In this document: positions 1 through 64,000 of the stretch, one piece after another
How the letters are laid out: every line of letters begins with the position of its first letter
Position numbering within the stretch: position 1 is the first letter of the stretch
Translations under genes and position numbers: made by a program
Notes under the pieces: generated by a model
Seen by the model: the letters and a program-made list of their open reading frames with translations, nothing else
Told to the model about the DNA's origin: nothing
Databases searched by the model: none
IMG/VR virus record: IMGVR_UViG_3300049172_000088
Location: 1-64,000 of that record
From: a virus
Taxonomy: Duplodnaviria; Caudoviricetes
Strand: one strand, 5' to 3'
Length of the DNA: 64,000 nt

Positions 1-145
1 CCGCGGGGGCAAGATCCGCGATCTTGACTGGCCCCCCACCTGCCTGACCTGCGGTTTTGTGTCCCCGTTGGCTGACCTGCGGTTACGCTGTGGAGTTGCT
101 CTGATCTTCGTCACTGTGTGTGACATTGAGCTGAGTAACGGTGTG
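1..145 (-). other. Putative genome-end / cos-proximal packaging region
   Basis: Non-coding and downstream of HNH + P-loop genes. 13-bp direct repeat CTGACCTGCGGTT at 44-56 and 72-84, inverted repeat CAAGATC-N3-GATCTTG at 10-26, and G/C runs. This position is typical of the cos-phage right end. Confidence 0.45.
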
Positions 146-583
146 TCACCATGCTCTAGACGATCTTGTGGGTGGTTGCTGTGTGTGAGCGAAGCTTGAG
201 TACCAACGTTCAGCTACTGATCGCATCGAGGGTGGTCTCTGCTCGGCGATCCGCCTCATCACAACGTCACGACCAGGATCGATGGTGATCAACTGAGCGT
301 CGTGTTCTGTGTATCTGTTGAGTGCTTCTGTTGAGGGCAGTGTGTGGATCACGTACACGTCGACGTCTGCTGTGTGCTTGAGCGCTTCGGTGATGGCTGC
401 TGCTCGTGCTCGTGATGCGACGTTGCGCAGCACCTTGGGATGGTCGTAGGGGTGGGCACCTGGTGCTGTGAGGGCGTTGGCCAGCTGGTCGTAGTCGATG
501 ACGATGTCGCCTGGCTTGGCCTTGCTGCGTACCCAGGTGGATTTGCCAGAGGCGGGTGGTCCAGTTACGAGGATCAGCCCCAT
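146..583 (-). CDS. Small P-loop NTPase (AAA_33 / kinase-like), packaging-associated
   Basis: Walker A GPPASGKST near the N-terminus, followed by IVIDYD; 145 aa; ends RSSRAW. Confidence 0.8.
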   Translation of the reverse strand: MGLILVTGPPASGKSTWVRSKAKPGDIVIDYDQLANALTAPGAHPYDHPKVLRNVASRARAAAITEALKHTADVDVYVIHTLPSTEALNRYTEHDAQLITIDPGRDVVMRRIAEQRPPSMRSVAERWYSSFAHTQQPPTRSSRAW

Positions 584-742
584 GGTGTTGCCCTCTGTCC
601 CGTGTGATCCGGGCCCTGGTGTCGCCCCGCTGACCCCGAAGGCGGCGCCCTGTTACCCGACCCGGGGACGGACCCCGAATGACCCGGGCCCCCGTTGCCG
701 GTCCCCCATGCTGGCGGGCCCCCTGGTACGCCAGCGCCCCCT

Positions 743-1027
743 TCACCAGGCCCGGGATGATCGGGGCGCCGGGAGCGTGGTCTTGGCCCCCTTGGAGCTG
801 TTGCACTTGCGGCCGCACACGGGGCAGCCCTTGACCCCGTGTGCCGGTCTGAGGTTGGCCGGGTCGAGCGGATCCCCGCCCTTGCTGAGCGCGATGACGT
901 GGTCCACGGTGTCGGCGGCGCCGTGCCCGCAGATCCAGCAGGTACGGGATGCGGCGAGGACCTGGGCGCGGACGCGACGCCAGGGCCGGCCGCTACGTCC
1001 CCGGCTGCGGGCCATCAATCTGGCCAC
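743..1027 (-). CDS. HNH endonuclease (terminase-associated type)
   Basis: CWIC...TVDHVIALSKGG...NLRPAH...CNSSKG; located at the end of the early region. Confidence 0.9.
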   Translation of the reverse strand: MARLMARSRGRSGRPWRRVRAQVLAASRTCWICGHGAADTVDHVIALSKGGDPLDPANLRPAHGVKGCPVCGRKCNSSKGAKTTLPAPRSSRAW

Positions 1028-1260
1028 TCCGCGTAGTAGGCGTGCAGGTGGGGCACCTTCTCCCCGATGCGGTAGATGACCGTACGGTTCGCCGCCGCGA
1101 TGCGCAAGACATCACCGTTGACGGTGACCTCAGGTTCGCCCTCGCCACGACGCCATTCATCGAGAAGTGCTGCCGAGACGACGACGCGAGGGTCCGCCCG
1201 GTCGACGGTGAGCCGTCCGTCCTCCCAGTGCCGGGTGAAGATGCACTCTCCTACATGCAT
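1015..1260 (-). CDS. Hypothetical phage protein
   Basis: 81-aa ORF from ATG 1260, overlapping the HNH start. Confidence 0.6.
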   Translation of the reverse strand: MHVGECIFTRHWEDGRLTVDRADPRVVVSAALLDEWRRGEGEPEVTVNGDVLRIAAANRTVIYRIGEKVPHLHAYYAEWPD

Positions 1261-1277
1261 GCCGATCACGGCTCCGC

Positions 1278-1520
1278 TCAGAGGATGTCGAACACGATGT
1301 GCGGGAGGAACCACACGACGAAGAGGATGAGCACCGCGGCGAAGACGGGCACTGCCACGCGGCGGCGGGCGTTCGGTGGGGTGATGCCGAGCCAGGCCCG
1401 GGTGCGTTCGCTGAGGGTGTCGCCCTTGCGCCGGTTGGCCAGGGCCACGGTCTCCAGGACGGCGAACCCGCCGGCCGCGATGGCGAGCCAGGTGATCCAC
1501 GCCCACTCGGGGACGTTCAC
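1278..1520 (-). CDS. Small membrane protein
   Basis: Two hydrophobic helices (WAWITWLAIAAGGFAVL; VAVPVFAAVLILFVVWFL) flanking KGDTLSE. Confidence 0.7.
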   Translation of the reverse strand: MNVPEWAWITWLAIAAGGFAVLETVALANRRKGDTLSERTRAWLGITPPNARRRVAVPVFAAVLILFVVWFLPHIVFDIL

Positions 1521-1663
1521 AGGACCGCCGAGAACGCGTCGATCAGCGGCACGAGGATCCACAGGGCAAGGCCGGCGGCGAGCAGGTTGACGCGGCTGGC
1601 CACGCCGAATGCGGCGAGGGCAAGACAGATGAAGCCACCGAGTAGGAGTACGAGGGTGAGCAT
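1517..1663 (-). CDS. Small membrane protein (48 aa)
   Basis: Read by hand: MLTLVLLLGGFICLALAAFGVASRVNLLAAGLALWILVPLIDAFSAVL; GTGA overlap with the next gene. Confidence 0.6.
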   Translation of the reverse strand: MLTLVLLLGGFICLALAAFGVASRVNLLAAGLALWILVPLIDAFSAVL

Positions 1664-1674
1664 GGGCACCTCCG

Positions 1675-1866
1675 TCATCGGGTGTCACCGCAGTCGCATT
1701 CGCAGGAGCCGCCGTGCCGCCAGGCGATGGTGCAGCGGTGGTCCTTGCCTCCGTGGGCAGTGCAGCCGTTGCCCCACTCGTTGAGGCACAGGCGGCTCTG
1801 CTGTCTCCGGCTCTTGGTCGGGACGACGGGCTTGACCGGCTTGCCGGATGGCTTGAAGCGCGCCAT
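1675..1866 (-). CDS. Small Cys/His-rich hypothetical protein
   Basis: CLNEWGNGCTAHGGKDHRC...CECDC. Confidence 0.55.
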   Translation of the reverse strand: MARFKPSGKPVKPVVPTKSRRQQSRLCLNEWGNGCTAHGGKDHRCTIAWRHGGSCECDCGDTR

Positions 1867-1914
1867 GCCACCTCCCAGCCCGGGGCGATCCTGGGAGTGG
1901 GCTGGGAGGTGGAG

Positions 1915-2145
1915 CTACTCGCGGGTGCGCTTCACCCTGCGGTAGTCCTGGCCATCGAGGGGCTCGACCTCATGCGCGCCGAACCAGACGGCGCGCGGTT
2001 CTTGGAGTCCGCCTCGGTAGCCTGGCGCGTCTTCGACGATCTCGACGAGGGCTTCCCATTGCCCGTTGGCCCGACGTCGCCACTCCAGGAGGCCGCCAGC
2101 TCCGGAGGGGTGGCTGGGTAGGCGGACGACGGGCGGTTCGGGCAT
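1915..2145 (-). CDS. Hypothetical protein, probably leaderless
   Basis: 76 aa; TACGCT (-10-like) lies 6 nt upstream of the ATG on the minus strand. Confidence 0.6.
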   Translation of the reverse strand: MPEPPVVRLPSHPSGAGGLLEWRRRANGQWEALVEIVEDAPGYRGGLQEPRAVWFGAHEVEPLDGQDYRRVKRTRE

Positions 2146-2210
2146 GGTGCAAGCGTACCCAGCGCTCGAACGCCCATTCGATTCAGGGGCTGACCTTGGT
2201 CTCCGAAATG

Positions 2211-2238
2211 CGAAAAGCCCGACGCTGTGGTCGGGCTT
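2211..2238 (-). terminator. Intrinsic terminator-like hairpin
   Basis: Minus strand AAGCCCGAC-CACAGC-GTCGGGCTT followed by TTCG. Confidence 0.6.
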
Positions 2239-2275
2239 GGAGACACGTCTCCTGGCGGGCAGTTTCTCACAAACC

Positions 2276-2497
2276 TCAGGCAGCGATCAACAACACCGCC
2301 ACCACGGCGTGCGCCTTCCGAAGTTGCTCGCCGTCGTACAACGCGGCCGGCCGCCCGCCGAACGGGCCAGGAGGCCGCTTCCCCACCGGCTGCAGGCCGG
2401 CCAGGGCGATGAGGGCGCGTACCTGGGCCACCGTCATGATGGGGTGCAACTCGGCGGCCGCATCCTCGACGGTCCACAGCTCACGTGGGATGTCCAC
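2276..2497 (-). CDS. Small winged-helix-like DNA-binding protein (late-regulator type)
   Basis: MDIPRELWTVEDAAAELHPIMTVAQVRALI...GRPAALYD, a pattern common before HNH/terminase in actinophages. Confidence 0.6.
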   Translation of the reverse strand: MDIPRELWTVEDAAAELHPIMTVAQVRALIALAGLQPVGKRPPGPFGGRPAALYDGEQLRKAHAVVAVLLIAA

Positions 2498-2550
2498 ACC
2501 TCCATGATGCCCGGCTCGGGCACGCGAGAGGCGTGCCCGAGCCTTCCCGG

Positions 2551-4146
2551 TCAGAACGGCCAGTCGGCGTTGCGGCCGGCCTCCAGCAACGGGATGAGCC
2601 CGAAGGCAGCGTCCGACAGGCCGCCGAGCGTGTGCCTGTTGCCGGCTCCCGAGGGTGCCGCGCCGTGCTGGTAGCCGCCGAAGTTCCACATGTAGAGCGG
2701 CACGTGCGCCGGGATGAGGTCGTCGATGCGCGCCTCGCGGCCGCCGCCGTACCCGTAGCCGTTCGACGGGAGCCAGCCGGGCCGGGTCTGCTCGTCGGTG
2801 ACGATCACGACCCGGGTGTGGTGAGGCCGCAGGTGCGTCCGGACCGCCGAGGGGATGTCCGTGCCGTCGAGGCGGCGGAACCGCTCGACGACCTTCAGCA
2901 CCGACTCGCCGCGGCTGAACGGCACCGGGCCGTTCTGGATGCCGAACTCCACCAGGTCGGCCGCCTGCGCGCGCAGGGCGAGCGCGGCGCCGAACACCGC
3001 GGCGGCGTCGGCCCACGGCATGTCGGAGTGCGCCGACATGCGCTGGCCCCACATCGACGGCGACCGGTCCACCAGCACCAGCGTGCGCCCGGCCAACGCG
3101 GGCACGTTCGCGAGGGAGTGCCCGAGCGCCTGCTCCAGTGGGTACGCCCACCGCAGCGACGGCGCGGCCCGATATGCGGCCAGGAACCGGAACGGCAGCT
3201 GCCGCGACCTCGCCACCTCAGCCGGGTCGGCGAGCCGGGCCGCCACCGCTGCCGCGACGACGTCGGACACGCCCGACTGGTCGAAGTTCCGCAGGTTCCG
3301 GGTGAGCGCCATCAGCCCCATCGACGGGATGAGCGACTCCCACAGCTTGGCCTTCTCCACCTTGTCGCCCGCCAGCGACAGCACCGTCTCCCACGTCATC
3401 CCGGCCGCGTGCAACATCTCGGCGTCCAGCAGGGCCGCGGGGTCGCGCTTCGCCCGGTGCCGCAGCATGACGTTGGCCGCCAGCACTCGCAGTTCGCCGG
3501 GGATCTCAGCGTCGGCACGGTGGCGGCGGTCGATGGTGTGCCGGAACAGGTTGCCCTGCCAGGGCGTCCCGGGTGAGGCGTGCACCAGTTCCAGCACGTC
3601 GCCGAACCTGAAGCCGCGGGCGTCGCTGTCGTACTTGAGCAGGCTCCGCTCGGTGTACAGCCGCTGGACGGCGTCGGCGATGCCGCGCTTGACCGGCTTC
3701 GGGACGGCGCGGCCGTACCGGGACGTCCAGTAGGCCAGGGCCTCGCCGGGCTCGTCGGCCCGCTGGAGCACGGTGGTGACCAGCTGGCGGTTGAGGCCCT
3801 GCAGTCCGGCGTCGAGCCGGGCCTTGACCGCTTCGAGCGCGGCGACGACCGGCGCAGAACGCATGTTGGCCTTGCCGCGCAGCCAGGGCAGGAATCGGGC
3901 CAGCCACTCGCCGTCCTCGACGGCCATCTGGTGGACGAGGGCGCGGAATCGGTCGTCGCGTTCGCCGGCGGCCTCGTAGAAGGTCTTCTCGCTGACGAGG
4001 TTGGAGACGGCGAGGAGGAACAGCTCGCTCTTGGCGTCGCGGGTGTAGCCGGCGGCGCCCTCGTAGGTGCGGCCGGTCGGCGTGGCCTCGGTCTTGACCG
4101 GGCTGGAGACGGCCAGGCGGGTGGTCGTGCTGTTGAACTTCGTCAT
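2551..4146 (-). CDS. rsr: TROVE-domain Ro60 ortholog (Rsr) with C-terminal VWA domain
   Basis: YTRDAKSELFLLAV..FYE, MGLMALTRNLRNF, SRQLPFRFLAAY, VWA MIDAS-like LVLVDRSPSM and VIVTDEQ; Y RNAs immediately upstream; 531 aa from ATG 4146. Confidence 0.93.
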   Translation of the reverse strand: MTKFNSTTTRLAVSSPVKTEATPTGRTYEGAAGYTRDAKSELFLLAVSNLVSEKTFYEAAGERDDRFRALVHQMAVEDGEWLARFLPWLRGKANMRSAPVVAALEAVKARLDAGLQGLNRQLVTTVLQRADEPGEALAYWTSRYGRAVPKPVKRGIADAVQRLYTERSLLKYDSDARGFRFGDVLELVHASPGTPWQGNLFRHTIDRRHRADAEIPGELRVLAANVMLRHRAKRDPAALLDAEMLHAAGMTWETVLSLAGDKVEKAKLWESLIPSMGLMALTRNLRNFDQSGVSDVVAAAVAARLADPAEVARSRQLPFRFLAAYRAAPSLRWAYPLEQALGHSLANVPALAGRTLVLVDRSPSMWGQRMSAHSDMPWADAAAVFGAALALRAQAADLVEFGIQNGPVPFSRGESVLKVVERFRRLDGTDIPSAVRTHLRPHHTRVVIVTDEQTRPGWLPSNGYGYGGGREARIDDLIPAHVPLYMWNFGGYQHGAAPSGAGNRHTLGGLSDAAFGLIPLLEAGRNADWPF

Positions 4147-4152
4147 GACGCG

Positions 4153-4190
4153 ACGAGGCCCCTCTCCTGGATGGGTGAGAGGGGCCTCGT
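4153..4190 (-). promoter_or_regulatory. 14-bp perfect hairpin covering the rsr ribosome-binding region
   Basis: ACGAGGCCCCTCTC (4153-4166) pairs with GAGAGGGGCCTCGT (4177-4190); 10-nt loop; ends 6 nt before the ATG. Confidence 0.7.
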
Positions 4191-4200
4191 TCAAGAGTTC

Positions 4201-4331
4201 GCGCCCGAGATCGGAGTCGGCGACGGATACAGCTGCTCTGCCAATTGAGCTACGGACCCCAAGGATCCGACAGGACTCGAACCTGCAACCAGCCGATCGT
4301 CGGAAGTAGCCGTTGCCTGCGCACCGGGCGC
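4201..4331 (-). ncRNA. Y RNA, YrlA-type tRNA mimic (copy 2)
   Basis: Terminal stem CCCGGTGCGCAGGCAACGG...CCGTCGCCGACTCCGATCTCGGG encloses a T arm (GCAGG-TTCGAGT-CCTG), a loop-closed acceptor-like stem and a D arm (TAGCTCAATTGGCAGAGC), in permuted tRNA order. Confidence 0.88.
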
Positions 4332-4346
4332 GTCTCTGAAGTTGTC

Positions 4347-4490
4347 CCCTCCCGAGATCAAGGTCGGCGACGGACACGTAAGCGCTCTAGCCATCTGAGC
4401 TACCCACGCCGGTTAGGGCCTGGGGCAGGACTCGAACCTGCGACCTCTCGCTTACAAGGCGAAGTAACCGTTGCCTGCGCACCGGGAGGG
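4347..4490 (-). ncRNA. Y RNA, YrlA-type tRNA mimic (copy 1)
   Basis: Same 5' arm (CCGGTGCGCAGGCAACGGTTACTTC) and 3' arm (CCGTCGCCGACCTTGATCTCGGG); T arm GCAGG-TTCGAGT-CCTGC; D arm TAGCTCAGATGGCTAGAGC. Confidence 0.88.
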
Positions 4491-4505
4491 TGCGTTTCAA
4501 GTTGT

Positions 4506-4577
4506 GGGCTCAGAGATCGGGAGTGGGTCCGGCGTAGTTTCCCCCAAAGAAGTAGCCGGTCCCGTTCGCACCTGAGC
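4506..4577 (-). ncRNA. Short Y RNA lacking the tRNA-like domain
   Basis: GCTCAGGTGCGAACGGGACCGGCTACTTC...GCCGGACCCACTCCCGATCTCTGAGC shares GGTGCG, CTACTTC and GATCTC with the other two copies. Confidence 0.75.
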
Positions 4578-4778
4578 TGCCCTCAGGCTAGACCGAAAAG
4601 GAGGTTACGGGTCGCCGTTTTTCGGCCGGCGCGGGCTTTTCAGCAACCTGTGCCACATCGGCCCGCCGGGATGCGCGTGTCTGTCCGGGCTTGATCTGGC
4701 AGGGCATGCCTGAGGGCCGGAAGCGAGTTGGTGGGATGGCGGTCCCGGTCGCGTATCTGGCCCTCAGGGTTCGGGTGG

Positions 4779-4991
4779 TCACGTGCGTTCGCAGTAGTGC
4801 GAGTCGCCCTCGTCGTCGCCTGCGGCGTGGAACTCGATCCACGTAGTCGCGAGCTCTGGACAGCCCATCTCGGCGAGGAGGGCGGCCAGGGCCTCGACCT
4901 CGGAGCAGGTGAGCGCGGGGCCGATCTCGTCGGCGAGGTAGCCGGTCCAGTTCGAGACGAACGCGGTCGCGATCCTGTCCTTGATGATCAC
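4779..4991 (-). CDS. Hypothetical protein
   Basis: 70 aa; ALTCSEVEALAALL...WIEFHAAGDDEGDSH. Confidence 0.6.
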   Translation of the reverse strand: MIIKDRIATAFVSNWTGYLADEIGPALTCSEVEALAALLAEMGCPELATTWIEFHAAGDDEGDSHYCERT

Positions 4992-5055
4992 GGGCTGATG
5001 TCCTGTTCGAGGTGGGTGTGGGCGGCCCGCGCGGGGCTGGCCGCCCGGGTGGTGG

Positions 5056-6186
5056 TCAGCGGCGGACCAGGGTCATGAGCCGCTTGTGGGCGGTGGTCTT
5101 GATGTCGTCGTCCGAGCCCTCCAGGAGGGCGGTGGCGCGGGCGATCTCCTCGGTCATGGTCTTGCCGGGGCGGCGGGGCGCGATGTGGTCGAGGTAGTCG
5201 GTAATCGCGCGTTCGGCGGCGTACGCGGTGCGGCCGAGGCGCTCGCTCTCGGCGCGGTACATGTCGGCGAGCTGCTCGCTGCGGCGGGTGGCGGCGTTCC
5301 GGGTCCGCACCGGTGCGTCGTCCTTGACCGGCCACAGGTCCGCGATGAGCTTCTCGACGTCGCGCATGGTGATCTCGGTCTGGGCGAGCAGGGTCTCCTC
5401 GGCCGCCCACTCCTCGTAGTACTCGACGGTCAGCCCGAGCGTGCGGCGGGCCTCGGCGATCCGGTCCATGGCGCTGGCGGTGTGGCGGACCTTCCACGTG
5501 CTGTGCGCGTCGCGGACGGCGAACCGCTCGGTGTTGGCGCACACGACCCGCCACGGGGTGACGAGAGCCTGCGCCGGGGAGCGGCCGTCGTGCCCGTTGA
5601 GCATGACCACGAACGGGACGATCTCGTCGTCGATCCCCTGCTCGTCGATCCGCACCGACTCGGGCAGCCTCATGGTGACGAACACCCGCTTGCCGCCCCG
5701 CAGCGCCCCGGCGCTCTCCCAGATGACGCCGTGGTCGGCCACGAGGTCCTGGAGGAACACGAACAGGTCGCGGTTCTGGATCACCTCGTACTTGCTGCCG
5801 ACGACGCCGAGGGCCGCGCCGGTGTCGGTGCGGACGGTCACGTGGTAGTCGGCGGCGGTGCGCAGCGACGGCGTGGTCTCGCCGTCGCCCATGAAGCTGT
5901 AGCGGACGTTGCGCTTCTCGACGCCGTAGGCGATGCCGCCGAGGCGCAGCACGTCGTCGATGTTGTCGGTCCCGCCGGGGATGACGTTGCCGAGGCCGTG
6001 CCACGCGGGCGTGCTGGTGTAGAGGGCGGCCTCGCCGAGGGTGGTGTCGAGCCCGTCGCGGCCGATCACCTCGTTCGCGTCGAAGCCGGTGCCGGTCCAG
6101 GTGCCGTCGTCACGGCGGACGCTGCCGAAGCGCTGCACGGCGGCGGCGCGCTGGTCGTTGAACTGCTGGTTGACATCGATCGTCAT
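5056..6186 (-). CDS. DUF932 family phage/plasmid protein
   Basis: PAWHGLG, LGVVGSKYEVIQN, WESAGALRGGKRVF, NGHDG, TPWRVVCANT, VRHT motifs. Confidence 0.9.
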   Translation of the reverse strand: MTIDVNQQFNDQRAAAVQRFGSVRRDDGTWTGTGFDANEVIGRDGLDTTLGEAALYTSTPAWHGLGNVIPGGTDNIDDVLRLGGIAYGVEKRNVRYSFMGDGETTPSLRTAADYHVTVRTDTGAALGVVGSKYEVIQNRDLFVFLQDLVADHGVIWESAGALRGGKRVFVTMRLPESVRIDEQGIDDEIVPFVVMLNGHDGRSPAQALVTPWRVVCANTERFAVRDAHSTWKVRHTASAMDRIAEARRTLGLTVEYYEEWAAEETLLAQTEITMRDVEKLIADLWPVKDDAPVRTRNAATRRSEQLADMYRAESERLGRTAYAAERAITDYLDHIAPRRPGKTMTEEIARATALLEGSDDDIKTTAHKRLMTLVRR

Positions 6187-6240
6187 AGCGATCTTCCTTC
6201 CGGTTGGCCGGGCGGCCGGATGCCGCCCGGCGAGGGGGTT

Positions 6241-6759
6241 TCAGACGATGGGGTCGCCGGGCGTCCAGCGGGCGGCGTCGTGGCCGTAGCCGTGGGAGGC
6301 GACCTCGCGGATCTCGGCGCGGATGCGTGCCAGGGCGGCGCGCTCGCGGTCGGCGCTCTCGCGGTCGAGGCGGAACGCGCCGGGCAGGTGGGTGAGGGTG
6401 TCGATGCGGTCGAGGCGGAAGCTGCGGGGCGCGCCTCTGAGGTGGTCCATCGCGCGGACGATCAGGTCGCCGTGTCGGGTGCGGAACAGCTCGTACGGCT
6501 CGATGGTGCGGGTGGTCCACTCGCCGTCCGCTGACACGTAGGTGATCATCACGGGCTGCTCGGCGGCGATCGCGTCCTCAAGTTCTTCGCGGGTCGCGGC
6601 CTGCTCGACGGGTGTGATGCTGGCGTGGCGGACGTTCGTCAGCGTGACCGGGCCACGGATCCTGTAGCGGTCCCCGTAGCAGGCCACGACGGTGAAGAAC
6701 TCGCCCTCGTACCTCTCGATGCTGCCGTGGTACTGGACCTCGGTGCCGATCTCGTACAC
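6241..6759 (-). CDS. WYL-domain protein with a short N-terminal beta domain
   Basis: AIAAEQPVMITYVSADGEWTTRTIEPYEL...AMDHLRGAPRSFRLDRI, the WYL signature; no obvious HTH. Confidence 0.85.
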   Translation of the reverse strand: MYEIGTEVQYHGSIERYEGEFFTVVACYGDRYRIRGPVTLTNVRHASITPVEQAATREELEDAIAAEQPVMITYVSADGEWTTRTIEPYELFRTRHGDLIVRAMDHLRGAPRSFRLDRIDTLTHLPGAFRLDRESADRERAALARIRAEIREVASHGYGHDAARWTPGDPIV

Positions 6760-6794
6760 CCCTGCTCACCTGCCCTTCTTCTCCTTCCATACTG

Positions 6795-6858
6795 AGCTTA
6801 CTATTGCTGATTGTCAATAGTTTAGCTATGCTGAGGTCAGCGGGTTTTATTGACAGGG
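6795..6858. promoter_or_regulatory. Divergent AT-rich promoter region with operator-like palindrome
   Basis: ACTATTG-N8-CAATAGT at 6800-6821; TATGCT and TTGACA elements; lies between the WYL gene and hicA. Confidence 0.55.
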
Positions 6859-6877
6859 AGCAAGAGAAAGAGGCATC

Positions 6878-7084
6878 ATGAGCCGCAGGGACATCACGAA
6901 GATCATCAGGGAGCTGGAACGGCAGGGATTCGAGGTCAAAATGGGCGGCTCAGGCCACTGGAAGGTCTACGACGCCGACGCCCACTTGATCGCCACCCTG
7001 CCCGCCACCCCGAGCGATCCTCGTGGTGTCCGCAACGTGCTGGCCGTACTACGGCGTGCCGGATTCACCTGGCCGCCGCGATGA
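6878..7084 (+). CDS. hicA: HicA-family toxin (dsRBD-fold mRNase)
   Basis: 68 aa; IIRELERQGFEVKMGGSGHWKV with the conserved G-H; TPSD.R...L..LRR.G. Confidence 0.85.
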   Translation: MSRRDITKIIRELERQGFEVKMGGSGHWKVYDADAHLIATLPATPSDPRGVRNVLAVLRRAGFTWPPR

Positions 7085-7614
7085 AGGGAACCCGCGCCAT
7101 GTGGAGCGTGCGCGTCGACGCCGACACCGGCCTCGACTTCGACGAAGAGCTCGGCGCGCACCTGCGGTGGCGCCTCGCCGACCGGCAGCCGGCCGCAGGC
7201 GCCGGCCATGTCGCCGGCCGCCTGGTGGCCGGCCGGGTCTCCGTACAGTTGAGCGTGAACGAGTCCTCCGCCCGCAAGGCGGTCGACGTGGCGGCCCGCG
7301 AGGTCGCGGCCGCCCTGCGCGAACATGGCCTGCAGCCCCACATTGTGCGCCTGGACGTGATGCCCGAGGAGGAGCTCGATGAGGAGCTCGACAAGACTCC
7401 GCCAGAGCTGATGGGCGTGCGGGAGATCGCCGCAGCGGTGGATCCGGACAACCCGATCAGCCGTCAGCGCGCCGATCAGCTGACGAAGCGCGACGACTTT
7501 CCCCAGCCGATCGCGGAGCTGGCGTCAGGAAAGGTCTGGTCGGGTGCCGCGGTGCGGCGGTGGCTGGCTACCTGGGAGCGCAAGAGCGGCCGGCCGAAGG
7601 CGTCGGCCGGTTGA
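7081..7614 (+). CDS. Probable antitoxin (HicB-like N-domain + C-terminal HTH)
   Basis: ATGA overlap with hicA; C-terminal LMGVREIA...SRQRADQL...FPQPIAELASGKVW DNA-binding motif. Confidence 0.65.
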   Translation: MKGTRAMWSVRVDADTGLDFDEELGAHLRWRLADRQPAAGAGHVAGRLVAGRVSVQLSVNESSARKAVDVAAREVAAALREHGLQPHIVRLDVMPEEELDEELDKTPPELMGVREIAAAVDPDNPISRQRADQLTKRDDFPQPIAELASGKVWSGAAVRRWLATWERKSGRPKASAG

Positions 7615-7615
7615 G

Positions 7616-8191
7616 CTACGACCGGGCGATCCGGTTGCGCTCGGCGAGGAACGACTCCTGCGCGCGGCGAAGCGCACGCTGATGGCGTCGACCGCCAGTC
7701 TGTGCGCCGATCAGTGCGAGGTCCCTCGCGGAGCCGGACAGGGCCGCATCGCCGGCGCGGCCTACCTCCATCGCGACCGCAGCGATTGCCTGCGCCAGGA
7801 CGGGCATCGCCTGGGCGACGGCCGCCGAGCTGGCCTGGTCCCAGCCGAAGACGGTCTGTGAGCACCGGCCGATGGCGGCGTAGGGCGTGCCGTGGACGAT
7901 GCGGGCTTCCAGTGCATGCGCGAGGGCAGTCAGGCCAACCATGGCCTTGGCTCGGGGGGATGTCCACGCCTGCGCCTGTGCGGCGATGGCACCTTGGAAG
8001 ACACCGACCGCGACGAGCAACTGGTCGCAGGCGGCGACCAACTGCTCGCGTTGATCGCTGTGGCGGTGCCGCCGGGCCCGCAGAAGTCCGATGAGAGCAC
8101 CGACGCCGGTGAGAATGCCGATGGTCGCAGCTACGGCAGGATCGAGCAGGTCGGCCCAGGCGAGGTTCACCGTCTCAGGGTGACTGCCCAT
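7616..8191 (-). CDS. Membrane-anchored hypothetical protein (moron-like)
   Basis: N-terminal hydrophobic segment AVAATIGILTGVGALIGLL; 191 aa. Confidence 0.55.
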   Translation of the reverse strand: MGSHPETVNLAWADLLDPAVAATIGILTGVGALIGLLRARRHRHSDQREQLVAACDQLLVAVGVFQGAIAAQAQAWTSPRAKAMVGLTALAHALEARIVHGTPYAAIGRCSQTVFGWDQASSAAVAQAMPVLAQAIAAVAMEVGRAGDAALSGSARDLALIGAQTGGRRHQRALRRAQESFLAERNRIARS

Positions 8192-8231
8192 GGGTGCTGA
8201 TCATGGGGCATTCCGCAAGATGAGCTCGGCT

Positions 8232-8513
8232 TCAAGTCCGCCTTCCCCGGCCGGGGAAGTCCTCGCGGTCGATGTAGGGCTCGGTGAGGAGGTCGAGGAT
8301 GGCCCTGCCCATGGTGGCCTCCTTGCCGGTCCGGTCGAGCGCGTTTTCGCATTCGAGGAGGATCTTGCGCTTGGCCACGATGTCGGCGAGCAGGCGGTCT
8401 CCGTGCTCCTGGAAGTAGCGGTAGATGACCTTTTGATTCATGATTCGGTCGAGGGTGGCTTCCTCTTCTTCCCAGCGCTGGGTGAGGTAGTTGGCGATGG
8501 TGACGAACTCCAC
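8232..8513 (-). CDS. DUF6221-like protein
   Basis: YLTQRWEEEE...RLLADIVAKRKIL...ILDLLTEPYIDREDF; start codon uncertain. Confidence 0.6.
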   Translation of the reverse strand: MEFVTIANYLTQRWEEEEATLDRIMNQKVIYRYFQEHGDRLLADIVAKRKILLECENALDRTGKEATMGRAILDLLTEPYIDREDFPGRGRRT

Positions 8514-8687
8514 GTCGCTCCCCTGGTCCGTACTGAGGTGCCGTTCGCTCCTTTGCGACCCCCGACGCACGGATGCACCTTTCGTTCTTTTCGCACCCTC
8601 CGATACTCCGCGCCCCTCCGTCAAGTTCTGTGGGTAACAAGCGCGCTACAGATCGTGCGCGCAGGCTGGCCATGCTCCCGCCGGGAA

Positions 8688-9479
8688 TCACCGGTCTCCC
8701 GCGTAGCGATAGACGCGCACTCCGTCGTCGTCCACCGACGCTGTTGGCTCGTAGGTGGGATGGCTCACCGGCGCGAGCGGATCGAAGTCGGGGCTGTCGA
8801 GCGTGGCCCAGGGCGTCACCGGGGGCATCCGCCAGAGCGATGGCCACTCATTCCCGAAGGTGACCCGCTGCCCATCATGGGGGCCGCCGACCAGCCTGCC
8901 CACGTTCGGCTGGACGTCGTAGAGGTGGTCGAGCCTCACAGCGTCCCCTCCCTCATGACGTTGCCCTTGTGATCGATGACCTGCCAGGCGCCCGCCTCCA
9001 GGTTCTCGTTCAGCACGATGGGCACGCCGAACAGCGATCCGCCGGGCGGTGGCGGCGTCCATCCGATCGGCCGCCACGCATCCTCAGGCGCGGGCCCTTC
9101 GTGCTGGGCGGTGGCCTTGAGCCAGTCGAGCACGGCCTGGCCGACCTCGACGCGGGCCACCGGCGGTGGCTCGGGTAGGCGCCGGGCCAGCTCAAGGATC
9201 TGGGCGAGGATGTCGCTCACGGCCGCAACTCTTCTGGCAGGTTGGTGCGCAGCCAGAGCTCGCAGGCGGCGCACAGGTCGAGCCAGCGCGGGCCACCTCG
9301 GGCCTCCACCTGGACCGCACGATGTAAGCGCACATCGCCCGCTGGCCACAGCGCAGACAGGAGTGCACCTCATCGCGGCACCGGTGCTCGATGTGCGCGC
9401 CGTCGGCATCCTCGGGTGCCGGGGACAGCAGGGTGGGCTCAACGGCGAGGAGGGTCAGCATACCCTCGACGGTGCTCAC
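8688..9479 (-). CDS. Three small overlapping hypothetical ORFs (8688-8939, 8936-9220, 9192-9479)
   Basis: Coupled starts and stops; protein-like sequences (LVGGPHDG; SLFGVPIVLNE; CLRCG). Confidence 0.55.
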
Positions 9480-10279
9480 GGCTTCCAGTCCTCCCGGTAG
9501 TCACTCAGCGTGTCCTCGGCCTTATCCAACCTGGTGACGTGCCTTCGAAGATCGATCAGCCAGCGCTGTCCGTCCTCGTCGGTGAACTCCACCGTGGGGG
9601 CATGCGCGGCAAGGTTTTCACGGCTCAGGCCTGGCCGCGCGAAGCATGCCGTGCCCTGGGGTGCGAGATAGGGCCACGAGCTTCCGGATCCGAGCGCCAC
9701 GTCCCCCATGGCCCAGCCGTAGAGGGCGAGCACCGAGCCGAAGCGGACCGTGAGGTCCGTGATGGGGCTTGAGCCTCGGTTCTCGATGCGAAGGCATGTC
9801 GACGGCCAGGTGGACTCCCCCGTGTTCTGCATGTCTGTCAGCAACCTGGCGAAGGGAGTCAGTGCAGAATCCTGGTGGTGAGGGACGGTGAAGGTCGACA
9901 GATACACCTGCCGAGCACGGTGCAGTTGCGCTTGCCGCCGCTGCTCGCGCTGCTCTTCAAGGTGTTCTTGGAGACGACGATCGGCAGCTTCGCGTTCCTC
10001 CAGCAGCCGCTGCTCAGCCTCCATCCGTTCATGCTCGCGGAGCTTGTCGTCCCGCCTGCGATCGCTTTCGCGTCGACGACCGTCCACGATCAGATTGACG
10101 ATGGCGATGGCGAGCGCGGCCACGACGGCGAGCAACGTCCCCCATCCCTGCATTTGGTCGTAGATAAGCGAGTCATCCGGCTTGGGGGTGTGAGTGACCG
10201 TGACGGTGACTGTCGGCTGGGGCGTGCCGGCGCTTCCTAAGATCTTCCCCGTGCTTGGGAACGAGAGGGGGATGGTCAC
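9476..10279 (-). CDS. Membrane-anchored coiled-coil moron protein
   Basis: TM segment WGTLLAVVAALAIAIVNLIV, then a charged coiled coil; atypical codon usage; ends DYREDWKP. Confidence 0.6.
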   Translation of the reverse strand: MTIPLSFPSTGKILGSAGTPQPTVTVTVTHTPKPDDSLIYDQMQGWGTLLAVVAALAIAIVNLIVDGRRRESDRRRDDKLREHERMEAEQRLLEEREAADRRLQEHLEEQREQRRQAQLHRARQVYLSTFTVPHHQDSALTPFARLLTDMQNTGESTWPSTCLRIENRGSSPITDLTVRFGSVLALYGWAMGDVALGSGSSWPYLAPQGTACFARPGLSRENLAAHAPTVEFTDEDGQRWLIDLRRHVTRLDKAEDTLSDYREDWKP

Positions 10280-11029
10280 CCGTAGCTCAGCTCCTCGTCG
10301 GCGAGGCCGGCGAGAGCGGCGGCCGCGGCCGACACCTCCTGCAGCTGCTCAGGGCTCATGGCCTTGAGCGCGGCGCGGGCCTGGTCGACGTCACCGCGGT
10401 ACATCCAGCCGAACGCGCCCTGGGCGGTCAAGATACGCCCGGCCTTCCCGACCGCTTCGCCGTGCTGGCGCATGGAGCGCTCGAAGTTCTCCTGCCACTC
10501 CGGGCTGCCGAACGGTGGGGTGGTCACGGCTTGGTCTCCACTCGCTTGATGCCGCCCCGCACGTTGACGCGGGCCTTGATGGTCGTGCCACCGGGGATGG
10601 CGTCGCGGCGGGCTTCCTCGACGAACGCGGCGAGCTCGTCGAGGGTGAGCCCGACCTTGGGGTCGCTGGCGTCGGCTTGGACAGTGCGTGTGATCATGTC
10701 CGGTCCTCTCGGTTCTCCAGCCAGTGGGTCAGGTCGTCCCTGAGTGCGCGCACGAGCTGCTCGTCGAGCACCACGGTGGCGCGGACTTCGCCGCCGCCGT
10801 GCTCTTCGTTGTAGGCGATCATCCCGAGGCGCAGGTAGGGGACGGGCTTCCAGGTGGCCTGATCGCTGCCGTCGGCGTCGATGTGGCACCAGTCTGGGAT
10901 GTGGGCGGTGTCGATGCTGCCGTACCGCCACGGGTCGTCGGCGACGCGGACGTGCGATCCGAGGTAGGCGATCGGCTGCGGCAGGTCGCCATCCCCGTCG
11001 GCGGACAGGCGGGTGCAGTAGATCGACAT
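10276..11029 (-). CDS. Three small hypothetical ORFs (10276-10527, 10524-10697, 10694-11029)
   Basis: Translationally coupled ORFs with high-GC3 codon usage. Confidence 0.6.
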
Positions 11030-11673
11030 CAGGCATCTCCGTAGTAGTAGGTGGCGCGGCCGTCACCCCACACCAGCATGGCGGAGCCGTCCACCTGGTT
11101 CTTCTCGATTCTTCCGGCGGGCCGATCGCCGTTCCCGTCCTCGCACCGGGGGTTGACGCAGCGGACACGGCCAGACTGCTGCGCCACCCGCAGGCTGTAC
11201 GTCGAGCAGTAGACGCAGGCGGGCGGCAGGCCCTTGCTGACCCTGATCGGGATCCACTTCTCCGACTCGCCGATGTCGCGGATCTGCAGACCCCGCTCGA
11301 TCCACGATGCGATCTCCCGGGCCGCCTTCTTTACAGCGTGGTCCGGAGCACCGAATGCGAGCTTGACGATCGCCTTCAGTGCCTCCTCCGTGTTGCCATC
11401 CGAGTCGCCGCGGCCGGCCACCCACCGGCCCGCAGGCAGCTTGCCCGTGATCGCGTAGTGCAGATCCACCTCGATGTCCCGGACGCCGGCGTGCACAGTG
11501 GTGAGCACGCCCGCGGCCTCGACATGCCAGGGCGCCGGCGACCCGGTGACCTTGTGGTGGCTCATGGTGCCCTTGGCCGGGTCGGCGATAGGTTCGGGTA
11601 GCAGCTCCCGCAGGCGGGGCAGCAGCGCCTTCAGCTCCCCCGCCAGTACCTCGACCTCTTCCGCTGGCGTCAT
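11029..11673 (-). CDS. Conserved actinophage Zn-binding putative late regulator
   Basis: PAPWHVEAA...HAGVRDIE...PACVYCSTYSLR...RCVNPRC. Confidence 0.65.
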   Translation of the reverse strand: MTPAEEVEVLAGELKALLPRLRELLPEPIADPAKGTMSHHKVTGSPAPWHVEAAGVLTTVHAGVRDIEVDLHYAITGKLPAGRWVAGRGDSDGNTEEALKAIVKLAFGAPDHAVKKAAREIASWIERGLQIRDIGESEKWIPIRVSKGLPPACVYCSTYSLRVAQQSGRVRCVNPRCEDGNGDRPAGRIEKNQVDGSAMLVWGDGRATYYYGDA

Positions 11674-11693
11674 CGTGTCCTCTCACTCGTTCC

Positions 11694-11757
11694 GTACCTG
11701 CCGAGCCGCGACGAGCCCCACCCTGACCTGCCATGCCGAGCCATGCCCAGCCGTGAA
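11694..11757 (-). ncRNA. Orphan pentamer-repeat guide (vrRNA-like) unit
   Basis: Intergenic; 10 pentamers (11703-11752) followed on the minus strand by GGCA-GGT; same grammar as the main array. Confidence 0.7.
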
Positions 11758-11797
11758 CAGCTTGGGCGTCGAAGCTGTGCGCCTCGATTTCTGCTGG

Positions 11798-14578
11798 TCA
11801 GAACGGCGCCTGGTCGCTGATCGCGACGGGGTTGCCGATGGTGAGGTTGCGGCACCAGAGCTGGCCACCCGCCCTTCCGTACGCCAGCTCGGCGTTCTCA
11901 GGGTCGAGCTGCCACAGGGCGTCGGTGCTGGGCGGTTCGTCGGCGCGAGCGGTTACCGTCCACTCGGTGCGGGTGGGCAGCTCGGCCCACGCCTCTTCGG
12001 CTTCGCGGTAGCCGCGCAGCTCGCTGGTGAGCTGGAGGACGGTCCAGAGCACGTTCGCCGTGTTCGGGCCGACGGTGTTCGGCTGCCACTCGGCCAGGGA
12101 TGCCTCGTACGCGGCGTCGATCGCGTCGAGGTCGAGCGGCTCTGGGTCAGGCTCCGTCGGCTCGCGGTGGTCGTCGCGGAGTTCCTCGGTGGTCCACTCG
12201 CGACCGTTCTCGTCTTCGATGATCACGTTCGTCCTCTCTTCCAGTACCGGGTGCGCTGCCAGAGGGTGGCGGGCCGCCACGTCACGCCGATCGCGTGCCC
12301 GCCGTCGTGCACGGGCCATTCGCCGTCCCAGTCGCACGCGTCGCACGCGTCGCCGATCCGCCACAGCGCGCCGCACTGGCACCGCCACAGGTCGCCGAGC
12401 TGGCCGTCGGGCAGCTGGCTGTGGACCACTGCGGGCGGGGCGGTGGGCGACGGCGGCTCCGCGCTCATCGACGGCAGCCGGTAGAGCACGTCACGCATCG
12501 GCGGCTTGCAGGTGTGCGGGTCCGAGGTCGCCCGCCGCACCCAGGTCACGGCTCGATCCCCTGTGCTGAGCAGTAGGTCCGTGCATCGGTCAGGCAGTCG
12601 CCGAGCTGGCCGTACCATGCCGGGTCGTCGTCGAGGTCGATCGCCACCCGCAGTTCCGCTCCGCCGTTGTGGTCGACGGCGCCGAGGGTGACGTGCACTC
12701 CCGCGGCGATGAGCCAGTTCAAGTCGGCGAGAGCCGCCTCGGCCTGCTGCCGGGCTTCGTGCGGGCTGAGCTTGCCGACGCGCTGGAGGACGAACGCGAA
12801 CCGCTCGACCTCGCCCGCGAGCTTGACCTCCATCTCGACGTAGTTCTCGGCGTCGCCGATCATCTCCCGGGCGGCGTGCACCCACACGGCGACGATCTCT
12901 CGCGGCGGGATGAGGTTGAGTTCGAGCTTGCCGCGCTCGACGGTGAGGCCGCGCATCAGGGTCTGGTCGGCGAGGGCCTCCGCGTCGGCGGTGATGCGGC
13001 GCTCCAGCTCGGCGCGCAGCTCGTTGGCCTCGGCGCGGGCCTGGTCGGCGCGTTCCTTCCAGTCGGCGTTCGTCCAGATGTGCGTCTCGTCGCGGCTGGC
13101 GCGGGCGGCGTCCCGCTCGGCGCGGAGCCGGTCGAGCTCGCGGTCCTTGGCCTGGAACGCGAGCGCGATGGCCACGAACTCCGGGCCGTCCACCAGCTCG
13201 GCGAGCTCCGGGTATCGCTGGCGCAGGTGTTCGTCGTTCACGGTGCTATCCCTCGTAGGCGGGGCTGGCGTGGTCGGTGACCCACCGCTCGTACGCCGGG
13301 TCGTCGTGCTCGGGATCGTCGTGGTCTGGGATGGGCTCGGCAGTCACCAGCGCCCCTGGATCTCGGACCAGGTGGCCACCGCGCAGGCGTGCTGCCACAG
13401 CTTCGGCTGCCGGGCGAACAGCTCGGCCTGCTGATCCATCGGCATCTCGCGGATGGCGGCGGCCAGCCCGGCGGCGGCGTCCTCGGCGAGCTTGATGTCC
13501 GGGTAGACCCACCGGATCAGGCGGCGGATCACGTCTCCTCCGCCCGGGCCAGCGCCCGCCGTACGCGGGTGGCCAGCGCCGCTGCGGCGGCGCCGATCGG
13601 GGCTAGGAGCACGGCGGTCGCAGCACATCGCCAGCCGCCGCCCCAGATCGCGGCCAGCAGCAGCCCGAACACGAGCACGAACGACACGCGCGCCGCCAGG
13701 GTGGCGCGGGACACGAACCGCTCAGCCCGGCGGCGATCCTCGGGGGTGAGCTTCGGCGTGGTCATGAAGCCCGCCCGGCAAGCGCAGTGACGGCGACGAT
13801 GGCACAGTCCCGGCACCAGTGGAGCGGCTCGCCACGCCGGGGCAGCTCAGGGACATACGGGTCGCTCAGCGAGCAATCCCGCTCGACGATCACACGGTCA
13901 TCGATGTCGGCCAGTTCCCGCTGGCAGCCGTCGCAGCGGATGATCGTGCTCATCGGTTCCTCCTCACCCGCGCGCGGCGGCGCCGATCGTAGGTGGTCTT
14001 CACGCGGACGACGGCCGGCCACCGCCAGAGCAGCTGCTCGCGGTCGAGGCGGCGTTCGGCGTCGGCGACCACCTTCACGGGGACGATCCGGCGCATCCAC
14101 TGGCTCCACGTCTCGCCGGGCTGCCACTCCCCGCCCGGCTTGAACACGCGCGGCGCGTGGCGGCGCTTCACGCCGCCCGTCCGATGTAGGTGACGACGTA
14201 GCCGTGATCGGCCAGGTCGTCGAGCGCGGCGGCCACCATGGCGTCCCGCGCCGCGATGGGCAGCTGGCCGTCGGTCTCCTGGCTGGAGATACGTGAGATC
14301 GCGTTGAACATGACCGCGCGTGCCCCGCTGTCGTGGCGTGCCGCCTGTGCGCTCTCCTCCTCCAGTGGGCGGCCGAGGCATGCCGCCGCGGCCTTCGCGG
14401 CGATCAGCGCGTCGATCAGCACCGCCTGGCGGACTGCCTTGCCCCTCGTGGCGGCTCTCCTCAGCCGGTCGAGGTCGGCGCCATCCCAGATGTGGTCGAG
14501 GTAGTCCACGACGACGGGTAGCACCATGCGCAGGTAGTCGGAGTCGGCGGTGTTCGCTTCGGTGATCACGTCGGTCAC
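11798..14578 (-). CDS. Run of small early hypothetical ORFs (e.g. 11798-12226, 12223-12549, 12546-13241, 14168-14578)
   Basis: Overlapping start/stop codons; several Cys motifs (CQCG, CDAC, CDGC); no recognisable function. Confidence 0.55.
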
Positions 14579-15066
14579 AGTGCACCTCTGGGGAGCGTGG
14601 CCATGTCGATGTCGCCCTCGAAGAGCAGCACCTCGGACAACTGGAGTTGGTCGCGCAGGGCGGCGGCCGTAGCCGCGGCATGCTCGGACACCTCGCCGAC
14701 ATTGCCGATGGCGAGCACGTCGCCCGGCCGGACGATGACGATGCGGGTGGAGGAGACGAACTCGACCGTGCCTGCCTCCAGTCGGAACCCGATGCCGCGG
14801 ACGGTGGTCACGTACTGCGGGTTCCTGCGGTCGTCGGGGAGCATCCGACGCAGGCCCAGGATGTGCATGTCGAGCGTCTTGGTGTCGCCCGTCCACTTCG
14901 CGCCCCAGACGGCCCGCATGATGTTGGCGCGGGTCACGACCTGCCCTTCGTGGGTGGCGAGGTAGGCGAGCAGGTTGAACTGGAGTCGTGGCAGGGCGAG
15001 GGCCCGGTCGCCGCGCCACGCCCGTCGCCCTTCCATGTCGATACGGATCTTGGGCAGGTCAGCCAT
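14575..15066 (-). CDS. OmpR/PhoB-type winged-helix DNA-binding domain without a receiver domain
   Basis: QFNLLAYLATHEGQVVTRANIMRAVWG...KTLDMHILGLRRML...YVTTVRGIGFRLE (Trans_reg_C). Confidence 0.85.
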   Translation of the reverse strand: MADLPKIRIDMEGRRAWRGDRALALPRLQFNLLAYLATHEGQVVTRANIMRAVWGAKWTGDTKTLDMHILGLRRMLPDDRRNPQYVTTVRGIGFRLEAGTVEFVSSTRIVIVRPGDVLAIGNVGEVSEHAAATAAALRDQLQLSEVLLFEGDIDMATLPRGAL

Positions 15067-15484
15067 CGTGTGCTCCTCGGCAGGGTGTCAGGGCGGGGTC
15101 ATCGGGGTGGACGCCGTTGGCGATGGCCATCTCGCGGTAGTCGTCGTACAGCGGCACGTCGGAGTGCACGCCGCTGTAGTCGGTGCGGCTCATGCGGATG
15201 GCGAGGTTGTGGTCAGCGCCGCGCAGGAGGAACCCGGCGCACGTCTTGGGGTGCTCGCGGCCGGAAGTGTGGCAGGCGAACACGGAGTCGGCGAGGTCGT
15301 ACGCGGTGCGCGCGGAGTGGCGGAACACCTCGGCCGGGAACGTTCCGACGTGCGCGTCTCGCCGCCACGGGCAGGTGGGGCACGGGCGGGTCTGGAAGGC
15401 GCGCCCGCCGCCCCTGATCGTGGTGACGCCCCACTCGCCATCGCCGCCGTCGTGGACGCTGAGCACCTCGGGACGGTCGGCCAT
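15059..15484 (-). CDS. DUF6283-like Cys-rich protein
   Basis: RPCPTCPWRRD...FACH...CAGFLLRGADHNLAIR. Confidence 0.7.
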   Translation of the reverse strand: MADRPEVLSVHDGGDGEWGVTTIRGGGRAFQTRPCPTCPWRRDAHVGTFPAEVFRHSARTAYDLADSVFACHTSGREHPKTCAGFLLRGADHNLAIRMSRTDYSGVHSDVPLYDDYREMAIANGVHPDDPALTPCRGAHDG

Positions 15485-16695
15485 CACCGGGCCACCTGGG
15501 CGCCGACGATCACCCGTGAGGCGTCGTGGTCGTGGCAGTGCCCGTGCTCGAACGCGAACTCGGCAACGTCCATCGGCCACCGGATGTCGTGGTAGCCGAT
15601 CACCACGTCGCGGCCGTCCTGGCGGACAGTGTGCACAGTGTCGCCGGGCCGGTCGGCCTCAGCCACCACCGCGGCGGCCGACTCGACGCTGATGCAGTGC
15701 AGGCGGACCTCAGGCATCGACGACACCTCCCAGGAGCCGGAACCGCTCCGGGTAGAGGCGGGCGGCGGCCTGGGCCATGAGCGCGTGCTGGATGGCGTGC
15801 ACGTGGACCAGGAGCTCGTTCAGGTCGTGCGCCCGGGTGGGGCCGTCGCCGACTACCTGCGACAGCTTCTCGGCGAGCCGGGCCGCGAGGTCGAGGGCGG
15901 CGAGCTCGGCGGCGGTGAAGCAGTCGTCGCCTTCCTGGTCGTCGCCCTCCTCCACCCGCTCGGCGCGCTCGCGGGCGAGCTGGGCGTACACGCTGGACGG
16001 CATCGGGGCCGGGAACGGGTGCGCATCCAGGTAGGCGGCGAACGCCCGCATGCCCTCCGCCATGAGCGCAGATGCGGCCGCCTCGACTGCGACGGGCGCG
16101 ATCCGGAACATCTCCGTGTACGTGTGCGAGCAGTGCTCGTAGTCGCGGAATTCGCGCTGCCAGAGCGCCTCGGCTGCGGCGGCCGCGGCCTGCTGCGGGA
16201 TCTCACTCATCGTCGTCTCCGCAGCATTCGGCGATCCAGCCGCCCGCGCCGTCGGAGCGGATCTGCTCGCCGGACGCGAACTCCTCTCCGCAGCAGGCGC
16301 AGAAGCCGGGCCACTGGGCGGTGGTCCTCGGGGTCAAGGCGGTCCTCCTCGGGGCCGATTCGGGGATCTTCATGCAGTGCGCGCACTGCGACTTGATTAG
16401 TTCGGTTAGGTCGCAGCGGGGCTCATCAGCCATCGGCCGGCCCCATCGCTTCGGCGATCAGCGATGCGCCTCGGAGCTGTTCGAGGTAGTCGTCAAGCTC
16501 GCCGTGCCCTGCGGCGTCGATGAGCTGCCAGCCGACGTTGAGCAGGCTGCACACGATGTCGAGAAGCTTGTCGGCGTCCTCTGCTTCGTGAATCAGCGCG
16601 CTGATGTCCTTCCGGCTCTCCTGCCGCCACATGTCGAAGAGCTCGGCGGCGCGGCGGGTGTTGCGGACCATCGCCTGGTGGCGCCCCTCATCCAT
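15484..16695 (-). CDS. Four small hypothetical ORFs (15484-15726, 15710-16210, 16203-16433, 16426-16695)
   Basis: Coupled ORFs; 16203-16433 has CAHC and CACC...ECC zinc motifs. Confidence 0.6.
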
Positions 16696-17066
16696 GGGCG
16701 GTCGCCTCCTCCAGCTCGACGACGGCCCAGTACTCGCTGAGCTTCACCGGCTGCCACAGCGTCAGGTCCACCGCCCGCTCTGGGATGGATGCCGATGAGC
16801 CGGCCCGCCTTCGTGTTGAGGCGGGGCACGAGGTGGCCGGTACGGCCGTCGAGCCGCCATCCCTCAGGCACGTCGCCGCCGTCGTGGTCGAGGCCGGCGA
16901 TGCAGCCGGTGAGGTTGTTGACCATGACCTTGCGGTCGTCCACGCCCATCGCGGCGAGTACCACCCGTACCCGTTGCCGCCAGGCGACGACAGCGGTCTC
17001 CGTGTCGTGCCAGTGCGTGAGCACGGCGGGGGCGAAGCTGCGGTACACGGTCTGCCGGTCAGTCAT
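16688..17066 (-). pseudogene. Frameshifted / internally deleted phage gene
   Basis: The frame from ATG 17066 becomes non-protein-like after RLIGI (about 16790). The +1 frame reads IPERAVDLTLWQPVKLSEYWAVVELEEATAHG* and ends overlapping the next gene. Confidence 0.55.
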
Positions 17067-18073
17067 CGAGCCCCTCCGGCCACGAGCGGATGACGGCGGC
17101 GGCCCGCTCGCCCTGACGGGTGATGAGAAGCATGTCGTCGGGCCCCTCCTCGGCGAGCTCAACCTCGACCGCCTGGGCGATCCGCTCGCATGCCTCGGTG
17201 AGCAGCGCGGCGGCGAGGATGCGCACGGCGTCCACGTGCCACGGGATGCCGTTGGCGAGCACCGTCGGGTAGACGGCCTCGATCAGGTCGGTCGGGAGGT
17301 CCTCGGGGCGGATCGGCTCGCACGTCTCGTGCACCTGCTCAGGCATCGGAAGCCTCCTCTTGGGCGGGCTCGTCCTCTGCCGGCTGGGTGCCGGGCGCTC
17401 GCATGATCCGGATGCGCTTTCCGGCGACGTACTCGGTGCGTTCGACCGTCCAGCCCGCTCGCTCCAGCTCGGCAACGTCTAGGGGTCCGCTCTGCGAGGC
17501 GACCAGAGCGTCGACTTCGGGGTGGCACTGCTGGATGTGGTCGAGCAACATGTCGGCACCGCCTTGCTCGACAGGGTGAGCCGTGGTCGGAGTCGCCTTG
17601 CAGCAGGGGCGGCCAGTGGCCGGGCACCCGTCCTGGCAGTACGCGCATCCCGCGGTGGCGCAGTGGTCGCCGGTGTCGTCGGTCTCGCACAGCACGGGAT
17701 CGCATCGGCAGCACTCGGGGTGCTGGGTGTACTGCGGGACTTCGCCGCGGAGCGCCCGGGCGGTGCGGGCTGCGAACGCGTACGCCATCGCGCCGCGCGG
17801 CTGCGGCCCCTCTTGTGCGAGCTGGCTGGCCATGACCTCCAGCAGGGAGCGGAGCGGGCCACGGGCGTTGAGCAGCGCCACCATCAGCGCGGCCAGCTCG
17901 GTCGTGCCCGCGTCGAACCAATCGCAGCCCTTGCAGACCAGTGCGGGCTCGTCGTGGTTCGCACAGACGCGAACGAACGTGCCGTCCACCACGGTCGCGA
18001 CCGCGTACGGGTTCAGCGCGCCACGCACCCAGTGGGCGGCGGCCCGCATCTCTTCGACGGACGTCTCAGCCAC
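17059..18073 (-). CDS. Two hypothetical ORFs (17059-about 17345 and 17339-18073)
   Basis: Coupled ORFs; the second has several Cys clusters. Confidence 0.55.
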
Positions 18074-18266
18074 CGAGGGTCTCCAGGTCGAACTCGCCGC
18101 CGCGGACGCCGGCGAGGAACGCCTCCCACTCCGGGCCGGTGAAGTGGAGGACGGGCCCGCCGCCCTGGTCCTTGCTGTCGCGGACGGACACGCCGCCGTC
18201 GGCCGCCGGGGCGACCTCGACGCAGTTGCCCCACGAGTTGCTGTAGCTGCTCTTGCGGAAGTTCAT
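18066..18266 (-). CDS. DUF397 family protein
   Basis: FRKSSYS...NCVEVA...VSVRDSKD..GPVLHF...WEAFLAGVRGGEF, the canonical DUF397 signature. Confidence 0.93.
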   Translation of the reverse strand: MNFRKSSYSNSWGNCVEVAPAADGGVSVRDSKDQGGGPVLHFTGPEWEAFLAGVRGGEFDLETLGG

Positions 18267-19404
18267 GTCCTGTCCTTGATGGCTTCGATCCAGTTGGCGG
18301 CGGTGCCCGCCACGCGGGCGAGCGCGGCGGTGAGGTCCTCGGGCTTCTCGCTGGCCATCGCGGCGTGGACGCCTTCGAGGAGCACATGCGCCCAGGTGAG
18401 CTCGCCGGCCAGTGCCGCGTTGGTGGCGGCCTGGCGGCTGTCGTCGGCGTCTTCCTGCCAGGCGTCGGTGTCGGTGCCGTCAGGGTGCTCGGGTCCGAGG
18501 CCCCACTGCTGCTCGTGCTGGCGCATGGCCTCGTCGACGACGTCGAGCACCGGCGGGCGCTCGACCGGCGGCGCGAGGTTTATCGCGGGGGCGCCAGCCG
18601 GGGGCTGCTCGCCGAAGTGGTTGAGCAGTGCCTGGTGGGCGGCCTTCCAGATCAGCCACGGCGTCAGGACGGTGACGGCCTGGCCGTCGTCGGTAGAGAC
18701 ACCGAGCCGGACGAACGCGCGCACGCCCACCGGCTCCACCGGGATCAGCACACCCACGCGCTTCAGGTCGCCGGCCGCGCCCTTGTAGTCGGCCCAGTCG
18801 TCTGGACTCAGGTCGAGTTCCAGCCTCATGACCAGCTCCCACCGACGGGAACGGGCAGGCCATGAAGCGCCGCGCCGGTCAGCTGCGCGACGACTCGCAA
18901 GGCCCGGACGAACGCGCCGCCGGGCGCACCTGCTGGGCTGGCGTAGAAGTGCTGCTCGACGTCGTCAGGCACTGGCCGCCGCTTGACGGCCGTCCACAGT
19001 CGCCCGTGAACGTCGACGCAGTATGCCCCGCAAATCTCGACGGCGTCAGGCCTCCGGTGAAAGGTCCTCTCGCGGTTGTCGCGCTCGAACTGCCGCCGCT
19101 CCATGGCGGACGCGCCAGCGGCCGGGGCCGCAACAGCATGCGCCTCGAACTGGAGCAGGAATGCTTGCAGGGTCTGCTCACCGGTTGACCGCTGATCGTT
19201 GATGGCGTCCAGCGCGGTCTTCGACATGACTTCGGGGTAGTTGCGCGGATCAATCGACGGGTGGATGGCCGCGAGTGTGCCAACGCCGATCTTCTCGCCG
19301 TCCCAGTTCAGCGTGGCGAACTGGTGCACCGAGTCCCACGCCGTGTGCTCGGTGACGAAGCGGGCGACGACTTCGGCCACGACCTCGCGCGAGGGGATCG
19401 ACAT
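18263..19404 (-). CDS. Two hypothetical ORFs (18263-18829, 18826-19404)
   Basis: Coupled ORFs; the first ends in a dNTP-pyrophosphatase-like helical segment (LTWAHVLLEGV.AAMA...LARVAGTAANWIEAI). Confidence 0.55.
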
Positions 19405-19907
19405 CAGGTCTCCTGGGGGGCTCGGTTGGCCAACCAGGCGGCGGCCATCTCTGCATGCTTGGGGGTGAGGCCCACCCGGGGACCGACGTGCACGATCAGG
19501 TGCTCGCCGACGCCGGGGTGGTCCTTCAGGTAGCGGGCATCGGCCGCGGTCAGGTCGTCGTCGAACCACACGAACGGCCTGCCGTTGACGTACTCGGCGA
19601 CCGGCGGCGTCTTCGGGTGCACGCCCGGCTCGCCCGGGTGCGTCCTGACCTCGATGACAGGCAGCTCCGGCAGGCCGATCCGGGGGCCGATCTCCCGGTT
19701 GGCGTCGTGGTCCCACGTGGTCGCCCACACCAGCTCAGCGCCCGTCTCAGCGGCCAGCGTGAGCAGCATGGGCCCGTGGTCCGGGTTGAGGATGACGTTC
19801 CAGGTCGTCCCGTCGGCCACGGCCCGATGCTTCTCCCACTGCGGGCCCTGCCGCTGCCACGGGTTCAGCACCCCGTCGACGTCGATGAGGATCAGCGCGT
19901 CACTCAT
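19404..19907 (-). CDS. HAD-superfamily phosphatase (Swiss-Army-knife RNA-repair-like HAD)
   Basis: LILIDVDGVLNP, VWATTW, KTP, PFVWFDDD. Confidence 0.85.
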   Translation of the reverse strand: MSDALILIDVDGVLNPWQRQGPQWEKHRAVADGTTWNVILNPDHGPMLLTLAAETGAELVWATTWDHDANREIGPRIGLPELPVIEVRTHPGEPGVHPKTPPVAEYVNGRPFVWFDDDLTAADARYLKDHPGVGEHLIVHVGPRVGLTPKHAEMAAAWLANRAPQET

Positions 19908-20259
19908 CGACGTCCACCCCCGCCGCGTCCAAGATGGCCTCGCACACGTCCCACGCGTCCTCCGGCGGGATGTGCACGGCGGCCAGGACGCCGTTCGTCG
20001 CCTCGACGGCGACGGCCGCGTGCGGCGTGCCGTCGTAGTCGACGCGCCGCACCTCCATCACGTCGCCATCGCGGTCCTCGTACTCGAACACGTCATCCAC
20101 GGGTGACTCCATCCAGGAAGCGGGCGCCGGCGTCGACCGCGCCGGCCGCAACGCCGATCACGGCACGGACGGCGGCGGCCGCCGACTCGGGGCGCGAGAA
20201 CATGAACCAGACCAGGACGGCGAGGCCGAACCCGATCAGCACCAGGCGCAGGATGCGGA

Positions 20260-20667
20260 TCATGACGCCTCCTGCTCGGTGCCGTCGGGCCAGACGATGC
20301 GGGGTCGTTCCTCGACCGCGCGGCCGTCCACGATGCGGACTCGCCAGATGTCGGGCGACTGCTCACCGGTGACGACCATGACGCCGTCGAAGGTGTGGCC
20401 CGGGTGCGCGTCGATGATGGCCTGCACCTCACCGTCCAGGTTCCGAACGCGGAGCTCGTCGGCTTCGGACGGGCGGATCGCGATCGCCTGCTTGCGGACC
20501 AGCGTCCCGTCGTCGGTCTCTACGGTGTCCTCGACCAGCCGCAGCCAGGTCAGCCGGTCCCACTCGTTGCGCTCCGGCGTGCGGATGAACACGCTGCTCT
20601 GGAGCTCACCCCACGGGATTGGCGGGTGGATCGTGATCTCGCCCGCGATGTGGCTGGTGTAGCCCAT
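20260..20667 (-). CDS. DUF6205-like protein
   Basis: MGYTSHIAGEITIHPPIPW...GEQSPDIWRVRIVDGRAVEERPRIVWPDG. Confidence 0.6.
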   Translation of the reverse strand: MGYTSHIAGEITIHPPIPWGELQSSVFIRTPERNEWDRLTWLRLVEDTVETDDGTLVRKQAIAIRPSEADELRVRNLDGEVQAIIDAHPGHTFDGVMVVTGEQSPDIWRVRIVDGRAVEERPRIVWPDGTEQEAS

Positions 20668-21188
20668 CACTTCACCTGCGCCACGAGCGAGACCGGCGTC
20701 TTGATGTCGAGCGGCCGATCCGACTGGATGAAGTCGGTCGTCCACGTCACCAGCACGTCATCGGTGGTGAAGGCGAAGACACCCTGTTCGTTCCCGCCGT
20801 ACGTGCCGTCGTCGCCGGCGGAGTCCACGACGTACTTCTCCGTGCACGACGCGCAGGTGGAGTCGGCGAGGTCGTCCTGCGGCAGGAGCTGGCTGCTGAC
20901 GGACGTGACCTTGCCCTTGATCGTGTAGTAGGTGATGACCGCGCCGTCCTTGCCGAGGAGGTAGACGTATGAGATGCGGTCGCGGTCGTTGCTGCGCCTC
21001 AGGTACTTGGCGATGTTGGCCCGGTCGAGTGGGTACTGGAGCTGTCCGGCCGGGAAGGGGACGGCGGCCTCGTACTTGCGCTGCTGCTCGCTGCTGGCCT
21101 TCTGTGCGGCCTCGCGCTCCGGGTTGCCGGTGCACGCGGTGATGGCGAGCAGGGTGGCGGCCAGGGCCGCGATGAGCTTGATCCTCAC
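20667..21188 (-). CDS. Lipoprotein
   Basis: Lipobox LLAITAC; YVYLLG...YYTIKGKVTSVSSQL...DDGTYGGN. Confidence 0.8.
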   Translation of the reverse strand: MRIKLIAALAATLLAITACTGNPEREAAQKASSEQQRKYEAAVPFPAGQLQYPLDRANIAKYLRRSNDRDRISYVYLLGKDGAVITYYTIKGKVTSVSSQLLPQDDLADSTCASCTEKYVVDSAGDDGTYGGNEQGVFAFTTDDVLVTWTTDFIQSDRPLDIKTPVSLVAQVK

Positions 21189-21200
21189 GAGGGTCTCCGG

Positions 21201-21641
21201 TCAGTTGCAGGTGGGGGTGGTGTCGTCGAGCCGCTCGGGCAGGCGGCCGTCCTTGAAGAGGCTCTTGTTGGCCTTGGCCGAGTCGGCGTTGTAGTCCTCG
21301 GCCAGGTCGGCGCGCTGGCTCTTGAGGCCGGCCAGCTCGGTGTCGAGCCGGTCGCGCTTGGGCGCGGCCTGGTAGCGGTCGGACGGGTCGCCGTCGGGGT
21401 GCCGCCGGTCGTACGCCGCGATCTCGTCCTGCTTGTCGGCGATCTTCTTGTCGATGGCGCGCACGCTGGCGCACAGGTCGTGGAAGCCCTCGTACGTGTT
21501 GATCACGTTGTCGGCGTTGCCGACCTTCTCCCGCACCTCGCTTGCGGTGCGGACGGGCTGTGTGATCCAGCCGACCAGAACAAAGCCCAGCCAGACGGCG
21601 ACGATCGTGCCGAGGATGGCGAACCACCAGCGCACCATCAC
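21201..21641 (-). CDS. Membrane-anchored coiled-coil partner of the lipoprotein
   Basis: N-terminal TM helix; YEGFHDLC; DYNADSAKANKSLFK...LP. Confidence 0.7.
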   Translation of the reverse strand: MMVRWWFAILGTIVAVWLGFVLVGWITQPVRTASEVREKVGNADNVINTYEGFHDLCASVRAIDKKIADKQDEIAAYDRRHPDGDPSDRYQAAPKRDRLDTELAGLKSQRADLAEDYNADSAKANKSLFKDGRLPERLDDTTPTCN

Positions 21642-22141
21642 GCCTCCTCGGGGGTGTTGGCGAGCAGCGCGGCCAAGCCCGACGCGATCATCTCCACCTC
21701 GTGCTGCATCTCCGTGACCGTGAGCTTGGAGTTGCTGTTCACGCGGGCGGCGTACTGCACCCAGTGGTTCAGGCCGGCGCGGAGCCGGGCGACCTCGACC
21801 TCGTGCAGGAGGCCGGAGATCCGCTTGAGCGTGCCCTGGGCGAGCTGGAGCTGGCCCTCTTCGTCGAGGGTGCCCTGTGCGGTCCGCTGGAGGTGTAGGG
21901 CACGCATGGCCTCGCGGATCGCGCCCTCCTGGTCTCGGTTCGGGATCTCCATGTGGGTGATCCGGACCGTCACCTTGGGGTCGCCGTCGGCGTCTGGTGC
22001 GGGCTGCGTGCGCTCGATGTGGCGGGCCTCGCCGACGAACAGCAGGCTCGCCCCGGGCCGGTCGTAGATGCCGCGGATGTGCGGCTGGAGCGCGTCGGCG
22101 GCGGCGCGGGCCATGGAGCTGTCGAACTTCAATTTGGTCAC
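21638..22141 (-). CDS. Hypothetical protein
   Basis: 167 aa from GTG 22141. Confidence 0.6.
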   Translation of the reverse strand: MTKLKFDSSMARAAADALQPHIRGIYDRPGASLLFVGEARHIERTQPAPDADGDPKVTVRITHMEIPNRDQEGAIREAMRALHLQRTAQGTLDEEGQLQLAQGTLKRISGLLHEVEVARLRAGLNHWVQYAARVNSNSKLTVTEMQHEVEMIASGLAALLANTPEEA

Positions 22142-22198
22142 GCGGTCTCCTCGTTGATGGGGTGAACTGATCGGGGGCGAGCCGGGGACGTTGGCTCG

Positions 22199-22271
22199 TG
22201 CGGGCAGGGGGATTCGAACCCCCACCGGGCGATGTTTAAGATCGCTGCGTCTGCCGTTGCGCCATGCCCGC
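22199..22271 (-). tRNA. tRNA-Leu(UAA)-like, 73 nt, short variable loop, no encoded CCA
   Basis: GCGGGCA TG GCGCAACGGCAGACGC A GCGAT CTTAAAC ATCGC CCGGT GGGGG TTCGAAT CCCCC TGCCCGC A. Acceptor, anticodon and T stems pair fully; anticodon TAA; discriminator A73. Confidence 0.85.
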
Positions 22272-22309
22272 AGGTCTGACCTCGGCGGGTCAACGGGGCG
22301 GTGGCCCAG

Positions 22310-22792
22310 TCATGCGAGCTCCCAGATCCGGATCAAGACGCCCGGTTGATGCAGGGCGTCAGGGTGGATGACGGGGAAGGTGACAATGGCCCGGCCGTCG
22401 ATCACCTGGCTGTCGTCGGCGTAGACCACGCCGGTGAGGGCGTCACCGATCGCGCGGGCGTAGTGGTCCCAGTCCGAGCTGCCTCGCGTTATCGGCCAGC
22501 GCCCGGTGACCGACTTCGGCCGCTCGACGGTGACGACTGCCTCCAGGCGGACCGGCCCGAGCAGCTCGCCGTGCACCTTCTTCGCGACGCCGCACCAGAT
22601 GCAGGGGTTCTTGCCGGCGGCCTCCCACTCGTGGGCGCCAGTGTTGTCGATGGCGGCCTGGCGGACCTTGCCGCGCCACTCCTTCAGCTCGTCGCCGTTG
22701 GCGTGACGGAGCTTGCCGTGGCGTGTGCCACGCAGGTTGCCCTGGCCAGCCGGGACGCCGTACACGGTGAACTGGAAGCGCGGGGCCGTCAT
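22310..22792 (-). CDS. RusA-like Holliday junction resolvase
   Basis: FTVYGVPAGQGN...DWDHYARAIGDALTGVVYADDSQVID. Confidence 0.85.
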   Translation of the reverse strand: MTAPRFQFTVYGVPAGQGNLRGTRHGKLRHANGDELKEWRGKVRQAAIDNTGAHEWEAAGKNPCIWCGVAKKVHGELLGPVRLEAVVTVERPKSVTGRWPITRGSSDWDHYARAIGDALTGVVYADDSQVIDGRAIVTFPVIHPDALHQPGVLIRIWELA

Positions 22793-23541
22793 GCCGCACC
22801 TGCCTTCGCCTCGCGCGAAGCGGCGGCACGCTTGACGCTGCGCTCGTGCTCGCACGTCTTGCAGACGCGGCTGGTATGGCGCTTGCCCCGGAGAATCCGC
22901 TTGCGCTCGTAGGTGTTCTCCGGCGTCCACTCGTGGCCGTTGCCGCAGTGGGTGGCCCGCTCGACGCTGTGCGACCCGACCCGGCGGTCCGTCTGCCGGA
23001 GTCGGCGCGGCGTCTCGCCCTCGTGCCACAGCCGCTGCACGGACTTGCGCGCAGTTCCGATCCGCGCCACGAGCGCCTTGTAGCTGATGCCGAGCAGGTC
23101 GGCCGCTCCCATGTAGTCGTCTGCCGTGGCCAGGGCAACCACTGCGTCGCGGTACACGTCGCTCAGCCGGGTGAGGACCTGGCTGACCGCAAGGCGTTCG
23201 ACGATGCGCTCTTCGTGGCTGGGCTCGATCGGCCGGTACCAGTAGGCGACGAACCGCGGCCCGCTGGCGTGTCCGGCGTCCCAGGCCCGGTCGGCGTAGC
23301 CGTAGTGGCGGTAGCCGTCGCGGACCTCGCGGTAGATGGCCTGCCAACCGACGCGGATCAGCTCCTGCCGGCTGGGCGGTTGCTCGGCGGCGCACAGGTG
23401 CTCGGCGATGGCCGACCATGCCGCGTCGCGGCGGTCGCGGATGTCGGCGGCCATGGAGCGGTCGGCCACCAGCGCGGCCCGGGTCATCTGCTCCAGGTCC
23501 GCCATGGTGTAGCCGTGCCGCACCTCGATGTCCCTGATCAC
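22789..23541 (-). CDS. Sigma-70 region-4-like HTH protein with a C-terminal CGNGHEW zinc motif
   Basis: LSDVYRDAVVAL...AADLLGISYKALVARI; THCGNGHEWTPENTY...CKTC. Confidence 0.6.
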   Translation of the reverse strand: MIRDIEVRHGYTMADLEQMTRAALVADRSMAADIRDRRDAAWSAIAEHLCAAEQPPSRQELIRVGWQAIYREVRDGYRHYGYADRAWDAGHASGPRFVAYWYRPIEPSHEERIVERLAVSQVLTRLSDVYRDAVVALATADDYMGAADLLGISYKALVARIGTARKSVQRLWHEGETPRRLRQTDRRVGSHSVERATHCGNGHEWTPENTYERKRILRGKRHTSRVCKTCEHERSVKRAAASREAKAGAA

Positions 23542-25642
23542 TTCTGCGCCACCTCCTTGGCCGCCTGCTCACACAGCTCGTGGCGGGCGCAGAAGTGCAT
23601 GCCGGCGAACGTGACGCCGCCCGGCTGGTAGGCCAGGACGGCGAGGGCTCGTGCTGTGGTGGCGAACACGCTCACCGTGCCGCGGCCGCCGTATTGGAGG
23701 GTGTCGCCGTGCTGGCCGATCTGCACGCCAGCGCTGCGTACCTCGGCGGCCCGCTGCTCGGGCGTCAGGTCCTGCAGCTTGAGCATCTCGATGTGCACGG
23801 CGGCGCCCAGCGAGGCCGCCAAGAGCTGGCCATTCGCCATCACGCAACCCCCTCGACCGGCTCTGGCGGCACGGGCACGGCCTGCACGCGGACCGGCAGC
23901 AGCAGGGCCACGCCCGACGCCGTCTTGGAGGACGCCCACACGAGCGCCCCGTGACGGGAGCCGACCTGCCACACCGGGCCGCCGACCGGGACGTTCCACG
24001 CCCGCCACATGTCCGCGTCGACCACGACGTGCTGGCCGTCGGAACGCTCCAGCAGCCGACGAGTGACCAGGCCGTCCTCGTAGAACCAGCGGGTCGGCAT
24101 GACGGCCGTCCGGTTGGTGGCCGTCAGGATCGGCAGCATCTCGCTCTGCACGAGCGCCAGGCCGAACGACGGCTCGCACTCCAGCCGCGCCAGGCCGTCG
24201 GTGCGCATCCGGTAGCAGCCGTCCAGCGGCCGGTCCAGCCATCCGTGGTGCATGTCGGTCAGCTCGATGCAGCCATACGGCCAGGCCGCCCACCGGCGCC
24301 CGTCCGGGCCGGACACGACCGTCAGCCGCCGCTCCCGGCCGCTGGCGGCGCTGGCCATCTGCCGCAGCCGAGCCATCGTCAGCCCGCTCATGACGCCGCC
24401 TCGAACAGCGACGTCTGCTCGATGACCTCCAGGCGGTGCACGCCGGGCCACGAGCCGGTGCGCCACCACTCGGCGTGCGCCTGCGCATCCTGCCGGGCGC
24501 GCTCGCCGGACGCGTGCTCAGGCTGGCAGCGGCCGGAGCGGAGCCGCCCGTCCACCATGCGGCGGCCGGGGTGCGGGCAGCAGCCGCATCGGTTGTCGTG
24601 GCACGGCGTCAGGTCGGGGTTGAGGTGTCCCCAGTACTCCGCCCAGGGGCGGCCGTCGTCGGTCCGGCCGGTGAGAGTGGTGCCGCCGATGAAACCTTCA
24701 ACGACGCCTCGGAACCCGCTGACGGCGTTGTCGTTGAGGTGCTGCCCGTGGTGGACGTGGTAGCCACTGAAGCCGTGCATCTGCACGCGGTCGCCCGCCT
24801 TGTACGGGCAGTGCTTCGGGATCTCAGACACTCGCCACCTCCTCGAACCGCTGAATCGCGGCGACGAGCTTGCGCATCGCCTCCGGGGAGCTGCCGGTGG
24901 CGTGACCCTTGACGACGGTGCCGTTCAGCGTGCCGTCGAGGTCGAGCCGCCACCAGCCGCCACCGATGTCGGTGACTGTCGCCCAGGGCCAGGTCTCGGT
25001 CACAGAACCACCGCCGGCTTGGGTTCGCCGTTCAGGTGCCATTCGCGGTGCTCCGCCTGGTCCACGCGGGCGTTTTCGATGTGCGCCCACGTCCGGCCGG
25101 CCCACGGCTGGCCGTCCATGGCGGTGCAGTTCTCGGCGCGGCAGACGGCCTGGTACCGGCCGCCGTTGGCCAGCTCGATCGCGACGCGCGCCATCAGCAG
25201 CTCCTCTCGATGGGCACGGGCCGCTGAGCGCGGTGCCACTGGCGATGCGCCTTCGCTTCGTCCTCGGCACCGACCTTGACCACGTGGACGCCGCTCTGCC
25301 ATGGCCCGTTCTCGGGCCCTTCGGTGCAGTCACGGGTCTGGCAGACCGCCTGGTGACCGCCCTCGACGGGCTTGACCAGGACGGCGATGCGGGCCGCCAT
25401 CACGGCTCCTCTCTGGGTCGGGTGAGCGCGGCCTTGCGCTCCAGGTACTCGTCGGGCAGGCCCTGGGACGGCCGGGCCTCGGGTGGCGGCTGGAGAGCCT
25501 CGATGGCACGCCAGCCGTGCCCGCGGACGATGTGCACCAGCTCGACGGCGCCAGTCGCCGGGTCGGCCACGCCGTGGTCGGTCAGCCAGCGGGCGATCGC
25601 CGACTGCAGGCGGCTGGAAGCGCTGGCGAACGGATCGCTCAT
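23538..25642 (-). CDS. Run of small hypothetical ORFs (23538-23840, 23840-24391, 24388-24831, 24824-about 25003, 25000-25194, 25194-25400, 25400-25642)
   Basis: Coupled ORFs; 25000-25194 and 25194-25400 are similar to each other (QAVC..C...W...H..WH). Confidence 0.55.
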
Positions 25643-26469
25643 GGGTCACCTGCCAGTCGGTCGGCCGCGCACGAGCGGCATGGCTGTTGGAGGAGGTGGA
25701 TCGGGCACTTCTCGGCCGGCCCGGCCACGGGCAGGAAGTCCCTTGGCCGCTCACGGACGGCCTTGGCCACGTAGTTGAGCCGCTTGTCGGGCTTCACCAA
25801 CCGGCCGCCGAGGATCTGCTGGCGCACGCTGGCGGCGTGGTTCGGCGAGACGGCGCGGCCGGTGAGCTCGGCGAGCAGGTCGGTGATCGTCTGATCGATC
25901 TTCAAGTCGTCGTCTGTCGGCGTCGCGCGCGCGTCACCTACGGAAAGGGACGACGACTGAGTTACTCCCTTCGAGTCAAAGACCGAAGGTCTTTGACTCT
26001 TGGGATGGGACGGGACGGGGGGACTCGCACCCGATTCAGATGACCGATCGGAGTACCGATCGGTGGAGCGATGTTCTCCCTGGCAGTAGGGGCAGTCAGG
26101 GTCGCTGATGCCCCTCGCCTCGTGCCATCGGCGATGGTTGCCGATCCGCCCGCCCGACGACTTCTTGCGTCGCTCTGTCACCACCTCCGTCTTCTTCAGA
26201 TTCCGGACCGTGCCGTCGCCGTCGGCGTCCCATTCGTGGAACTGGTATCCGCCCCGGACTCGCCTCCACAACCCCGCGCGCACGAGCTCTTTCGCCAACT
26301 CGACCTGACCTCGGCTCAATGACGGGATCTGGTGGTCTGGCACGAAACCATCGGTGAGATGGTGCGCCGACCACGAGCCAGCCACTGTCCACAGCCCGAT
26401 CGCAGCGAGCGACGCCGCTGTTTGCTTGGGGTGAGAATGAAGTCCGTCGTCTACCCGGAACCACGTCAC
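25639..26469 (-). CDS. Phage replication initiator protein
   Basis: TWFRVDDGLHSHPK...IGLW..AGSW...TDGFVP...YQFHEW; an upstream start at 26559 is also possible. Confidence 0.75.
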   Translation of the reverse strand: MTWFRVDDGLHSHPKQTAASLAAIGLWTVAGSWSAHHLTDGFVPDHQIPSLSRGQVELAKELVRAGLWRRVRGGYQFHEWDADGDGTVRNLKKTEVVTERRKKSSGGRIGNHRRWHEARGISDPDCPYCQGEHRSTDRYSDRSSESGASPPVPSHPKSQRPSVFDSKGVTQSSSLSVGDARATPTDDDLKIDQTITDLLAELTGRAVSPNHAASVRQQILGGRLVKPDKRLNYVAKAVRERPRDFLPVAGPAEKCPIHLLQQPCRSCAADRLAGDP

Positions 26470-26555
26470 CAGGCGCGGCCTGTGTCTCGTGACCCCGCGG
26501 ACGGGTCGAGCGAGTCCATGTGCGTTGTGCCTCCTCCTTCTCGTGAGCCGGGCCG

Positions 26556-26894
26556 TCATGGCGTCGCCGTACGCTCTCGCTGTGCGCGGGTGCGGGCGGC
26601 GTTCCGCCGGTGGTGCTCGGCGTCGTACGCGAGATGACACCTCTGACAGCACGCGAAGAGGTTCTCGTCGCGGCAGTCCTCGGGCTCGTGGTTGCGGTGC
26701 GCCGTGGTGAGCACGACCGTCGAGCTGGTCACCGGGTGCGGTTCACCGTGGCGGGCCTCGCACCGGATGCCGTGCTCCAGGCCGCACTCCCCCACGCACT
26801 CGCACCGGCCGCCGGCCCGCACGAACCTGATGCGCTGGCTGATCGCCGTCCAGTCGGCCGGATACCTGGTTCGGTTCTCGGGCTTGATCGGCAT
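26556..26894 (-). CDS. HNH-like zinc-binding protein
   Basis: MPIKPENRTRYPADW...RAGGRCEC...VVLTTAHRNHEPEDCRDENL...CQRCHLAYD. Confidence 0.75.
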   Translation of the reverse strand: MPIKPENRTRYPADWTAISQRIRFVRAGGRCECVGECGLEHGIRCEARHGEPHPVTSSTVVLTTAHRNHEPEDCRDENLFACCQRCHLAYDAEHHRRNAARTRAQRERTATP

Positions 26895-27145
26895 CAGGCC
26901 ACCGCCCGCTGCTTGACCAGAGCCCGGCGTTCGCGGGCCGTGAGCCCGCCCCAGATGCCCTCGCCTTCGCCGTTGGCCAGCGCGTATTCGCGGCACTCCC
27001 GCCAGACGGGGCAGCCGGTGCAGCGGCGCCGGGCGAGCCGGACCTCCTTCGGGTGCTCGACGCCGATGGGCCACCAGTCGTCGGGGTGGGCGAGGCCGGC
27101 GTCCACGAGCCGTTTGCACAGGGCGTTCTCGGTCCAGTGGGCCAT
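26894..27145 (-). CDS. whiB: WhiB-family Fe-S transcription factor
   Basis: C...C-x2-C-x5-C (RRCTGCPVWREC) plus GIWGGLT; AGGAGG RBS upstream of ATG 27145. Confidence 0.92.
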   Translation of the reverse strand: MAHWTENALCKRLVDAGLAHPDDWWPIGVEHPKEVRLARRRCTGCPVWRECREYALANGEGEGIWGGLTARERRALVKQRAVA

Positions 27146-27495
27146 GGTGCACCTCCTGCGGTGGGGCCTTGGCCCGGCCGGGCGTGCTTCGGCCGGGCCA
27201 GGGGTGGTGGTCCGTCTCCGCCCCCGACGGTCAGCGACGGACGTGTGCATCCAGGCCCGGCCGCGACCCCCCAGCTTTGGCCGGGCCTGGACGTTGTGGG
27301 CCCGTCCTGCCCCCGCCCCCCAGCTGGGGCACGACGGGCCGCCGGACGGTGTTGCCGCACCGTCCGGCTGTCCGGCGGCGCGCTCCTCGCTGCCGGGTGC
27401 CTGCGCCACCCCATCGGGGAAGAAGGGTGCGCAGGCGTCGCCGCGGCCGGAGCTGCCCGGAGGGCGCTCGACGGCGGCGGCGAGTCTGTGGGTGG

Positions 27496-27843
27496 TCATC
27501 GGGACGCCTCTGCTGCTGCGAGGACGCGCGTGATGGCGATGGCGGCGTGGTGGCGTGGCCCGATGAGGCTGCGCTCGACCCGGCCGACGACGGTGGCGGT
27601 GACGCCAGCGAGTCGGGCCACGTCGCGCTGGGTGAGCCCGAGCGCCTTGCGCCGGTCGGCGAACGTCGCGGTGGCGACGCCGACGGGTGCGCCGTCGGCG
27701 ATGGGCTTGGTAACGACGCGGACGGGCGCGGGCAGGGTACGGCTCACGAGCTGGCCGGCTGCCCAGCGTTCGGCGAGGCCGATGGCGCGTTCGACGGACA
27801 GTTCGTCGCTGAGGTCCCAGGTGACGGTGAGGAGTTGTCTCAT
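27496..27843 (-). CDS. XRE-family HTH protein
   Basis: RRKALGLTQRDVARLAGVTATVVGRVER. Confidence 0.8.
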   Translation of the reverse strand: MRQLLTVTWDLSDELSVERAIGLAERWAAGQLVSRTLPAPVRVVTKPIADGAPVGVATATFADRRKALGLTQRDVARLAGVTATVVGRVERSLIGPRHHAAIAITRVLAAAEASR

Positions 27844-30303
27844 CGCCGCCCCCTGAGGATGGCGCGGGCGACGGCGAGGGGGGTGACTCGGGCAGGCCGG
27901 GTGGGAGGCTGGGTGGCGCGCACGAGTGCCTCCATGTCGTCCGGCTGCTTGCTGGACGTGGCGGCCGCGTCCGAGGCGGGGGTCAGCTTCTCCAGGTCCG
28001 TGCCCAGGAGCTGCTGCTCGGGTGTGGGCCTGGGCCCGTACTCCAGGTCCATGGCGAGGGCGTGCAGCTCACGCCAGATGTCGGTGGGCTTGTGCCGCGC
28101 GATCAGGCGGAGGCGGCGGGCGATCTCGATGTTCGTCATGAGCGGCCTCGCATCTGGTCAAGGAGGTGCGCGACATCGCCGAACTCGACCGTCACCGTGG
28201 GAGCGGGCGCGGTGCGCATCTGCTCGGCGATGCGCCGGGCGTCGGGGAAGCCGAGGCCGTCGTCTCCGGCGAGGGCGCGGCGTGCGTCCTCGTAGGTGTC
28301 GCTGAGCACCGCGATCTGGAGGTTGGTGAGGTCGCACACCTCGGTCGGCTGGCCGTGCGGGGTCCAGCCGGTGAAGACGACCGGCCCGGCGTACGGCATC
28401 ACGGCGGCGCCCATGCCGGTGAGGACCAGGCCGCCGCAGATGTTGCGCGGGAGCCCGAGCTGGTGGCCGATGTCGTTGACCCAGCCGGACATCATCGGGT
28501 AGTCGCCGGTGCGCGGGATCCGCACCTGGGCGGGGCCAGGCTCGCCAAGGGCGGCCCGCCAGTCGCCGATGGTGACGTGGAACTCACCGTCGTTGTCGAT
28601 CAGCACGTGCCGGGTCACAGGGCACCCCCGAGGCGGCGCAGCAGGTGTGGCGGCCACTCGCCGGGGTGTCGGCGGCACCATGTGGAGCCCGGAATGGGGT
28701 CCTGCGTCTCGACGCGGTGAGTGGCGCGGCGGCCCCGAGCCACGCCCTTGAGGGCGGCCCGGCGGCTCTTGCGCCACACGCGGGTGTCCTGCGGCTTCAT
28801 GACTCGCTCCGGGTGTAGCCGGCGGCCAGGATGGCGCGGGCGACATCCTCGGCACGCGACCACGGGTCGAGGCTGTTGATCACCTCGGCGAGCTGCTTGA
28901 CCTTCTGCTCTTCGGCTTCCGCACGCTGCTGCTCAGCGATCGCGTCGGCGAGGTCGGCGGCGGAGGCGTACCACGAGCACAGGTCCCGGATGCTGTCGGG
29001 CGTCATCACCCCAGGGGGAACCATCAGCGTGCGGACGTGCGCGTTGTCGGTCACCCACGACATCTCGGGGTTGCGGCGCGGCAGGATGATGGGCGGCTCC
29101 TGCCCGGCGGCCTTGTACAGCTCTGTGACGATCGCGGGCAGGTCGGCGGCCCGAGCGTCGATGGACTCGCTGTCCGGGAGGTGCAGTCGTACGTCGCCAT
29201 GCTCGGTCGGCGAGGGCCGGACCTCGAGGTTGCACTTGTACGGGTCGGTGTAGGTGTAGGTCATCTCCCCTCCCGGGGCAGGATGCGGATGGTGCGGTCA
29301 GGGCCGATGGCCATGTCCCAGTCGCCAGACCAGGCGGTGCGGGCGCCCTTGCCGAGCACGTTGTCGAGCGAGCCCTTGTACGGCTCGAACTGGTCGATCG
29401 GGTAGTGCTTGCCGAGGAAGACGATCACGTCGCCGACGGCCAGGTCCCGGCCGGCGATCGGCTCGCCCCAGGCGGGGTCCTGCCAGCCGGGAAGGTGCGG
29501 CGAGTACGGGCGGGTGTACATCTCGCGCACCGCCCGCTCCTTCGCAGCCGCATGGGCGAGTGCCTGCTGCTGCCGGGCCTTGTCGCGGGCGGCGGCCCGG
29601 GCGGCGCGGTTCGCCTCACGGCAGTCCTCGCACACCTCGACCTTGCGATGGAGGTGCTGCTTGTAGCCGCTGGGCGTGCCGTGGTTGATCCCTTCGGCCT
29701 GGCCGATGACGCTCATGGCTCACCTCGCCAGGCTTCGTCGAGGTCGCGGAGCTCCGGCTCGTACTCGCGGAGCAGGCGCCGGTCCCGCCACCGCTCCCGC
29801 CAGGCTCGAAGGTCCCGGCGGGCGGCGCGGAAGGCGCGGACGAACGCACGGAAGGCGGCGAGCTCCAGCATCCCGACGACGCCGCACATGAACAGGAAGG
29901 CCACGACGCGCCCGATCTCAGCCATCAGCCACCCCCGCGGCCTTGCGCCACGCCTTGATCTCGGGGTCGTCGAGGTAGCCCGCCCCGTGGCCGGTAAGCG
30001 CGGTCGCGGCGGCCAAGGCGAGCGTCGCGTGCACCTGTGCCTGGGCTGCGAGCGCGTGGCCGACGACCGGGCTGCCGCCATCGCCGTAGGTGAAGTGGTA
30101 GGCGCGCTCGGCGAGCCGCTCAGCCTCGCGGTAGTGGGCCGGGCCGTTCACTCTGCTCCTCCGCTCTGCAGGGCCTCAGCCACGTCGGGCGCGATCTCCT
30201 CCGCGATGTGGCACAGGGTGTCGATCAGGTCGCCGCGGTTGTCGGCCTTTCGGGCGTCGCGGATCAGCCGGTCGGTCGCGTCCCGGCGGTTCTTACGCGG
30301 CAT
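27840..30303 (-). CDS. Run of small hypothetical ORFs (27840-28139, 28136-28618, 28797-29264, 29261-29716, 29918-30151 and others)
   Basis: Coupled ORFs; 29261-29716 has HGT..GY..H.....VCEDC (actinophage motif). Confidence 0.55.
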
Positions 30304-31247
30304 CAGCCCTCACCCGGCTTCACAGCCGCGGGCCAGCCGTCGTCGCCCTCGGCGGGCTCGCCAGCGGGCGCCTGGGGCGGGCCATCTTCGCCCTGGGTGG
30401 GTTCGTCGGTGTCGGAGATGACCTCGCCCTCCCAATCGACCTCGGGCAGCTCGGACTCGCCAGCCTCGTTCTCCCGCTGGAGCAGCTCAACGAGCTCCGG
30501 CGACTGGGGCACCCAGTCGGCGAGGCGGCGGACGGCGGACTTGCGCCACATGGCGTCGAACTCGGTGTGCCAGGTGCTGTTGAACCAGCCCTTGTCGGGG
30601 GTGCGGGCGAACCCTTCGGGGTCCTCTCGGCGGTGCCGCTCGGCAAGGGCGTACGCCTTGCTGTACTGGTCGCGGACCTCTTCGGCCTCGGCCCGGTTCA
30701 GAGTGATGATCTTCGACCGGCCGCCGCCCTTGATCTCGGCGTACGCGTAGGCCAGGACGATCGGGCCGCGCTCGCTGGAGAGCACGTCCGGCTCGTGCCA
30801 GAACGTGCCGCCGTCGCCGATGCGGTACTGCCACGGGTCGTTCTCATAGATGAACTCCGCGACCACGCTGGTGACGCGGCCAGAGCGGTACATGAGCTCG
30901 ACCAGGCCCTGCCACTGGGCGATGAACGTCGCCTTGTCGCCGTACGGCACGATCGCGGCCTGCTTCGTGCCGGGCTCCAGCCCGAGCCGCGCCGACTCCA
31001 GCATCGCGGCGAGCAGGCTCTCAGGGGTGCAGTCGAGCAGCTTGTCGTTCTTCTGCACGCAGGTGAGCGCCATGCGCAGGAACCGATCGACCGACACATG
31101 CTGAGGAAGCGCCATGTCGAACTGGGGCTTCATCTGCTGGAACAGCTGGCGGACGCTGGAGACCTTCGCCCTCTTGGCGATCTCCTTCGACTGCTGCGGT
31201 CGCCGGCCGCCGGCGCGCTGGGCCACGCGGTCTCTGAGGTTGGTCAT
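30303..31247 (-). CDS. recT: RecT-family single-strand annealing recombinase
   Basis: DRFLRMAL...LLDCTPESLLAAMLESARLGLEP...IVPY...WQGLVELMYRSG...AMWRKSAVRRL. Confidence 0.93.
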   Translation of the reverse strand: MTNLRDRVAQRAGGRRPQQSKEIAKRAKVSSVRQLFQQMKPQFDMALPQHVSVDRFLRMALTCVQKNDKLLDCTPESLLAAMLESARLGLEPGTKQAAIVPYGDKATFIAQWQGLVELMYRSGRVTSVVAEFIYENDPWQYRIGDGGTFWHEPDVLSSERGPIVLAYAYAEIKGGGRSKIITLNRAEAEEVRDQYSKAYALAERHRREDPEGFARTPDKGWFNSTWHTEFDAMWRKSAVRRLADWVPQSPELVELLQRENEAGESELPEVDWEGEVISDTDEPTQGEDGPPQAPAGEPAEGDDGWPAAVKPGEG

Positions 31248-32305
31248 TCGGAACTCCCGGGGACGCGAAGCACGCGGGCACGGTGGGCCCGGTACTTGTC
31301 GGGGTGGTGGGTCTTGAGTGCGTCGATGTCGAGCACGCTGACGCGCCGCTGGTGCCTCTCGGCGATGCGCGGGTGGTCTTCGCGGAACCGCTTGGGGGCG
31401 AACGTGCCGTTGCGCACCCACGTGTAGAGCGTGCGGCCGGGCGCGACGGCGATCTCCGCGTCACCCAGCTTGTGCTTGAGCTTGTTCTCGATGCCTTCGA
31501 GCTCCCGCTTGAGCTCCTTGCGTTCATCGAGCAGCTCGCGGCGGCGGGCGATCAGCTTGTCGGCCTCGGCCACCTCCTCGGGCGAGAAGAACCGGATGCT
31601 GTCGGCCTTCACGTCCCACAGGTGCGAGAGCAGCTCGTCGGTGGCTTCCAGGTCGCCCGGCTCCGGCGGCACCCCGGCGATGACGTGGTTGTGCCAGAAG
31701 TCGCCGACCGCCTTCACGAGGTGGTCGATCAGCTCCTGGTCGTACGCCAGCCGGAAGTGCACGAAGTCGTCGTCGAGGAGGCCGGCCACCCATGCCTTGC
31801 GGTAGCCGGTGACGGCCATGCCCCAGCACGCCTGGATGGCGGGCCCGTCCGGTGGTTCCTCGCCGCGCCAGTCCTCAGCGCGGGCAGACCGCCAGGTGCG
31901 GGTCTTGCACTCCAGCACGCCGCCGTCACCGGACAGTTCGCCGCCCTCGGCCTCGAAGACGGCGCGGTCGATGTTGACCAGCATCCACGGGTGCTCGGCG
32001 TGCTGGAGCGTTCCGGGCGGGTCGACGACGGCGAGGCCGGTCTCTTCGGCGAACAGTTCGGCGACCAGCGATTCGAGCTTCTGGCCGCGCCGGGCGGACC
32101 GGTCGAGCTTGGGGTCGCGCCGCTCTTCGGCCTCGCCGCGCTTGTCGAGGTAGACGTGCAGCGGGCCGCGCCGCTTGTCCATGCCGAGGATCGCGGCCAC
32201 GTCGCTGCCGCCGATCCCCTGCCGCCGGACGCCCAGCCACTCCTCGCGGGGCAGCCCGGCCGGGGCCAGCAGGCGTGCGGTGGGCGTGAGGAGGTCGGCG
32301 TTCAT
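31244..32305 (-). CDS. YqaJ-like viral recombinase exonuclease
   Basis: EEWL..RRQGIGGSDVAAILG, HPWML.NIDR, VLECKT; directly upstream of recT. Confidence 0.92.
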   Translation of the reverse strand: MNADLLTPTARLLAPAGLPREEWLGVRRQGIGGSDVAAILGMDKRRGPLHVYLDKRGEAEERRDPKLDRSARRGQKLESLVAELFAEETGLAVVDPPGTLQHAEHPWMLVNIDRAVFEAEGGELSGDGGVLECKTRTWRSARAEDWRGEEPPDGPAIQACWGMAVTGYRKAWVAGLLDDDFVHFRLAYDQELIDHLVKAVGDFWHNHVIAGVPPEPGDLEATDELLSHLWDVKADSIRFFSPEEVAEADKLIARRRELLDERKELKRELEGIENKLKHKLGDAEIAVAPGRTLYTWVRNGTFAPKRFREDHPRIAERHQRRVSVLDIDALKTHHPDKYRAHRARVLRVPGSSE

Positions 32306-35300
32306 GTCGCACGCTCCGCGATCTGCCGCAGGTTGGCGATCCCGGTGTCCGTGGCCTCGGCCCGGTTGCAGGCGGCGACGTAGCCGGGGTACTCGGCGGC
32401 GAGGCGGCGTCGGTTGTGCGGGTCGGCGCGGGCGATGAGCGCGATCAGGTCCTTGGTGAACGAGCCGGGCTCCATGCCGGGTTCGCCGTAGTGCCACAGG
32501 ACGTGGTGGGCGATCGTGGGCGTGATCTCCTCGGAGCCGAGCTCGTCGTCGCGGGCGGCGAGCACGCGCTTGATCGGCCCGTAATGGTGGTGGAGGAATG
32601 CCACCTCGTAGCCAGTCCCACCCGGCGCACCGGAGTGCAGGCGGATCCCTCCCGCGTACTCGGTCGCGAGGTAGCGGACGCCGTGGGCGTCTTCCCACAG
32701 CTCACCAGCCTTGGGCGGTCCTTCGGCAGGCACGAGCCGCGTGATCTCGACGGCGCTGAACTCGTGCTGAACCTCCTCCCGGTCGGTTCGGGCCCCCTCG
32801 CGGTACTCGTAGACCAGAGAGCCACCATCGCAGTTCAGGACTCGCGCGCCCCTGATGACGATGTCCACGATCTCGCCGGGCTGGTACTTCATGCCGTGGC
32901 CTCCTGGATGTGCTGGCCGGCGAGCAGGCCGACGAGGGCGAGCGTGGGTGCGTCGGCGTCGGCCTCGCGGGCGATCCCGCCGAGGTGGGTGGCGGTGCGC
33001 ATGGCGACCCAGCCGACGATGCTGGGGTCGAGGTCGCAGAACTCGCCACGCAGGTCGTCGCCGATGATCGCGCCGAGCGTGCGTACGAGGTCGGCTCCGT
33101 CGTCGGTCAGCTCGCCGAGCGCGTCGGTGATCGCGGTGTGGGTGGCTTCGACCCAGCCGGGCCAGACCGGTGCGTACGTCATGTCCTCCCCCTCACACAT
33201 GGCAATCGACGGCGATCAGATACGCGGAGTCGGCGAGGGACTCGATGTAGGCGTTCGCGACTTCGAGGTAGCCGATCCGATCGCCCTCTCTGTCCGTGGA
33301 TGCTCCGAACCAGCCCATCTCGCCGGGCGCCATCCACTTGCCCTCGACCGTGATCAGCGCGTAGCCCGGAACCGCCTGCGCCCGCGCCAGCTCCACGAAC
33401 AGCCCACGCGGCTTGGCGAACTCTCCGATCCGGCATGTGAACGAGTCGATGTCAGAGCCCTTGATCGCCTGCACGCGCTCCTGGGCGCCGTACTCGACAC
33501 GGGCACGGTTCCACGCTGCCCGCTTCTCCTCGACGTCCTCGGTATCGGCGGCCTCCTTCTCGGCGCGCTCGGCGAATGCCCTCCACGGCTGCGCCTCAGG
33601 CAGGCCGTCGGTGAGCTTCTCCCAGGAGTCGTACTCGGCGTGGGCGCGGTTCGCCTTCTGCAGCCGCATCGCGTTGAGGTCCAGGTGCTTCTTCTGGCCG
33701 CCGTCCACCCATCCGGCTTGGTCCCTCTTCGGGGAGTCCCAGTCGCGGCGAGGTGCCCACTCGGCGCACGCGGCGTACGCCTCGAAGTCGGTGGTGGCGA
33801 AGTAGCCACCCCATCGGCCGCCGATGCGCCAGTAGTCCCACTTGCCGTCCGGGTTGCGCGTGGAGAGCGTATATGCCTGGTCCGTGGCCTCGTCGTAGTG
33901 CAGCGGCTCGGAGTCGTCGTCGTACCGCTCGTTGTGGAACTGGACGATGTCTCGCCAGCGGATCGGGTCGGGCAGGGAGTGGAACAGGCGTGCATCTTCC
34001 GCCTGCTTCTGTCGCTGCACCTCGGGCGTCTCCTTCGACGAATCCGACGACCACCCAAGCTGGTCCGGCTTGTAGGGCAGAATTCCCGTGCCATCGGCGA
34101 AGTCCTTGGCGGTCCGCTTGAGCGACCTGTACAGCCAGAACTCCGACGCCTCACCTTTCTCGTAGTCGCGGTACTCCTCGACTTCGAGGTTCTCGTCGAA
34201 GGGCGCCAGGGCGGCCTCCAGCTTGCTGGCGTCGTCGAGGCACACGATCACGGAGAAGTGGGTCATCGGCTTCCACCCTTCGCGAGAGCGGCGCGCAGCT
34301 TCAGCGCCTGGCGTCCGACGCGCTTGGCCAGGAGGAGGCCGCGCTCGCGCATCGTCTGCCGCAGGTGCCGCTCGGTTCGGGACCCGCCGGTGCGAAGCGG
34401 CGCCATCCACTCGTCGGTATCGGTGATCGCCCTGCGCGCCTGGTCGTACGCGGTGACGTCGGCCGCCGTGATGCGCGGCATGCTCGCCGTCGCGGGCTCC
34501 GGGTCGATCGGCGGGGCGTCGCGGCGGACGGCCCGCATCGGCTCGGTGACGGCCGCGGCCCGGGCGCGGTGCTTGCCGGCCATCAGAGGTCGCCCTCCTC
34601 TTCGGGGTCGCGCTGCGCGTCGGCCAGTTCGACGACGCGGGCGACGGCCTTGTCCATGGCCGGGTCGGGCGCGGCGATCTGCGCGGCGACGGACTGCGGC
34701 GCCTGAGTGGAGTCCTGGGCCGGCGCCGGAGCAGTCATGGTGCGGGCATCCTCGGCGGCCTTGAGCCGGTCGCGGATCTCGCGCAGGTCGCCGCCCCAGA
34801 ACCCGGCCTGGGCCTGGATCACGTCGGCGAGGTCGGCAGCGGCCGACACGCGGGTGAGGTCACCGGTGGGGATCTGGATGCGGAGCGGCCCGAAGTCGAA
34901 CGAGCTCCAGCCGTCCTCGGTCAGCGTGTGCCGCACCTGGTCGGGGGTGACCTGGGCGTAGATGAAGACGTTGAGCGGGGTCTGCTCCATCAGGAGCCCT
35001 CCAGGCAGGTACGGGTGTGGATGCCGCCGGGCACGGGCGCGCCGCAGCGGCAGAGGGGGATCTCGCGCGCCGTCAGCTCTTCGGTGACGGCGGGCCGAAT
35101 CACGTGGTCGAGCTGAACGGCGCTGCCCGCGTTGGCGATCGAGGTCGCGGTGTTCCACATGCCGATCAGCTCGTCGGTGCTGGCCTCGTGGATGCCCTCG
35201 ATCACCGCGCCCCACGGGTTTGGATCGGCCTCGGCGAGGGCGGGCTTGGCCTGGCGCGGAGTGCGGCTCAGCAGCACGTACAGGACGGCGACGATCGCGA

Positions 35301-35588
35301 AGCCGCTCCAGGCGATCACGGTGGACCACGGGCGGTCCGTGGCCACGGTGCCGGTCGCGGTCAGCGCGAGGGCGACGAAGTACAGGGCCGTCAGTACCTT
35401 GAACCTGGTGCTCATGACTCACCCCGCTGGATGAAGTGGCGGAGGATCAGAGAGGCCGCGCCGAACCCGACCGCGTCGAGCGCGAGGTACGGCCAGTCGT
35501 TGCCGTCGAGCGCGACCACCACGGCGGCGGTCGCGGCGACGACCGCGAGGATGGCGCACACGGCCGCGAGGATCCGCATGAACATCAG
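32302..35588 (-). CDS. Early hypothetical ORFs (32302-32892, 32889-33182, 33193-34266, 34263-34583, 34583-34990, 34990-35415, 35412-35588)
   Basis: Coupled ORFs; 33193-34266 is a conserved phage protein (MTHFSVIV...NPDGKWDYWRIGGRW...LIAVDCHV). Confidence 0.6.
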
Positions 35589-36055
35589 GCCACCCCCACC
35601 GTGGCCAGGACGGCGGCCAGCTCGGGCGAGTCCCAGCCCGCCCACCGCTGCTCGTGCTCGGCGCGGACCACAGCGGACTCCAGGTCGCGGTCACGGCCGG
35701 CCAGCGGACGCCACGCGCCCGCGTCGCGCCGGAACGCGAGGTACGTCATCGACCGGTGGTCGTGCGGGGTGGCCGACACCACCACGTCCACGTCGCCGCC
35801 GGCCCGGTGGCCGACGTACTCGATCCGATACGTCTCAGCGAGGCCGATGACGATCCGTCCGGCGCGCCAGGTGGCGATCGGGCCGCCCGGCCGCCGCCGC
35901 ACCGCGAGGGACACCACGTCCGTGAGGTTGTAGGCGCGGTGGCCGTGCAGGCACCGGCGGGAAGGCAGCCGCCCGCTGCGCGCGAGGTTCGAGACGCCGC
36001 GCTTGCCGAGCCCGAGCATGTGCCCGGTCTGGGAGCGGGTCAGGAGGACGCTCAT
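35585..36055 (-). CDS. MerR/Xis-like HTH protein (BldC-like N-terminus)
   Basis: LLTRSQTGHMLGLGKRGVSNLARSGRLPSRRCLHGHRAYNLTDV. Confidence 0.65.
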   Translation of the reverse strand: MSVLLTRSQTGHMLGLGKRGVSNLARSGRLPSRRCLHGHRAYNLTDVVSLAVRRRPGGPIATWRAGRIVIGLAETYRIEYVGHRAGGDVDVVVSATPHDHRSMTYLAFRRDAGAWRPLAGRDRDLESAVVRAEHEQRWAGWDSPELAAVLATVGVA

Positions 36056-37805
36056 GCCGCCTCCCCGCACAGCCCGGCGACGATCCGCCGCAGGTCGGGC
36101 AGCCTGTTGCTGCCCGCAAACAGCCGGTTGGCCTGCTTTCGGTCGAGTCCGAGGACCCGCTCGGCGCGGAGCTGGGCGTAGACGACCCGCACGCCAGCGC
36201 GGGCCTCGAAGGCCCACGGGTCGTCCGGCTCGGCGATCAGCGCGTCACCGAGCGCCTCGTCCGGATTGTCGGCGTACCACCGGCCGCCCGCGAGCTGAGC
36301 GGCCCACCCGGCGAAGCACATGCCGGAGCCGCACCGGAACTCGGTCTGGTCCCACTCCTCAGGGTGGGCCTCGATGTGGGCGAGGGTCTGCTTGAGCAGC
36401 GCCACGTTGATCGTCATGCCGCCGCCTCCTGTTCGGCCTGTTCGCACAGGTCGGAGACGATCGCGAAGAGGCGCGGCAGGTCATTGCTCGCGCTGAACAG
36501 GCGCACCGCCTGCTCGTCGCTGAGGCCCAGCACCCGCTTGGCCCGCGTCTGCACGGTCACCGCCTGGAGCGGCTCGCCATCCCAGCCGTCAGCCGGGCCG
36601 TACGCGGCCACGTCCTTGGTGCGGTCGTCGTCCTCGGGCGCGAGGACGTAGTGGAGCGGGTGCACCTCGTCCGTCGCCCACCGGCCGCCCGCCAGGATCA
36701 CGGCGTGCCCGGCGATGCAGCTCCGCCAGCAGCCCTGGTACCAGTCACCCCGGTTGGCGTCGATGTGCTGGAGCGTTCCGACCAGCAGCTCCGTGTTGAT
36801 CGCCATCACGCCACCTCACACAGGTCGTGAGCGATCCGCCTCAGGTCGTCGAGCGTGTTGTCGAAGGCGAACAGCGCCCGCTCCTGGTCTGCGGTGACGT
36901 CGAGCAGTCGGGCGGCCTGGCCCCACGCCGCCATGCCGGTGACCTCCGGACCACCAGCGGCGGCCAGGACGTGACGGGCGAAGGCCGGCCGCCAGTCGCC
37001 GTGCAGTCGCCACCGCTCAGGGTGGCGGACCACCTCGCCGAACGCGGACTTCAGCAGCGCGGTGTTGGCCATCACGCACCTCCCCGGAAGGGCAGGCGGC
37101 GGCCGGACGGCGTGCGGGTGTCGGGCTCCCCCTGCGGTCGGCGCGGCGGCGTCGGCCGGAGGATGCGCTTCTGGGTGCCCATCACGCGGCCTCCGCCCTG
37201 GTCAGGCGCTCCATCGCGGCCGGGTCGATCGGGTCCACGTACGGGATGCCGTACCGAGTCGCGACGACACCGGCGTGCTGGCGCAGGCGGCGGGGCGCGA
37301 TGCCGCTCTCACCGCCGTGGAACATGGGCGGCTGGCCCGGGCGATGCTCGACGACCGCGAGGGGCAGGCGACCGTCGTCCAGCGCCTCGCCGGGCGTGAG
37401 CTCGTTCTCGGCGACGAACCGGATCGTGACGTGGCGAATCTCGGCGATCAGCTCGCCAACAACCTCGCGGAGACTGTCCAGGTCGTTCTCACCATGGAAC
37501 AGGTCGTACGCCTGGTCGCCATCCAGCCCCAGCTCCCGCTTAGCGCGGTCGTGCACAGTGACGACCCGCGCCCCGTCGCGGGCGACCAGAGACGGCTCAC
37601 CCTTCTCGGCGGCCCAGAGCATGCCATTCGGGTCGAGGGCCTGGCCGCCAGCGAGGCGGGCGGCATGGTTGGCGAAGCACGCGGCGTAGGTCCGCTGGTT
37701 CCACTCGGCGGGGTTGGCCTCGATGCGGGCCAGCGTCTCGCGGAGCAGCGCGGCGTTGATCGTGCTCGCCACGGCGTCGGCGGTGATGGTCTGGTGGGGC
37801 ATCAT
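36052..37805 (-). CDS. Four tandem paralogous proteins (36052-36417, 36414-36809, 36806-37075, 37182-37805)
   Basis: Shared N-terminus IN.ALL..TL.HIEA.P..W.Q...C.A..A...AGG and C-terminal A...LG(L)...QA..LF...N.L..LR.IV..L. Confidence 0.75.
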
Positions 37806-37999
37806 GCACCCGCCACCGAGTCGCCAGCCAGCAGGGCGCGGACCTCGGTCTCGCGGTAGCGCCGGTGACCGCCCAGCGTGCGGACCGACGTCAGCTTGCC
37901 GGCCTTAGCCCAGCGGGTGACCGTCTTGGGGTCGACCCTGAACATGGTCGCGACCTCAGCGGGGGTGAGCAGGGACTCGTGCTCCAGGGAGCTGGCCAT
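37802..37999 (-). CDS. bldC: BldC-family developmental regulator
   Basis: LLTPAEVATMFRVDPKTVTRWAKAGKLTSVRTLGGHRRYRETEVRALL, nearly the Streptomyces BldC core as I recall it. Confidence 0.92.
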   Translation of the reverse strand: MASSLEHESLLTPAEVATMFRVDPKTVTRWAKAGKLTSVRTLGGHRRYRETEVRALLAGDSVAGA

Positions 38000-38110
38000 G
38001 GTGGTTGTCCTTCCGGTTGAGGGGTGGAGCGATAAGGTTGGGGCGCCGGATGTCCTTCCGGCGGGTCCGGGCTGGTCGCACAGCCCGGACCATTTGCGTG
38101 CTGGAGCAGG

Positions 38111-38656
38111 TCAGACGGTGTAGCCGCCGTTCCAGTCCCAGCTCTTCTTGGCCAGCTCGACACCGGTCGACGTGGTCACCCACGCCGTGTCGTTGTTGTT
38201 GTTGTAGAACTGGCCAGCGGTGCCGCAGTCGGGGTCCGAGTTGGCGTACAACCGGTACTCGGTGCCGACCTTGTAGTTGCCGCCCCACCTGGCACCGTTG
38301 AAGACCGTGACGCTCTCGCCGTTCGCCAGCTCGGTGCTGGTGCCGGGCCCGGGGAGGTCGGTGATCTTGTAGGTGTTGCAGGAGTGGGCGTCGCCGTCCG
38401 CGGTGCGGCTGTGCGCCCAGTCGTCCTCGACCAGCACGTTCGCGATGTCGAGGGTCACGCCGGAGACGTTCTTGAACGTGACGAACTCGCGGTTGCGATT
38501 GCCCACGGTGTCGGTGCCCATGGCGTCGGTGCCGACCCGCACGATCTGGAGCTGGCCGGCGGTGGGCGCCGGAGCGGCGCTGGCCGACGTGGCGGACGCG
38601 ATGCCGGTCAGCATCAGCGCCAGGGCGCCCATGAGGGCGATGAGGGTCTTCTTCAT
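38111..38656 (-). CDS. Secreted lamin-tail-domain-like protein
   Basis: Signal peptide MKKTLIALMGALALMLTG...ASA; NREFVTFKN...LANGESVTVFNG...YNNNNDTA. Confidence 0.7.
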   Translation of the reverse strand: MKKTLIALMGALALMLTGIASATSASAAPAPTAGQLQIVRVGTDAMGTDTVGNRNREFVTFKNVSGVTLDIANVLVEDDWAHSRTADGDAHSCNTYKITDLPGPGTSTELANGESVTVFNGARWGGNYKVGTEYRLYANSDPDCGTAGQFYNNNNDTAWVTTSTGVELAKKSWDWNGGYTV

Positions 38657-38732
38657 CTCGATCTCTCTGTGAGGTTGGGACCGGTGACCCGGCCATGTGC
38701 CGCCCCATCTGGAGCGGACGTTCAGGGCCCGC

Positions 38733-38933
38733 TCAGGCGGGCAGCGCGGCGCGGCGCCGTCGGCGGGCCGCCGCCAGGAACGCGCGGGCGGCCGACCGGC
38801 CCTCGCGGGCGAACGCGGCAGCGGCGGACTGGTGGTTGCGCTTGTGCCAGATCCGGCGCCGCTGACGCGCAGTGATCTGGCTGCGGCCGGTCTGCGCGAA
38901 GTAGCGGGAGGCGCGGTCGAACTCGTCGAGCAT
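38733..38933 (-). CDS. Small basic hypothetical protein
   Basis: 66 aa; ITARQRRRIWHKRNH. Confidence 0.55.
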   Translation of the reverse strand: MLDEFDRASRYFAQTGRSQITARQRRRIWHKRNHQSAAAAFAREGRSAARAFLAAARRRRRAALPA

Positions 38934-38945
38934 CGGGTGGTCCTC

Positions 38946-39158
38946 TCAGGCGGCCTGTTGAGCGGGGCGGATGTACGGGGCGAGGAGCGCGGCCAGGCGA
39001 GTGCACTGCTCCTCGGTGAGGGGCGGATCGTGCTCGCCGTCGCGCCAGCCGGCCTCGAAGGCTTGCTGCGGCGTGGTGCAGATCTCCTGCCTGCCACGCC
39101 CCGCCGCACCGAGACGCGCCTTGCCGTACCGCGCCGGGCCTGGGTCGTTAGTGGTCAC
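38946..39158 (-). CDS. Small phage protein whose 5' part overlaps an orphan guide unit
   Basis: ICTTPQQAFEAGWRDG..DPPLTEEQC.RLAALL; GTGA overlap with the upstream gene. Confidence 0.6.
   Translation of the reverse strand: MTTNDPGPARYGKARLGAAGRGRQEICTTPQQAFEAGWRDGEHDPPLTEEQCTRLAALLAPYIRPAQQAA
39087..39140 (-). ncRNA. Orphan pentamer-repeat guide (vrRNA-like) unit
   Basis: 9 pentamers (39096-39140) followed by GGCA-GGC on the minus strand. Confidence 0.72.
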
Positions 39159-39577
39159 GCCGCGTCCTCACCGACGTCGCGGCGGACCATGGCGTAGAAC
39201 TCGGAGAACTGCTCGTAGCGACGCCGGAGGGCCTTCCATTCGCGCTCCATGTCCTTGAGCAGGAGCTGCGCCGTGAACGGGTCCGTGGTCACCTTGTCCA
39301 CGGGCTCGTACACGTGGCCCTTCTCCGACCGAACGGCGTGGAACGCGCGCACGCTCTGCTCGGGGTTCTTCTCGTCGGCCTCGCGGTAGACGATCCGAAC
39401 CGACCGGATGAGCTGGTGCGCCTGCTCGCGTCGCCACGCCTCGCCGGCGACCGCGTCGTTCCACTCGAACCGGTCGTGCAGCGGGTGCTGCTCGTCGCGA
39501 GCTTCGTCCACCACCAGGGCGGGCGTGAGCTGCGCGTGCCGGTCGTAGATGGCCTGGAGCTGCTCTCGGAGACTCAC
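39155..39577 (-). CDS. Accessory protein coupled to the RAMP-like gene
   Basis: 140 aa; LTPALVVDEARDEQHPLHDRFEWND..AGEAWRREQAHQLIRSVRI; GTGA overlap with the upstream gene. Confidence 0.8.
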   Translation of the reverse strand: MSLREQLQAIYDRHAQLTPALVVDEARDEQHPLHDRFEWNDAVAGEAWRREQAHQLIRSVRIVYREADEKNPEQSVRAFHAVRSEKGHVYEPVDKVTTDPFTAQLLLKDMEREWKALRRRYEQFSEFYAMVRRDVGEDAA

Positions 39578-40206
39578 GAGCTGAGGACCTCCACTTCGCG
39601 GGTCGGGTCGATCTTGTAGGTGCCGAAGTCGCCGTCCCGCTCCGGCCGCCACTCGCCGACGCCGACGCCCATGCCGCCAGCGTCGATCAGCGACAGGACA
39701 GAGCCGCGGGTGAGGGCGGAGGTGACGTAGGTGACTTCCAGGACGGCGGACCACTCGCGGAACTCGGGCCGGTACCTGAGGTCGGTGCCGCCGCGGCCGA
39801 CGGTGACGACGTCCTCGCGCATCTGGGCCTCGCCGTCGATGCGGGTGAGGGCGCGGCCGTCGTCGCCGACCTCGCCGCCGAAGAACAGGAACTGCTTGAG
39901 GGCGGTCATGGTGACGCCGGAGTAGAAGCGGGCGCCGCCGATGGTGGCGGCCTTGAACGCGATCGACGGGAAGCCGGGCGAACCGTCCTTGAGCCGGTAG
40001 TAGGCGGCCTCGTACTCGGCGTGCGGGTCCTTCGGCTGCTTGGGCGACTTGCGGCCCTGCATCGCGTCGAGCATGGCCTTTTTGGCCTTTTCGGAGAATC
40101 TGTGGACGATCAGAGGCGTTGTGCCCACGATCGGGACAGAGATCGTTTCCGCCGCGATCCGGTCAATCTGGACGATCGCGTCGTCCGACTTTCGGGCAGC
40201 ACACAT
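39574..40206 (-). CDS. Cas7/RAMP-like protein (Vipr-like)
   Basis: 210 aa from ATG 40206 with a GAAAGG RBS. Has a beta strand + G.TPL start (IVGTTPLIVH), GFPSIAFKAA, LRYRPEF..W, and a C-terminal Gly-rich loop (GGMGVGVGEWRPERDGDFGTY) as in RAMP proteins. Confidence 0.8.
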   Translation of the reverse strand: MCAARKSDDAIVQIDRIAAETISVPIVGTTPLIVHRFSEKAKKAMLDAMQGRKSPKQPKDPHAEYEAAYYRLKDGSPGFPSIAFKAATIGGARFYSGVTMTALKQFLFFGGEVGDDGRALTRIDGEAQMREDVVTVGRGGTDLRYRPEFREWSAVLEVTYVTSALTRGSVLSLIDAGGMGVGVGEWRPERDGDFGTYKIDPTREVEVLSS

Positions 40207-40238
40207 TGCGCTAACCTTTCGATGAGAAGTGAGTGATG

Positions 40239-40270
40239 GGGTCCGGACGCCGTGCAGGGCGACCGGACCC
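40239..40270 (-). terminator. Hairpin between the array and the RAMP-like gene (terminator or processing site)
   Basis: GGGTCCGG (40239-40246) pairs with CCGGACCC (40263-40270). Confidence 0.5.
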
Positions 40271-40282
40271 TTCTTCATGCGT

Positions 40283-41323
40283 GGGCCGCGCCTGCCATGA
40301 CGGGCCATGCCGAGACGTGCGGAGCCGCAACAGGACGAACCGCGCCTGCCCTGCCAAACCCAGCCGTGCCTAGTCCCGCCGTGACATGCCGGACCGCACC
40401 ACACCGAGCCATTCCTGCCACGCCAAGCGACGCCAAGACCCGCCCTGACAAGACGAGCCGTGCCGAGCCATGCCTGCCGTGCCGCGCGATGCTGTGACGG
40501 ACCTAGACGGACCGCGCCAAGACCCGACTGCCGGGCCACGCCTTGACTAGCCGAGACCAGACCCGCCATGTCCTGCCTGCCGTGCCATGCGGAACCTAGC
40601 CGGGACACACCACAACAAGCCCCGCCTTGCCGCGCCTGACAAGCCGGGCCGCACCATGCGGAGCCGAGCGGAGACTTGCCACGCCACACCGTGCCTGCCG
40701 GACCTGGCCATGACTGGCCGCGCCTCGCCGGACCTCGCCTCGCCACGCCTGCCGAACCACGCCGTGCCCGAACGTGACAAGCCCTGCACAGAACAACCGC
40801 GCCTGCCACGCCAAGCCACGCCAAGCCCGACCGGGACCTGACTGGACATGCCGCGCCATGCCATGACTGCCAAAGCTGGCCGTACGGCGCCACGCCGTGA
40901 CTAGCCCTGACCCGCCAAACCGGGCCTGCCGAACCGTGCGATGCCGAACCAAGCCCGGACACGCCCCGCCGAACCCCGCCTGCCACGCGAAGCCATGACC
41001 AGCCGCGCCGCGACGAGCCCTGCGAAGCCATGCCTGCCAAGCCAGGCCACACCCTGCCTGGCCGAACCGCGACCTGCCACTCCGCGCCTGCCAAGACAAG
41101 CCAAGCCCCGCCGAGCCGAGACCCGCCGGACCGAACCACGCCTGCCATGACGGGCCAAGCCGTGACCTGCCGGGACTTGCCCAGCCTTGCCTGCCTCGCC
41201 ATGCCTGAACTAGCCCAGCCCGAACATGCCCCACCCCGCCAGGACTGCCTCACCACACCAAGCGGAACCCCGCCGAGCCCGGCCACATCTCGCCTGGACC
41301 GGCCAAGCCTGACCATGCCTGCC
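40283..41323 (-). repeat. Pentamer-repeat guide array: 18 units of 9-14 x (GGY/GTC)NN with GGCA separators
   Basis: Parsed by hand: 191 pentamers + 18 tetramers = 1027 bp, exactly 40297-41323. One more GGCA and 2 pentamers lie at 40283-40296. Confidence 0.93.
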
Positions 41324-41445
41324 ACGTTGATCGTCAGAAGGCTCTTCCTGGCGTTGCAGTTGCGGCACCGGCCGCGCCAGCTCTCGTTCGAGGAGTAGCA
41401 CTTGCCACAGGTCCACGGCGGCTGCTTCGGCGGCTGCGGCGTCAC
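41324..41445 (-). CDS. RanBP2-like zinc-finger ORF 5' segment reading into the array
   Basis: WTCGKCYSSNESWRGRCRNCNARK; GTGA overlap with cro; the frame stays open through the array. Confidence 0.5.
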
Positions 41446-41714
41446 GCTGCACCCGCCTCAGCCTGGGTCTCCTCCGCCGGCTCCCCGTAGGGATTCGCGA
41501 GGATGGCGCGGCGGTCGGTGATGCCCAGTGCCCGCAGCATCGCGGTGAAGACCGTGGGGCTTACGTGGGTCCGGCTCCCCAGTTCGACGTGGGCCAGGTA
41601 GGCCCTGCTAATTCCGATGAGGTCGGCGCACGCCTGGGTTTTGATCCCGCTGCGTACTCGGATCTCTCGGAACGCGGGTCCGTTGACCGCGACCATCGTG
41701 GGGGTTCTGGGCAT
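41442..41714 (-). CDS. Cro-like XRE HTH regulator
   Basis: FREIRVRSGIKTQACADLIGISRAYLAHVELG; divergent from the repressor. Confidence 0.85.
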   Translation of the reverse strand: MPRTPTMVAVNGPAFREIRVRSGIKTQACADLIGISRAYLAHVELGSRTHVSPTVFTAMLRALGITDRRAILANPYGEPAEETQAEAGAA

Positions 41715-41891
41715 GCCAGAAGTTTAGGCACAGCTTGCCACAGCTTTCAACAGCTTCCTCTAGAAACATTTATAGCTGTGCCATGTGGCGGCAAGGTAAG
41801 GGTTTTGTGGCATGCATCAGGGCTTATGTCTCACTGGGTAAGTCTGGAGATGTGCTTACCTGTGTCAGGGTGTGTCTGTCATGCTGTCTCC
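41715..41891. promoter_or_regulatory. Lysis/lysogeny divergent promoter-operator region
   Basis: AT-rich; ACAGCTT three times at an exact 10-bp period (41730, 41740, 41750); inverted AGCTGTGC at 41774-41781. Confidence 0.7.
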
Positions 41892-42380
41892 ATGGACAGA
41901 GAGACAGCCCGACAGGCGCTCGCCGAACGAGTGCGCCGCAGGCGACTCGCTCTCGGTTGGTCCATCGACGAAGCCGCCGAACGGGGCAGCATGAGCCCCA
42001 CCACGTGGACACGCGTCGAAGAGGCCAAGAAGGTACGCGACCTCACCTACGCAGGCATCGAACGCGCGCTCGGCTGGCAGCCCGGCAGCGTCGACCAGAT
42101 CGCCGAAGGAGGCGAGGCAAAGGAGGCGGAAGGCCTCCAAGGCATCGTCCGCTTCACCGGAGAGCAAGCCCTTCAGGTCGCCAGGCAGCTACCGCCGGCC
42201 GCGCTTCACGAGATCCTCTCGGAGCAGATCGATCCCCAGCTCCGGAAAATCATCGACTCCTGGTCGCTGCTACAGCCGTGGCAGCGGAACATGGTGCACG
42301 GCGTGCTGGAGCAGATTCTCAGCCAATCCCCCGAAACGGCAGGTAAACCGACACGAACCGAGGAGCGTCGCACAGGGTAA
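41892..42380 (+). CDS. Immunity repressor (XRE HTH)
   Basis: LAERVRRRRLALGWSIDEAAERGSMSPTTWTRVE...IERALGWQPGS. Confidence 0.85.
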   Translation: MDRETARQALAERVRRRRLALGWSIDEAAERGSMSPTTWTRVEEAKKVRDLTYAGIERALGWQPGSVDQIAEGGEAKEAEGLQGIVRFTGEQALQVARQLPPAALHEILSEQIDPQLRKIIDSWSLLQPWQRNMVHGVLEQILSQSPETAGKPTRTEERRTG

Positions 42381-42430
42381 CAAACACGTCACAACTGCAT
42401 GCGAGGGCTGGAAAGTGACGCCCGTGGAGC

Positions 42431-42922
42431 GTGCTATGGATGCCGACGCCTGGGACGCACACCACCTCAACGGGGAGGCGCACAGCACCCATGCAACACA
42501 GGCACCAAGGGCCCGCGGGGGTCGGGCTCACAGCAGAACAGCTCGCCACCACCATCCAGCAGCGCGCACGTCGCGCCGCCACGGCCGCCCTCTGGGTCAG
42601 CCGGGCGACCGGACTGGTGGAGCAGCTGCAGGCCGAGAACGCCGACCTGCGCCAGGAAGTCATCTACTACCAGCGCTGGGCGGCGTCCACCATCGGCCTC
42701 CAAACGAACGAGACACCGCCGCAGCACTACGTCGAAGCGCTACGACGCGCTCAGCCTGAGCCGTACAGGAGCGTCAACGTCGACGTCGACGGCCAGCCCT
42801 ACAGCGCCGCCCTGGGCCAGCACCCCGAGACGGCGCCGGACCCCCTACGCGAGCTGGCCTGCTGGCAGGCTCTGGTGACGGCCGTACGGGCAACCCGCGC
42901 CGCCCTGGCAGCCGAGGCATGA
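42431..42922 (+). CDS. Hypothetical protein in the repressor operon
   Basis: Coiled-coil LVEQLQAENADLRQE; start uncertain; overlaps the next gene. Confidence 0.5.
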   Translation: MLWMPTPGTHTTSTGRRTAPMQHRHQGPAGVGLTAEQLATTIQQRARRAATAALWVSRATGLVEQLQAENADLRQEVIYYQRWAASTIGLQTNETPPQHYVEALRRAQPEPYRSVNVDVDGQPYSAALGQHPETAPDPLRELACWQALVTAVRATRAALAAEA

Positions 42923-43749
42923 TCGCCCGACTGCCCCGGATCGTCTACCAGGACTTAGCCGACAATCAGGAGTACATTCTCGGCGAAACCGACGACGGCC
43001 GGCCGCTCATCATCATCTCCGCCGCACTCGACGAGCCAGGCCGCAAGAGGGCCCGCAGGGCCGCGATGGCCGAGTTACGGCACCGCCGCGGAATGGCCGC
43101 AGGCCTGCTTTTACTCATCACCGGGGCCGCCGCCGCTACGTCTGAGCGGGTCCAGGGATGGCTACGCACTCCGTTCGGTGCCGCCGTCGCCGCCAGCGCG
43201 ATGACCGGCGTGGTAGCAGTCGGCGTCACCGAGATAAGGCGAGTCGAACCACCCACGGCCGCACCGCCGCCAGTCGTGGTCACCGTCCGAGAGGTTCCCC
43301 CGCCGGCCGCCTCCAGCACCCGCTCCCCCATCCCGTCGGAGCGGTCCACCCGCACGCAACCTCCCGAGCCTCCCGCCGACGCCCGCGGCGACCCAGGAGG
43401 CGAGCTGCCCGCCAGGCCGACTCCGGCCGCTACCCCTCCACGAGCGGACGACCCGCCCACAAGGCAGTCGTCACGCACGCCCTCGCGCACAGCACCGGCC
43501 AGCATGCCAGTCGCCTCCGAGTCCGAGGTGGAGGAGAGCACCAACGAGTCGACCGCCACTCCATCCAGCCCGCCACCCGCGGCCGACGACGAGGCTACGA
43601 CACAGGCCACAGACGATCAGCCGGACACCCCGCCGGCCACGAGTGCGCCACCGCCATCGCCCGCCGCTATCCCTGACGACTGCGATGGGATTGGGCTAGA
43701 CGTGGAGATCGACCCGCTGCTTGGAGTGAACGCCTGCCTGCTCGGGTGA
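42919..43749 (+). CDS. Membrane protein with a Pro/Thr-rich extracellular tail; three TTA codons
   Basis: Two hydrophobic segments and a long P/T/S-rich region; in-frame TTA at 42955, 43075 and 43111. Confidence 0.7.
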   Translation: MIARLPRIVYQDLADNQEYILGETDDGRPLIIISAALDEPGRKRARRAAMAELRHRRGMAAGLLLLITGAAAATSERVQGWLRTPFGAAVAASAMTGVVAVGVTEIRRVEPPTAAPPPVVVTVREVPPPAASSTRSPIPSERSTRTQPPEPPADARGDPGGELPARPTPAATPPRADDPPTRQSSRTPSRTAPASMPVASESEVEESTNESTATPSSPPPAADDEATTQATDDQPDTPPATSAPPPSPAAIPDDCDGIGLDVEIDPLLGVNACLLG

Positions 43750-45174
43750 CAAGGGAAGCGGGATGAGGTCGACGCTGGCCGGGTCGAAGCCGGGCCCGCG
43801 CTTCGTCTGCGGGAGGATGATCACGCGGTAGAGGGCCCGGACGGTGTCGGCGCGCACGTCGATCGGGGTGGCGTCCCACTGCTCGCGGGTGATGCCCGCC
43901 ATGCGGACCAAGAGCCGCTGGCGGGCATTCTCCACGTGCCGGTTCCGCAACTCGGTGATCTTCTTGTCGAACGAGGCGATGGACGCGGCCACGTCGGCGA
44001 CGTCGAGGCCGGGATGGTCGGCGAGGTTCCGTAGGGTCTGTTTCGTGTCGGCCTTGCGCCGCTCCAGGGCGACGATCTCGGCCGCCACGCCTGGCTCCGG
44101 CCCGAGGACCATCGACAGCAGGTCTGGGTCTTGCAGCCGTCGCAGTACTCGCCCCGTCACATACTCGTCGAGGTGGACGAGGCTCCGGGACACCTTCTTG
44201 GAGCACTCCGGGTTGTTGCAGTGGTAGAGCCGCATATCCTTGCGGCCGCGACGGCCGTTGGCGGGCTTCGTCCGGACGCCGACGCTGCAGGAGACGCACT
44301 CGGCGACGCCGCTGAGGAGGTAGATGCGTTCCTTGCCGTAGGCGTGGGCGCCGTTCTCCTCGAGGAGGCCCTTCAGGGTCTCCCACTCCTCACGGGATGC
44401 AGCGGCAGGCCAGATGGCCGGGACAAGCTGGCCGTTGCGCTGGATGAGGCCGGCGATCCTCGGCGACCGGATGATCTTCTTGAAGACGACCGCCCGCCAT
44501 CGGCCGCCCTCAGTCGTGGTGGACACGGAGTTCAGCCAGCGGATCACTCCGGCCAAGCTCTGCCCTCCGAGCAGGCGCTGGAGTCCGTCGCACAGGATCG
44601 GGAACTCGGTGGGATGGGCCTGGTTCGTGTCGTAGATCGGCTTTCCGCTGATGCCCGTCTTGCCGGTGGGCACGCCGTAGCCGAAGGGCCGCTTCCCGCC
44701 GCTCCAGGCCTCCCCCTTGGCTGCCTTGGCGTCCACGCCGCGTTTCACCCGGCGCGAGGTGCTCGCCGACGACTTGCACGCCTGCGCGACCTCGATGCGC
44801 AGGATGAAGCGATCGTCTTCGCTGGCGAGGTCACGCACGCCCTGGGGGGACGCGAGCGCGATCGATCGGTCGTCGGCGAGCTTGAGTAGCTTCTCCAGGT
44901 CCCATGGCTGCCGGATCAGGCGGTCGCCGTGCCAGACGAGCACGCCGTCCACCTCACCGCGCTCGATTGCGTCGAGGAGCCTGTCCCAGGCCGGCCTCTT
45001 GCGGTTACGCTGCCAGGCAGAGCGGGAGTTGTCCTTGTAGATGTGGCGTTCGTCGATGGGCCAGGCGAGGCGGTCGGCAAGCTGGCGGCAGTCCTCCTCT
45101 TGCCGCTCAACCTTCTCCACTGATCCATCGGGCGCGTAGCTGAGCCTGCAGTAGATCGCAGCGGATTTCGGCAT
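43696..45174 (-). CDS. int: Large serine recombinase (integrase)
   Basis: AAIYCRLS (catalytic Ser), YKDNSRSAW, DRLIR, recombinase domain, and a zinc ribbon (LLSGVAECVSC...YHC). Confidence 0.95.
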   Translation of the reverse strand: MPKSAAIYCRLSYAPDGSVEKVERQEEDCRQLADRLAWPIDERHIYKDNSRSAWQRNRKRPAWDRLLDAIERGEVDGVLVWHGDRLIRQPWDLEKLLKLADDRSIALASPQGVRDLASEDDRFILRIEVAQACKSSASTSRRVKRGVDAKAAKGEAWSGGKRPFGYGVPTGKTGISGKPIYDTNQAHPTEFPILCDGLQRLLGGQSLAGVIRWLNSVSTTTEGGRWRAVVFKKIIRSPRIAGLIQRNGQLVPAIWPAAASREEWETLKGLLEENGAHAYGKERIYLLSGVAECVSCSVGVRTKPANGRRGRKDMRLYHCNNPECSKKVSRSLVHLDEYVTGRVLRRLQDPDLLSMVLGPEPGVAAEIVALERRKADTKQTLRNLADHPGLDVADVAASIASFDKKITELRNRHVENARQRLLVRMAGITREQWDATPIDVRADTVRALYRVIILPQTKRGPGFDPASVDLIPLPLSPEQAGVHSKQRVDLHV

Positions 45175-45240
45175 GAAGCAAGTATAGGTGTTTGCTTGAC
45201 ATTCAGCGGACTGAATGTCTCAATGACACCAACACTCTTT
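45175..45240. promoter_or_regulatory. Leaderless int promoter and 9-bp inverted repeat (attP or operator candidate)
   Basis: TATACT 6 nt upstream of the int ATG (minus strand); GACATTCAG-CGGA-CTGAATGTC at 45198-45219. Confidence 0.5.
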
Positions 45241-45260
45241 GTCGGTCAGAGAGGCATCCG

Positions 45261-46542
45261 ATGCCCCCCGTCTCCGCCTTCCCCGCATCGCTCCAGCACG
45301 CGACCATGGGCTCGTATCCAACTATGGAGCGTCCTGTGCGAGTCCGTATCCATATCACCGAGGGTCAGCGCCGCGCGCTGATCGCGGTGCTCGACCGCTG
45401 CCCCGAGGAGCGCGTCAAGGTCGGCACCTTTACCGTCCAGTTCGACCTCGACGACCCTCGCGGCTGGTTGGAAGCCCGGCTCGCCGAGTGGCCGCGTGGC
45501 GCGTTCCCGCGGGCCAGCCTGCACGGTGTCCTGCGGTCGCTCCGTTCGGCGATCCAGGGTCAGGCTGAGCCTGACCTCCGTTCGGCCGTCCTCCGGCGCG
45601 CCGCCGCCCTCGTCCGGTCCGGTGAGGAGCTGCGGGCCGGGAACGCCGTCCTGGCCGCTGTCGCCCAGGTGGCGCCTGCGGGGCAGGCGAGGGATGGTCT
45701 GGCGATGCGCGCGATCCGCGCCGTCGCCGAGCTCTTGTCGCTGACCCCGGCCGAGAGCCCGCTGACCGCGTTCGCGTGGTGGGACCAGGACAACGGCCGC
45801 GCCGACGTCGCCGAGGCGCTGGAGGCCACCGCCGCGGCCCTCGCCAGCGAGGAGGCGGGGTCATGACCGAGATCACCCGCGCCGACTTCGGCGAGTGGGA
45901 CTGGGAGACGATCACCGAGTCCTTCTATCCGGTGATGGCCCAGATCCAGGACATCCACCACCACCGCATGGCGGGCTACGAGTGGACGCCGTACATCGAG
46001 CGCGGTGACGTGACCGCGCTGATCGACGAGTGCCGCGGCATCCTGGAGCAGTTGGAGAAGCCGATCAAGGAGGCCCGGCGCGCACTGGCCCGCATCGAGG
46101 GCGGGGCACGACTCCGCGCCGTCCGACGGGAGAAGGCGCTCCAGGACTTCAGGGACGTGACTCCATGAGTCGCCGCCGCGACCACGTGACCGAGCCCGCC
46201 GAGCTCGCGGCCGGGCTGTCCCGCTTCTTCAAGCGGCTGGAGGACCACGCTGCCGGGGACCCGGCCAACCTGGTGCTAATCGACGAGCTGATGGAGGACC
46301 TGCGCCGGACCAAGCTGCGCGCGATCGCCCGGGCCGCCCGGTCGGCGAAGGAGGGCGGCGACTACACGCTGGGCGAGATCGTCGCGATCCTCGGCATCCG
46401 GAAGCAGAGCGTCCACGAGCTGATCCAGAAGGGCCGCGCGCTGCTGGAGGCTCAGCGGGTCCGGCTCGGTGTCGTGAGTCTGCGGGAGCGCCGCCGGGAG
46501 CGTCTGGAGGCCGCCGGGGTTCCGGAGCGGCGCGCGTCGTAG
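45261..46542 (+). CDS. Three-gene plus-strand operon (45261-45866 DUF6197-like, 45863-46168, 46165-46542 HTH)
   Basis: ATGA-type overlaps; WWDQDNGRADVAEAL; YTLGEIVAILGIRKQSVHELI HTH. Confidence 0.6.
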
Positions 46543-46908
46543 GTAGAGGATCTTTCTACTCGGGGGAAGGATCTTCTACCGGAAATCACAATTTGGGACG
46601 CTCGTACCGTTGTCTGCAGCGTTGTAACGGAGTTACCCTCGCATTTCGGCCGCACCACAAAGTGCGCCGCACGGCCAGGCGGTCCGGCGCGTCCCAGGTG
46701 CCCAGCCCTGGCCGTGCGGTCCCTGAAGTGTGGCACCTACCCCGCCACGCCGCGAGTCGCCTCGGCGAACTCCTCGCGCAGCGCCTCCCGCGGGAGCAGG
46801 GCCGACCGGCGAAGCGCCCGCGCCCTCTTCATGTCGCCCCTTGACGTCGACCGCTCGCCATCGGACGATCGGGAGCGCGCAACATTCCGCAACTACACAG
46901 GAGCGAGC

Positions 46909-47112
46909 ATGCGCCTCACGTTCGTCGCCAAGGACCCTGAGAGCAACCCGACTCAGTCGCCGACGCTCTACCGGACAGACCGGGGCAGCTGGGTCGTGCA
47001 GGGGTGGGTCATCACCGACGCCGACGCTCTCCGCCAGATGAACATCCCCGAGGGCGAGACCGCCGTCGAGATCCCTGACCGGCTCGTCCCGTTCTTCCAG
47101 GACGGGGCATGA
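46909..47112 (+). CDS. Small conserved actinobacterial protein preceding DUF6879
   Basis: MRLTFVAKDPES...SPTLY.TDRGS.VVQGW.ITD...IPEGETAVEIP. Confidence 0.75.
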   Translation: MRLTFVAKDPESNPTQSPTLYRTDRGSWVVQGWVITDADALRQMNIPEGETAVEIPDRLVPFFQDGA

Positions 47113-47636
47113 TCGTCTCTGACGATGAGTTCGAGAGGCTGCTCGGCAGCTTCCAGCGCGAGGCCGTCCACCTGGAGACACGCGACGCCTACGGCACGGC
47201 TGTCGAGCTGCCACACATGGCGAAGTGGGAGGCCGGCGAGCCGGATGACCTCGACTGGCTCCAGGACTGGTGCGCGACACTCCGCGAGCACACCGCCGCC
47301 GGCCGGTCCGTACGCCGTGCACGGATCGTCTCAGAGCCACTCAGCGACTACCAGCGCTGGTCCCACAGCATCGCCCACCCGATGGTCGAGGCCGGCGAAG
47401 ACATTCGCTGGGTACCGCGTCACCGGCTCACCGGCCAGGGCCGCGTCCTCCTGATCCCCGCGAACGATTTCTACGTCTTCGACGGGCGCGTGGTCGTGTT
47501 TCTCATCTACGCAGGGAACGGCCTCGTTCGCGAGATGATCAGCTCCACCGATCCCGGCGACATCACGGCCTGCGAGGAAGCGTTCGTCGACGTCTGGAAG
47601 CACGCCATCCCCCACCGTGACTACTCGCCCACCTAG
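47109..47636 (+). CDS. DUF6879 family protein
   Basis: FQREAVHLETRDAY...W...G.SVRRARIVSEPLSDYQRW...GEDIRWVPR...DFYVFD. Confidence 0.85.
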   Translation: MIVSDDEFERLLGSFQREAVHLETRDAYGTAVELPHMAKWEAGEPDDLDWLQDWCATLREHTAAGRSVRRARIVSEPLSDYQRWSHSIAHPMVEAGEDIRWVPRHRLTGQGRVLLIPANDFYVFDGRVVVFLIYAGNGLVREMISSTDPGDITACEEAFVDVWKHAIPHRDYSPT

Positions 47637-48471
47637 CCCCGCACGGCAGATCGCCGAAGAGCTCGGCATCCGCCTCCGGGAGATCCGCCAGGGCGCGGCC
47701 CTCACCGGCCGCGCCCTGGCGGCGGAAGCTGGCTGGCACTTCACCAAGGTCAGCCGGATGGAAAACGGCGTGAAGATCGCCACCGAGGCGGAGATCCGCA
47801 CCTGGTGCCGCATCTGCAACGCCGAGGACCAGACGGCCGACCTCATCGCCACTGCCCGTGCCATCCAGACGATGTACCAGGAACTGCGGCGGCAGGCCCG
47901 TGCTGGCATGCAGCGGCTCATGCGTGCGCCCGTCCCGCTGTATGAGCGCACGGGGCGATTCCGGATCTACGAGCACAACGTCATCCCGGGCCTCTTCCAG
48001 ACATCCGCCTACGCCCGCGCCATGCTCGCGTTCTGGTTCGAGTTCCTCGACGCACCCGACGACCTCGACCAGGCCGTCGCGGCCCGCATAGACCGCCAGC
48101 GAGTCATCCACGCTCCGGGCAAGCGCTTCGACGTCCTCCTGGAAGAACAGGCGCTCCGCACCTGGTTCGGGTCCGCCGCCGACCAGCGTGAGCAGTTGGA
48201 GCGGCTGCTGACGACCATGTCGCATCCGCACGTCTCCGTGCGCATCATCCCCATGATGATCGAGCGGCCCTGCGTCGCCTCAGCAGGCTTCTGGATCTAT
48301 GACGATGAGCTGGTGACGCTGGAAACCCCCACCGCCAGCCTGGAGATCACGCGGCCACGCGAGATCGAGCTGTACGCCCGCATGTTCGAGCACCTGGCCA
48401 GCGTCGCGGTCAACGGTCACGCAGCGCGCGGGCTCGTGCTGGCGGTGATCGAGGAGCTGCGCCAAGCCTGA
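47617..48471 (+). CDS. XRE HTH + DUF5753 (WhiJ/Scr1-like) regulator
   Basis: LREIRQGAALTGRALA...KVSRMENG; YEHNVIPGLFQTSAYARA; LLEEQALR. Confidence 0.88.
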   Translation: MTTRPPSPARQIAEELGIRLREIRQGAALTGRALAAEAGWHFTKVSRMENGVKIATEAEIRTWCRICNAEDQTADLIATARAIQTMYQELRRQARAGMQRLMRAPVPLYERTGRFRIYEHNVIPGLFQTSAYARAMLAFWFEFLDAPDDLDQAVAARIDRQRVIHAPGKRFDVLLEEQALRTWFGSAADQREQLERLLTTMSHPHVSVRIIPMMIERPCVASAGFWIYDDELVTLETPTASLEITRPREIELYARMFEHLASVAVNGHAARGLVLAVIEELRQA

Positions 48472-48532
48472 TTTCCGCAACATTCCGCAACATGCTGGCC
48501 TGGACACTGGGCATCTTCTTACGGTTCCGGAC

Positions 48533-51084
48533 ATGGACAGTCACGGGTCCGTTCCCCCCATGCGAGCGCCCGCCCCGGTGCCGGGCACGGGCGCCACCAC
48601 GAGCAGGCCGGCCGGCCCCGACACCGTGACCGGGTGTCGGCCGGCCGTCGAGATCCCCGAGTTCCGCGACGTCGAGAAGCGGCCTGACGGCTCCTGGCGG
48701 GCAGTGCACAAGCTGTCCGACGAGGTCATCGCCGCGGACACCTTCTACCACCTTGAGAGCATCGAGGCTCCGGCTCAGCGCCTCGCATACGGCCTGCGGA
48801 GCCGGTCATGACCGGCTGCGTGGCCTGGTGCGTCGAGGTGCACCGCTACGTCGAGCGGCGCCATGCTGTCCCTCTGGCCAGGCATGTGAGCGAGCTGGTG
48901 GAGCTGAGTCGGGGTGACACCCCTACAGACCGGCGCGGCGGCGAGTCCGCTCCCAGGCGTCCCGCCGTCGCGCCGTCGCCGCGCGCAGGGACCCGTGCGG
49001 CGACGGCGGCACGATCCTCCGCCGCTGGGATCGTGCCGCCCATCGAGCCGCTCCAGGCGGGTGACCTGGCATGAGGAAGTACCTCTCCCCTCGGGTGGCC
49101 ATCCTGCGCAGCCGATTGACACCAGTCGTGCCGGGCTACACCACTCGCTACGACGCCGCGGCCGACTGTTACCGCGCTGAGCGGGATGGCGGGCTGCCGG
49201 ACGGCGCGATCCTCGCCGGCGCGTTCGTCAGGCTCCACGCCAGATCCGCCATCACCCTCAAGCAGCAGTGCGCCCACAACGACTTCGTGATCGCGCGATG
49301 GGCCCAGCGGGCAGGCGAGCAGCCATGAACGAGGAAGAGACCCTCGCCTACTACGACATCCCGGAGAACGCCCAGGCCATGTGCGACATGCTGATGCGCG
49401 CGCACCCAGGCTGGCGAGTGCGGCGGCTCAGCCCTGATCGCACCGTCCTCTCCGTGCCGGTGTGGGTGGCCCGGCGCGAGGACTGGCCGGCGCACCAGCC
49501 GTCTCGGAGCAACGAGAACGCCGGGATGCTGAACCTCACCATGACCCTCATCGACAAGGGCTCGGTGGTGTCATGAAGGGCTACACGACGATCCCCTACG
49601 TCATCGCCTACTCGAACGAGATCGTGACGGACCAGATCTGGTTCGAGCGCTCCCCCGGCGGCGGCGAACGCCTGTCGTACCAGCCGCCCGGGGACGACGA
49701 CTGGTTCGGCTTCGGCGGCGTACGCCGTCAGGGCTCTGGCCTGCTCCGTGCACGGGTTCTCGACCTGCGCGACCAGCCGCCCGAGGTGCGCGGCCACGAG
49801 CGCATGCGGAAGCTGAACACGCTCCGCCAGTGGCGGGCCATGGACGAGCTGCTGTGCCAGGTGTGCGCTCGCCCGGCGGTCGACCTGAAGACCGGCACCT
49901 GGCCGTGGCTGCTGGTCCGGACGGTGTTCGAGCGGACGGGCCCGACCAGCGGCCGGACCAACGCGCCACCGTGCTGCTGGTCGTGCATCCCCAAGGCGCT
50001 GGAGGAGTGCGCGATGCTCCGGGATGAGCCGGTCATGGTGTGCACCGCGTCGAACGTCACGTCGGTGGGCGTGCTCGCGGACATCTACCAGCCCATGCCG
50101 ATCACAGGCCAGCCGAAGCCGCACATGCGCAACGTGTTCATCAGCTGGCGCAACGCCAGCTGGCACCCGTTCGCGTTGGCGGTCGCCCAGATGGTCGAGT
50201 TGCGCGGGATCACTCCGGTGCAGTTCCCGTAGACCGGCTCCGGGCGTCACCCCGGAGCCTCGGCCCCGCTCCCAACCGGAGGGACCCAGGAGGGCGGGGC
50301 CACCAAGCGCCGCCCTCGGAGGGGGCACTCCGCGCCGCCAGCCCGCGAGCCCCTGGCCGTCGCAGCGGAGTTCGGGCCCGGTCCCTCCGGGGGCGGCACC
50401 CATCCATCCACGACACCCGCGAGGAGAGACCATGGTCACCGCCGACTACGCGGTCTTCTGGCTGTGGGCCCTGATCACCATGCTCAACGTCCGCCCCACG
50501 ATCAGCCGACTCACCAGGCTCGCCGAGCGGGGCCCCGCGGCCATGTGTCCCGGATGCCGGGAGCGCCGCCGTTCTCTGCTGCTCGACCTCCCCGAACTGC
50601 AGGCTCTCGGCCCGGCCGGCGGCGCGTTCCTCGTGCTCATCGAAGCTGGGGCGTGGTGGATCTACCCCTTCGAGCCGTGGGCGCGGCGTGTGGCAGGCAG
50701 TGTGCCGCGGCCGCGGTGTCGGGGTGCCTCGTGCGCCGCTCACCGAAACCATGCGTGGCTGGCGTGATGAGGTTCGCCCCGGCGTCGCAGTGCGACGTCC
50801 CCTGGTGCCGATCCTGGCACGGGCCTGACGACGCGCCCGACCATGCGGCGCAGCTGGCACTCTGGCGCATCCGCGGAGCCGAGGTTGAGCTTTTTATCGG
50901 CCAAGCGCCCGGGTGCGCGCCCGTCGTCCGCCTCGCCCGTGGCAACGGCAGCGGCCAGCAGCGGACACGCGACCTCGCCCCCGAGCTCGCCGCCGATCTG
51001 GCCGAAATCCTCGACGTCTTGCCCGGACGCCAGCGAGAACTCATCGCCGGGCTCCGCGCCGCTGCCGAGGCGCTCGGCGAGTGA
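48533..51084 (+). CDS. Accessory operon of small actinobacterial mobile-element proteins (48533-48811, 48808-49074, 49071-49328, 49325-49576, 49573-50232, 50432-50767, 50767-51084)
   Basis: ATGA-coupled ORFs; 49573-50232 has LRQWRAMDELLCQVC...TNAPPCC..C. Confidence 0.6.
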
Positions 51085-51135
51085 GCAGGCGCGGCGGCAG
51101 GCCACACCCCTCCGCGGACTGCCGCCGCGCCGCCG

Positions 51136-51540
51136 CTATGGCACGTCCAGCTCGACCCGATCGCCAGGCAGCACCTCCAGCTGCCCGGCCCGATCCACCA
51201 CCAGCACCGGCACCCCCTCATCGAGCCGAAGTTCCCGTCGCTCCTCCGGCGTCGGCATCCGCGCGCGCACCCGGGCCGGGCCAGCCAGCGGAACCGCAGA
51301 CAGCTCAGCGGGTTCACGGACATAGGAGGCACGCCGGCGCACGGTCCGGATCAGGCCCTCACTGCGGAGGATCTGGAGTGCGTCCCGAACGGTGTCCTTC
51401 GCGACGCCGTACTCGTCGGCGAGCCGATCCTCGGCGGGCAGCTGCTGGCCGGGCGCAAGGGCGCCGCTACGGATCTGATCGCGCAGGTCGGTCGCGATCT
51501 GCTGGTAGGCCGGGACGTAGGAGTCCGGGTCGATGGGCAC
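51136..51540 (-). CDS. GntR-family winged-helix regulator
   Basis: PAYQQIATDLRDQIRSG..APGQQLPAEDRLADEYGVAKDTVRDALQILRSEGLI. Confidence 0.9.
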   Translation of the reverse strand: MPIDPDSYVPAYQQIATDLRDQIRSGALAPGQQLPAEDRLADEYGVAKDTVRDALQILRSEGLIRTVRRRASYVREPAELSAVPLAGPARVRARMPTPEERRELRLDEGVPVLVVDRAGQLEVLPGDRVELDVP

Positions 51541-51892
51541 GGCTGTATGCCATCAGGGGTAGAAGCCAGTCCTGGTATTGGCTTATTAGCTAACAGACCG
51601 TATCCTGACAGACCTTGCCTAAACGCCCACGAGCAGGCGCGGCGGCGCGACTCCGTCCCAGGCGTCCGCCGCCGCGCCACCCGGGGCGCCAGGACATCCT
51701 GCCGTACTGGCCCCGCTCCAGGTGCCGGTCAGCGATCCTGAACAGCATGAACGACGACATCCCCCGCGGCTTCACCGCCCAGGAGTGGGCCGAGCTCGAC
51801 CCCGCCGACCGCCTCGCCGTCCGTGCGTTCGGGCCGCCGCCCGACGATGCACAAGAACGCGCACGCCAGACCTACGAGGCGCACCAGGCATC

Positions 51893-52135
51893 TCACGCCG
51901 TCTCTTCGCCGGCCTCCTCCGGGCCGCGCAGCTCCGCAAGCGGCACCAGCTCAGCGAGCGCCTCGACGTCCCGCACGTAGCCCGCTCCGAGAGCGGCACC
52001 GCGCTGGGTGACGCGGAACCACTCCTCGCCAGGGGCCGCGGCCGGGTCCACCATCCGGGCGAAGATCAGGTGCGCGCCATGCAGGCGCACCGGCTCCACA
52101 CGGATGCCGTCCGGGCCGACAAGGTAGCGGTCCAT
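51893..52135 (-). CDS. Small hypothetical protein
   Basis: 80 aa; GPDGIRVEPV...YVRDVEALAELVPLAEL. Confidence 0.55.
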   Translation of the reverse strand: MDRYLVGPDGIRVEPVRLHGAHLIFARMVDPAAAPGEEWFRVTQRGAALGAGYVRDVEALAELVPLAELRGPEEAGEETA

Positions 52136-52229
52136 GCTGCGACGGTACGCCTGCCGTTGGAAACACAGAAGAGCGGCCCCCGCCCTCCGGAGAGGACAGG
52201 GGCCACCAGCACGGCCCTCACGCCGTGGT

Positions 52230-52424
52230 CTACTCGGGCTTGTTCGGCACCCTCCACGTCGCCCAGCCAACCGTGGCCAGCGCCGCAGCGAACGCGCCCG
52301 CGAGCATGCCGAACTCCTCGCCGGTGACCGCGGCGTCCTGAAGCACCTGCGGCAGCATGGCCACCACGGCAGCGACGCCGGCACCGCTCCCAGCGATGAC
52401 GGCCTTACGGATACGAGCGAACAT
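52230..52424 (-). CDS. Holin
   Basis: RIRKAVIAG..AGVAA...FAAALATVGWATWRVPNK; two TM segments; directly downstream of the endolysin. Confidence 0.8.
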   Translation of the reverse strand: MFARIRKAVIAGSGAGVAAVVAMLPQVLQDAAVTGEEFGMLAGAFAAALATVGWATWRVPNKPE

Positions 52425-52517
52425 AACCCCTCCCGCGAGGTCGGATTCTTGGACCTGCCGGGCGGTATGCCTGGACAGGGGTCGAACTGGAAAGAGTTGC
52501 TTTCCAGTTCGGAAGCT

Positions 52518-53288
52518 TCAGCTGACCGGGCGCTCCCACGTGGCCCTCCAGGTGGCCGGGCCGACGATGCCGTCGTCATCGAGCGGCCAGCCGTGCACGG
52601 TGCTGTCCCGCTGGAACGCGCTGCAGACGTCGCGGGATCGCGGCCCGTACGAGCCGTCGGGGATCAAGTCCCAGCCGCGGTCTCGCATCTGCGCCTGCCA
52701 GCTGTAGACGTCGGCGCCGCTCATGGTCGGTGGGCACCTGAGGAGGCGGCCAGGGAACGGCGGCGCCTTCTCCGGCTGCCCGCCAGGGCGGGGCGCTCCG
52801 GCCTTCACCCAGGCGTACAGCCGCGAGCCTGGGCAGTCGGTGGCGTAGCCGTCGCGATGCCCCTTGATCTCCGGCCCGGCGCCGCCCTCGGCGCGCAGCC
52901 ACTCGATCGCGTCGCGGATGCCGTGCAGCATGGTGTCGGGCGGGACGACCAGGCCCGAGTTGCCGACCAGGCCGAGCACCGCGTAGTGGCCGGAGTTCAG
53001 GCCGGCCCCGTTCGCCGCAGGAAGGCGGTTGAGGCCGCGGCCGACGAACACCTTCCGGTGCGGGCAGACCGCGGCGGTGTAGCCGAAGTCCAGCCAGCCC
53101 TGGTTCATGTGGGCCTTCTGGATTCCGCGCACGGTGGCGAAGCAGAGGTCATGGTCTTCGGCCAGCTTGGGATCGACCCGCGAGCCGACATAGTGGATCT
53201 TGCAGCCGCGTGTCCGGGACAGCCGCTCGTACGCTCCTTTCGGCGCGAGAGCCTTCCATTCCTTGCGCGTGATGAGGTCAATGGCCAC
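52518..53288 (-). CDS. Endolysin: N-acetylmuramoyl-L-alanine amidase + peptidoglycan-binding domain
   Basis: KIHYVG, HMNQGWLDFGY, GHRDGYATDCPG, and C-terminal DGSYGP...FQ...DDGIVGPATW. Confidence 0.93.
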   Translation of the reverse strand: MAIDLITRKEWKALAPKGAYERLSRTRGCKIHYVGSRVDPKLAEDHDLCFATVRGIQKAHMNQGWLDFGYTAAVCPHRKVFVGRGLNRLPAANGAGLNSGHYAVLGLVGNSGLVVPPDTMLHGIRDAIEWLRAEGGAGPEIKGHRDGYATDCPGSRLYAWVKAGAPRPGGQPEKAPPFPGRLLRCPPTMSGADVYSWQAQMRDRGWDLIPDGSYGPRSRDVCSAFQRDSTVHGWPLDDDGIVGPATWRATWERPVS

Positions 53289-53310
53289 GTCAGCGTCCTC
53301 TCCGAACGGC

Positions 53311-53434
53311 TAGGCTGAGGGTGTTCGTGGTTCGGCACGGCCTGGTGCGGTCCGGCGTGTCTAGGCTGGTCATGGCTTGGCACGTCCCGGCAGGCGAGCC
53401 CAAGGCGGGCGGGGTCAGGGATCCTGCCCGCCTT
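53311..53434 (+). ncRNA. Stand-alone pentamer-repeat guide gene (vrRNA-like) with its own promoter and hairpin
   Basis: TAGGCT (-10-like) at 53311; 12 pentamers at 53329-53388; GGCA-GGC; hairpin AAGGCGGGC...GCCCGCCTT at 53402-53434. Confidence 0.82.
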
Positions 53435-54017
53435 CTGCTTGTGGCGTGCAGGTGTAGGTGGTGGAGCCTGCGGGGTCGGGCGTGCACAGGTGGGTGACCC
53501 CATCGATCGGGATCGTCAGCGACGCTGGCGCCGGCCCCGGTTCTCCGCGCGGCCCTTGCTCGCCCTGAGGTCCTGGGCTGCCTTGCGGTCCGGGCTCGCC
53601 GGTCGGGCCCGGTTCGCCGCGTGGTCCTTCCGGTCCCGCTGGTCCTGTGTCGCCGGGGGCGCCAGGCTCTCCCGCAGCGCCGTCTTTCCCATCCACGGCG
53701 TTGCGGCCGTCATCCCCGTCGTCCCCTTGAGGGCCTGGCGGTCCCGATGGTCCTGGCTCGCCTTGCGGTCCAGGAGGCCCGGATGGTCCGACTGCGCCGC
53801 GCTCACCCGGCGGCCCGGGCGACGGCGAGACGAGCGGCACTCCGCCGAGACGTTCGACCTGCTCGACCAGCACCTGCCGGTCCTCTTCGGCCTGGCGCAC
53901 TCGTCCGCCGAGCGCGTTGACCTGGACGGACACCCACAGGCCGAGGAGGACGACCACGACTACTCCGGCGATGAGCGGCCACGACCGGCGCACCTTGCGC
54001 ACGTGCTCACCCATCAT
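53415..54017 (-). CDS. Membrane-anchored collagen-like (G-P-X repeat) protein, lysis cassette
   Basis: TM helix, coiled coil, then GPP/GPQ/GEP triplets. Confidence 0.85.
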
Positions 54018-54370
54018 CCGCCGCCTCGCGGTGCGAGCCACACCTGGACGGCGATCGTGAGCAGGATGAACAGGGTGGGCAGGATGCCCGAGTAGACGAT
54101 CTGTCGCAGGTTGCCGCCGCGCTTCTCCTCGCGCTTCTCGTCGGCGGCTTCCAGCCTGGTCACGGCGGCGTCGAGTGCACCGCGTAGGGCCCTCACCTCG
54201 TCGAGGAGGGTGCGGCGTAGCTCATCGACGTCGCCTTCGACCTCGGTGAAGCGGCGTTCGATGAGCCGCTGATCGGCGGCGTACTCCGCACGCTGGATGA
54301 GCTGGGCCAGGCTCATGACAACGCCGTCCAAGCGGCGGGCCAGCTCGCCCGGGGATGGCTCATCGGCCAC
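54014..54370 (-). CDS. Lysis-cassette membrane protein
   Basis: [14 protein letters not shown]...coiled coil...C-terminal TM helix. Confidence 0.7.
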
Positions 54371-54516
54371 ATCGCTCCTTGCTGGGGATGGGTACGGCAG
54401 GCATCGTCATGGCGCTCCCCACGAGGTTGGTGTCCGGATCTGGACACGTGATCTATGTGAACCCGGCGCATGCTGGAGACGTCTCACTACGTCCCCCCGC
54501 CACCAGGAGCCGCGCC

Positions 54517-55200
54517 ATGGGTTACCCGCCTCACCCGCAGCAACCGGCCTATCCACCCGCGGTGACTCCGCCCCGCACGAACGGGCTGGCGGTGGCTTCG
54601 CTGATCTTGGGGGTAACCGGGTTCATCACGTGCGGGTTCACGTCGATTCTGGCCGTGGCGTTCGGACACGTGGCCCTGCACCAGATCAACCGTGACGGCA
54701 GCGACGGACGCGGCATGGCCCTGTCTGGAACGATCCTGGGCTGGTTTCTCACCGGCGCCTGGATCCTGTTCTGGGCGCTGTCCATCACCGGGACGATCTC
54801 GACGGCGCTCTACTCCGCCGCCGTGCCAGCCGACCCGGGGCCGGCGCGTACACGCCTTGACGTGGCGCCTCAGCCGAACGCCTCTCAGCCTGGCCAGGCG
54901 GTTCAGCCTGGCGACGGCGGCCACGCGGTGGTGCTGGAAGCGGTCGGCAAGGACGGCGCGTCCTCGGCGAACAACGTCACCTACAGCATCAAGTACTCGA
55001 TCAAGCAGGAGCAGGGCGTCCCGCTGCCCTACAGCAAGGAGGTTACGACCGCCGCCCCGTACCCGATGTCTCTGTGGGTGCAGAACGCCGGCGCCGACGG
55101 CGTCATCGAGTGCCGGATCCTCGTGGACGGCCAGGTGGTACGAGAGGCGACGAGCAGCGGCCCGTACGGAGTGTGCAACGTGAGGGCGGACGCGCCCTAG
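54517..55200 (+). CDS. DUF4190 membrane protein fused to an MmpS-like Ig domain (moron)
   Basis: TNGLAVASLILG...GHVALHQI...GRGMALSGTILG; VTY...LPYSKEV...IECRILVDGQVV; AGGAG RBS. Confidence 0.8.
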   Translation: MGYPPHPQQPAYPPAVTPPRTNGLAVASLILGVTGFITCGFTSILAVAFGHVALHQINRDGSDGRGMALSGTILGWFLTGAWILFWALSITGTISTALYSAAVPADPGPARTRLDVAPQPNASQPGQAVQPGDGGHAVVLEAVGKDGASSANNVTYSIKYSIKQEQGVPLPYSKEVTTAAPYPMSLWVQNAGADGVIECRILVDGQVVREATSSGPYGVCNVRADAP

Positions 55201-55215
55201 AACAGGAGGTGCGCC

Positions 55216-55380
55216 GTGGGGCGCGAGAAGCCGATCGCCGTGAAGAACGTCGGCAAGAGCACGACCAAGCCCGCCTGGACGGTGGGTGACGTTCTATGGA
55301 TGATCTGCACGGTCGGGATGGCCTACCCGTGGATCTGGACGCGGCGCCGGAAGCGGACCACGATCACGCGGCATCGGTAG
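55216..55380 (+). CDS. Small membrane protein (54 aa)
   Basis: Read by hand after an AGGAGGT RBS: MGREKPIAVKNVGKSTTKPAWTVGDVLWMICTVGMAYPWIWTRRRKRTTITRHR. Confidence 0.6.
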   Translation: MGREKPIAVKNVGKSTTKPAWTVGDVLWMICTVGMAYPWIWTRRRKRTTITRHR

Positions 55381-55534
55381 AGCGCAGCTGTTCAAGCTCG
55401 GCGGCGAGTTGGTCGCGTTCGGCCTTGAAGCCCATGGCCAGGGCGTGCCACTCCGCGGCCTGGTCGAGCGCCTGGCTCCGCTGGTCCTTCAGGGCCTGCA
55501 CGTAGGGCTCGACGGGGATCTGCTGCTCGTTCAT
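55364..55534 (-). CDS. Small coiled-coil protein after the minor tail gene
   Basis: 56 aa; YVQALKDQRSQALDQAAEW. Confidence 0.6.
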   Translation of the reverse strand: MNEQQIPVEPYVQALKDQRSQALDQAAEWHALAMGFKAERDQLAAELEQLRSTDAA

Positions 55535-58500
55535 CGGGTGGTTTCCTTCGGTGTGGAGTAGCGGTACGGGCCGTCCCCGTACACGTTGATCTCGTTGCGG
55601 CGCGGCTCCACCACGAGCGGAGGCACGTCCTTCCTGATCGCCTTCACGAGCCAGAACACGCGCTCGCCGGCAGCGCCGCGGACGGTGAAGCGTCCGTCCT
55701 TGGGGTAGCTGGTGGAGCAGGGCCCGTTGCCGGTGAGCACGATGCGCCCCTCGACGGCTGTGAGCGCCTCGAAGTACGAGGGGAGGTCGACGACGGCGTG
55801 CCCGCCCTCGCCCAGGGTCACCTCGCCCCAGTATTCGACGCCTGCGTGCGGGGACTCCGTGGTGGCGTGCACCAGCCAGCGGTCGCGATCGAGCGGGTGG
55901 TCGATGATGAACGTCTTGGGATTGCCGTTGACAGAAAAGCCGCCAGGCGCGTTGAAGATGATCTGGTCGTCAACGATCAACGCCGCGTCACCGAATCCAA
56001 CCTGGAAGTGCCCGGTGCTGGTGTTCAGGAGTACTGCGCTATTGTCCACCAGGGCGTAGCTTGTGTCGGCCATCATGCGGACGTTTCCGCTGCCCACTCG
56101 GATATTGGTATCGACAGGCGACGTGCTGGATGGACGGATGACGATCGATGGATCGAAAACGCCCGTCGCGATGGGCGCCTGGATGGACGCGTAGGTCGTT
56201 CCGTCCGAGCCGTAGAACCTGATCTCCGGGATGGAAGCCCCAGTGGGAGACACCACGATCCGGCGGCCGCTCGTGCCTGAAGCGAGCTGGCCGATCAGCG
56301 AGACCGTGCCCGAAGAGGTGATGTCCACCGTCTGCGTCCCGCCCGCGTTGAACGCCTTGAAACCAGTCCCGTCGAGCTGAATCCTCGCGCCGGAAGCGGC
56401 CGACCTCAGCTCGAACGAGCCGTCCAGGTCGAGCCACACGGTGCGGGTGCCCGAGGCGTCGTAGAGCTGGATGCCGCTGACGTTACTGAAGTCGAGCCGA
56501 GCGCCGGTCGTGCCCGACCGCAGGAAAAACACGCCGTTGGACTGCAACGACACGAGCGCGGTGTTGCTGCCGTTGAACATCTGCAGGCCCGCGGTGCTGA
56601 TCTCGGTGCGGGCTCCGGTGTCGGCAGTCTTGATCCGTGCGGCGATGGTCAGGTCGGCCAGGATCGATCCGGCCGTGATCTTCGAGGCGGTCAGGTCCGA
56701 GATGTGCGCCGAGTCGATGAGCAGCGCCGTCGCCGTCGCCGCCGCCGAGGGGGAACTGCGGTTGCCTGCCTGGTCAACGGCGATCACCTTGACGTGCCGG
56801 ACGGTCGTCTCCTCAACCTCAACCGTGCCAATCGCAGGGATCCCCGCCGCGATCATCCCGGCGTGGGCGCTGACCTTGCCCTTGAGCGTCGTGTCGTCCG
56901 GCGTGAAGCCGCTTGCTGCGCCGACGTGCACTTCCAAGTGGTCGAGATCCAGCTCCAGGTTGAAGGTGCCACCCGATGCCTTGCCCAGCTCGTGCCGGAT
57001 CTGGATCGCCAGCCGCGAGCCTGCCACCGTCGGCGGGGCCGGCGTGCTCGGCGGGATGGTGTCCGGGTTGGCCAGGACGGTCTCCGTCGCCGACCACGCG
57101 CCGGCGTTGTTGCTGGAGTCGACCGCCCTGATCTGGAAGTCGTACTCCACGCCGGGGCTGAGGTCGTTGACGACCACCTGCAGATCACTCCACGGCGCGT
57201 ACGCGATCTGCCACTCGCTCGCCGGGGACAGGCCGTACCGGAGCTCGTAGTGGTGGCCGTCCAGGATCGTGCTGCCGTCGCTGTTGAGCGGCAGGTTCCA
57301 GCTGGCCAGGATGCTCGCCCTCGTGTTGCCGAGCGCGTCGAGGTAGACCGACGACCCGAAGGGCAGCACCCACGTCACGACGCCGGGGATCGTGGTGTCC
57401 GGGATGGGTCGCGGCCCGACCGGCTCGAAGCCGGAGCTCGTCAGCGACCGGCCCAGCTCGCCCACGCCGATCGCCGTCGCCCCGGCCTCGAACTTCACGT
57501 AGTCGGTGAGGTCGTACCAGGTGCCGTCCTGGTGGCGGTAGGCCACGGTCATGCCCTCGGTGACTGGCCAGCTCGCCTCGACGGTGCGCAAGGCGATCGG
57601 GTTGATCCTCTGCCCTCTGAACGTGATCTCGTTGTTGAGATCGAGCAGGCCGGCGTCTGGGTCGTACACCCACACCATGTCGCCCGGCCGGAACGAGCCG
57701 TCCAGCTCGTAGTCCTCGGTGGACAGCCTCAGGGCGTTCTTGGTGCCGGTGAACCTGTTGAGCTGGAGCTGCGCCCGGGCGCCCGCGTTGCCCGTCGTGG
57801 TCCCCGACTCGGAGACGAGCCTCGTCCGCTTGATCGGCTGGCCGCGAAGGTCGAGGTACGGGTTCGAGGAGATGTTGGCCGAGCCGGTCGCGGTCGCGTC
57901 GCCCTGGCCCTCGGCGAGCAACACGACCCTGGTCGTGAAGTCCTTGACGTCCTGGCTGAGTTCCAGGTCGCCGGGCAGCGCCGACAGCGACAGGTCCCGG
58001 CCTGCCAGGCCCTTGCGGACGATCGCGCACACCGGTGTGGCCCGGTACAGCTGCGCCTGCGTCCCAGCGTCCAACGTCGCGTTGCCGTTCACCCGGTACT
58101 CAGCGCCGAACAGCTGGCACACGTACTGCACGGCCTGACGGCGGTTCTGCCACACGTGCGTGCCGGAGTAGGTGCCGGCGACGGCGTGAAGGATGCCTTC
58201 GATGACGGCGGTGCCTGAGCCGAGGGCGGCCCTGATGCTGTTGGCGAAGCTCTGGCCGGTGATGTTCAGGGGCGTCTCGAAGATCTCACCCTTCTCATCG
58301 GAGTCGCCGAGCCAGAGCTCCATGCCCTGGCCGGACAGCTTCTTCAGCTCGTCGTCCATGACCTTGGCGGTGACGACGCCGACGTACCGGCCCTGGGTGA
58401 GGAGGTTGTCTCGGTACTCCTGCGGGTTGACGCGGCCAGCGAAGATGGCGATGTGGCCGAAGTAGCCGAGCCGGTCGGTGATCTCTTTCGGGGTTTCGGC

Positions 58501-58554
58501 GGTGAGCGTGATGCTCCAGGAGCCGAGCCCCTGCACGACCTCCTGAACGGTCAC
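55531..58554 (-). CDS. Minor tail / host-specificity protein with FN3 domain and C-terminal chaperone-like domain
   Basis: GGAGG RBS before GTG 58554; FN3 (LSPGVEYDFQIRAVD..NAGAWS); KTFIIDHPLD...LVHATTESP...EYWG; 1007 aa. Confidence 0.88.
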   Translation of the reverse strand: MTVQEVVQGLGSWSITLTAETPKEITDRLGYFGHIAIFAGRVNPQEYRDNLLTQGRYVGVVTAKVMDDELKKLSGQGMELWLGDSDEKGEIFETPLNITGQSFANSIRAALGSGTAVIEGILHAVAGTYSGTHVWQNRRQAVQYVCQLFGAEYRVNGNATLDAGTQAQLYRATPVCAIVRKGLAGRDLSLSALPGDLELSQDVKDFTTRVVLLAEGQGDATATGSANISSNPYLDLRGQPIKRTRLVSESGTTTGNAGARAQLQLNRFTGTKNALRLSTEDYELDGSFRPGDMVWVYDPDAGLLDLNNEITFRGQRINPIALRTVEASWPVTEGMTVAYRHQDGTWYDLTDYVKFEAGATAIGVGELGRSLTSSGFEPVGPRPIPDTTIPGVVTWVLPFGSSVYLDALGNTRASILASWNLPLNSDGSTILDGHHYELRYGLSPASEWQIAYAPWSDLQVVVNDLSPGVEYDFQIRAVDSSNNAGAWSATETVLANPDTIPPSTPAPPTVAGSRLAIQIRHELGKASGGTFNLELDLDHLEVHVGAASGFTPDDTTLKGKVSAHAGMIAAGIPAIGTVEVEETTVRHVKVIAVDQAGNRSSPSAAATATALLIDSAHISDLTASKITAGSILADLTIAARIKTADTGARTEISTAGLQMFNGSNTALVSLQSNGVFFLRSGTTGARLDFSNVSGIQLYDASGTRTVWLDLDGSFELRSAASGARIQLDGTGFKAFNAGGTQTVDITSSGTVSLIGQLASGTSGRRIVVSPTGASIPEIRFYGSDGTTYASIQAPIATGVFDPSIVIRPSSTSPVDTNIRVGSGNVRMMADTSYALVDNSAVLLNTSTGHFQVGFGDAALIVDDQIIFNAPGGFSVNGNPKTFIIDHPLDRDRWLVHATTESPHAGVEYWGEVTLGEGGHAVVDLPSYFEALTAVEGRIVLTGNGPCSTSYPKDGRFTVRGAAGERVFWLVKAIRKDVPPLVVEPRRNEINVYGDGPYRYSTPKETTR

Positions 58555-58567
58555 CGCCCACCTCCAA

Positions 58568-58639
58568 GAATCTTTGTCTAAGTTATGGACAAGGTCTCTA
58601 GCATGTGCGAGTCTTTGTCCACCAGCTCGACAAAGACTC
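58568..58639. promoter_or_regulatory. Two tandem 11-N9-11 palindromic operators
   Basis: GAATCTTTGTC-N9-GACAAGGTCTC (58568-58598) and GAGTCTTTGTC-N9-GACAAAGACTC (58609-58639). Confidence 0.75.
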
Positions 58640-58651
58640 TCGGAGGATGGC

Positions 58652-59176
58652 ATGGAGCCGAAGAAGTTCATGAGCATGGCCGACGTCGGCAACCTGTTCG
58701 GCGTCTCCGCCGCCACCGTCTCCAAGTGGCGCGGACGCTACGCCGACACCCCGCACGCCACCCCCAAGCCCGCCGTATGGATCGGCGACACCCCCGGCTG
58801 GGACAATCCCGCCGACTGGCGAGCATGGAAAGAAATGCTGCCCGGCCAGGGCAAGGGCGGCGGCCCTTTGCCTCTCGCCACCGCCGAAGAAGAACTCAAC
58901 GCAGCGTTCAAGCGAGCCAGCCAGCGCTCTGAGAAAGTCGCGCACGCCCTCCGGGGCGTAGGCAAAGCCGCCCAGGACGCCGCCTCCCGGCTGCGGCTCA
59001 TAGCCCTGCACATCGCCGCCGCCGAGTACGGCGTGGACAAGGACACCATCATGGCCGTCTGGGTGAAGCTCGCCGAGGAGAACCCCGACATGCCCAACCA
59101 CGAGGTCGATCAGCGCGCGCTGGCCACCATCATGCGCGGACGGAAGAAGCTCGAACTCGAAACCGCCCCCGAATGA
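58652..59176 (+). CDS. HTH DNA-binding protein inserted antisense within the tail operon
   Basis: KFMSMADVGNLFGVSAATVSKWRGRY...PKPAVWIGDTPGW. Confidence 0.75.
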   Translation: MEPKKFMSMADVGNLFGVSAATVSKWRGRYADTPHATPKPAVWIGDTPGWDNPADWRAWKEMLPGQGKGGGPLPLATAEEELNAAFKRASQRSEKVAHALRGVGKAAQDAASRLRLIALHIAAAEYGVDKDTIMAVWVKLAEENPDMPNHEVDQRALATIMRGRKKLELETAPE

Positions 59177-59177
59177 C

Positions 59178-60350
59178 CTACCGGCGTACAGCCGCAACGA
59201 TTTCCGGCAGTGCCGCCAGGTATTGGTCGCGGAGCTTCCAGGCTTCGTCTCCGGGCACTGCCGAGTTACCTGCGACGACGACACCCACGTAGCAGTCCAT
59301 CCACGTGGTGGCCGTTTTCGTCATACCGCCGCTGGCGTGAAGATCGAAATTTCTTGCGGAGCCGCATGTCGCCTTGTTGCCGTCCGCGTCATCGGCGGTC
59401 TGCTGCAGGTAGGAGGTGCCGTCGGTCATCGCCGCCGCGCTGGCCAGGTAGACGCTGATGCTGCCGCTGTCGCCGCGCTGCACGTACAGCTCGACGATGC
59501 GGCTCCCCCGCCGGATCGTGAGGTCCACCGTCACCCGGCCCGGCGAGCGCGACTCGGTGATCCGCAGGATGCAGCACTCGGGGTCGTTGCGCAGGATCGT
59601 GGCCGAGTCCCAGCCCGTGATCGCGCCGGCGCCGATGTCGATCTGCCAGAGCTTCGGCCGCCACGCGCCGCCCGTGTAGGAGCTGACCTCGATCGAGGCG
59701 CCGGTGAACAGCCGCCTGACCCGCACGAGCCCGTTCGATACCTCCCACTGGTCTGGCGGCACTGCGGCCGCCAGGCCGGTGATCGTGCGCTGCGGGAAGC
59801 CTGCCAGGATCCGGACGCCGCCCTGAAGGTAGTCGCCGACGGCACACCCCCACCGGGGGCTGACGTTCGCGGGGATGGCCCGGTAGATCGTCATCACGCC
59901 GTCGGCGCCCGTGCGCGTCATCGTGCTGGGCGAGGTCGAGCCGGTGTAGTAGCCGTAGTGGCCGATCGCCGGCGCGTGCCAGCGCTCGCCGGTCAGCGCG
60001 AAATCGTTCTGGCGGATCGCGCCGGCCAGGCGGCTCTCCAGGTCGATGACGTTGTCGCCGCCGTGCCGCACCATGCTGAGCTTCCAGTCGGCGTACCCGG
60101 AGTAGCCCGCGAGGTCCGTCAGGGCGGAGGTGGCCGACGTCACCGTGTAGTAGCCGTCCCGCTCGCCCTTGACACCCCATTGCACCGGCACCAGGGAACC
60201 CGCCAGGCCCAGGATCGCCTCATGGGTCGCCAGCACGTTGTCCCGGCCGGTCACCGCCCACGGTTCCCTGCCCGACACCGACAGAGTGCCCGCCGCCTCA
60301 TCCACGCTGGCCGGCTCCCGCAGGCACACCCGGCCGACGATGAGGCTCAT
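59178..60350 (-). CDS. Tail protein (distal-tail-like)
   Basis: 390 aa; between the tape measure and the minor tail gene; ATGA overlap with the tape measure. Confidence 0.75.
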   Translation of the reverse strand: MSLIVGRVCLREPASVDEAAGTLSVSGREPWAVTGRDNVLATHEAILGLAGSLVPVQWGVKGERDGYYTVTSATSALTDLAGYSGYADWKLSMVRHGGDNVIDLESRLAGAIRQNDFALTGERWHAPAIGHYGYYTGSTSPSTMTRTGADGVMTIYRAIPANVSPRWGCAVGDYLQGGVRILAGFPQRTITGLAAAVPPDQWEVSNGLVRVRRLFTGASIEVSSYTGGAWRPKLWQIDIGAGAITGWDSATILRNDPECCILRITESRSPGRVTVDLTIRRGSRIVELYVQRGDSGSISVYLASAAAMTDGTSYLQQTADDADGNKATCGSARNFDLHASGGMTKTATTWMDCYVGVVVAGNSAVPGDEAWKLRDQYLAALPEIVAAVRR

Positions 60351-63300
60351 GCCTGCTCCTCGTCGAGTCCGCGCAGGTAGTCGCGCAGGTGGAGGGCGAG
60401 TTGGCGGGCGGCCGCGGACGGGTTGCGGAAGTCGAGGTCCGCGCCGTTCACGACCAAGCTGAGGTTGTCGATCGTCGTCCCTCCTCGAGCAACCGCGGGT
60501 GCGGTGTAGCCGACGCCGAACGACGGCGCAGGCCCGGCGCCGAGCGCGTCCATGCCGCCGAGGGCCACGCCGATCGTTGCCGAGTTCGCCAGGCCGGCCA
60601 CCGCGGACTCGACCAGGCCGGCTGCCTGGGTGATGCCGAGCGCCATGCCCGCGGGCAGCTCCCTGCCGATCGCGGCGAAGACTTTCGATGGGCTCGCGAT
60701 GCCGAGCACCGATTTGGCCCAGTCCGCGACGCTGCCGAAGAGGTTCTGAACCTCGCCGATGAACCAGTTCCACATGCTGACCAGGCCGTTCCAAAATCCG
60801 ACGACGAGGTCACGGCCTGCGTTGTAGAGCAGGTTGCCCATGTTGCCGAGCGCGCCGGTGATCCGGCCTGGGAGCCCAGAGATGAAGGACATGACGTTGT
60901 CGATGCCACGCGAGACAGCGTCCTTGATCTGGTTCCACTTCTCGGAGATGAAGTTCTTGACGCCGTCCCAGAAGTCGTTCCATCGCTGGCCGATGGCGTT
61001 CAAGATGTCGGAGATCTTGTCGCGGATCTCGTGGATCTTCATCTCGATGTAGTTCTTGATGAGGTGCCACCGCGCCTGAACTTCGTTGACCACTCGGCCG
61101 AGCCAGGTGGCGAACATCTCGGGCAGATCGCCGAACCAGGCGACGATCCCCTTGACCCAGTCGACGCCCTTCTGGAACCACGACTTAATCTCGGTGATCA
61201 GGTCGGGGATGATCGAATTGCCGACGAGCAGGTCAAAGATCCACTCGAAGATGTCGCCGATGCCGTTGACGACGTCCTCGATGATCCCGCCGACCCACTC
61301 GAACGCCGGAGTCAGCTTGTCGACGAGCCAGGTGATGACGGTGGCGATGATGTCGATCAGCGGGGTGAGCACGCTCACGATCAGGTTGAGGAGCACCTCG
61401 ATCAGCGGTGTCACGGCGACCACGAGCTGCGCGAAGATCCCGATGATCGGGGTAAGCAGCTGGGCCAGGGACGTGATGATCGGCAGCAGCGGCGTGAGGA
61501 TCGACGACAGCAGCTGGATCAGCGGCGGCAGCAGCGGCATGAGCGCCTGCAAGATCTGACCGAACGCGTTCGCGACCAGGCCCAGGATCGGCGCGAGCGC
61601 CTGGATGAGCTGGACGATCGGCGGCAGGATCGCCTGGACGATCGGGATGAACGCCTGCACCAGCTGCAGCACGATCGGCACCAGCGGCTTGATGATCTCC
61701 ATCGCGAGCTTCAGGAAGATCGGCAGCAGCGGCATCAGCGCCTGGAGGAGCTGGCCTACGACGCCGACGAGTTGCACGATGATCGGCGCCAGTGTGGTGA
61801 TCAGCTGGGCGAGGACCGGCAGGAACTGGATGACCAGCGGCGCGATTTGCGCCGCCAGCTGCACGAACATGGGGATCAGCGGCGTCAGCACCGGCAGCAA
61901 GCCGACGACCGCCTGGACGATCGAAAGGATCGCCGGCGCCGCGGCCTGCAGCGCGGTGAGCAGCGCCGTACCGATCTGCTGCGCCAGCTGGACGATGGTC
62001 GGCAGCACGGGTGTGATCGCGTTGACCAGCGCGGTGATGCCCTGCACGAGGATCCCGCCGAGCTGGGCCGCCACCTGGGCCGCGAGCGTGATCAGTGGCG
62101 CCAGCACCGGGAGGAGCTGCGCCACCGCCTGGGCGAGCTGGACGACGAACGGTGCGACCGCTTGAACGGCGTCCAGGAGGACTTGCCCGAGAGTGACGGC
62201 CAGCTCGCCGAGGGGCCCGAGCAGAGGCGTGATCCCCGTGAGCAGGCTGGAGATGACGCTGAGCAGCGTGGAGCCGATGACGCCAGCGATCTGGACGACG
62301 ATCGGCAGCAGCGGGGCGAGCGCTGTCAGCAGCGTGCCGAACGCGGTCACGAGCTGCCCGACGATCGGCGCGGCCTGCTGGATGAGTTGCACCATGATGG
62401 GCAGCGCGGCGGAGATGAGCTGGGTGATGATCGGCGCCAGGCCGGCGATCGCCTGCGCGAACTGCTGGATGTAGGGAGTGATCGCCTGGACGGCGGTAAG
62501 CAGGGCGCCGCCGATGGTCTGCAGGGCCTGGCCGAGGACGGCGATGAGCGGGGTGGCGGCGGTGACCGCGGTGGTGATCGCGGTCACGAGGGCCGTGCCG
62601 AGTGTGGCGGCGATCTGCGCGACGATCGGGATCAGCGGTGCGATCGCGGGCAGCAGGGCCCCGACGAGCGTCTGCACCAGCTGCGAGATCACGGGCAGCA
62701 GCGGGGTGATCGCGTCCAGCAGGATCGTGAATCCCTGAACGAGTGCGCCGCCGATCACCGTGACGACCTGCTGGAGCGTTCCGATCAGCGGGGTTACCGC
62801 GGGCAGCAGGCTCGACAGGAACGCGCCCGCCAGCAGCAGCACCTGCGCGACCAGCGGTGCCAAGGCAGCCACGAGCTGCCCGAACGCCGCCAGGATGGGG
62901 CTGAGCAGTGGCGCCAGTGTGGTCAGTGCGCTGACCAGTGCGCCGCCCACCGTGGTGGCGACCTGCGTGAGGACCGGCACCAGCGATGACGCCAGCACCG
63001 TTCCGAGCTGCAGCACCTGCGTGAGCAGCGGCCCCAGCGACACGAGCAGCTGCGTCAGCCCGGTCACCAGCTGGCCGATCAGCGGCGACAGCGTCTGGAT
63101 GGCGGAGACCAGCCCGGCGCCGAACGTCGTCGCCAGCTGGCCCACGGCGGCGACGAGCGGCTGCAGGAGCGGCACCATCGCCTGGACGTGCTGCGCCAGC
63201 GCGCCTCCCAGCATGGCGATGACCTGGCCGAGCACCGGCAGGAGCGGGGCGAGCGCGGCGCCGAGGGCGGAGATCGCGGAAGCGACCGGGGCCAGGGCTG

Positions 63301-64000
63301 GCGTGAGCGCCGTGAGGCCGGACGCGAGGGCGCCCAGGACCGCCTGTACGCCGGGTAGGAGCGCGACGATCGCGGGACCGATCGCCGCGACGAGCGGCTG
63401 CAGGGCGGCCAGCGCGGACCCGATGGCCTGCCCGAGCGGCAGCAGCGCGGGCGTGATCGCGTTGACTGCCTGCCCGATTCCCTGGAAGACCGCGATGACG
63501 CCGGGTCCGACCGCGGCGACTGCCGGGCCAAGCGCGGAGATCGCGCCGGCAAGGATCGGGCCGACGGTGGTAGCCAGATCGGCGACGATCGGCGCCAGGG
63601 CCGCGACCGCCCCGGCCAGCGCCTCGATGACCGGCAGGAGTGCGCCACCGACCTCCAGCAGCGCCCGCCAGATGGTGGCGATGACCTGCTGGCCCTGGGC
63701 GGAGTCGACGAACTGGTGCAGCCCGTCGAGCAGCTGGCCGAAGATGCCGAGGACGTTCTGGCCATCCGCCTGGATGGCGCGGAAGACTCCAGCGAGGATC
63801 CCGCCGAGGTCGCCGACGATGGCGGCGAGCTGCCGGAACACGGCGGCCGCGCCTTCCATCCAGTTCAGGGCCTGGCCGCTCGCCACCGCGTGCTGGAGGA
63901 ACCAGCCGAACCTCTGAGCTGCGGCGGTGATGCCGGGGACGAAGCCGGACAGCCAGCTCGCGCCGAGCACACCCAGGTCGCGGAAGCCGGCGAGCAGCGG
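60347..64000 (-). CDS. Tape measure protein (5' part outside the window)
   Basis: Over 1200 aa of amphipathic L/P/Q/A helical repeats; ends with ILGIASPSKVFAAIG-type motif (VLGIASPSKVFAAIG). Confidence 0.93.
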   Translation of the reverse strand, partial: PLLAGFRDLGVLGASWLSGFVPGITAAAQRFGWFLQHAVASGQALNWMEGAAAVFRQLAAIVGDLGGILAGVFRAIQADGQNVLGIFGQLLDGLHQFVDSAQGQQVIATIWRALLEVGGALLPVIEALAGAVAALAPIVADLATTVGPILAGAISALGPAVAAVGPGVIAVFQGIGQAVNAITPALLPLGQAIGSALAALQPLVAAIGPAIVALLPGVQAVLGALASGLTALTPALAPVASAISALGAALAPLLPVLGQVIAMLGGALAQHVQAMVPLLQPLVAAVGQLATTFGAGLVSAIQTLSPLIGQLVTGLTQLLVSLGPLLTQVLQLGTVLASSLVPVLTQVATTVGGALVSALTTLAPLLSPILAAFGQLVAALAPLVAQVLLLAGAFLSSLLPAVTPLIGTLQQVVTVIGGALVQGFTILLDAITPLLPVISQLVQTLVGALLPAIAPLIPIVAQIAATLGTALVTAITTAVTAATPLIAVLGQALQTIGGALLTAVQAITPYIQQFAQAIAGLAPIITQLISAALPIMVQLIQQAAPIVGQLVTAFGTLLTALAPLLPIVVQIAGVIGSTLLSVISSLLTGITPLLGPLGELAVTLGQVLLDAVQAVAPFVVQLAQAVAQLLPVLAPLITLAAQVAAQLGGILVQGITALVNAITPVLPTIVQLAQQIGTALLTALQAAAPAILSIVQAVVGLLPVLTPLIPMFVQLAAQIAPLVIQFLPVLAQLITTLAPIIVQLVGVVGQLLQALMPLLPIFLKLAMEIIKPLVPIVLQLVQAFIPIVQAILPPIVQLIQALAPILGLVANAFGQILQALMPLLPPLIQLLSSILTPLLPIITSLAQLLTPIIGIFAQLVVAVTPLIEVLLNLIVSVLTPLIDIIATVITWLVDKLTPAFEWVGGIIEDVVNGIGDIFEWIFDLLVGNSIIPDLITEIKSWFQKGVDWVKGIVAWFGDLPEMFATWLGRVVNEVQARWHLIKNYIEMKIHEIRDKISDILNAIGQRWNDFWDGVKNFISEKWNQIKDAVSRGIDNVMSFISGLPGRITGALGNMGNLLYNAGRDLVVGFWNGLVSMWNWFIGEVQNLFGSVADWAKSVLGIASPSKVFAAIGRELPAGMALGITQAAGLVESAVAGLANSATIGVALGGMDALGAGPAPSFGVGYTAPAVARGGTTIDNLSLVVNGADLDFRNPSAAARQLALHLRDYLRGLDEEQA

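Follow-up and report, generated by a model that had tools for sequence, protein, structure and literature searches.

A VIPR-format guide in a soil actinophage spells the conserved motif of the small gene family whose member contains it

We analysed the first 64 kb (64,000 nucleotides, hereafter the window) of an 83,685-bp soil virus record. The virus is a high-GC temperate actinophage. Its minus strand carries the tail, lysis and serine-integrase genes together with a long early operon, whose main features are given in Table 1. At Rfam gathering thresholds the sole match within the window was a tRNA. A tRNA-Leu with anticodon TAA is found at 22198-22271, and a TROVE/Ro-like RNA-binding protein (PF05731, PHROG 850) is encoded at 2551-4377, both on the minus strand. 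The sequencing runs listed as containing the stretch comprise one DNA run and zero RNA runs.

Table 1. Features of the early region and of the VIPR locus.
Feature	Position	Strand	Remarks
RecT-like and RecE-like genes	30303-32698		
70-aa ORF	38946..39158	-	guide overlapped by residues 1-25; conserved core from residue 26 to residue 70
Resident near-target, TPQQAFEAG	39048..39074	-	guide match 14/18, skip at wobble
Guide (vrRNA-type unit)	39086..39140	-	(GGY-NN)x9, then closing GGCAGGCAGG
vipr-accessory-like gene	39155..39577	-	140 aa; PHROG 15946; homolog of Mattes gp53
vipr gene	39574..40209	-	Cas7/RAMP-like; 211 aa; PHROG 4652; directly after the array
Upstream guide array	40282..41327	-	about 18 units of 9-14 GGY-NN pentamers
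First array unit	41250..41323	-	14 pairs; other edge of the cassette; reads the ribbon half
Zinc-ribbon remnant MTPQPPKQPPWTCGKCYSSNESWRGRCRNCNARKS	41341..41445	-	N-terminal half of the split gene; aligns with longer family members
Near-target of the first array unit	41394-41353	-	18/28
cro-like HTH gene	41442..41714	-	head of the early operon; collinear with related proviruses
Promoter-like site	41750-41721	-	upstream of the cro-like gene

The locus is a VIPR system. As described in the text of a recent preprint, VIPR consists of a minimal Cas7-like Vipr protein and of guide RNAs made of 9-16 GGY-NN units (10.64898/2026.04.26.720920). The NN pairs read the DNA while skipping one base, and the targets are mostly coding sequences in which the skip falls at the wobble position. 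The same preprint retained targets with at least 80% NN match, and the legend of its fig. S18 mentions 'staggered' arrays (10.64898/2026.04.26.720920). A second preprint also describes VIPR systems (10.64898/2026.04.26.720927). VIPR is reported to hit the regulators of rival phages, e.g., the cro-targeting guides of the E. coli system block the early operon.

The vipr product matched the 'SUSP1 Vipr protein' in a sequence search of the PDB (36pp_D, E 6.8e-5) over residues 143-195, which include GVGxWRP. We found Vipr homologs adjoining arrays in Mycobacterium phage Mattes and in 12 viral loci. The accessory gene is kept immediately 3' of vipr in 10 related viral loci. Its 140-aa product had no Pfam match, and its AF2 model (pLDDT 89) gave weak, winged-helix-like fold matches, with none at E ≤ 0.001 in Foldseek; the model suggests nothing pointing to a nuclease. 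The upstream array has a strict period of 5 nt and a superperiod of 49/54/59, and reads GGY-NN on the minus strand and NN+GCC/GAC/ACC on the plus strand. GTC is common as a fixed triplet. Each unit is closed by a one-base break (GGCA then GG, the staggered type), and these GGCAGG breaks stand where a structured 3' tail is absent. In the six closest Vipr relatives (L027-L032, 62-81% identity), arrays of 5-20 units lie right after the stop of the accessory gene, at about 5040-6000 in each locus, whereas upstream arrays are absent from all six. With 18 units upstream and a single unit downstream, the window resembles a circularly permuted version of this layout.

The single downstream unit shares its strand with vipr, the end of which lies 434 nt upstream. 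The plus strand reads CCTGCCTGCC at 39086-39095, followed by nine NN+GCC/ACC/GAC pentamers with the NN pairs at 39096-39137. In target-strand reading the code is AC CC GC GA GC TT GT GC GG, which corresponds to the residues T P A D/E A F/L V A G. The ten fixed triplets are 7 GGC, 2 GGT and 1 GTC. A repeat finder placed the unit in the same family (D2) as the array units, and all members of the 18-unit array have its closing one-base break, with the identical GGCAGGCAGG ending; like them, it has no structured 3' tail. A reading made from the letters alone (the sequence-only reading) had called this an orphan guide. Since it begins 15 nt past the stop of the accessory gene, where the arrays of the relatives begin, and has vipr and the accessory gene directly upstream, we class it instead as a one-unit downstream array of the VIPR locus. 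That the unit is a guide, of the GGY-NN kind read with a one-nucleotide skip, is borne out.

The leading punctuation of the unit is degenerate (CCCA, against GGCA in relatives). The RNA 5' end, read as 'C CA GG', offers a candidate tenth pair, TG, which agrees with the phage's own site as well and would bring it to 16/20; because relatives show GGCA there, this pair may be degenerate punctuation instead of code. Such units are not a product of coding composition. Outside the main array we counted 34 pentamer-pattern sites scoring at least 20/27 in the real genome, versus 0-9 in 20 codon-shuffled genomes, and 25 of the 34 fell in three clusters (11688-11728, 39076-39101, which is the guide unit, and 53408-53363).

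The guide unit is overlapped by the first codons of the 70-aa ORF. The frame of this ORF is open from GTG 39158, a codon that shares letters with the accessory-gene stop (GTGA), and no other ATG, GTG or TTG was found 5' of its core (ICxTPxxAFxAGW..DPPLT..Q..RLAALLAPY). The core, if still made, therefore carries 25 guide-coded residues. These residues are not conserved in the protein family described below, most members of which start 2-15 residues before CRTP, and form the junction of a cassette insertion. Compared with the homolog in a related provirus (G001), the core has a pN of 0.19 and a pS of 0.47. From these values it looks constrained, and most of the divergence may predate the insertion. 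Dual coding of the guide stretch, as a putative translated leader, is plausible but unproven.

The resident near-target lies within this core, 9 nt from the guide end and 21 nt from the nearest NN pair. Its codons at 39074-39048 are ACG CCG CAG CAA GCC TTC GAG GCC GGC. The decoding of the NN pairs and the in-phase match to these codons, as given in the sequence-only reading, proved arithmetically correct. Three of the four mismatched letters fall in adjacent central pairs. The self score of 14/18 thus amounts to 78%, and would rise to 80% with inclusion of the doubtful tenth pair. At the scale of the window such a score is the expected extreme and is not above chance: 14/18 was reached at two sites under the one-nucleotide skip and likewise at two under the null skip of zero. 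A 15/18 site elsewhere in the record (64464) is most likely a chance match. Within the adjoining 138-nt conserved core the match does exceed chance. None of 500 order-shuffled guides reached 14 there (the maximum, 13, was attained by 12 of them), and the other 20 guides of the phage scored 0.43-0.70 versus 0.78 for the guide under study. When all guides were scored against the phage and two related proviruses under skip rules of 1, 0 and 2, the 18 array guides and two dispersed units stayed within the null rules, and only the 39086-39140 guide rose above them.

We then assembled the family of the 70-aa protein. A tblastn search against 50,697 phage records gave no match, and an earlier word-indexed protein search with the 70-aa protein returned only itself. 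A profile search of 1.84 billion representative proteins retrieved 79 relatives, and a later word-indexed search enlarged the set to 183. We scored 180 proteins, self included, and left out three of more than 200 aa. The family consists of small actinophage proteins of 41-153 aa, with named sources in Nonomuraea, Spongiactinospora, Herbidospora and Actinomadura, and with the core (I)CRTP[DEA][DE]AF.AGW.DG..DPPLT..Q..RLAALLAPY. The guide code spells the most conserved motif of this family. It equals the family consensus except at position 7, where the Val of the code occurs in none of the 180 proteins.

The scores implied for these proteins were 17/18 in seven of them, 16/18 in 30, 15/18 in 49, 14/18 in 45 (among which self), 13/18 in 20, 12/18 in 18, and 11/18 or less in the remaining 11. 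About half of the family (86/180) thus scores at least 15/18, which is above the published 80% filter. The seven best include the two nearest homologs (78% and 74% identity), which read TPAEAFAAG and TPADAFAAG, residues whose first two codon letters are unambiguous. The scores of 17/18 were inferred from amino acids. In its DNA, the G001 provirus has ACT CCA GCC GAG GCG TAC GCC GCC GGA, an in-frame match of 16/18 (89%). In all eight related loci for which DNA was examined, the best site of the guide was the homologous motif, with scores of 16/18 (G001), 14/18 (G002 and L017), 15/18 (L018) and 14-15/18 (L023-L026). A profile scan of genome contigs with the family alignment found only two loci, at 14/18 and 15/18. 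Shuffled guides scored mostly 13-14 against the family; one of 300 reached 16 and none reached 17. The guide code thus corresponds to the gene containing the guide, as had been proposed, and does so beyond shuffled codes.

The further proposal, that the guide encodes a non-self allele of this gene, stands in part. Non-self alleles do fit better than the resident one (16/18 in DNA and 17/18 in proteins versus 14/18). The perfect allele was found neither in viral contigs, nor in 401 genomes of a likely host family, nor among the 180 family proteins, so that the decoded allele was found in no homolog examined, although the matches of homologs beat those of shuffled codes (17 versus a maximum of 16). 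Similarly, the resident allele is mismatched as had been stated, with 4 of 18 letters differing, but not unusually so, given that 94 of the 180 family members score 14 or less. Escape mutations left no significant sign in the comparison with the nearest homolog, where identity was 6/9 in the footprint and 27/33 in the rest of the core.

The expected perfect matches in homologs were sought directly. Neither the exact 18-letter code nor a relaxed code (Val or Ala at position 7, plus Trp) had any match in viral contigs. The exact code matched once in metagenome contigs, in frame and over the 21-letter code of the guide, at L016 385-414 on the minus strand (..STPADAFVAGWG..). The gene is a carboxyltransferase-like cellular gene unrelated to the family, and we judged the match to be due to chance; should a host with this gene exist, the site would offer the guide a perfect off-target. 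Allowing at most one mismatch in 20, the 401 genomes of a likely host family gave one match, in a LysR-type regulator that is not a family member. With up to three mismatches, one 13.4-Mb genome gave three matches, versus four for the reversed control.

The position of the gene in related genomes points to the origin of this arrangement. In the G001 and G002 proviruses, the family gene lies directly 3' of the cro-like HTH gene, and both lack vipr, the accessory gene and arrays. Some of their G-rich stretches have high pentamer scores, but are not clean guides. The phage is collinear with G001 over the repressor, the cro-like gene (63.5% over 74 aa) and the core (74% over 46 aa, from 39083), whereas the distance from cro to the core is about 2.4 kb in the phage and 156 bp in G001. 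The zinc-ribbon remnant can be aligned to the N-terminal ends of five longer members of the family, where 4-11 residues join the ribbon to the RICRTP core. In one of these (P0107) the ribbon exceeds the Pfam cut-offs for Zn_ribbon_3 and DUF7577. The collinearity of the flanks with G001 and the match of the remnant to the N-termini of the longer members show that an ancestral gene with ribbon and core was split by a 2.4-kb VIPR cassette made of the array, vipr, the accessory gene and the guide. This insertion between ribbon and core was encountered in a single genome.

At its other edge, this cassette begins with the first array unit. It decodes to S T [KN][DE] P [DE] R T S [CW] R [KN][CW][IM], which is the zinc-ribbon motif of the family. 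It scored 24/28 on P0122, 22/28 on P0107 and 18/28 on self, versus a maximum of 21 for 300 shuffles; the two non-self scores were inferred from amino acids, assuming CGN and TCN codons for Arg and Ser. When the 21 guides were scored in frame against the 179 non-self family proteins, only the 39086-39140 guide and the first array unit stood out. The units of the locus that match the family are therefore 2 of 19, exactly those abutting the gene halves, out of 171 pairs of units that could be formed. At each edge, the guide reads the adjoining half of the gene, and guide and diverged self-site are therefore tightly linked. In intact alleles the two footprints are about 12 codons apart. Among the six related VIPR loci, we found no convincing similarity between guides and flanks; the only value above 0.8 was 0.81, for a unit of eight pairs.

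Two observations concern the translation of the locus. Start and stop codons overlap as GTGA at three places, 41442-41445 (cro-like gene and ribbon), 39574-39577 (vipr and accessory gene) and 39155-39158 (accessory gene and 70-aa ORF). These three successive overlaps suggest translational coupling along the whole cassette. A minus-strand frame is also open from the zinc-ribbon remnant across the whole array, in phase into vipr (40210-41445). None of its 377 codons is a stop, the other two frames contain 5 and 5, and only 19 of 2000 pentamer-block shuffles kept it stop-free. This frame may let ribosomes cover the long non-coding array.

The reading we favour, and hold to be rather more probable than all others taken together, is that the unit is a guide in working format that silences the intact small early gene of rivals and probably spares the phage's own copy. 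Silencing of rivals is the most likely function because the code fits the intact copies of other phages better than its own. The guide would be transcribed within the early operon, on the minus strand, from the promoter-like site. Vipr protomers would then sit on the GGY triplets and display the nine NN pairs, and the resulting filament would pair with the coding strand of TP[A/D/E][E/D]AF.AG through the published one-base-skip code. The target would be the intact small early gene, which lies directly after cro in related phages. By analogy with the cro-targeting guides of the E. coli system, binding would block the early transcription of the rival. The own copy, with 4 of the 18 read letters different, would probably be spared. 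With each edge guide kept a few bases from its diverged self-site, recombination would not separate the pair.

Four other explanations were weighed against silencing of rivals. That a Gly/Ala/Arg-rich coding stretch resembles its neighbouring codons by chance is very improbable, even if the self match is an ordinary extreme at the scale of the window, equalled under null skip rules: such units are absent from codon-shuffled genomes, no shuffle among 500 attained the self score in the core or among 300 the family score, and the homologous motif was the top site in eight independent loci. The unit might also be inert, the last survivor of a decayed downstream array, with its frame serving merely as the start for a truncated gene. 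This has to be considered because relatives carry many units (5-20, versus a single one here) and because the leading punctuation is degenerate; one fixed triplet is also GTC. Yet 9 of the 10 triplets fit GGY, GTC occurs often in the main array, the unit retains its closing punctuation, and the code still scores 17/18 on the family, so we regard an inert remnant as unlikely. Self-regulation is similarly improbable. In this case, when enough Vipr has built up, the guide would bind the phage's own site and act as a delayed brake on the part of the early operon that lies beyond the cassette. The self score is at the threshold, which makes such a brake conceivable: the site is the best match in the adjoining core, very close to the guide end, and with the tenth pair it attains the target filter of the papers. 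Non-self alleles nevertheless fit better (16-17/18), three of the four mismatches are in adjacent central pairs, and the published surveys, as described in the preprint texts, are without self matches of at least 80% and take lower self scores as avoidance of autoimmunity.

The remaining explanation concerns the spread of the cassette. Homing endonuclease genes, and TnpB with its omega-RNA in IS200/IS605 elements, are mobile elements that target the allele free of the element. The VIPR cassette resembles them in being specific for the uninterrupted form of its own locus and in having resident flanks that are poor targets. It differs in that no nuclease is evident and in that the flanks were changed by point changes and not by interruption of the site. 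The two edge guides would tag the allele that lacks the cassette, one to either side of the insertion point. R-loops might stall replication or transcription at the rival allele, and RecE/RecT-type recombination might then copy the cassette and the linked resistant flanks into the rival genome. The cassette would thus be an RNA-guided selfish insert, in which binding at both gene halves, besides silencing the rival, promotes recombinational copying, i.e., nuclease-free homing. We give this a low probability. It would account for the position of the cassette inside its own target gene, for the closeness of the two footprints in intact alleles, and for the reading of the family by the two flank-adjacent units only; RecT-like and RecE-like genes are present, and the layout is the one expected if a circular unit of vipr, accessory gene and array had opened between two neighbouring guides. 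If true, it would also give a reason for the short distance, of a few bases, that is kept between guide and self-site. Against it, the cassette contains no visible nuclease, integrase or transposase, and the fold matches of the accessory protein are weak and winged-helix-like. Moreover, the insertion is known from one genome, the six related loci lack the flank signal, and VIPR is reported, for the type studied, as a silencer and not as a cutter.

Compared with the published VIPR systems, as far as the preprint texts describe them, the locus shares a Cas7-like Vipr similar to that of SUSP1, GGY-NN pentamers, the one-base skip at the wobble position, early or regulatory targets in rivals, guides on both sides of the protein genes, and staggered one-base punctuation. 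It encodes Vipr, carries on the same strand an adjacent run of nine pentamers, which is inside the published range of 9-16, and has a natural coding target read with the wobble skip at 80% or more. It differs by its source, a soil actinophage (actinobacterial hosts are not named in the main text), by the lack of a structured 3' tail in favour of GGCAGG breaks, by the tolerance of GTC as fixed triplet, and by an accessory gene from another family than the comparable ones. The main text of the cryo-EM preprint makes no mention of mismatch or seed with regard to the mismatch tolerance of VIPR.

Solo guides (solo vrRNAs), with self scores below non-self scores, are described in another preprint (10.64898/2026.10.15.759431). 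According to its text, they occur on vipr-less phages or satellites and are aimed at vipr, other guides, satellites and host repeats (10.64898/2026.10.15.759431). Our guide shares with them its isolation from the main array, the reading of conserved first and second codon positions, and the lower self score. It does not belong to an element devoid of vipr and vap, as in the definition of solo vrRNAs, since vipr and the accessory gene lie in the same operon directly upstream; in contrast to those described, it lies inside the reading frame of the gene family that it reads, and is paired with a second edge guide for the other half of the split gene. To judge from these preprint texts, VIPR and its solo guides are thus already in print, as are targets read with the skip at wobble and self scores below non-self ones. 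What appears to be new, from the arrangement of the locus, is that the cassette lies within the gene it targets, that its two edge guides read the two halves of this gene, and that the frame of the gene overlaps one of these guides. A cassette in its own target gene, with edge guides that read the adjoining halves, was not found in the main texts of the VIPR preprints, and no paper was found on vrRNA together with homing, the preprints being covered by their main texts. The guide is a five-base re-encoding of a site with three-base periodicity, and read-through of the flank therefore cannot have produced it.

The first descriptions of VIPR appeared only in 2026, and most of what is known of its natural targets comes from phages of enterobacteria and Pseudomonas. 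The locus provides a clear natural pair of guide and target in an actinophage, in which the guide is directed at the best-conserved motif of the early gene that comes first after cro. The published match threshold falls between about half of the known alleles, which lie above it, and the resident allele, which lies just below when nine pairs are counted. This layout makes it possible to test how many mismatches are needed to protect self, and whether VIPR cassettes spread in a homing-like manner.

Two further solitary units of guide format were found in the record. One is at 11699-11752, where the plus strand reads TGCC followed by NN-GCC x10, so that the RNA would be on the minus strand; this unit occupies the gap between genes immediately upstream of gene 11673-11029. 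Its best score was 15/20, and no target above background was found in the phage, the two related proviruses or the small-gene family. The other is at 53329-53392, between gene 53806-53516 and the endolysin gene (53288-52518). There the minus strand reads TGCC followed by NN-GCC x12, and the RNA would be on the plus strand, antisense to the late genes; the unit would therefore need its own promoter. Its target was not found (best score 18/24).

The analysis also flagged cluster F mycobacteriophages, an experimentally tractable group, as carriers of arrays and of vipr and accessory gene pairs that are annotated as hypothetical. Mycobacterium phage Mattes (L001, record 36718-37711) has a five-unit GGY-NN array between gp51 and gp52. 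Its gp52 is the Vipr homolog and gp53 the accessory homolog, both annotated as hypothetical proteins. The set of Mattes-type matches comprises 26 other Mycobacterium phage records, of cluster F type, and gp39 of Gordonia phage UmaThurman is another Vipr homolog. A further long GGY-NN array, followed by a gene start, is found at 2760-3300 of a 4.4-kb viral contig (L005), and was noticed only because its translation resembles the guide-coded peptide.

What the first reader, a model, noticed from the sequence alone, without database searches (positions are those of the whole stretch)
40283..41323. Indel-free pentamer array of 18 guide-like units
On the minus (early-transcript) strand the sequence is GGCA[(GGC/GGT/GTC, occasionally CGC or GTT)NN]n. 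In plus-strand order the units contain 10,13,11,10,9,11,11,10,10,12,11,10,10,10,10,9,10,14 pentamers. Separators are 17 GGCA and 1 GTCA. 191x5 + 18x4 = 1027 bp = 40297-41323 exactly. The triplets are constrained while the NN positions are free and about 51% A+T (196/382 by hand count) in a roughly 70% GC genome. All 18 NN strings differ. This is an information-bearing array, not a microsatellite. GGCA probably marks unit 3' ends or processing sites.
Basis: seen in the sequence. Interest (0 to 1): 0.95.

Follow-up and report, generated by a model that had tools for sequence, protein, structure and literature searches.

The report
Phage VIPR guide-RNA array
The 1-kb five-letter repeat is real and is a guide-RNA array of a VIPR system, a CRISPR-like, RNA-guided gene silencer of phages first described in 2026 preprints; it is a new example rather than a new kind, but one guide spells a core motif of the bacterial Gabija defence gene and another a core motif of rival phages' head protease.

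Summary
On the minus strand, 41323 to 40297 holds 18 blocks of 9-14 pentamers (191 in all, G[G/T][C/T]NN). The blocks are separated by 17 GGCA and 1 GTCA, with no indel.

It is the vrRNA array of a VIPR system (bioRxiv 10.64898/2026.04.26.720920, .720927 and 2026.10.15.759431):
- The gene just downstream (39574-40206, minus) is a Vipr protein. Its profile matches PDB 36pp, SUSP1 Vipr, at E 7e-14. The model has a Cas7/Csm3-like fold, and the GGY-contact residues are conserved.
- A conserved 140-aa partner gene follows it.
- Thirteen of 16 related loci carry the same kind of array, including Gordonia phage UmaThurman and Mycobacterium cluster F phages.
- The GGCA punctuation fits the published "staggered, 1-nt overlapping" array type.

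Under the published NNx rule, two guides have clear targets:
- U11 matches the VEEPEAH(L/I)HP motif of Gabija gajA, 20/20 inside a defence island.
- U15 matches the VAIVGYGANP motif of prohead protease genes in at least 120 high-GC viral contigs.

No guide targets the phage itself. The other 16 guides and 3 solo units remain unassigned, though only some were scanned in public collections.

This scan has already reported VIPR loci in about 200 other genomes. Expression is untested.

The parts
40283..41323 (-). vrRNA array. It holds 18 units (U01-U18) of 9-14 G[G/T][C/T]NN pentamers, each closed by GGCA (one GTCA). There is a leading GGCA at 41320-41323 and a closing GGCA at 40293-40296, followed by two extra pentamers.
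   Evidence: Parse; null tests.
40700..40749 (-). Unit U11, with NN = GT GA GA CC GA GC CA AT CA CC. Read as NNx it spells V[D/E][D/E]P[D/E]A[H/Q][I/M][H/Q]P, the Walker-B-side motif of Gabija GajA / OLD-family ATPases.
   Evidence: 13/13 IMG/VR hits are in phase in AAA_15/AAA_21/OLD-TOPRIM genes. In 121 genomes there were 18 hits against 6 control hits. The match is 20/20 in a gajA gene at L045:6874-6902.
40479..40528 (-). Unit U15, with NN = GG TT GC CC TA CC AC AT GC AC. Its reverse complement, read as NNx, spells VA[I/M]VGYGA[K/N]P of Peptidase_S78 prohead proteases.
   Evidence: The hit genes are PF04586 and phrog_80/7053.
39574..40206 (-). vipr gene: a 210-aa RAMP (Cas7-like) protein that should coat the vrRNA at one protomer per pentamer.
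   Evidence: phrog_4652. PDB 36pp SUSP1 Vipr at E 6.7e-5 alone and 6.9e-14 with a profile. AF2 pLDDT 82; Foldseek top hits are Csm3/Cas7 subunits.
39155..39577 (-). vap-like accessory gene: a 140-aa protein whose start overlaps the end of vipr.
   Evidence: phrog_15946. A homologue lies beside vipr in 16/16 related loci. AF2 pLDDT 90, with only weak winged-helix-like fold matches.
39091..39140 (-). Solo vrRNA unit (9 pentamers + GGCA GGCA) just downstream of the accessory gene.
53329..53393 (+). Solo vrRNA unit (12 pentamers + GGCA) far from the locus.
11698..11752 (-). Solo vrRNA unit (10 pentamers + GGCA).
40239..40270 (-). G+C-rich hairpin (8+4 bp, -25.6 kcal/mol) between the array and vipr. 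It is a possible 3' stabiliser or terminator of the array transcript. A near-identical stretch stands at the same place in L004.
41324..41445 (-). Small ORF with an exact RanBP2-type zinc-ribbon spacing (W-x-C-x2-C-x3-N-x6-C-x2-C). It has no stop of its own, and its frame stays open through the array into vipr.
   Evidence: It was not found in any related locus, so it is not a conserved part of the system.
41442..41714 (-). cro-like HTH gene, first gene of the operon that carries the array. A promoter-like site lies at 41721-41750 (minus), and a divergent repressor-like HTH gene at 41895-42380 (plus).

Best explanation
The array encodes about 18 VIPR guide RNAs (vrRNAs) of a temperate actinobacterial phage.

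Inferred steps. The array is transcribed from the early lytic promoter, together with the cro-like gene. Vipr protomers bind one per pentamer, holding each G-G/T-Y triplet and exposing the two N bases. The 4-nt GGCA step shifts the register by one base, so it ends one filament and starts the next (the published "staggered, 1-nt overlapping" array type). The result is RNAs of 49-74 nt.

Shown for SUSP1 in the preprints, inferred here. Each RNA-protein filament binds double-stranded DNA whose sequence matches NN-x-NN-x..., skipping every third base, and blocks transcription.

Shown here by sequence. U15 is aimed at the prohead protease gene of rival high-GC phages. U11 is aimed at gajA of the Gabija defence system. 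No guide matches the phage's own genome.
For: (1) The pentamer anatomy is exact and far beyond chance.

(2) The adjacent 210-aa protein is a Vipr homologue. Its profile matches PDB 36pp_D at E 6.9e-14 over residues 16-198. The model has a Csm3/Cas7-type RAMP fold. The SUSP1 residues that hold GGY (H17, R138, D177, W178, R179; paper .720927) align with H35, R146, E185, W186, R187, which are invariant or nearly so in 15 homologues.

(3) Vipr, a 140-aa partner and an array co-occur in loci with 36-93% Vipr identity, though the gene order varies.

(4) Units have 9-14 repeats here and a mode of 10-11 over 154 units. The published range is 9-16.

(5) Arrays that lie downstream of the genes have stops in all three frames, so the repeat is not a coding repeat.

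(6) The NNx rule gives codon-phased exact targets for U11 and U15.

(7) No self-target rises above the shuffled-guide null, as the paper reports for its own systems.

(8) The phage's own S78 protease has a different sequence at the U15 site, matching at most 11/20.
Against: - No RNA data exist, so transcription, processing at GGCA and loading onto Vipr are inferred.
- 18% of the triplets are GTC, which departs from the published GGY.
- The structured 3' tail of type II vrRNAs is absent.
- 16 of the 18 array guides and all 3 solo units have no assigned target.
- One reading frame is open through the whole array (0 of 7 stops).
- The accessory protein could not be matched to a named vap family.
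Confidence: 0.93

Rival explanations
1. The array is translated. The 623-aa ORF (41445->39574) would be a real fusion or low-complexity protein, and the pentamer pattern would be a by-product.
For: The frame continuous with the zinc-ribbon ORF has 0 of the 7 stop codons in the array and runs in frame into vipr. The related array in L004 also has one open frame, with 0 of 11 stops. Public annotations call such arrays hypothetical proteins: UmaThurman gene 40 and BobaPhett gene 51.
Against: A 5-nt period with 4-nt steps cannot be held by selection on codons, because every unit changes phase. Arrays in L005-L008 and L016 have 3-11 stops in every frame. The window and L004 arrays share units, so they are not independent cases. 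The open frame alone has a chance probability of about 6%. The open frame could also merely keep ribosomes on the transcript and protect it from polarity, without the product mattering.
Confidence: 0.03
2. The element works at the DNA level. It could be a G-rich non-template strand that forms R-loops (as in immunoglobulin switch regions), or a binding array or origin, rather than a source of guide RNAs.
For: There is strong G/C strand asymmetry (G 448 vs C 278 on the sense strand). The array lies in the early operon near the immunity switch.
Against: This does not explain why NN strings are kept between phages while the scaffold triplets vary. It does not explain why NN strings read out gene motifs in codon phase. 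It does not explain the strict link with a Vipr gene.
Confidence: 0.02
3. Some units, especially the solos, are not weapons of this phage's own Vipr. They would be decoys or redirecting guides acting on rival VIPR systems, as shown for satellite solo vrRNAs.
For: Paper 2026.10.15.759431 shows solo vrRNAs that redirect a rival's Vipr. This genome has three solo units away from the array.
Against: The phage has its own vipr beside the main array. No guide matched vipr genes or arrays in 238 kb of related loci above the null.
Confidence: 0.1

Closest known systems
VIPR systems with "staggered" vrRNA arrays (bioRxiv 10.64898/2026.04.26.720920, fig. S18 legend)
   Same: A Vipr RAMP gene, an accessory gene and tandem GGY/NN pentamers. 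Neighbouring vrRNAs overlap by 1 nt, so the end of one marks the start of the next. Here the final pentamer GGCAG shares its G with the next unit.
   Different: I could read only the figure legend, not the figure or data tables. Identity of architecture and VIPR type (I-VII) is therefore not settled. Here 18% of the triplets are GTC rather than GGY.
Type II VIPR of Escherichia phage SUSP1 (PDB 36pp; bioRxiv .720920, .720927, 2026.10.15.759431)
   Same: A homologous Vipr with conserved GGY-contact residues. Units of 9-14 repeats. The NNx one-base-skip code falls on codon wobble positions. Encoded by a phage. Solo vrRNAs are present.
   Different: SUSP1 vrRNAs are about 100 nt, with a structured 3' tail and pseudoknot, and number four. 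Here 18 units are joined by only GGCA. Vipr identity is low, so a profile was needed. The hosts are high-GC Actinobacteria.
Class 1 CRISPR backbone (Cas7/Csm3 filament on crRNA)
   Same: RAMP fold (Foldseek E about 1e-5, TM about 0.5). One protomer per fixed step of the RNA, with periodically unpaired bases.
   Different: There is no repeat-spacer array and no cas1/cas2 or other cas genes. The step is 5 nt with only 2 pairing bases, and the target is read with a 1-nt gap.

Membership tests
VIPR system | A Vipr protein (minimal RAMP) is encoded next to the repeat RNA. | tested here: met
   Window 39574-40206(-): phmmer against PDB 36pp_D gives E 6.7e-5. A profile of 15 homologues gives E 6.9e-14 over 183 residues.
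VIPR system | RAMP fold (RRM core, G-loop, thumb). | tested here: met
   AF2 pLDDT 82, pTM 0.79. The top 50 Foldseek PDB hits are Csm3/Cas7/Cmr subunits, best E 1.6e-5. 36pp itself is not in the fold library.
VIPR system | Residues that hold GGY in SUSP1 Vipr (H17, R138, D177, W178, R179). | tested here: met
   They align with H35, R146, E185, W186, R187. These are invariant or at least 90% conserved in alignment A1. One conservative change, D to E. Residue roles are taken from paper .720927.
VIPR system | vrRNA made of 9-16 tandem GGY/NN pentamers with variable NN. | tested here: met
   9-14 per unit. 131 of 191 triplets are GGY; 35 are GTC, 10 CGC and 5 GTT. The paper allows "a related consensus" in some types.
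VIPR system | Conserved, structured 3' tail after the repeats (type II). | tested here: not met
   Only GGCA separates the units. This fits the staggered array class instead, so it argues against type II but not against VIPR.
VIPR system | Accessory vap gene beside vipr. | tested here: inconclusive
   A 140-aa partner is conserved in 16/16 loci. No Pfam or PDB sequence match was found. Only weak winged-helix-like fold matches, E >= 0.5. It could not be compared with vap1-6.
VIPR system | Targets obey the 1-nt skip rule (NNx), mostly with the skip on the codon wobble base. | tested here: met
   U11: 13/13 IMG/VR hits and 10 of 12 genome loci are in phase. U15: 120/120 in phase. The other guides are unassigned.
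VIPR system | No self-targeting at 80% NN match or better. | tested here: met
   The best self matches of all 21 guides fall within the shuffled-guide null. Two solos reach p of about 0.02, which is not significant for 21 tests.
VIPR system | vrRNAs are expressed, processed and bound by Vipr; the complex silences transcription. | not testable with these tools
   The only run that holds the sequence is a soil-metagenome DNA run.
CRISPR-Cas | Repeat-spacer array with cas1/cas2 adaptation genes. | tested here: not met
   There is no CRISPR-type repeat in or around the locus. The only RAMP gene found at the locus is the lone vipr. The rest of the genome was not scanned specifically for cas genes.

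The most novel reading that the evidence does not exclude
Part of this array is an RNA-guided anti-defence weapon. Guide U11, kept in a related Nonomuraea prophage with one letter changed, is matched to the most conserved motif of Gabija gajA and related OLD-family ATPase genes. The wobble-skipping code would therefore cover many alleles, and the phage (or prophage) would silence Gabija-type defence genes of the host or of resident elements. The main texts of the VIPR preprints that I searched do not mention this target class.
Probability: 0.4. Interest if true: 0.65.

Novelty: new member of a known kind. Interest (0 to 1): 0.5.

Why it matters
- It places VIPR, so far tested mainly in E. coli and Pseudomonas elements, in temperate phages of high-GC Actinobacteria. 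These include well-studied Gordonia and Mycobacterium cluster F phages, where the arrays are annotated as hypothetical proteins.
- It gives two concrete, testable guide-target pairs. One follows the published theme of inter-phage conflict (the head maturation protease of rival phages).
- The other suggests that phages may also use VIPR against a bacterial defence system (Gabija). That would add RNA-guided silencing to the known anti-defence strategies.
- The pair of homologous guides that differ by one letter, each matching a natural variant of the motif, is a small example of guides tracking their target.

Tried and rejected
- **Rfam:** no family matched in 38000-44000.
- **Early ideas:** a TRAP-like ring-binding RNA, two-tetrad G-quadruplexes, an R-loop origin and pentapeptide-repeat coding were set aside once the Vipr link was found.
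- **Self-targeting claims in other first-reader notes** (8/12, 7/10 and 14/18 matches to the phage's own genes): the best self matches of all guides lie inside the shuffled null.
- **Targets among 238 kb of related VIPR loci:** none above the null.
- **U01 and U06:** U01 with up to 3 mismatches gave no hit in 151 family genomes. U06 with up to 2 mismatches gave none in 121.
- **U08, U17 and U03:** no hit in five gajA-bearing genomes.
- **IMG/VR exact scans:** the U08 consensus, the U06 core and U10 gave 0 hits. The U03 consensus gave 3 hits and U18 gave 1, both at chance level and not coherent.
- **Metagenome scans:** U10 gave 0 hits. U06 gave 3 unrelated low-GC hits.
- **U12:** the 18/22 hit is out of phase with stops in frame, so it is taken as chance.
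- **U10:** 17/20 on one recurring motif (DTGRENLQLA) in 3 rival contigs is suggestive only.
- **U11 in the hosts of the related prophages:** hits in the two genomes were not above control.
- **RNA evidence:** no RNA holder was listed, only one soil-metagenome DNA run.
- **Accessory protein fold search:** no significant match.
- **Zinc ribbon as a conserved RNA-binding partner:** it is absent from all related loci.

Full report
**1. Observation**

Read on the minus strand, 41323 to 40297 parses without any indel into 18 separators (17 GGCA, 1 GTCA). The 18 blocks hold 14,10,9,10,10,10,10,11,12,10,10,11,11,9,10,11,13,10 pentamers, 191 in all.

Position 1 of the pentamer is G in 177 of 191, position 2 is G or T in 187, and position 3 is C or T in 189. 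Positions 4 and 5 use all four bases and are 196/382 A+T, in a window that is 69.7% GC.

The parse score is 272. A first-order Markov null gives -215 +/- 15, and no other 1027-bp window of the genome exceeds -221.

A 19th GGCA at 40293-40296 closes the last unit.

**2. Context**

The genome is an 83.7-kb virus record from a soil metagenome, 93% complete by CheckV.

The array lies in the leftward early operon of an immunity switch. In order of transcription:
- a repressor-like HTH gene, 41895-42380 (plus), divergent from the operon
- a promoter-like site, 41721-41750 (minus)
- a cro-like HTH gene, 41442-41714 (minus)
- a 40-codon zinc-ribbon ORF
- the array
- a -25.6 kcal/mol hairpin, 40239-40270
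- a 210-aa gene, 39574-40206
- an overlapping 140-aa gene, 39155-39577

**3. What it is**

*The protein.* The 210-aa protein belongs to phrog_4652. Its only match among solved structures is 36pp, "SUSP1 Vipr protein" (E 6.7e-5). A profile of 15 homologues raises this to E 6.9e-14 over nearly the whole length. The AlphaFold model (pLDDT 82) matches Csm3/Cas7 RAMP subunits of type III, VII and I CRISPR complexes.

*The literature.* Three 2026 preprints describe VIPR:
- A lone RAMP protein, Vipr, polymerises on vrRNAs made of 9-16 GGY/NN pentamers, one protomer per pentamer.
- Vipr hides the GGY triplets and exposes the NN letters.
- The NN letters pair with double-stranded DNA while skipping every third base.
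- The complex silences transcription.
- The systems are mostly phage-borne and come in seven types.
- Some types have "staggered arrays" in which neighbouring vrRNAs overlap by 1 nt.

The GGCA step seen here is exactly such a one-base register shift, because GGCAG shares its last G with the next GGC.

*Contact residues.* The SUSP1 residues that hold GGY (H17, R138, D177, W178, R179) align with H35, R146, E185, W186, R187. All are invariant or nearly so in this clade.

**4. Relatives**

Similar arrays lie beside homologues of both proteins in these loci:
- Gordonia phage UmaThurman, where the array is annotated as gene 40
- Mycobacterium cluster F phages such as BobaPhett, where part of the array is gene 51
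- prophages of Thermoactinospora rubra and a Nonomuraea species (89-93% Vipr identity)
- nine of twelve IMG/VR contigs

Gene order varies: array-vipr-partner, vipr-partner-array, or vipr-array-partner.

Over 154 units, the modal length is 10-11 pentamers.

Arrays that lie downstream of the genes have stops in all three frames, so the repeat is not a coding repeat.

The window array and its Nonomuraea relative share four units among otherwise different ones. In the six homologous unit pairs compared across L003, L004 and L007, the NN letters are 91% identical, while the scaffold triplets swap freely among GGC, GTC, GGT and CGC. This is the opposite of what a simple repeat would show.

Solo units in this genome and in the relatives carry GGCA only at their 3' side.

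**5. Targets**

I applied the published rule (NN joined by one wildcard, both strands) with shuffled-guide nulls. No guide matches the phage's own 83.7 kb, or 238 kb of related VIPR loci, beyond chance.

*U11.*
- The pattern, with one position that varies between relatives left open, gave 13 exact matches in IMG/VR. All are in codon phase and all read [V/L/I]V[E/D]EP[E/D]AH[L/V]HP.
- The genes are AAA_15/AAA_21 ATPases, mostly with an OLD-type TOPRIM domain. PADLOC calls them GajA, and some are AriA- or NsnB-like.
- In 121 genomes of the family of the Nonomuraea host, there were 18 matches with at most one mismatch, against 6 for the backwards control. Ten of the 12 fetched loci carry the motif in phase. 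Five of seven tested are GajA at E 1e-174 to 1e-226, and one is NsnB.
- The window's own version of the guide is a 20/20 match to VEEPEAHIHP in a gajA gene. That gene is followed by gajB and preceded by a Druantia druE gene.
- The Nonomuraea version differs by one letter and is a 20/20 match to a TTG-leucine variant.

*U15.*
- All are in phase on the complementary strand and read HRGD-VAIVGYGANP, near the C-terminus of Peptidase_S78 prohead proteases.
- The phage's own S78 protease (genome 79229-80164) has a different sequence there and matches at most 11/20.

*The rest.* The other guides I could scan gave nothing convincing. Exact-match scans miss targets with one or two mismatches, so this is weak negative evidence.

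**6. Mechanism, and what is shown**

Shown here:
- the anatomy of the array
- the homology and fold of Vipr
- the conserved partner gene
- the co-occurrence of array and genes across phages
- conservation of the NN letters
- two codon-phased target motifs
- the absence of self-targets

Taken from the preprints: filament assembly, the skip rule and silencing.

Inferred for this locus:
- transcription from the early promoter
- breakage into units at GGCA, either by the register shift ending each filament or by trimming of unprotected RNA
- silencing of rival phages' protease genes and of gajA

A caveat on U11: silencing a constitutively expressed defence gene after infection would act slowly. 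The benefit may instead arise in lysogens or against incoming elements that carry Gabija. The two host genomes of the related prophages have no U11 site above control.

**7. Oddities**

- GTC makes up 18% of the triplets, so the second position tolerates T in this clade.
- One frame is open across the whole array and joins the zinc-ribbon ORF to vipr. The same holds in the related L004 array. This may be chance, about 6% for the window. It may also keep ribosomes on the transcript so that vipr, which lies downstream, is still transcribed.
- The zinc ribbon has an exact RanBP2 spacing, but it is weak in Pfam (E 0.004) and absent from all relatives.

**8. Novelty**

The kind is known from the 2026 preprints. 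A fourth preprint recovers VIPR arrays from entropy periodicity. This scan has already reported VIPR loci in about 200 genomes, some with claims of defence-gene targets.

This locus is a new member. It is large (18 units plus 3 solos), actinobacterial and of the staggered type, with two well-supported targets.

The Gabija target is not mentioned in the main text of the two preprints I searched for it. I could not read their data tables.

Noticed in passing
L001:2780-3103 (Gordonia phage UmaThurman gene 40) and L002:3052-3216 (Mycobacterium phage BobaPhett gene 51): These annotated "hypothetical protein" genes lie inside GGCNN pentamer arrays with GGCA punctuation. The neighbours gp39/gp52 are Vipr homologues (phrog_4652), and gp41/gp53 are homologues of the 140-aa partner. 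VIPR loci therefore seem to be present, and mis-annotated, in Gordonia and cluster F mycobacteriophages.
   Followed up: partly
window 41324-41445 (-) and on to 39574: A RanBP2-type zinc-ribbon ORF has no stop codon. Its frame stays open through the 1-kb array and into vipr, giving a 623-codon ORF. The related array in L004 also keeps one frame open, whereas arrays placed after the genes do not.
   Followed up: partly
window 39091-39140 (-), 53329-53393 (+), 11698-11752 (-): Three solo guide units lie outside the array, each ending in GGCA. No target was found. A first-reader claim that the 39-kb solo matches the neighbouring gene is not above the shuffled null (16/20; 37 of 200 shuffles do as well).
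   Followed up: partly
G000 79229-80164 (-), outside the window: The phage's own Peptidase_S78 prohead protease reads ...FEAGPVTWPAS... where the rivals targeted by U15 read ...GDVAIVGYGANP.... The phage therefore escapes its own guide.
   Followed up: yes
L045 (G113:C33:55000-67810): A defence island in a genome of the Nonomuraea family holds a Druantia-type DruE helicase (168-4829), gajA (5938-7902) and a gajB split into two ORFs (7899-8738, 8776-9744).
   Followed up: partly
L074:3014, L132:5411, L108:2829: Guide U10 matches 17/20, in phase, a recurring motif (DTGRENLQLA) in three of the rival contigs that carry the U15 site. This may be a diverged second target in the same phages. Exact scans found nothing.
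   Followed up: partly
window 40239-40270 (-): A strong hairpin lies between the array and vipr, and a near-identical stretch stands at the same place in the Nonomuraea prophage (L004). It is followed by a GAAAGG ribosome-binding site for vipr. Its role (terminator, processing site or stabiliser) is unknown.
   Followed up: no

What the first reader, a model, noticed from the sequence alone, without database searches (positions are those of the whole stretch)
40297..41323. The NN code is codon-phased and spells fragments of other phages' core genes
I read the reverse complement of the NN pairs as codon positions 1-2 with the third base skipped. 130/191 first positions are purines, as in real coding sequence. 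Unit 40582-40636 gives GT AT GA TA GG AC AC AA CC TT GC = VIDYGTTNPFA, resembling the DYGTTNPF nuclease motif of PBSX-type large terminases. Unit 40872-40926 gives KWVATVYLPNG, resembling tyrosine-integrase N-terminal arms; this phage uses a serine integrase. Unit 40351-40415 ends PVMGATEI, similar to MGxxEI HTH proteins. Skipping the wobble base would make targeting insensitive to synonymous escape. The peptide identities are my pattern recognition and rely on choosing among two-fold ambiguities.
Basis: partly seen in the sequence, partly recalled or inferred. Interest (0 to 1): 0.9.

Follow-up and report, generated by a model that had tools for sequence, protein, structure and literature searches.

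The report
Phage VIPR guide-RNA array, decoded
The 1-kb five-base repeat is the guide-RNA array of a VIPR system, a CRISPR-like phage weapon first described in 2026, and several of its guides do spell, in codon phase, conserved motifs of rival phages' terminase, capsid protease and integrase genes.

Summary
Window 40293-41323 is 18 units: a 4-mer TGCC followed by 9-14 pentamers NN-GCC, 191 pentamers in all. The first N is a purine in 130 of 191.

The gene just downstream (39574-40212, minus strand) is a Vipr RAMP protein. It is homologous to the solved SUSP1 Vipr and keeps its RNA-contact residues. The array is a 'staggered' vrRNA array of a VIPR system (bioRxiv 10.64898/2026.04.26.720920, .720927 and 10.64898/2026.10.15.759431). 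The published rule for VIPR is NN pairing with every third target base skipped, usually the wobble base.

Direct tests gave:
- The unit read as VIDYGTTNPFA hits 112 IMG/VR contigs, all in frame at the G(I/V)DYGTTNPFA motif of large terminases.
- The unit read as KWVATVYLPNG matches 22/22 in three Actinomadura tyrosine integrases.
- The third flagged unit ('HTH') found nothing.
- Four other units gave 0-4 hits, which is background.

The phage lacks or has diverged from each target, so it does not target itself. One guide matches 20/22 of the catalytic motif of CBASS cyclases, a lead for RNA-guided anti-defence. Earlier notes of this scan report VIPR-type arrays in at least 266 other genomes.

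The parts
40293..41323 (-). vrRNA array: 18 contiguous guide units, read on the minus strand as (GGY-NN)9-14 each closed by GGCA, whose following G is the first G of the next unit ('staggered', 1-nt overlap)
   Evidence: The same architecture lies next to vipr homologues in 14 other loci, always on the vipr strand. Fig. S18 legend of 10.64898/2026.04.26.720920.
39574..40212 (-). vipr gene (RAMP/Cas7-like, 212 aa; phrog_4652)
   Evidence: Profile of 13 homologues hits PDB 36pp_D 'SUSP1 Vipr protein' at E 2.3e-14. AF2 model pLDDT 83, with Csm3/Cas7 as top Foldseek hits at E 8e-6. H37, R148 and E187-W188-R189 align with SUSP1 H17, R138 and D177-W178-R179.
39155..39580 (-). vap-like accessory gene (about 140 aa, phrog_15946), coupled to vipr
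   Evidence: Conserved directly after vipr in 8 loci. AF2 model pLDDT 80; only weak winged-helix-like fold matches, so inconclusive.
40578..40636 (-). guide unit decoding to VIDYGTTNPFA; target is the first nuclease-domain motif of large terminases
   Evidence: 112 IMG/VR hits to the 9-pair core, all in frame. 1 has 22/22, 60 have 21/22, 44 have 20/22.
40868..40926 (-). guide unit decoding to KWVATVYLPNG; target is the N-terminal arm region of tyrosine integrases of Streptosporangiales prophages
40475..40528 (-). guide unit decoding to VAIVGYGANP; target is the C-terminal motif of S78 prohead proteases
   Evidence: The phage's own S78 protease lacks the motif.
40416..40474 (-). guide unit decoding to T[KN]T[KN]PL[KN][DE]V[DE][IM]; candidate target is the catalytic Asp motif of CBASS oligonucleotide cyclases
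   Evidence: 20/22 in frame in 3 of 401 genomes, 0 in the reversed-pattern control. Motif TKTKPLRDVDI is present in 104 of 120 homologues. 20/22 in an Actinomadura type III CBASS operon.
40347..40415 (-). guide unit (13 pairs) flagged as 'HTH'; target not found
39087..39140 (-). solo vrRNA-like unit (about 10 GGY-NN pentamers ending GGCAG) just downstream of vap
40236..40270 (.). GC-rich inverted repeat between the array and vipr (possible terminator or processing hairpin)
   Evidence: Read directly; not tested.

Best explanation
This is a VIPR (Viral Interference Programmable Repeat) locus of an 83.7-kb actinobacterial phage, whose host is probably Actinomadura or a relative. It lies in the early operon, downstream of a cro-like gene. 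The minus strand is transcribed into an array of 18 vrRNAs built from GGY-NN pentamers and punctuated by GGCA. By homology with the SUSP1 system, one Vipr protomer binds each pentamer, hides the GGY, and presents the NN pair. The presented pairs base-pair with double-stranded DNA in which every third base is skipped, and binding silences transcription. The skipped base falls on the codon wobble position, so each guide in effect reads an amino-acid motif. Guides here read highly conserved motifs of genes that the phage lacks or carries in a divergent form: the Terminase_6N-type terminase nuclease motif, the S78 prohead protease, and tyrosine integrases of Streptosporangiales prophages. The array therefore acts as a broad weapon against competing phages and prophages without hitting the phage itself. 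What is shown here: the array anatomy, Vipr homology, conserved RNA-contact residues, in-frame near-perfect targets for three guides, and no self-target. What is inferred from the literature: transcription and processing of the array, filament formation, DNA binding, and silencing.
For: Array anatomy. Vipr identity: with the papers. The array sits on the vipr strand in 15 of 15 loci, from 36% to 81% Vipr identity, whether upstream or downstream of vipr-vap. Targets: terminase, 112 of 112 hits in frame; protease, 118 of 120 at 20/20; integrase, 22/22 in three Actinomadura genomes. Empirical background for 18-base cores: 0, 0, 3 and 4 hits, without consistent frame or gene. Local skip-rule control: only skip 1 gives hits for these guides, and shuffled pair orders give none. 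Self-avoidance: best own-genome match 0.716 against 0.703 for shuffles; no Terminase_6N and no tyrosine integrase in the phage; own protease matches only 11/20. Independent case in a relative: a guide of L004 matches 22/24 in frame in a gene of a related phage.
Against: Convincing targets were found for only 3 of the 10 units tested, or 4 with CBASS. With guides of 20-22 informative bases, matches of 80-90% are expected by chance in gigabase searches, so only near-perfect hits count. There is no expression or processing data for this phage. The type II 3' tail with pseudoknot is absent. The vap partner has no confident fold assignment.
Confidence: 0.9

Rival explanations
1. The decoded peptides are chance look-alikes. 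The NN pairs carry no target information, and the array is a structural or protein-binding repeat, for example an RNA that wraps a ring protein as the trp leader wraps TRAP.
For: The 54-nt modal unit with 11 triplets resembles the TRAP site (my early idea). Composition is barely better than uniform. 6 of 10 tested units have no target.
Against: Two cores have 112 and at least 120 exact hits against 0-4 for the others. Every hit is in one frame on the sense strand of one gene family. There are 22/22 integrase matches. The adjacent protein is a Vipr homologue with its GGY-binding residues conserved.
Confidence: 0.03
2. The repeat is protein-coding. A 623-aa ORF (39574-41445, minus) runs from a RanBP2-like zinc finger through the array into the Vipr domain, giving a fusion protein with a repetitive linker.
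For: One minus-strand frame has no stop across the array and is in frame with both flanks. GenBank annotates the homologous stretch of phage Philus as the N-terminus of gene 52.
Against: A stop-free frame arises in 14% of within-unit pentamer shuffles. There is no extra periodicity at 15 nt. The array is broken by stops in L003 and lies downstream of vap in most relatives. Unit lengths of 49, 59, 64, 69 and 74 shift the frame relative to the punctuation. Vipr homologues start at the equivalent of residue 11-20.
Confidence: 0.03
3. It is a VIPR array, but the broad terminase and protease hits are incidental. The real targets are a few specific rival elements not yet sequenced, and motif-level matches simply reflect that guides were copied from some rival's conserved genes.
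For: Most units have no hit. Provirus G006 is hit by the protease guide (20/20), the integrase guide (20/22) and perhaps a primase guide (17/20). The papers describe guide sets that converge on one element.
Against: The guides sit on the most conserved motifs, and the terminase hits span GC 0.28-0.74. This is also what the SUSP1 work reports for a recombinase active site. This reading differs from the main one in emphasis rather than in kind.
Confidence: 0.3

Closest known systems
VIPR systems with 'staggered' vrRNA arrays (bioRxiv 10.64898/2026.04.26.720920, fig. S18 legend)
   Same: A lone Vipr RAMP gene plus an accessory gene. Guides are GGY-NN pentamers of 9-16 repeats. Neighbouring vrRNAs share 1 nt, seen here as GGCA followed by the G of the next GGY. 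The locus is phage-borne, follows the 1-nt skip code, and does not target itself.
   Different: I could read only the figure legend, not the figure or tables, so I cannot say which of the seven types this is or whether actinophage members are listed. Processing is unverified here. The array is long (18 units) and sits upstream of vipr, whereas most relatives have it downstream of vap.
Type II VIPR of Escherichia phage SUSP1 (PDB 36pp; 10.64898/2026.04.26.720927)
   Same: Homologous Vipr (profile E 2.3e-14). The thumb YRP and G-loop G(D/E)WRP motifs are conserved. Same pentamer code, and guides aimed at catalytic motifs of a rival's essential gene.
   Different: SUSP1 vrRNAs are about 100 nt with an invariant 3' tail and pseudoknot and are spaced apart. 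Here there is no tail, only GGCA. SUSP1 guides converge on one satellite's recombinase; here they spread over terminase, protease, integrase and possibly CBASS.
Class 1 CRISPR Cas7/Csm3 backbone on crRNA
   Same: RAMP fold (Foldseek E 8e-6 to Csm3). One protomer binds per short RNA segment, with thumb-induced base flipping.
   Different: The period is 5 nt, with 3 bases hidden in the guide and 1 skipped in the target, rather than 6 nt with 1 flipped. There are no cas1/cas2 genes, no repeat-spacer array, and no nuclease partner in the locus.

Membership tests
VIPR system | Vipr protein: minimal RAMP homologous to characterised Vipr | tested here: met
   hmmsearch of alignment A1 against PDB sequences: 36pp_D SUSP1 Vipr, E 2.3e-14 over residues 14-197. 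AF2 model with Foldseek: Csm3/Cas7 RAMPs.
VIPR system | Residues that hold the GGY motif (SUSP1 H17, R138, D177, W178, R179) | tested here: met
   They align with H37, R148, E187, W188 and R189. All are invariant or nearly so in 13 homologues, with D to E the only change.
VIPR system | vrRNA of 9-16 tandem GGY-NN pentamers, conserved GGY and hypervariable NN, on the vipr strand | tested here: met
   18 units of 9-14 pentamers. The constant triplet is GGC, GTC or GGT in 166 of 191, and NN entropy is 3.80 of 4 bits. The strand is shared with vipr in all 15 loci.
VIPR system | Targets obey the 1-nt skip rule, with the skipped base on the codon wobble position | tested here: met
   Terminase, protease and integrase guides. 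Skips of 0, 2 and 3 give no hit at 2 mismatches or fewer in the same DNA.
VIPR system | No self-targeting at 80% NN match or above | tested here: met
   one unit reaches 0.80, with its shuffles at 0.76; the mean equals the shuffled mean.
VIPR system | Adjacent vap accessory gene with a DNA-interaction fold | tested here: inconclusive
   The conserved partner gene is present. Its fold gives only weak winged-helix-like matches, E 0.2 or worse.
VIPR system | vrRNAs are expressed, processed, bound by Vipr, and silence targets | not testable with these tools
   No RNA data were examined; needs small-RNA sequencing and reporter assays.
Type II VIPR (SUSP1-like) | Invariant 3' tail with pseudoknot after the repeat tract | tested here: not met
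   Units abut one another with only GGCA between them. No Rfam match. So this is not filed as type II.

The most novel reading that the evidence does not exclude
Part of this actinophage's VIPR array is an RNA-guided anti-defence tool. Unit 40416-40474 reads the catalytic motif TKTKPL(K/R)DVDI of a clade of type III CBASS oligonucleotide cyclases. These are carried on integrative elements of Actinomadura and Nonomuraea. The phage would silence that immune operon at infection. I did not find this target class in the main texts of the VIPR papers.
Probability: 0.45. Interest if true: 0.6.

Novelty: new member of a known kind. Interest (0 to 1): 0.4.

Why it matters
The locus gives a concrete, checkable target map for a staggered-array VIPR in a high-GC actinophage. 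This group is absent from the main text of the three VIPR preprints. It shows that single guides can read protein motifs shared by more than a hundred otherwise unrelated phages: the terminase nuclease motif and the prohead protease. That means VIPR can work as a broad-spectrum weapon, not only against one cognate satellite. It also shows that such arrays are mis-annotated as protein genes in deposited Mycobacterium and Gordonia phage genomes. The CBASS match, if real, would extend VIPR from phage-against-phage conflict to silencing of host or mobile-element immunity.

Tried and rejected
- Tweety gp54 repeats: a 12-bp coding repeat, unrelated.
- Early ideas of a TRAP-like ring-binding RNA, a Rho site or two-tier G-quadruplexes were dropped once Vipr was identified.
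- Rfam: no family in 38500-42500.
- Megablast of window 1-25000 against phage records: no match.
- Cross-targeting among 6 related VIPR phages and 9 loci: no excess over shuffles at any skip, apart from one 22/24 in-frame hit of an L004 guide on a related phage.
- Guides of the other VIPR phages against the 2.6-Mb terminase/protease loci: 5 hits against 0.3 for shuffles, none convincing.
- NN composition likelihoods: codon positions 1-2 read antisense to the vrRNA fit best in 15 of 18 units, but the gain over uniform is only 0.06 bit per pair, and chi-square against codon usage is 42.
- IMG/VR cores of units 40293, 40637, 41143 and 40347 gave 3, 4, 0 and 0 hits, without consistent frame.
- Metagenome scans for 40347 and 41035 gave 0 hits and 1 junk hit.
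- Unit 41035 matches 17/20 in frame in a D5-like primase of provirus G006. This is suggestive only.
- Five alphaproteobacterial hits of the integrase core fall in about 260-aa ORFs carrying VATVYLPNGNP. I think these are exonuclease III-like, from memory and untested, and treat them as coincidental.
- The self-matches of 7/10 and 8/12 claimed in a sister note are within noise.

Full report
WHAT IS THERE. Window 40293-41323 has strong 5-nt periodicity, with a super-period near 54 nt. A dynamic-programming parse resolves 18 units on the + strand. Each unit is TGCC (TGAC once) followed by 9-14 pentamers NN-GCC, where the GCC is sometimes GAC, ACC or GCG. That makes 191 pentamers, with unit lengths of 49-74 nt. 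On the minus strand the units read (GGY-NN)n closed by GGCA, and the next base, G, opens the following unit.

CONTEXT. The window is the first 64 kb of an 83.7-kb virus record. The array lies in a minus-strand operon. A cro-like HTH gene (41442-41714) is followed by a 41-codon RanBP2-like zinc-finger ORF that has no stop of its own. Then come the array, a GC-rich hairpin, and a 212-aa gene (39574-40212, phrog_4652). A partner gene of about 140 aa follows (phrog_15946). A 623-aa ORF spans the finger, the array and the 212-aa gene. This is not evidence of coding. On the GGY strand few stops are possible, a stop-free frame appears in 14% of within-unit shuffles, there is no 15-nt signal, and the homologous array of L003 is interrupted by stops.

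THE ARRAY TRAVELS WITH THE GENE. Homologues of the 212-aa protein were fetched from IMG/VR (12 loci, 36-81% identity). DNA similarity also found them in Mycobacterium phage Philus and Gordonia phage UmaThurman. Every one of these loci has a pentamer array on the same strand. It may sit upstream of the gene, after the gene and its partner, or between them. Low-GC members use GGA-NN with the punctuation TGGCAG. In GenBank the arrays are annotated as protein: the N-terminus of Philus gene 52 and UmaThurman gene 40.

IDENTITY. A profile of 13 homologues hits one solved structure, 36pp 'SUSP1 Vipr protein', at E 2.3e-14. An AlphaFold model (pLDDT 83) matches Csm3/Cas7 RAMPs. That led to three 2026 preprints on VIPR systems. 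They describe a lone RAMP (Vipr), an accessory gene (vap), and vrRNAs of 9-16 GGY-NN pentamers. One Vipr protomer binds per pentamer and sequesters the GGY. The NN pairs base-pair with DNA in which every third base is skipped, and the skipped base usually falls on the wobble position. Natural targets are rival phages, satellites and prophages. Architectures include 'staggered arrays' in which adjacent vrRNAs overlap by 1 nt (fig. S18 legend), which is what GGCA followed by G looks like here. The SUSP1 residues that hold GGY (H17, R138, D177, W178, R179) align with H37, R148, E187, W188 and R189. These are invariant or nearly so among the 13 homologues. The type II 3' tail and pseudoknot are absent, and Rfam finds nothing.

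TESTING THE CODE ON THIS ARRAY. I wrote each unit as NNx on the + strand and dropped the one or two pairs nearest the GGCA end. This left 18 specified bases, for which about 3 chance hits are expected in IMG/VR.

- Unit 40578-40636, core for DYGTTNPFA: 112 hits. All are in one frame on the sense strand of ORFs with a median of 425 aa. The five ORFs scanned carry Terminase_6N and/or Terminase_3 domains. The motif sits near residue 250, where the nuclease domain begins. The wobble bases vary freely, and locus GC ranges from 0.28 to 0.74. Over all 11 pairs, 1 hit is 22/22, 60 are 21/22 and 44 are 20/22.
Of these, 118 are 20/20. All read HRGDVAIVGYGANP near the C-terminus of ORFs with a median of 229 aa; the two scanned are Peptidase_S78 prohead proteases.
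- Unit 40868-40926: one IMG/VR hit, in a provirus tyrosine integrase (20/22). In one-genome-per-species bacterial contigs there are 11 hits. Five are in frame at the N-terminus of 430-534-aa ORFs in Actinomadura (three genomes at 22/22, spelling KWVATVYLPNG), Nonomuraea and Streptosporangium. The IMG/VR counterpart of this ORF family was confirmed as a tyrosine integrase by Pfam. The other six are five alphaproteobacterial ORFs of about 260 aa carrying VATVYLPNGNP and one junk hit.
- Unit 40347-40415, the 'HTH' example: 0 hits in IMG/VR (9 pairs), 0 in metagenome contigs (10 pairs), and 0 at 3 mismatches or fewer in 201 genomes of the Actinomadura order.
- Units 40293, 40637 and 41143 gave 3, 4 and 0 hits with no consistent frame or gene. 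Together with unit 40347's 0 hits, these are my empirical background. Unit 41035 gave one junk hit in metagenomes.

In the 2 Mb of fetched loci, the terminase and protease guides hit only at skip 1, never at skips 0, 2 or 3, and shuffled pair orders give no hit. An independent case comes from a relative. A 12-pair guide of L004 matches 22/24, in frame, near the C-terminus of a gene of a related phage.

SELF VERSUS NON-SELF. No guide matches the phage's own 83.7 kb above the shuffled level (0.716 against 0.703). The phage has no Terminase_6N-type terminase and no tyrosine integrase, but it does have a large serine recombinase. Its own S78 protease lacks the targeted motif, with a best in-frame match of 11/20. 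The self-matches of 7/10 and 8/12 claimed in a sister note are therefore noise.

STRAND. In every verified target the + strand reading is the gene's sense strand, so the vrRNA is antisense to the mRNA. Composition favours that orientation in 15 of 18 units, though weakly.

A LEAD BEYOND THE PAPERS. The full 11-pair pattern of unit 40416-40474 was searched at 2 mismatches or fewer in 401 genomes of the order around Actinomadura. It hits 3 genomes, against 0 for the reversed pattern. All three hits are in frame at KT..KPL(K/R)DVD(M/I), a motif I read from general knowledge of these enzymes as the metal-binding Asp pair. The genes are SMODS/CBASS oligonucleotide cyclases. In 104 of the 120 closest homologues the motif is TKTKPLRDVDI, equal to the guide at 10 of 11 codons. 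In an Actinomadura genome the gene sits in a TRIP13-like AAA / Cap8 / HORMA / cyclase / 4TM-effector operon, which I read as type III CBASS, next to an integrase and excisionase. There the match is 20/22. About 0.8 chance hits are expected at this stringency in that much DNA. The case therefore rests on frame, strand and motif conservation, and I give it about 45%. I found no mention of CBASS, terminase or protease targets in the main texts of the two VIPR papers I searched for those terms; their data tables were not read. A sister report of this scan that made a similar 'defence-gene' claim was later marked down, which argues for caution.

VERDICT. But the class and its code were described in April-October 2026, and earlier notes of this scan report VIPR-type arrays in at least 266 other genomes. 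This locus is a new member, a staggered-array VIPR of an actinophage. It has an informative target set and one untested anti-defence lead.

Noticed in passing
L001 2499-2757 (Mycobacterium phage Philus gene 52, N-terminal about 110 codons); L002 2797-3115 (Gordonia phage UmaThurman gene 40): Deposited annotations call vrRNA arrays protein-coding. Philus gp52 is a Vipr with an array read as an N-terminal extension. UmaThurman gp40 is an array. BLAST also hit the array region in cluster F1 (Cheoctovirus) phages BobaPhett, Mattes, SwagPigglett, James and others.
   Followed up: partly
window 41323-41445 (-): A small ORF is translationally coupled to the cro-like gene and carries a W-x-C-x2-C-x3-N-x6-C-x2-C (RanBP2-type) zinc-finger pattern. 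It has no stop codon before the array. It is not present in the relatives examined, where the array lies elsewhere. Its function is unknown.
   Followed up: no
window 53330-53395 (+); window 11700-11760 (-); window 39087-39140 (-): Further GGY-NN runs ending in GGCAG lie outside the main array. One has about 12 pentamers, one is two short units of 4-5 pentamers, and one has about 10 pentamers right after vap. They are candidate solo vrRNAs. Their targets were not searched.
   Followed up: partly
L010 5300-5720; L012 3680-3935: Low-GC VIPR loci use GGA-NN pentamers but keep the punctuation TGGCAG. The third constant base seems to follow genome GC content, while GG and the GGCAG boundary are conserved.
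   Followed up: no
G006 (IMG/VR provirus, 91.9 kb): 25757-25785, 38473-38504, 34986-35014: One provirus is matched by the protease guide (20/20), the integrase guide (20/22) and, weakly, unit 41035 in a D5-like primase (17/20, in frame). It is a possible natural rival of this phage.
   Followed up: partly
L290, L292, L293, L296, L298: The integrase guide's 9-pair core also matches VATVYLPNGNP in about 260-aa ORFs of Alphaproteobacteria (19/22 overall). I think these are exonuclease III-like, from memory and unchecked. It is an example of a coincidental motif-level match.
   Followed up: no
L304 4072-7823: An Actinomadura operon of AAA (TRIP13-like), Cap8, bacterial HORMA, SMODS cyclase and S_4TM effector lies next to a tyrosine integrase, an HTH_17 excisionase-like gene, a methylase and a T4SS pilin gene. 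This is CBASS on an integrative element.
   Followed up: partly
G000 44353-44580 (-): A large serine recombinase (Recombinase domain, 507-aa open frame) is the phage's only detected integrase-type gene.
   Followed up: partly

Follow-up and report, generated by a model that had tools for sequence, protein, structure and literature searches.

A solo vrRNA gene beside the endolysin gene of an actinophage, probably aimed at the endolysins of related phages

A short gap upstream of the endolysin gene of an actinophage contains a run of G-rich pentamers, which raises the question of what this run encodes and against what it is directed. The window analysed here (64,000 nucleotides) comprises the first 64 kb of a virus record of 83,685 bp with 70% GC. 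The sole public holder of the sequence is one soil-metagenome DNA run, and the region has no megablast match among GenBank phages. The gap (53289–53414, 126 bp) is enclosed by two minus-strand genes and contains no open reading frame. One of the two genes (52518–53288) encodes an endolysin with an N-terminal domain of the PGRP/amidase_2 type and a PG_binding_1 domain (phrog_1493, E 4e-47; PF01471; PGRP structures, E 1e-11). Opposite the endolysin, the gap is flanked by a collagen-repeat tail-fibre-like gene (53415–54041, minus strand). At gathering thresholds, Rfam reports a single tRNA in the whole window (22199–22271, minus strand) and no Y RNA family in 2551–4577.

The element is read on the plus strand. 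A −10-like box, TAGGCT (53311–53316), is a candidate promoter and is located 10 nt ahead of the repeats. Two degenerate pentamers follow (53317–53326), whose GGTGTTC is conserved in L018, a related locus from Nonomuraea. The guide tract itself consists of 13 pentamers of the form NN+GKY (53327–53391) and is closed by a terminal 4-nt unit AGGC (53392–53395). The resulting GGC-A-GGC boundary is also found in the main array of this phage. The 3' tail (53396–53445) is predicted to fold into a 15-bp hairpin (53402–53434) and ends in a T-rich run (fold energy −68.2 kcal/mol, z −2.9). The collagen-like gene of the opposite strand ends within this tail, which together with the AGGC unit is conserved in one relative, L018. 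The earlier note on this DNA had listed TAGGCT, 12 pentamers, GGCA-GGC and a hairpin. All of these are present, with the corrections that the pentamers number 13 and that two degenerate ones precede them. The NN pairs had been decoded correctly; on the C-rich strand they read, 5' to 3', GG GT AA AT CA TA AC GG GC AG GT GA, and the thirteenth pair adds AC.

The triplets between the NN pairs are GGC or GGT in 10 of the 13 units and GTC in the other three. Thirty simulations of the 83.7-kb genome with a third-order Markov model gave no in-phase run longer than 6, so 13 of 13 triplets in phase are far outside chance. The G-rich strand at 53.3 kb opposes the surrounding genes, whereas the other three tracts of this phage share the gene strand. 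An RNA carrying the GGY triplets would therefore need its own promoter here. A scan of 53150–53550 returned neither a sigma-70 promoter nor an intrinsic terminator; the one promoter-like feature on the plus strand is a TANNNT box (TAGGCT here, TAGAGT in L018). A further TAGGCT at 53363–53368 is a piece of the repeat tract.

Pentamer RNAs of this type belong to VIPR, which was described in 2026 in bioRxiv preprints (10.64898/2026.04.26.720920, 10.64898/2026.04.26.720927 and 10.64898/2026.10.15.759431). According to these, Vipr is a minimal RAMP protein whose protomers polymerise on a vrRNA; every protomer binds a single GGY triplet and exposes the NN pair next to it. The vrRNAs consist of 9–16 GGY/NN (YNNGG) pentamers. 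Their NN pairs read double-stranded DNA with one base skipped between pairs (1-nt-skip rule, 10.64898/2026.04.26.720920). The skipped base is usually the wobble position of a codon, either strand can be targeted and a PAM is not needed. Binding of the Vipr-vrRNA complex represses transcription, and natural targets with an NN match of at least 80% are found in competing phages and satellites. Solo vrRNAs, staggered arrays and alternative repeat consensuses are mentioned in the preprints as well, and solos are described as decoys in satellites. Some solos target vipr, and vrRNA-targeting vrRNAs score lower on self than on non-self (10.64898/2026.10.15.759431). The skip-one code and the polarity that had been proposed from the sequence of the present locus are those of the published rule (10.64898/2026.04.26.720920). 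The tract at 53327–53391, with 13 tandem YNNGG units, a GGY scaffold and hypervariable NN positions, has the form of a vrRNA. The system is thus one already known at preprint level and not a new kind of system.

The window also contains the protein component. The gene at 39574–40206 (minus strand; phrog_4652) encodes a protein of 210 residues, for which AlphaFold (AF2) gave a model with a pLDDT of 95.5 from a 64-sequence alignment. The leading fold matches (Foldseek, VIA) all belong to the Cas7 family, with Csm3 and Cmr4 at Z 11.4–11.5. A profile of the 64 homologues matches PDB entry 36pp_D ("SUSP1 Vipr protein") over nearly the full length with an E-value of 5.4e-13. The RAMP protein that the earlier note presupposed is accordingly present as a small, single-RRM protein with the Csm3/Cas7 fold, homologous to SUSP1 Vipr. 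Its homologues number in the thousands, with more than 3,000 in this family. A conserved partner gene encoding 140 residues (39155–39577, minus strand; phrog_15946), presumed to be vap, adjoins vipr in the studied phage (G000) and in L004 and L005; L-numbers denote the related loci compared. In most of the other related loci the conserved motif of the partner is found just downstream of vipr. Pfam assigns no family to either protein, and an Atlas search with the partner returned only unnamed viral hypothetical clusters. Next to a vipr homologue, either upstream or downstream, a pentamer array is present in 13 related loci, with the G-rich strand being the gene strand. These loci come from Nonomuraea and Thermoactinospora prophages, IMG/VR contigs, and Gordonia and Mycobacterium phages, among them the named phages Gordonia UmaThurman and Ecliptus and Mycobacterium Brocalys.

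The main array of the studied phage (40290–41325, minus strand) is staggered and comprises 18 vrRNA units of 9–14 pentamers, mostly 54 nt long. All units are separated by a 4-nt step (GGC-A-GGC on the G-rich strand) and have no further tail. Besides the element at 53.3 kb there are two more solo vrRNAs, both on the minus strand. The second (39089–39142, "solo 39k") lies at the 5' end of the open reading frame 38946–39158, and the third (11696–11754) is located 27 nt upstream of the gene at 11029–11673. The 21 units of the genome contain 225 pentamers with GGC (56%), GTC (17%) and GGT (16%) as scaffold triplets; the NN positions have 50% GC versus 70% for the genome. Neither the phage's own genome nor the related loci (712 kb) contain a match above the shuffle null for any of the 18 array units. 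From the divergent HTH genes at 41442–42380 (cro-like, 41442–41714, minus strand; a longer HTH open reading frame, plus strand) and the serine integrase (43696–45174), the phage is taken to be temperate and the array, vipr and the partner to form part of its early lytic operon. L004 and L005 show the same layout.

Some peculiarities of this operon concern its reading frames. A stop-free frame on the minus strand (39574–41445, 623 aa) runs from a small Zn-ribbon gene through the 1-kb array into vipr. Few stops are possible on the G-rich strand, and a rough estimate puts the chance of such a run at a few percent. Reading the array as a protein gene was rejected since the periodicity is 5 nt and not 3; it may nevertheless be translated, or the frame may simply be free of stops. 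The Zn-ribbon gene (41335–41445, minus strand), which follows the cro-like HTH gene and precedes the array, would encode a 37-residue Cys4 peptide whose similarity to the RanBP2-type zinc ribbon is weak (PF00641, E 0.003, below the cut-off). The first array unit agrees with the homologous finger gene of L004 in 20 of 28 positions, which is inside the shuffle range. Solo 39k occupies the 5' part of an open reading frame for 70 residues (38946–39158), whose GTG overlaps the stop codon of the partner gene. One possibility is that the repeat tract encodes the N-terminus of the product; otherwise the true start is uncertain.

The system resembles type II VIPR of Escherichia phage SUSP1 and a P. fulva prophage in its minimal RAMP protein homologous to SUSP1 Vipr, its RNAs of 9–16 GGY/NN pentamers, its wobble-aligned targets obeying the 1-nt-skip rule, its targets in competing phages and its phage-borne locus with one accessory gene. 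It differs from these in belonging to an actinomycete phage of 70% GC, in its staggered main array without long tails, in the proportion of GTC among the scaffold triplets and in a partner protein of no recognisable family. A further difference is the target, which is an endolysin.

This target is evident from the matches of the guide. The genome was scanned on both strands with one free base allowed after each NN pair. Among about 167,000 positions in the 83.7-kb genome, the single best skip-one match is located at 53170–53207 (minus strand), in codons 28–40 of the phage's own endolysin. It agrees in 19 of 26 informative bases, and none of 100 guides with shuffled NN order reached this value (mean best 16.9). 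Leaving out the thirteenth unit, the codons are those quoted in the earlier note (53207–53172, minus strand; codons 28–39), in codon phase and with 18 of 24 bases identical. The footprint covers the catalytic His strand, as had been recognised there; in alignments its His corresponds to the first conserved His of amidases of the PGRP type, a Zn ligand in this family. In the phage's own enzyme this strand reads G-C-K-I-H-Y-V-G-S-R-V-D. The own gene mismatches the guide at 6–7 informative bases, including those for Cys29 (instead of Val), Val34 (instead of Thr) and Ser36. Another difference is an Arg codon CGG instead of AGG. With a score of 0.73–0.75, the own site stays below the 80% cut-off used for natural targets in the preprints; the own site of solo 39k, at exactly 0.80, is borderline. 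The guide tract lies 39 bp from the own endolysin gene.

Related endolysins match considerably better than the own gene. In a set of 120 loci with endolysin homologues (712 kb; some loci are filed twice), the guide matches 51 loci with 22–23 of 26 informative bases at the homologous, wobble-aligned site. Shuffled guides reach at best 19 across the same 712 kb, and related prophage endolysins overall match in 21–23 informative bases at this site. Of 301 genomes from the host family, to which the Nonomuraea host genome belongs, 66 (22%) have at least one site that mismatches in 3 or fewer of 24 bases (a match of at least 87.5%). With the reversed pattern as a control, none of the 301 genomes has such a site. 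All six host-family sites that were sampled lie at codon 28 of full-length endolysin homologues, and the target sites in this family encode G-V-K-[VI]-H-Y-T-G-G-R-V-D. The 13 NN pairs of the guide thus specify the conserved G-V-K-[VI]-H-Y-T-G strand (codons 28–40) of PGRP-type endolysins in prophages of the host family. The best natural sites score 0.88–0.92. They lie in other mobile elements, exceed an NN match of 80% and have the skipped base on the wobble position, as natural VIPR targets do.

The competitor allele predicted by the earlier note therefore exists in prophage endolysins, at 22–23 of 26 bases against 19 of 26 in the own gene. As far as the sequence goes, every computable part of the reading in that note is supported. 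The exact 24-base form of the decoded pattern, which it had suggested as a query, has no hit in IMG/VR or the GTDB species genomes (596 Gb); the best natural targets agree in 22 of 24 bases. At the second position of the strand, 63 of 65 distinct endolysin homologues have Val and two have Cys. The two Cys29 carriers are the studied phage and L018, and no other locus has a full solo upstream of its endolysin. Cys29 in these two represents one evolutionary event, not two.

Most probably, the element at 53311–53445 (plus strand) encodes a solo vrRNA belonging to the phage's own VIPR system, a guide that would silence the endolysins of relatives while the own allele escapes. The solo RNA would be transcribed from its own plus-strand promoter and loaded into the phage's Vipr. 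The loaded guide would then silence the lysis gene, and anything downstream of it, in related resident or co-infecting phages, and the own endolysin allele would be spared. Tight linkage of the guide and the escape allele would keep recombinants from targeting themselves. Several points count against this explanation. A perfect target is absent from IMG/VR and the species genomes, the plus-strand promoter amounts to a conserved TANNNT box, the 18 array units have no hit above the shuffle null in the sequences compared, and it is not evident what a phage would gain by silencing the endolysin of a rival within the same cell as long as its own lysin is expressed. The cryo-EM preprint text that was searched does not mention how many mismatches Vipr tolerates. 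A tolerance figure being absent from that text, a site matching in 18 of 24 bases may still be bound, or one matching in 22 of 24 may fail to bind.

The relative L018 counts in part against it as well, and it bears on two other explanations. Its solo (L018 1391–1460, plus strand; 14 units) is found in the same place upstream of the endolysin. The flanks are conserved, including the −10-like box (TAGAGT, with differing neighbouring bases), the AGGC unit and a hairpin that is one pair shorter. Its NN pairs, on the other hand, are completely different from those of the 53.3-kb solo, and the L018 guide has no target in 121 host-family genomes or in the related loci compared. The endolysin of L018 has the same escape allele as that of the studied phage. 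The guides thus change more quickly than the sequences around them, and the coupling of guide and allele is not strict.

The solo could accordingly be a decaying or retired vrRNA, which was once aimed at endolysins or copied from the ancestral own allele before the own gene drifted. This agrees with the fast NN turnover seen in the homologous solo of L018, with its unrelated guide and no detectable target, and with the absence of a perfect natural target from IMG/VR and GTDB. It is nevertheless an unlikely explanation. The scaffold triplet is intact in each of the 13 units, and conservation extends to the −10-like box, the AGGC unit and the hairpin. Furthermore, the guide still matches 22% of the host-family genomes at 87.5% or better. 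The changes in the own gene sit at positions that are nearly invariant among the 65 homologues.

It is very unlikely that the element regulates the own endolysin, be it as a cis-antisense RNA on the 5' UTR of the late transcript or as a weak self-guide that times lysis. It is true that the collagen-like/endolysin transcript runs antisense to the G-rich strand, that no other site in the own genome matches the guide as well as the own endolysin site, and that solo 39k reaches 0.80 on its own gene. However, a self-regulator would be expected to keep its match, and L018 has kept the allele and not the guide. Self scores below non-self in all five solos for which a comparable homologue of the neighbouring gene is available. 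Moreover, the score is about 0.6 or lower for three of the own sites, whereas the best matches of unrelated guides in the genome reach 0.64–0.85. That the pentamer tract serves an oligomeric protein as a binding platform or decoy, in the manner of TRAP or a sponge, with uninformative NN positions and a coincidental endolysin match, is scarcely credible: the 11-triplet units, the 1-kb array and the satellite decoy solos of the preprints would fit, but 23 of 26 bases at one codon-phased site in dozens of genomes, with zero in the control, cannot be coincidence, and in the published biochemistry the NN pairs specify the targets.

The preference for relatives over self recurs in the other solos of this clade. 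The solo of L004 is located 10 nt upstream of the own vap. Its best match is the vap motif H-P-L-H-x-R-F-E-W in 11 other loci (15–18 of 22 bases); the own vap reads A-H-E-L-H-R-F-F-E-W, and its in-frame sites have at most 12 of 22. One L005 solo lies just after the own vipr and matches the 3' end of vipr of the studied phage and L004 in 19–20 of 26 bases, compared with 15 of 26 in the own gene. At this footprint the own vipr shows changes of Thr to Cys, Lys to Gln and Ile to Val. For solo 39k, the own site (39046–39074) agrees in 16 of 20 bases and is the best in the genome; the single homologue found, L144, agrees in 18 of 20. The 11.7-kb solo is a borderline case, with 17 of 22 bases in the homologue L145 (at nucleotide 154 of the gene) and 13 of 22 at the same site of the own gene. 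No homologues of the gene at 11798–12388 were found in IMG/VR. In total, five of nine solos point at homologues of the adjacent gene and match self less well than non-self. For the remaining four (L018, the second L005 solo, L010 and L017) no target was found in the related loci compared. Around some 50 units in the relatives, self-matches show no excess over the background; this local test is uninformative because the own alleles have diverged.

It is an even question whether solos in the actinophage VIPR clade are systematically placed about 20–200 bp from the own, footprint-diverged copy of their target gene. So far, the layout has been seen for the endolysin, vap, vipr and two genes without known function. 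Either the linkage of guide and escape allele is selected or it is a trace of guide origin. In the first case, the two could be a poison-antidote pair, linked in one cassette and passed on together by phage recombination in a drive-like, homing-like manner. In the second, the layout could reflect how new guides arise or home beside their target; the origin of new guides is left open in the VIPR preprints.

The logic of a linked guide and resistant allele is otherwise familiar from homing endonucleases. The Seg and Mob families are free-standing homing endonucleases of T-even phages. In these, too, a selfish element directed against the sensitive form of an adjacent gene is linked to the resistant allele in its own genome. 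The likeness is one of logic only, since the agent here is an RNA guide that would use a protein encoded 13 kb away, whereas cleavage and gene conversion are features of the endonucleases. No endonuclease gene is present beside the resistant target, where the neighbours are the collagen-like tail-fibre gene and the endolysin.

The solos of SUSP1-like phages and F5 satellites (10.64898/2026.10.15.759431) are closer relatives. They likewise are vrRNA genes outside an array, some target the vipr of relatives near its end, their footprints cover codons of the catalytic core, and self matches less than non-self, which avoids autoimmunity. Those solos, however, occur in phages that lack VIPR, where vipr-vap has been deleted, or as satellite decoys, whereas the studied phage keeps vipr and has its solos about 20–200 bp from the diverged own copy of the target. 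Two of the three VIPR preprints, checked for these words, contain no mention of endolysin targets, alleles or genetic linkage. In one supplement file of the discovery preprint there is likewise no mention of the actinomycete taxa searched for, of endolysin or of amidase.

With the backbone of type III CRISPR-Cas (Csm3/Cmr4, Cas7), Vipr shares the RRM/G-loop/thumb fold (Z 11.5) and the protein filament on a guide RNA with periodically interrupted pairing. The period of VIPR is 5 nt with two informative bases, in contrast to 6 nt with five, and according to the preprints double-stranded DNA is recognised by triplex formation. A CRISPR array (direct repeats of about 25–40 nt with unique spacers) is not present; tandem-repeat and Rfam scans of the window show only the pentamer tracts and one tRNA. 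The triplet spacing is also similar to that of TRAP sites (about 9–11 triplets with 2–3-nt spacers, bound by a ring protein). Unlike in TRAP, the associated protein is a RAMP and not a TRAP-like ring, and the orientation at 53.3 kb is antisense to the gene. A TRAP-like or CsrB-like sponge, DNA iterons or a centromere, a two-tetrad G-quadruplex and a Rho trap had also been considered and were dropped after the Csm3 fold and the VIPR preprints came to light.

All VIPR systems characterised until now come from phages of enterobacteria and Pseudomonas, and the window provides a complete example from an actinophage. What this instance adds is the endolysin target and the recurring arrangement of a guide beside an escape allele. 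The target can be read directly, as the conserved His-bearing strand of a lysis enzyme in about one fifth of the host-family genomes. Since the self-protecting changes are visible in the own gene, both the number of NN mismatches needed for discrimination of self and non-self and the reason for placing guides beside own resistant alleles become testable. The module is also present in cultured phages of Gordonia and Mycobacterium smegmatis, which brings bench tests within easy reach.

A few minor observations concern the related loci. The Vipr homologues of L012, L013, L015 and L016 have 37–41% identity and are encoded on viral contigs of 38–61% GC; no GGY/NN tract is present within the flanks fetched for these four. 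L012 has a different 5-nt-periodic stretch at 808–908, far from its vipr homologue. A Cys substitution is found in two independent escape alleles, as Val to Cys in the endolysin footprint (53170–53207, minus strand) and as Thr to Cys in the vipr of L005 (10565–10603); this may be a coincidence. In the cultured phages, the array of Ecliptus (L002, 4627–4818) is an unannotated gap, that of Brocalys (L003, 3654–3830) lies upstream of gp45, and that of UmaThurman (L001, 4624–4895) is annotated as the protein-coding gene gp40.
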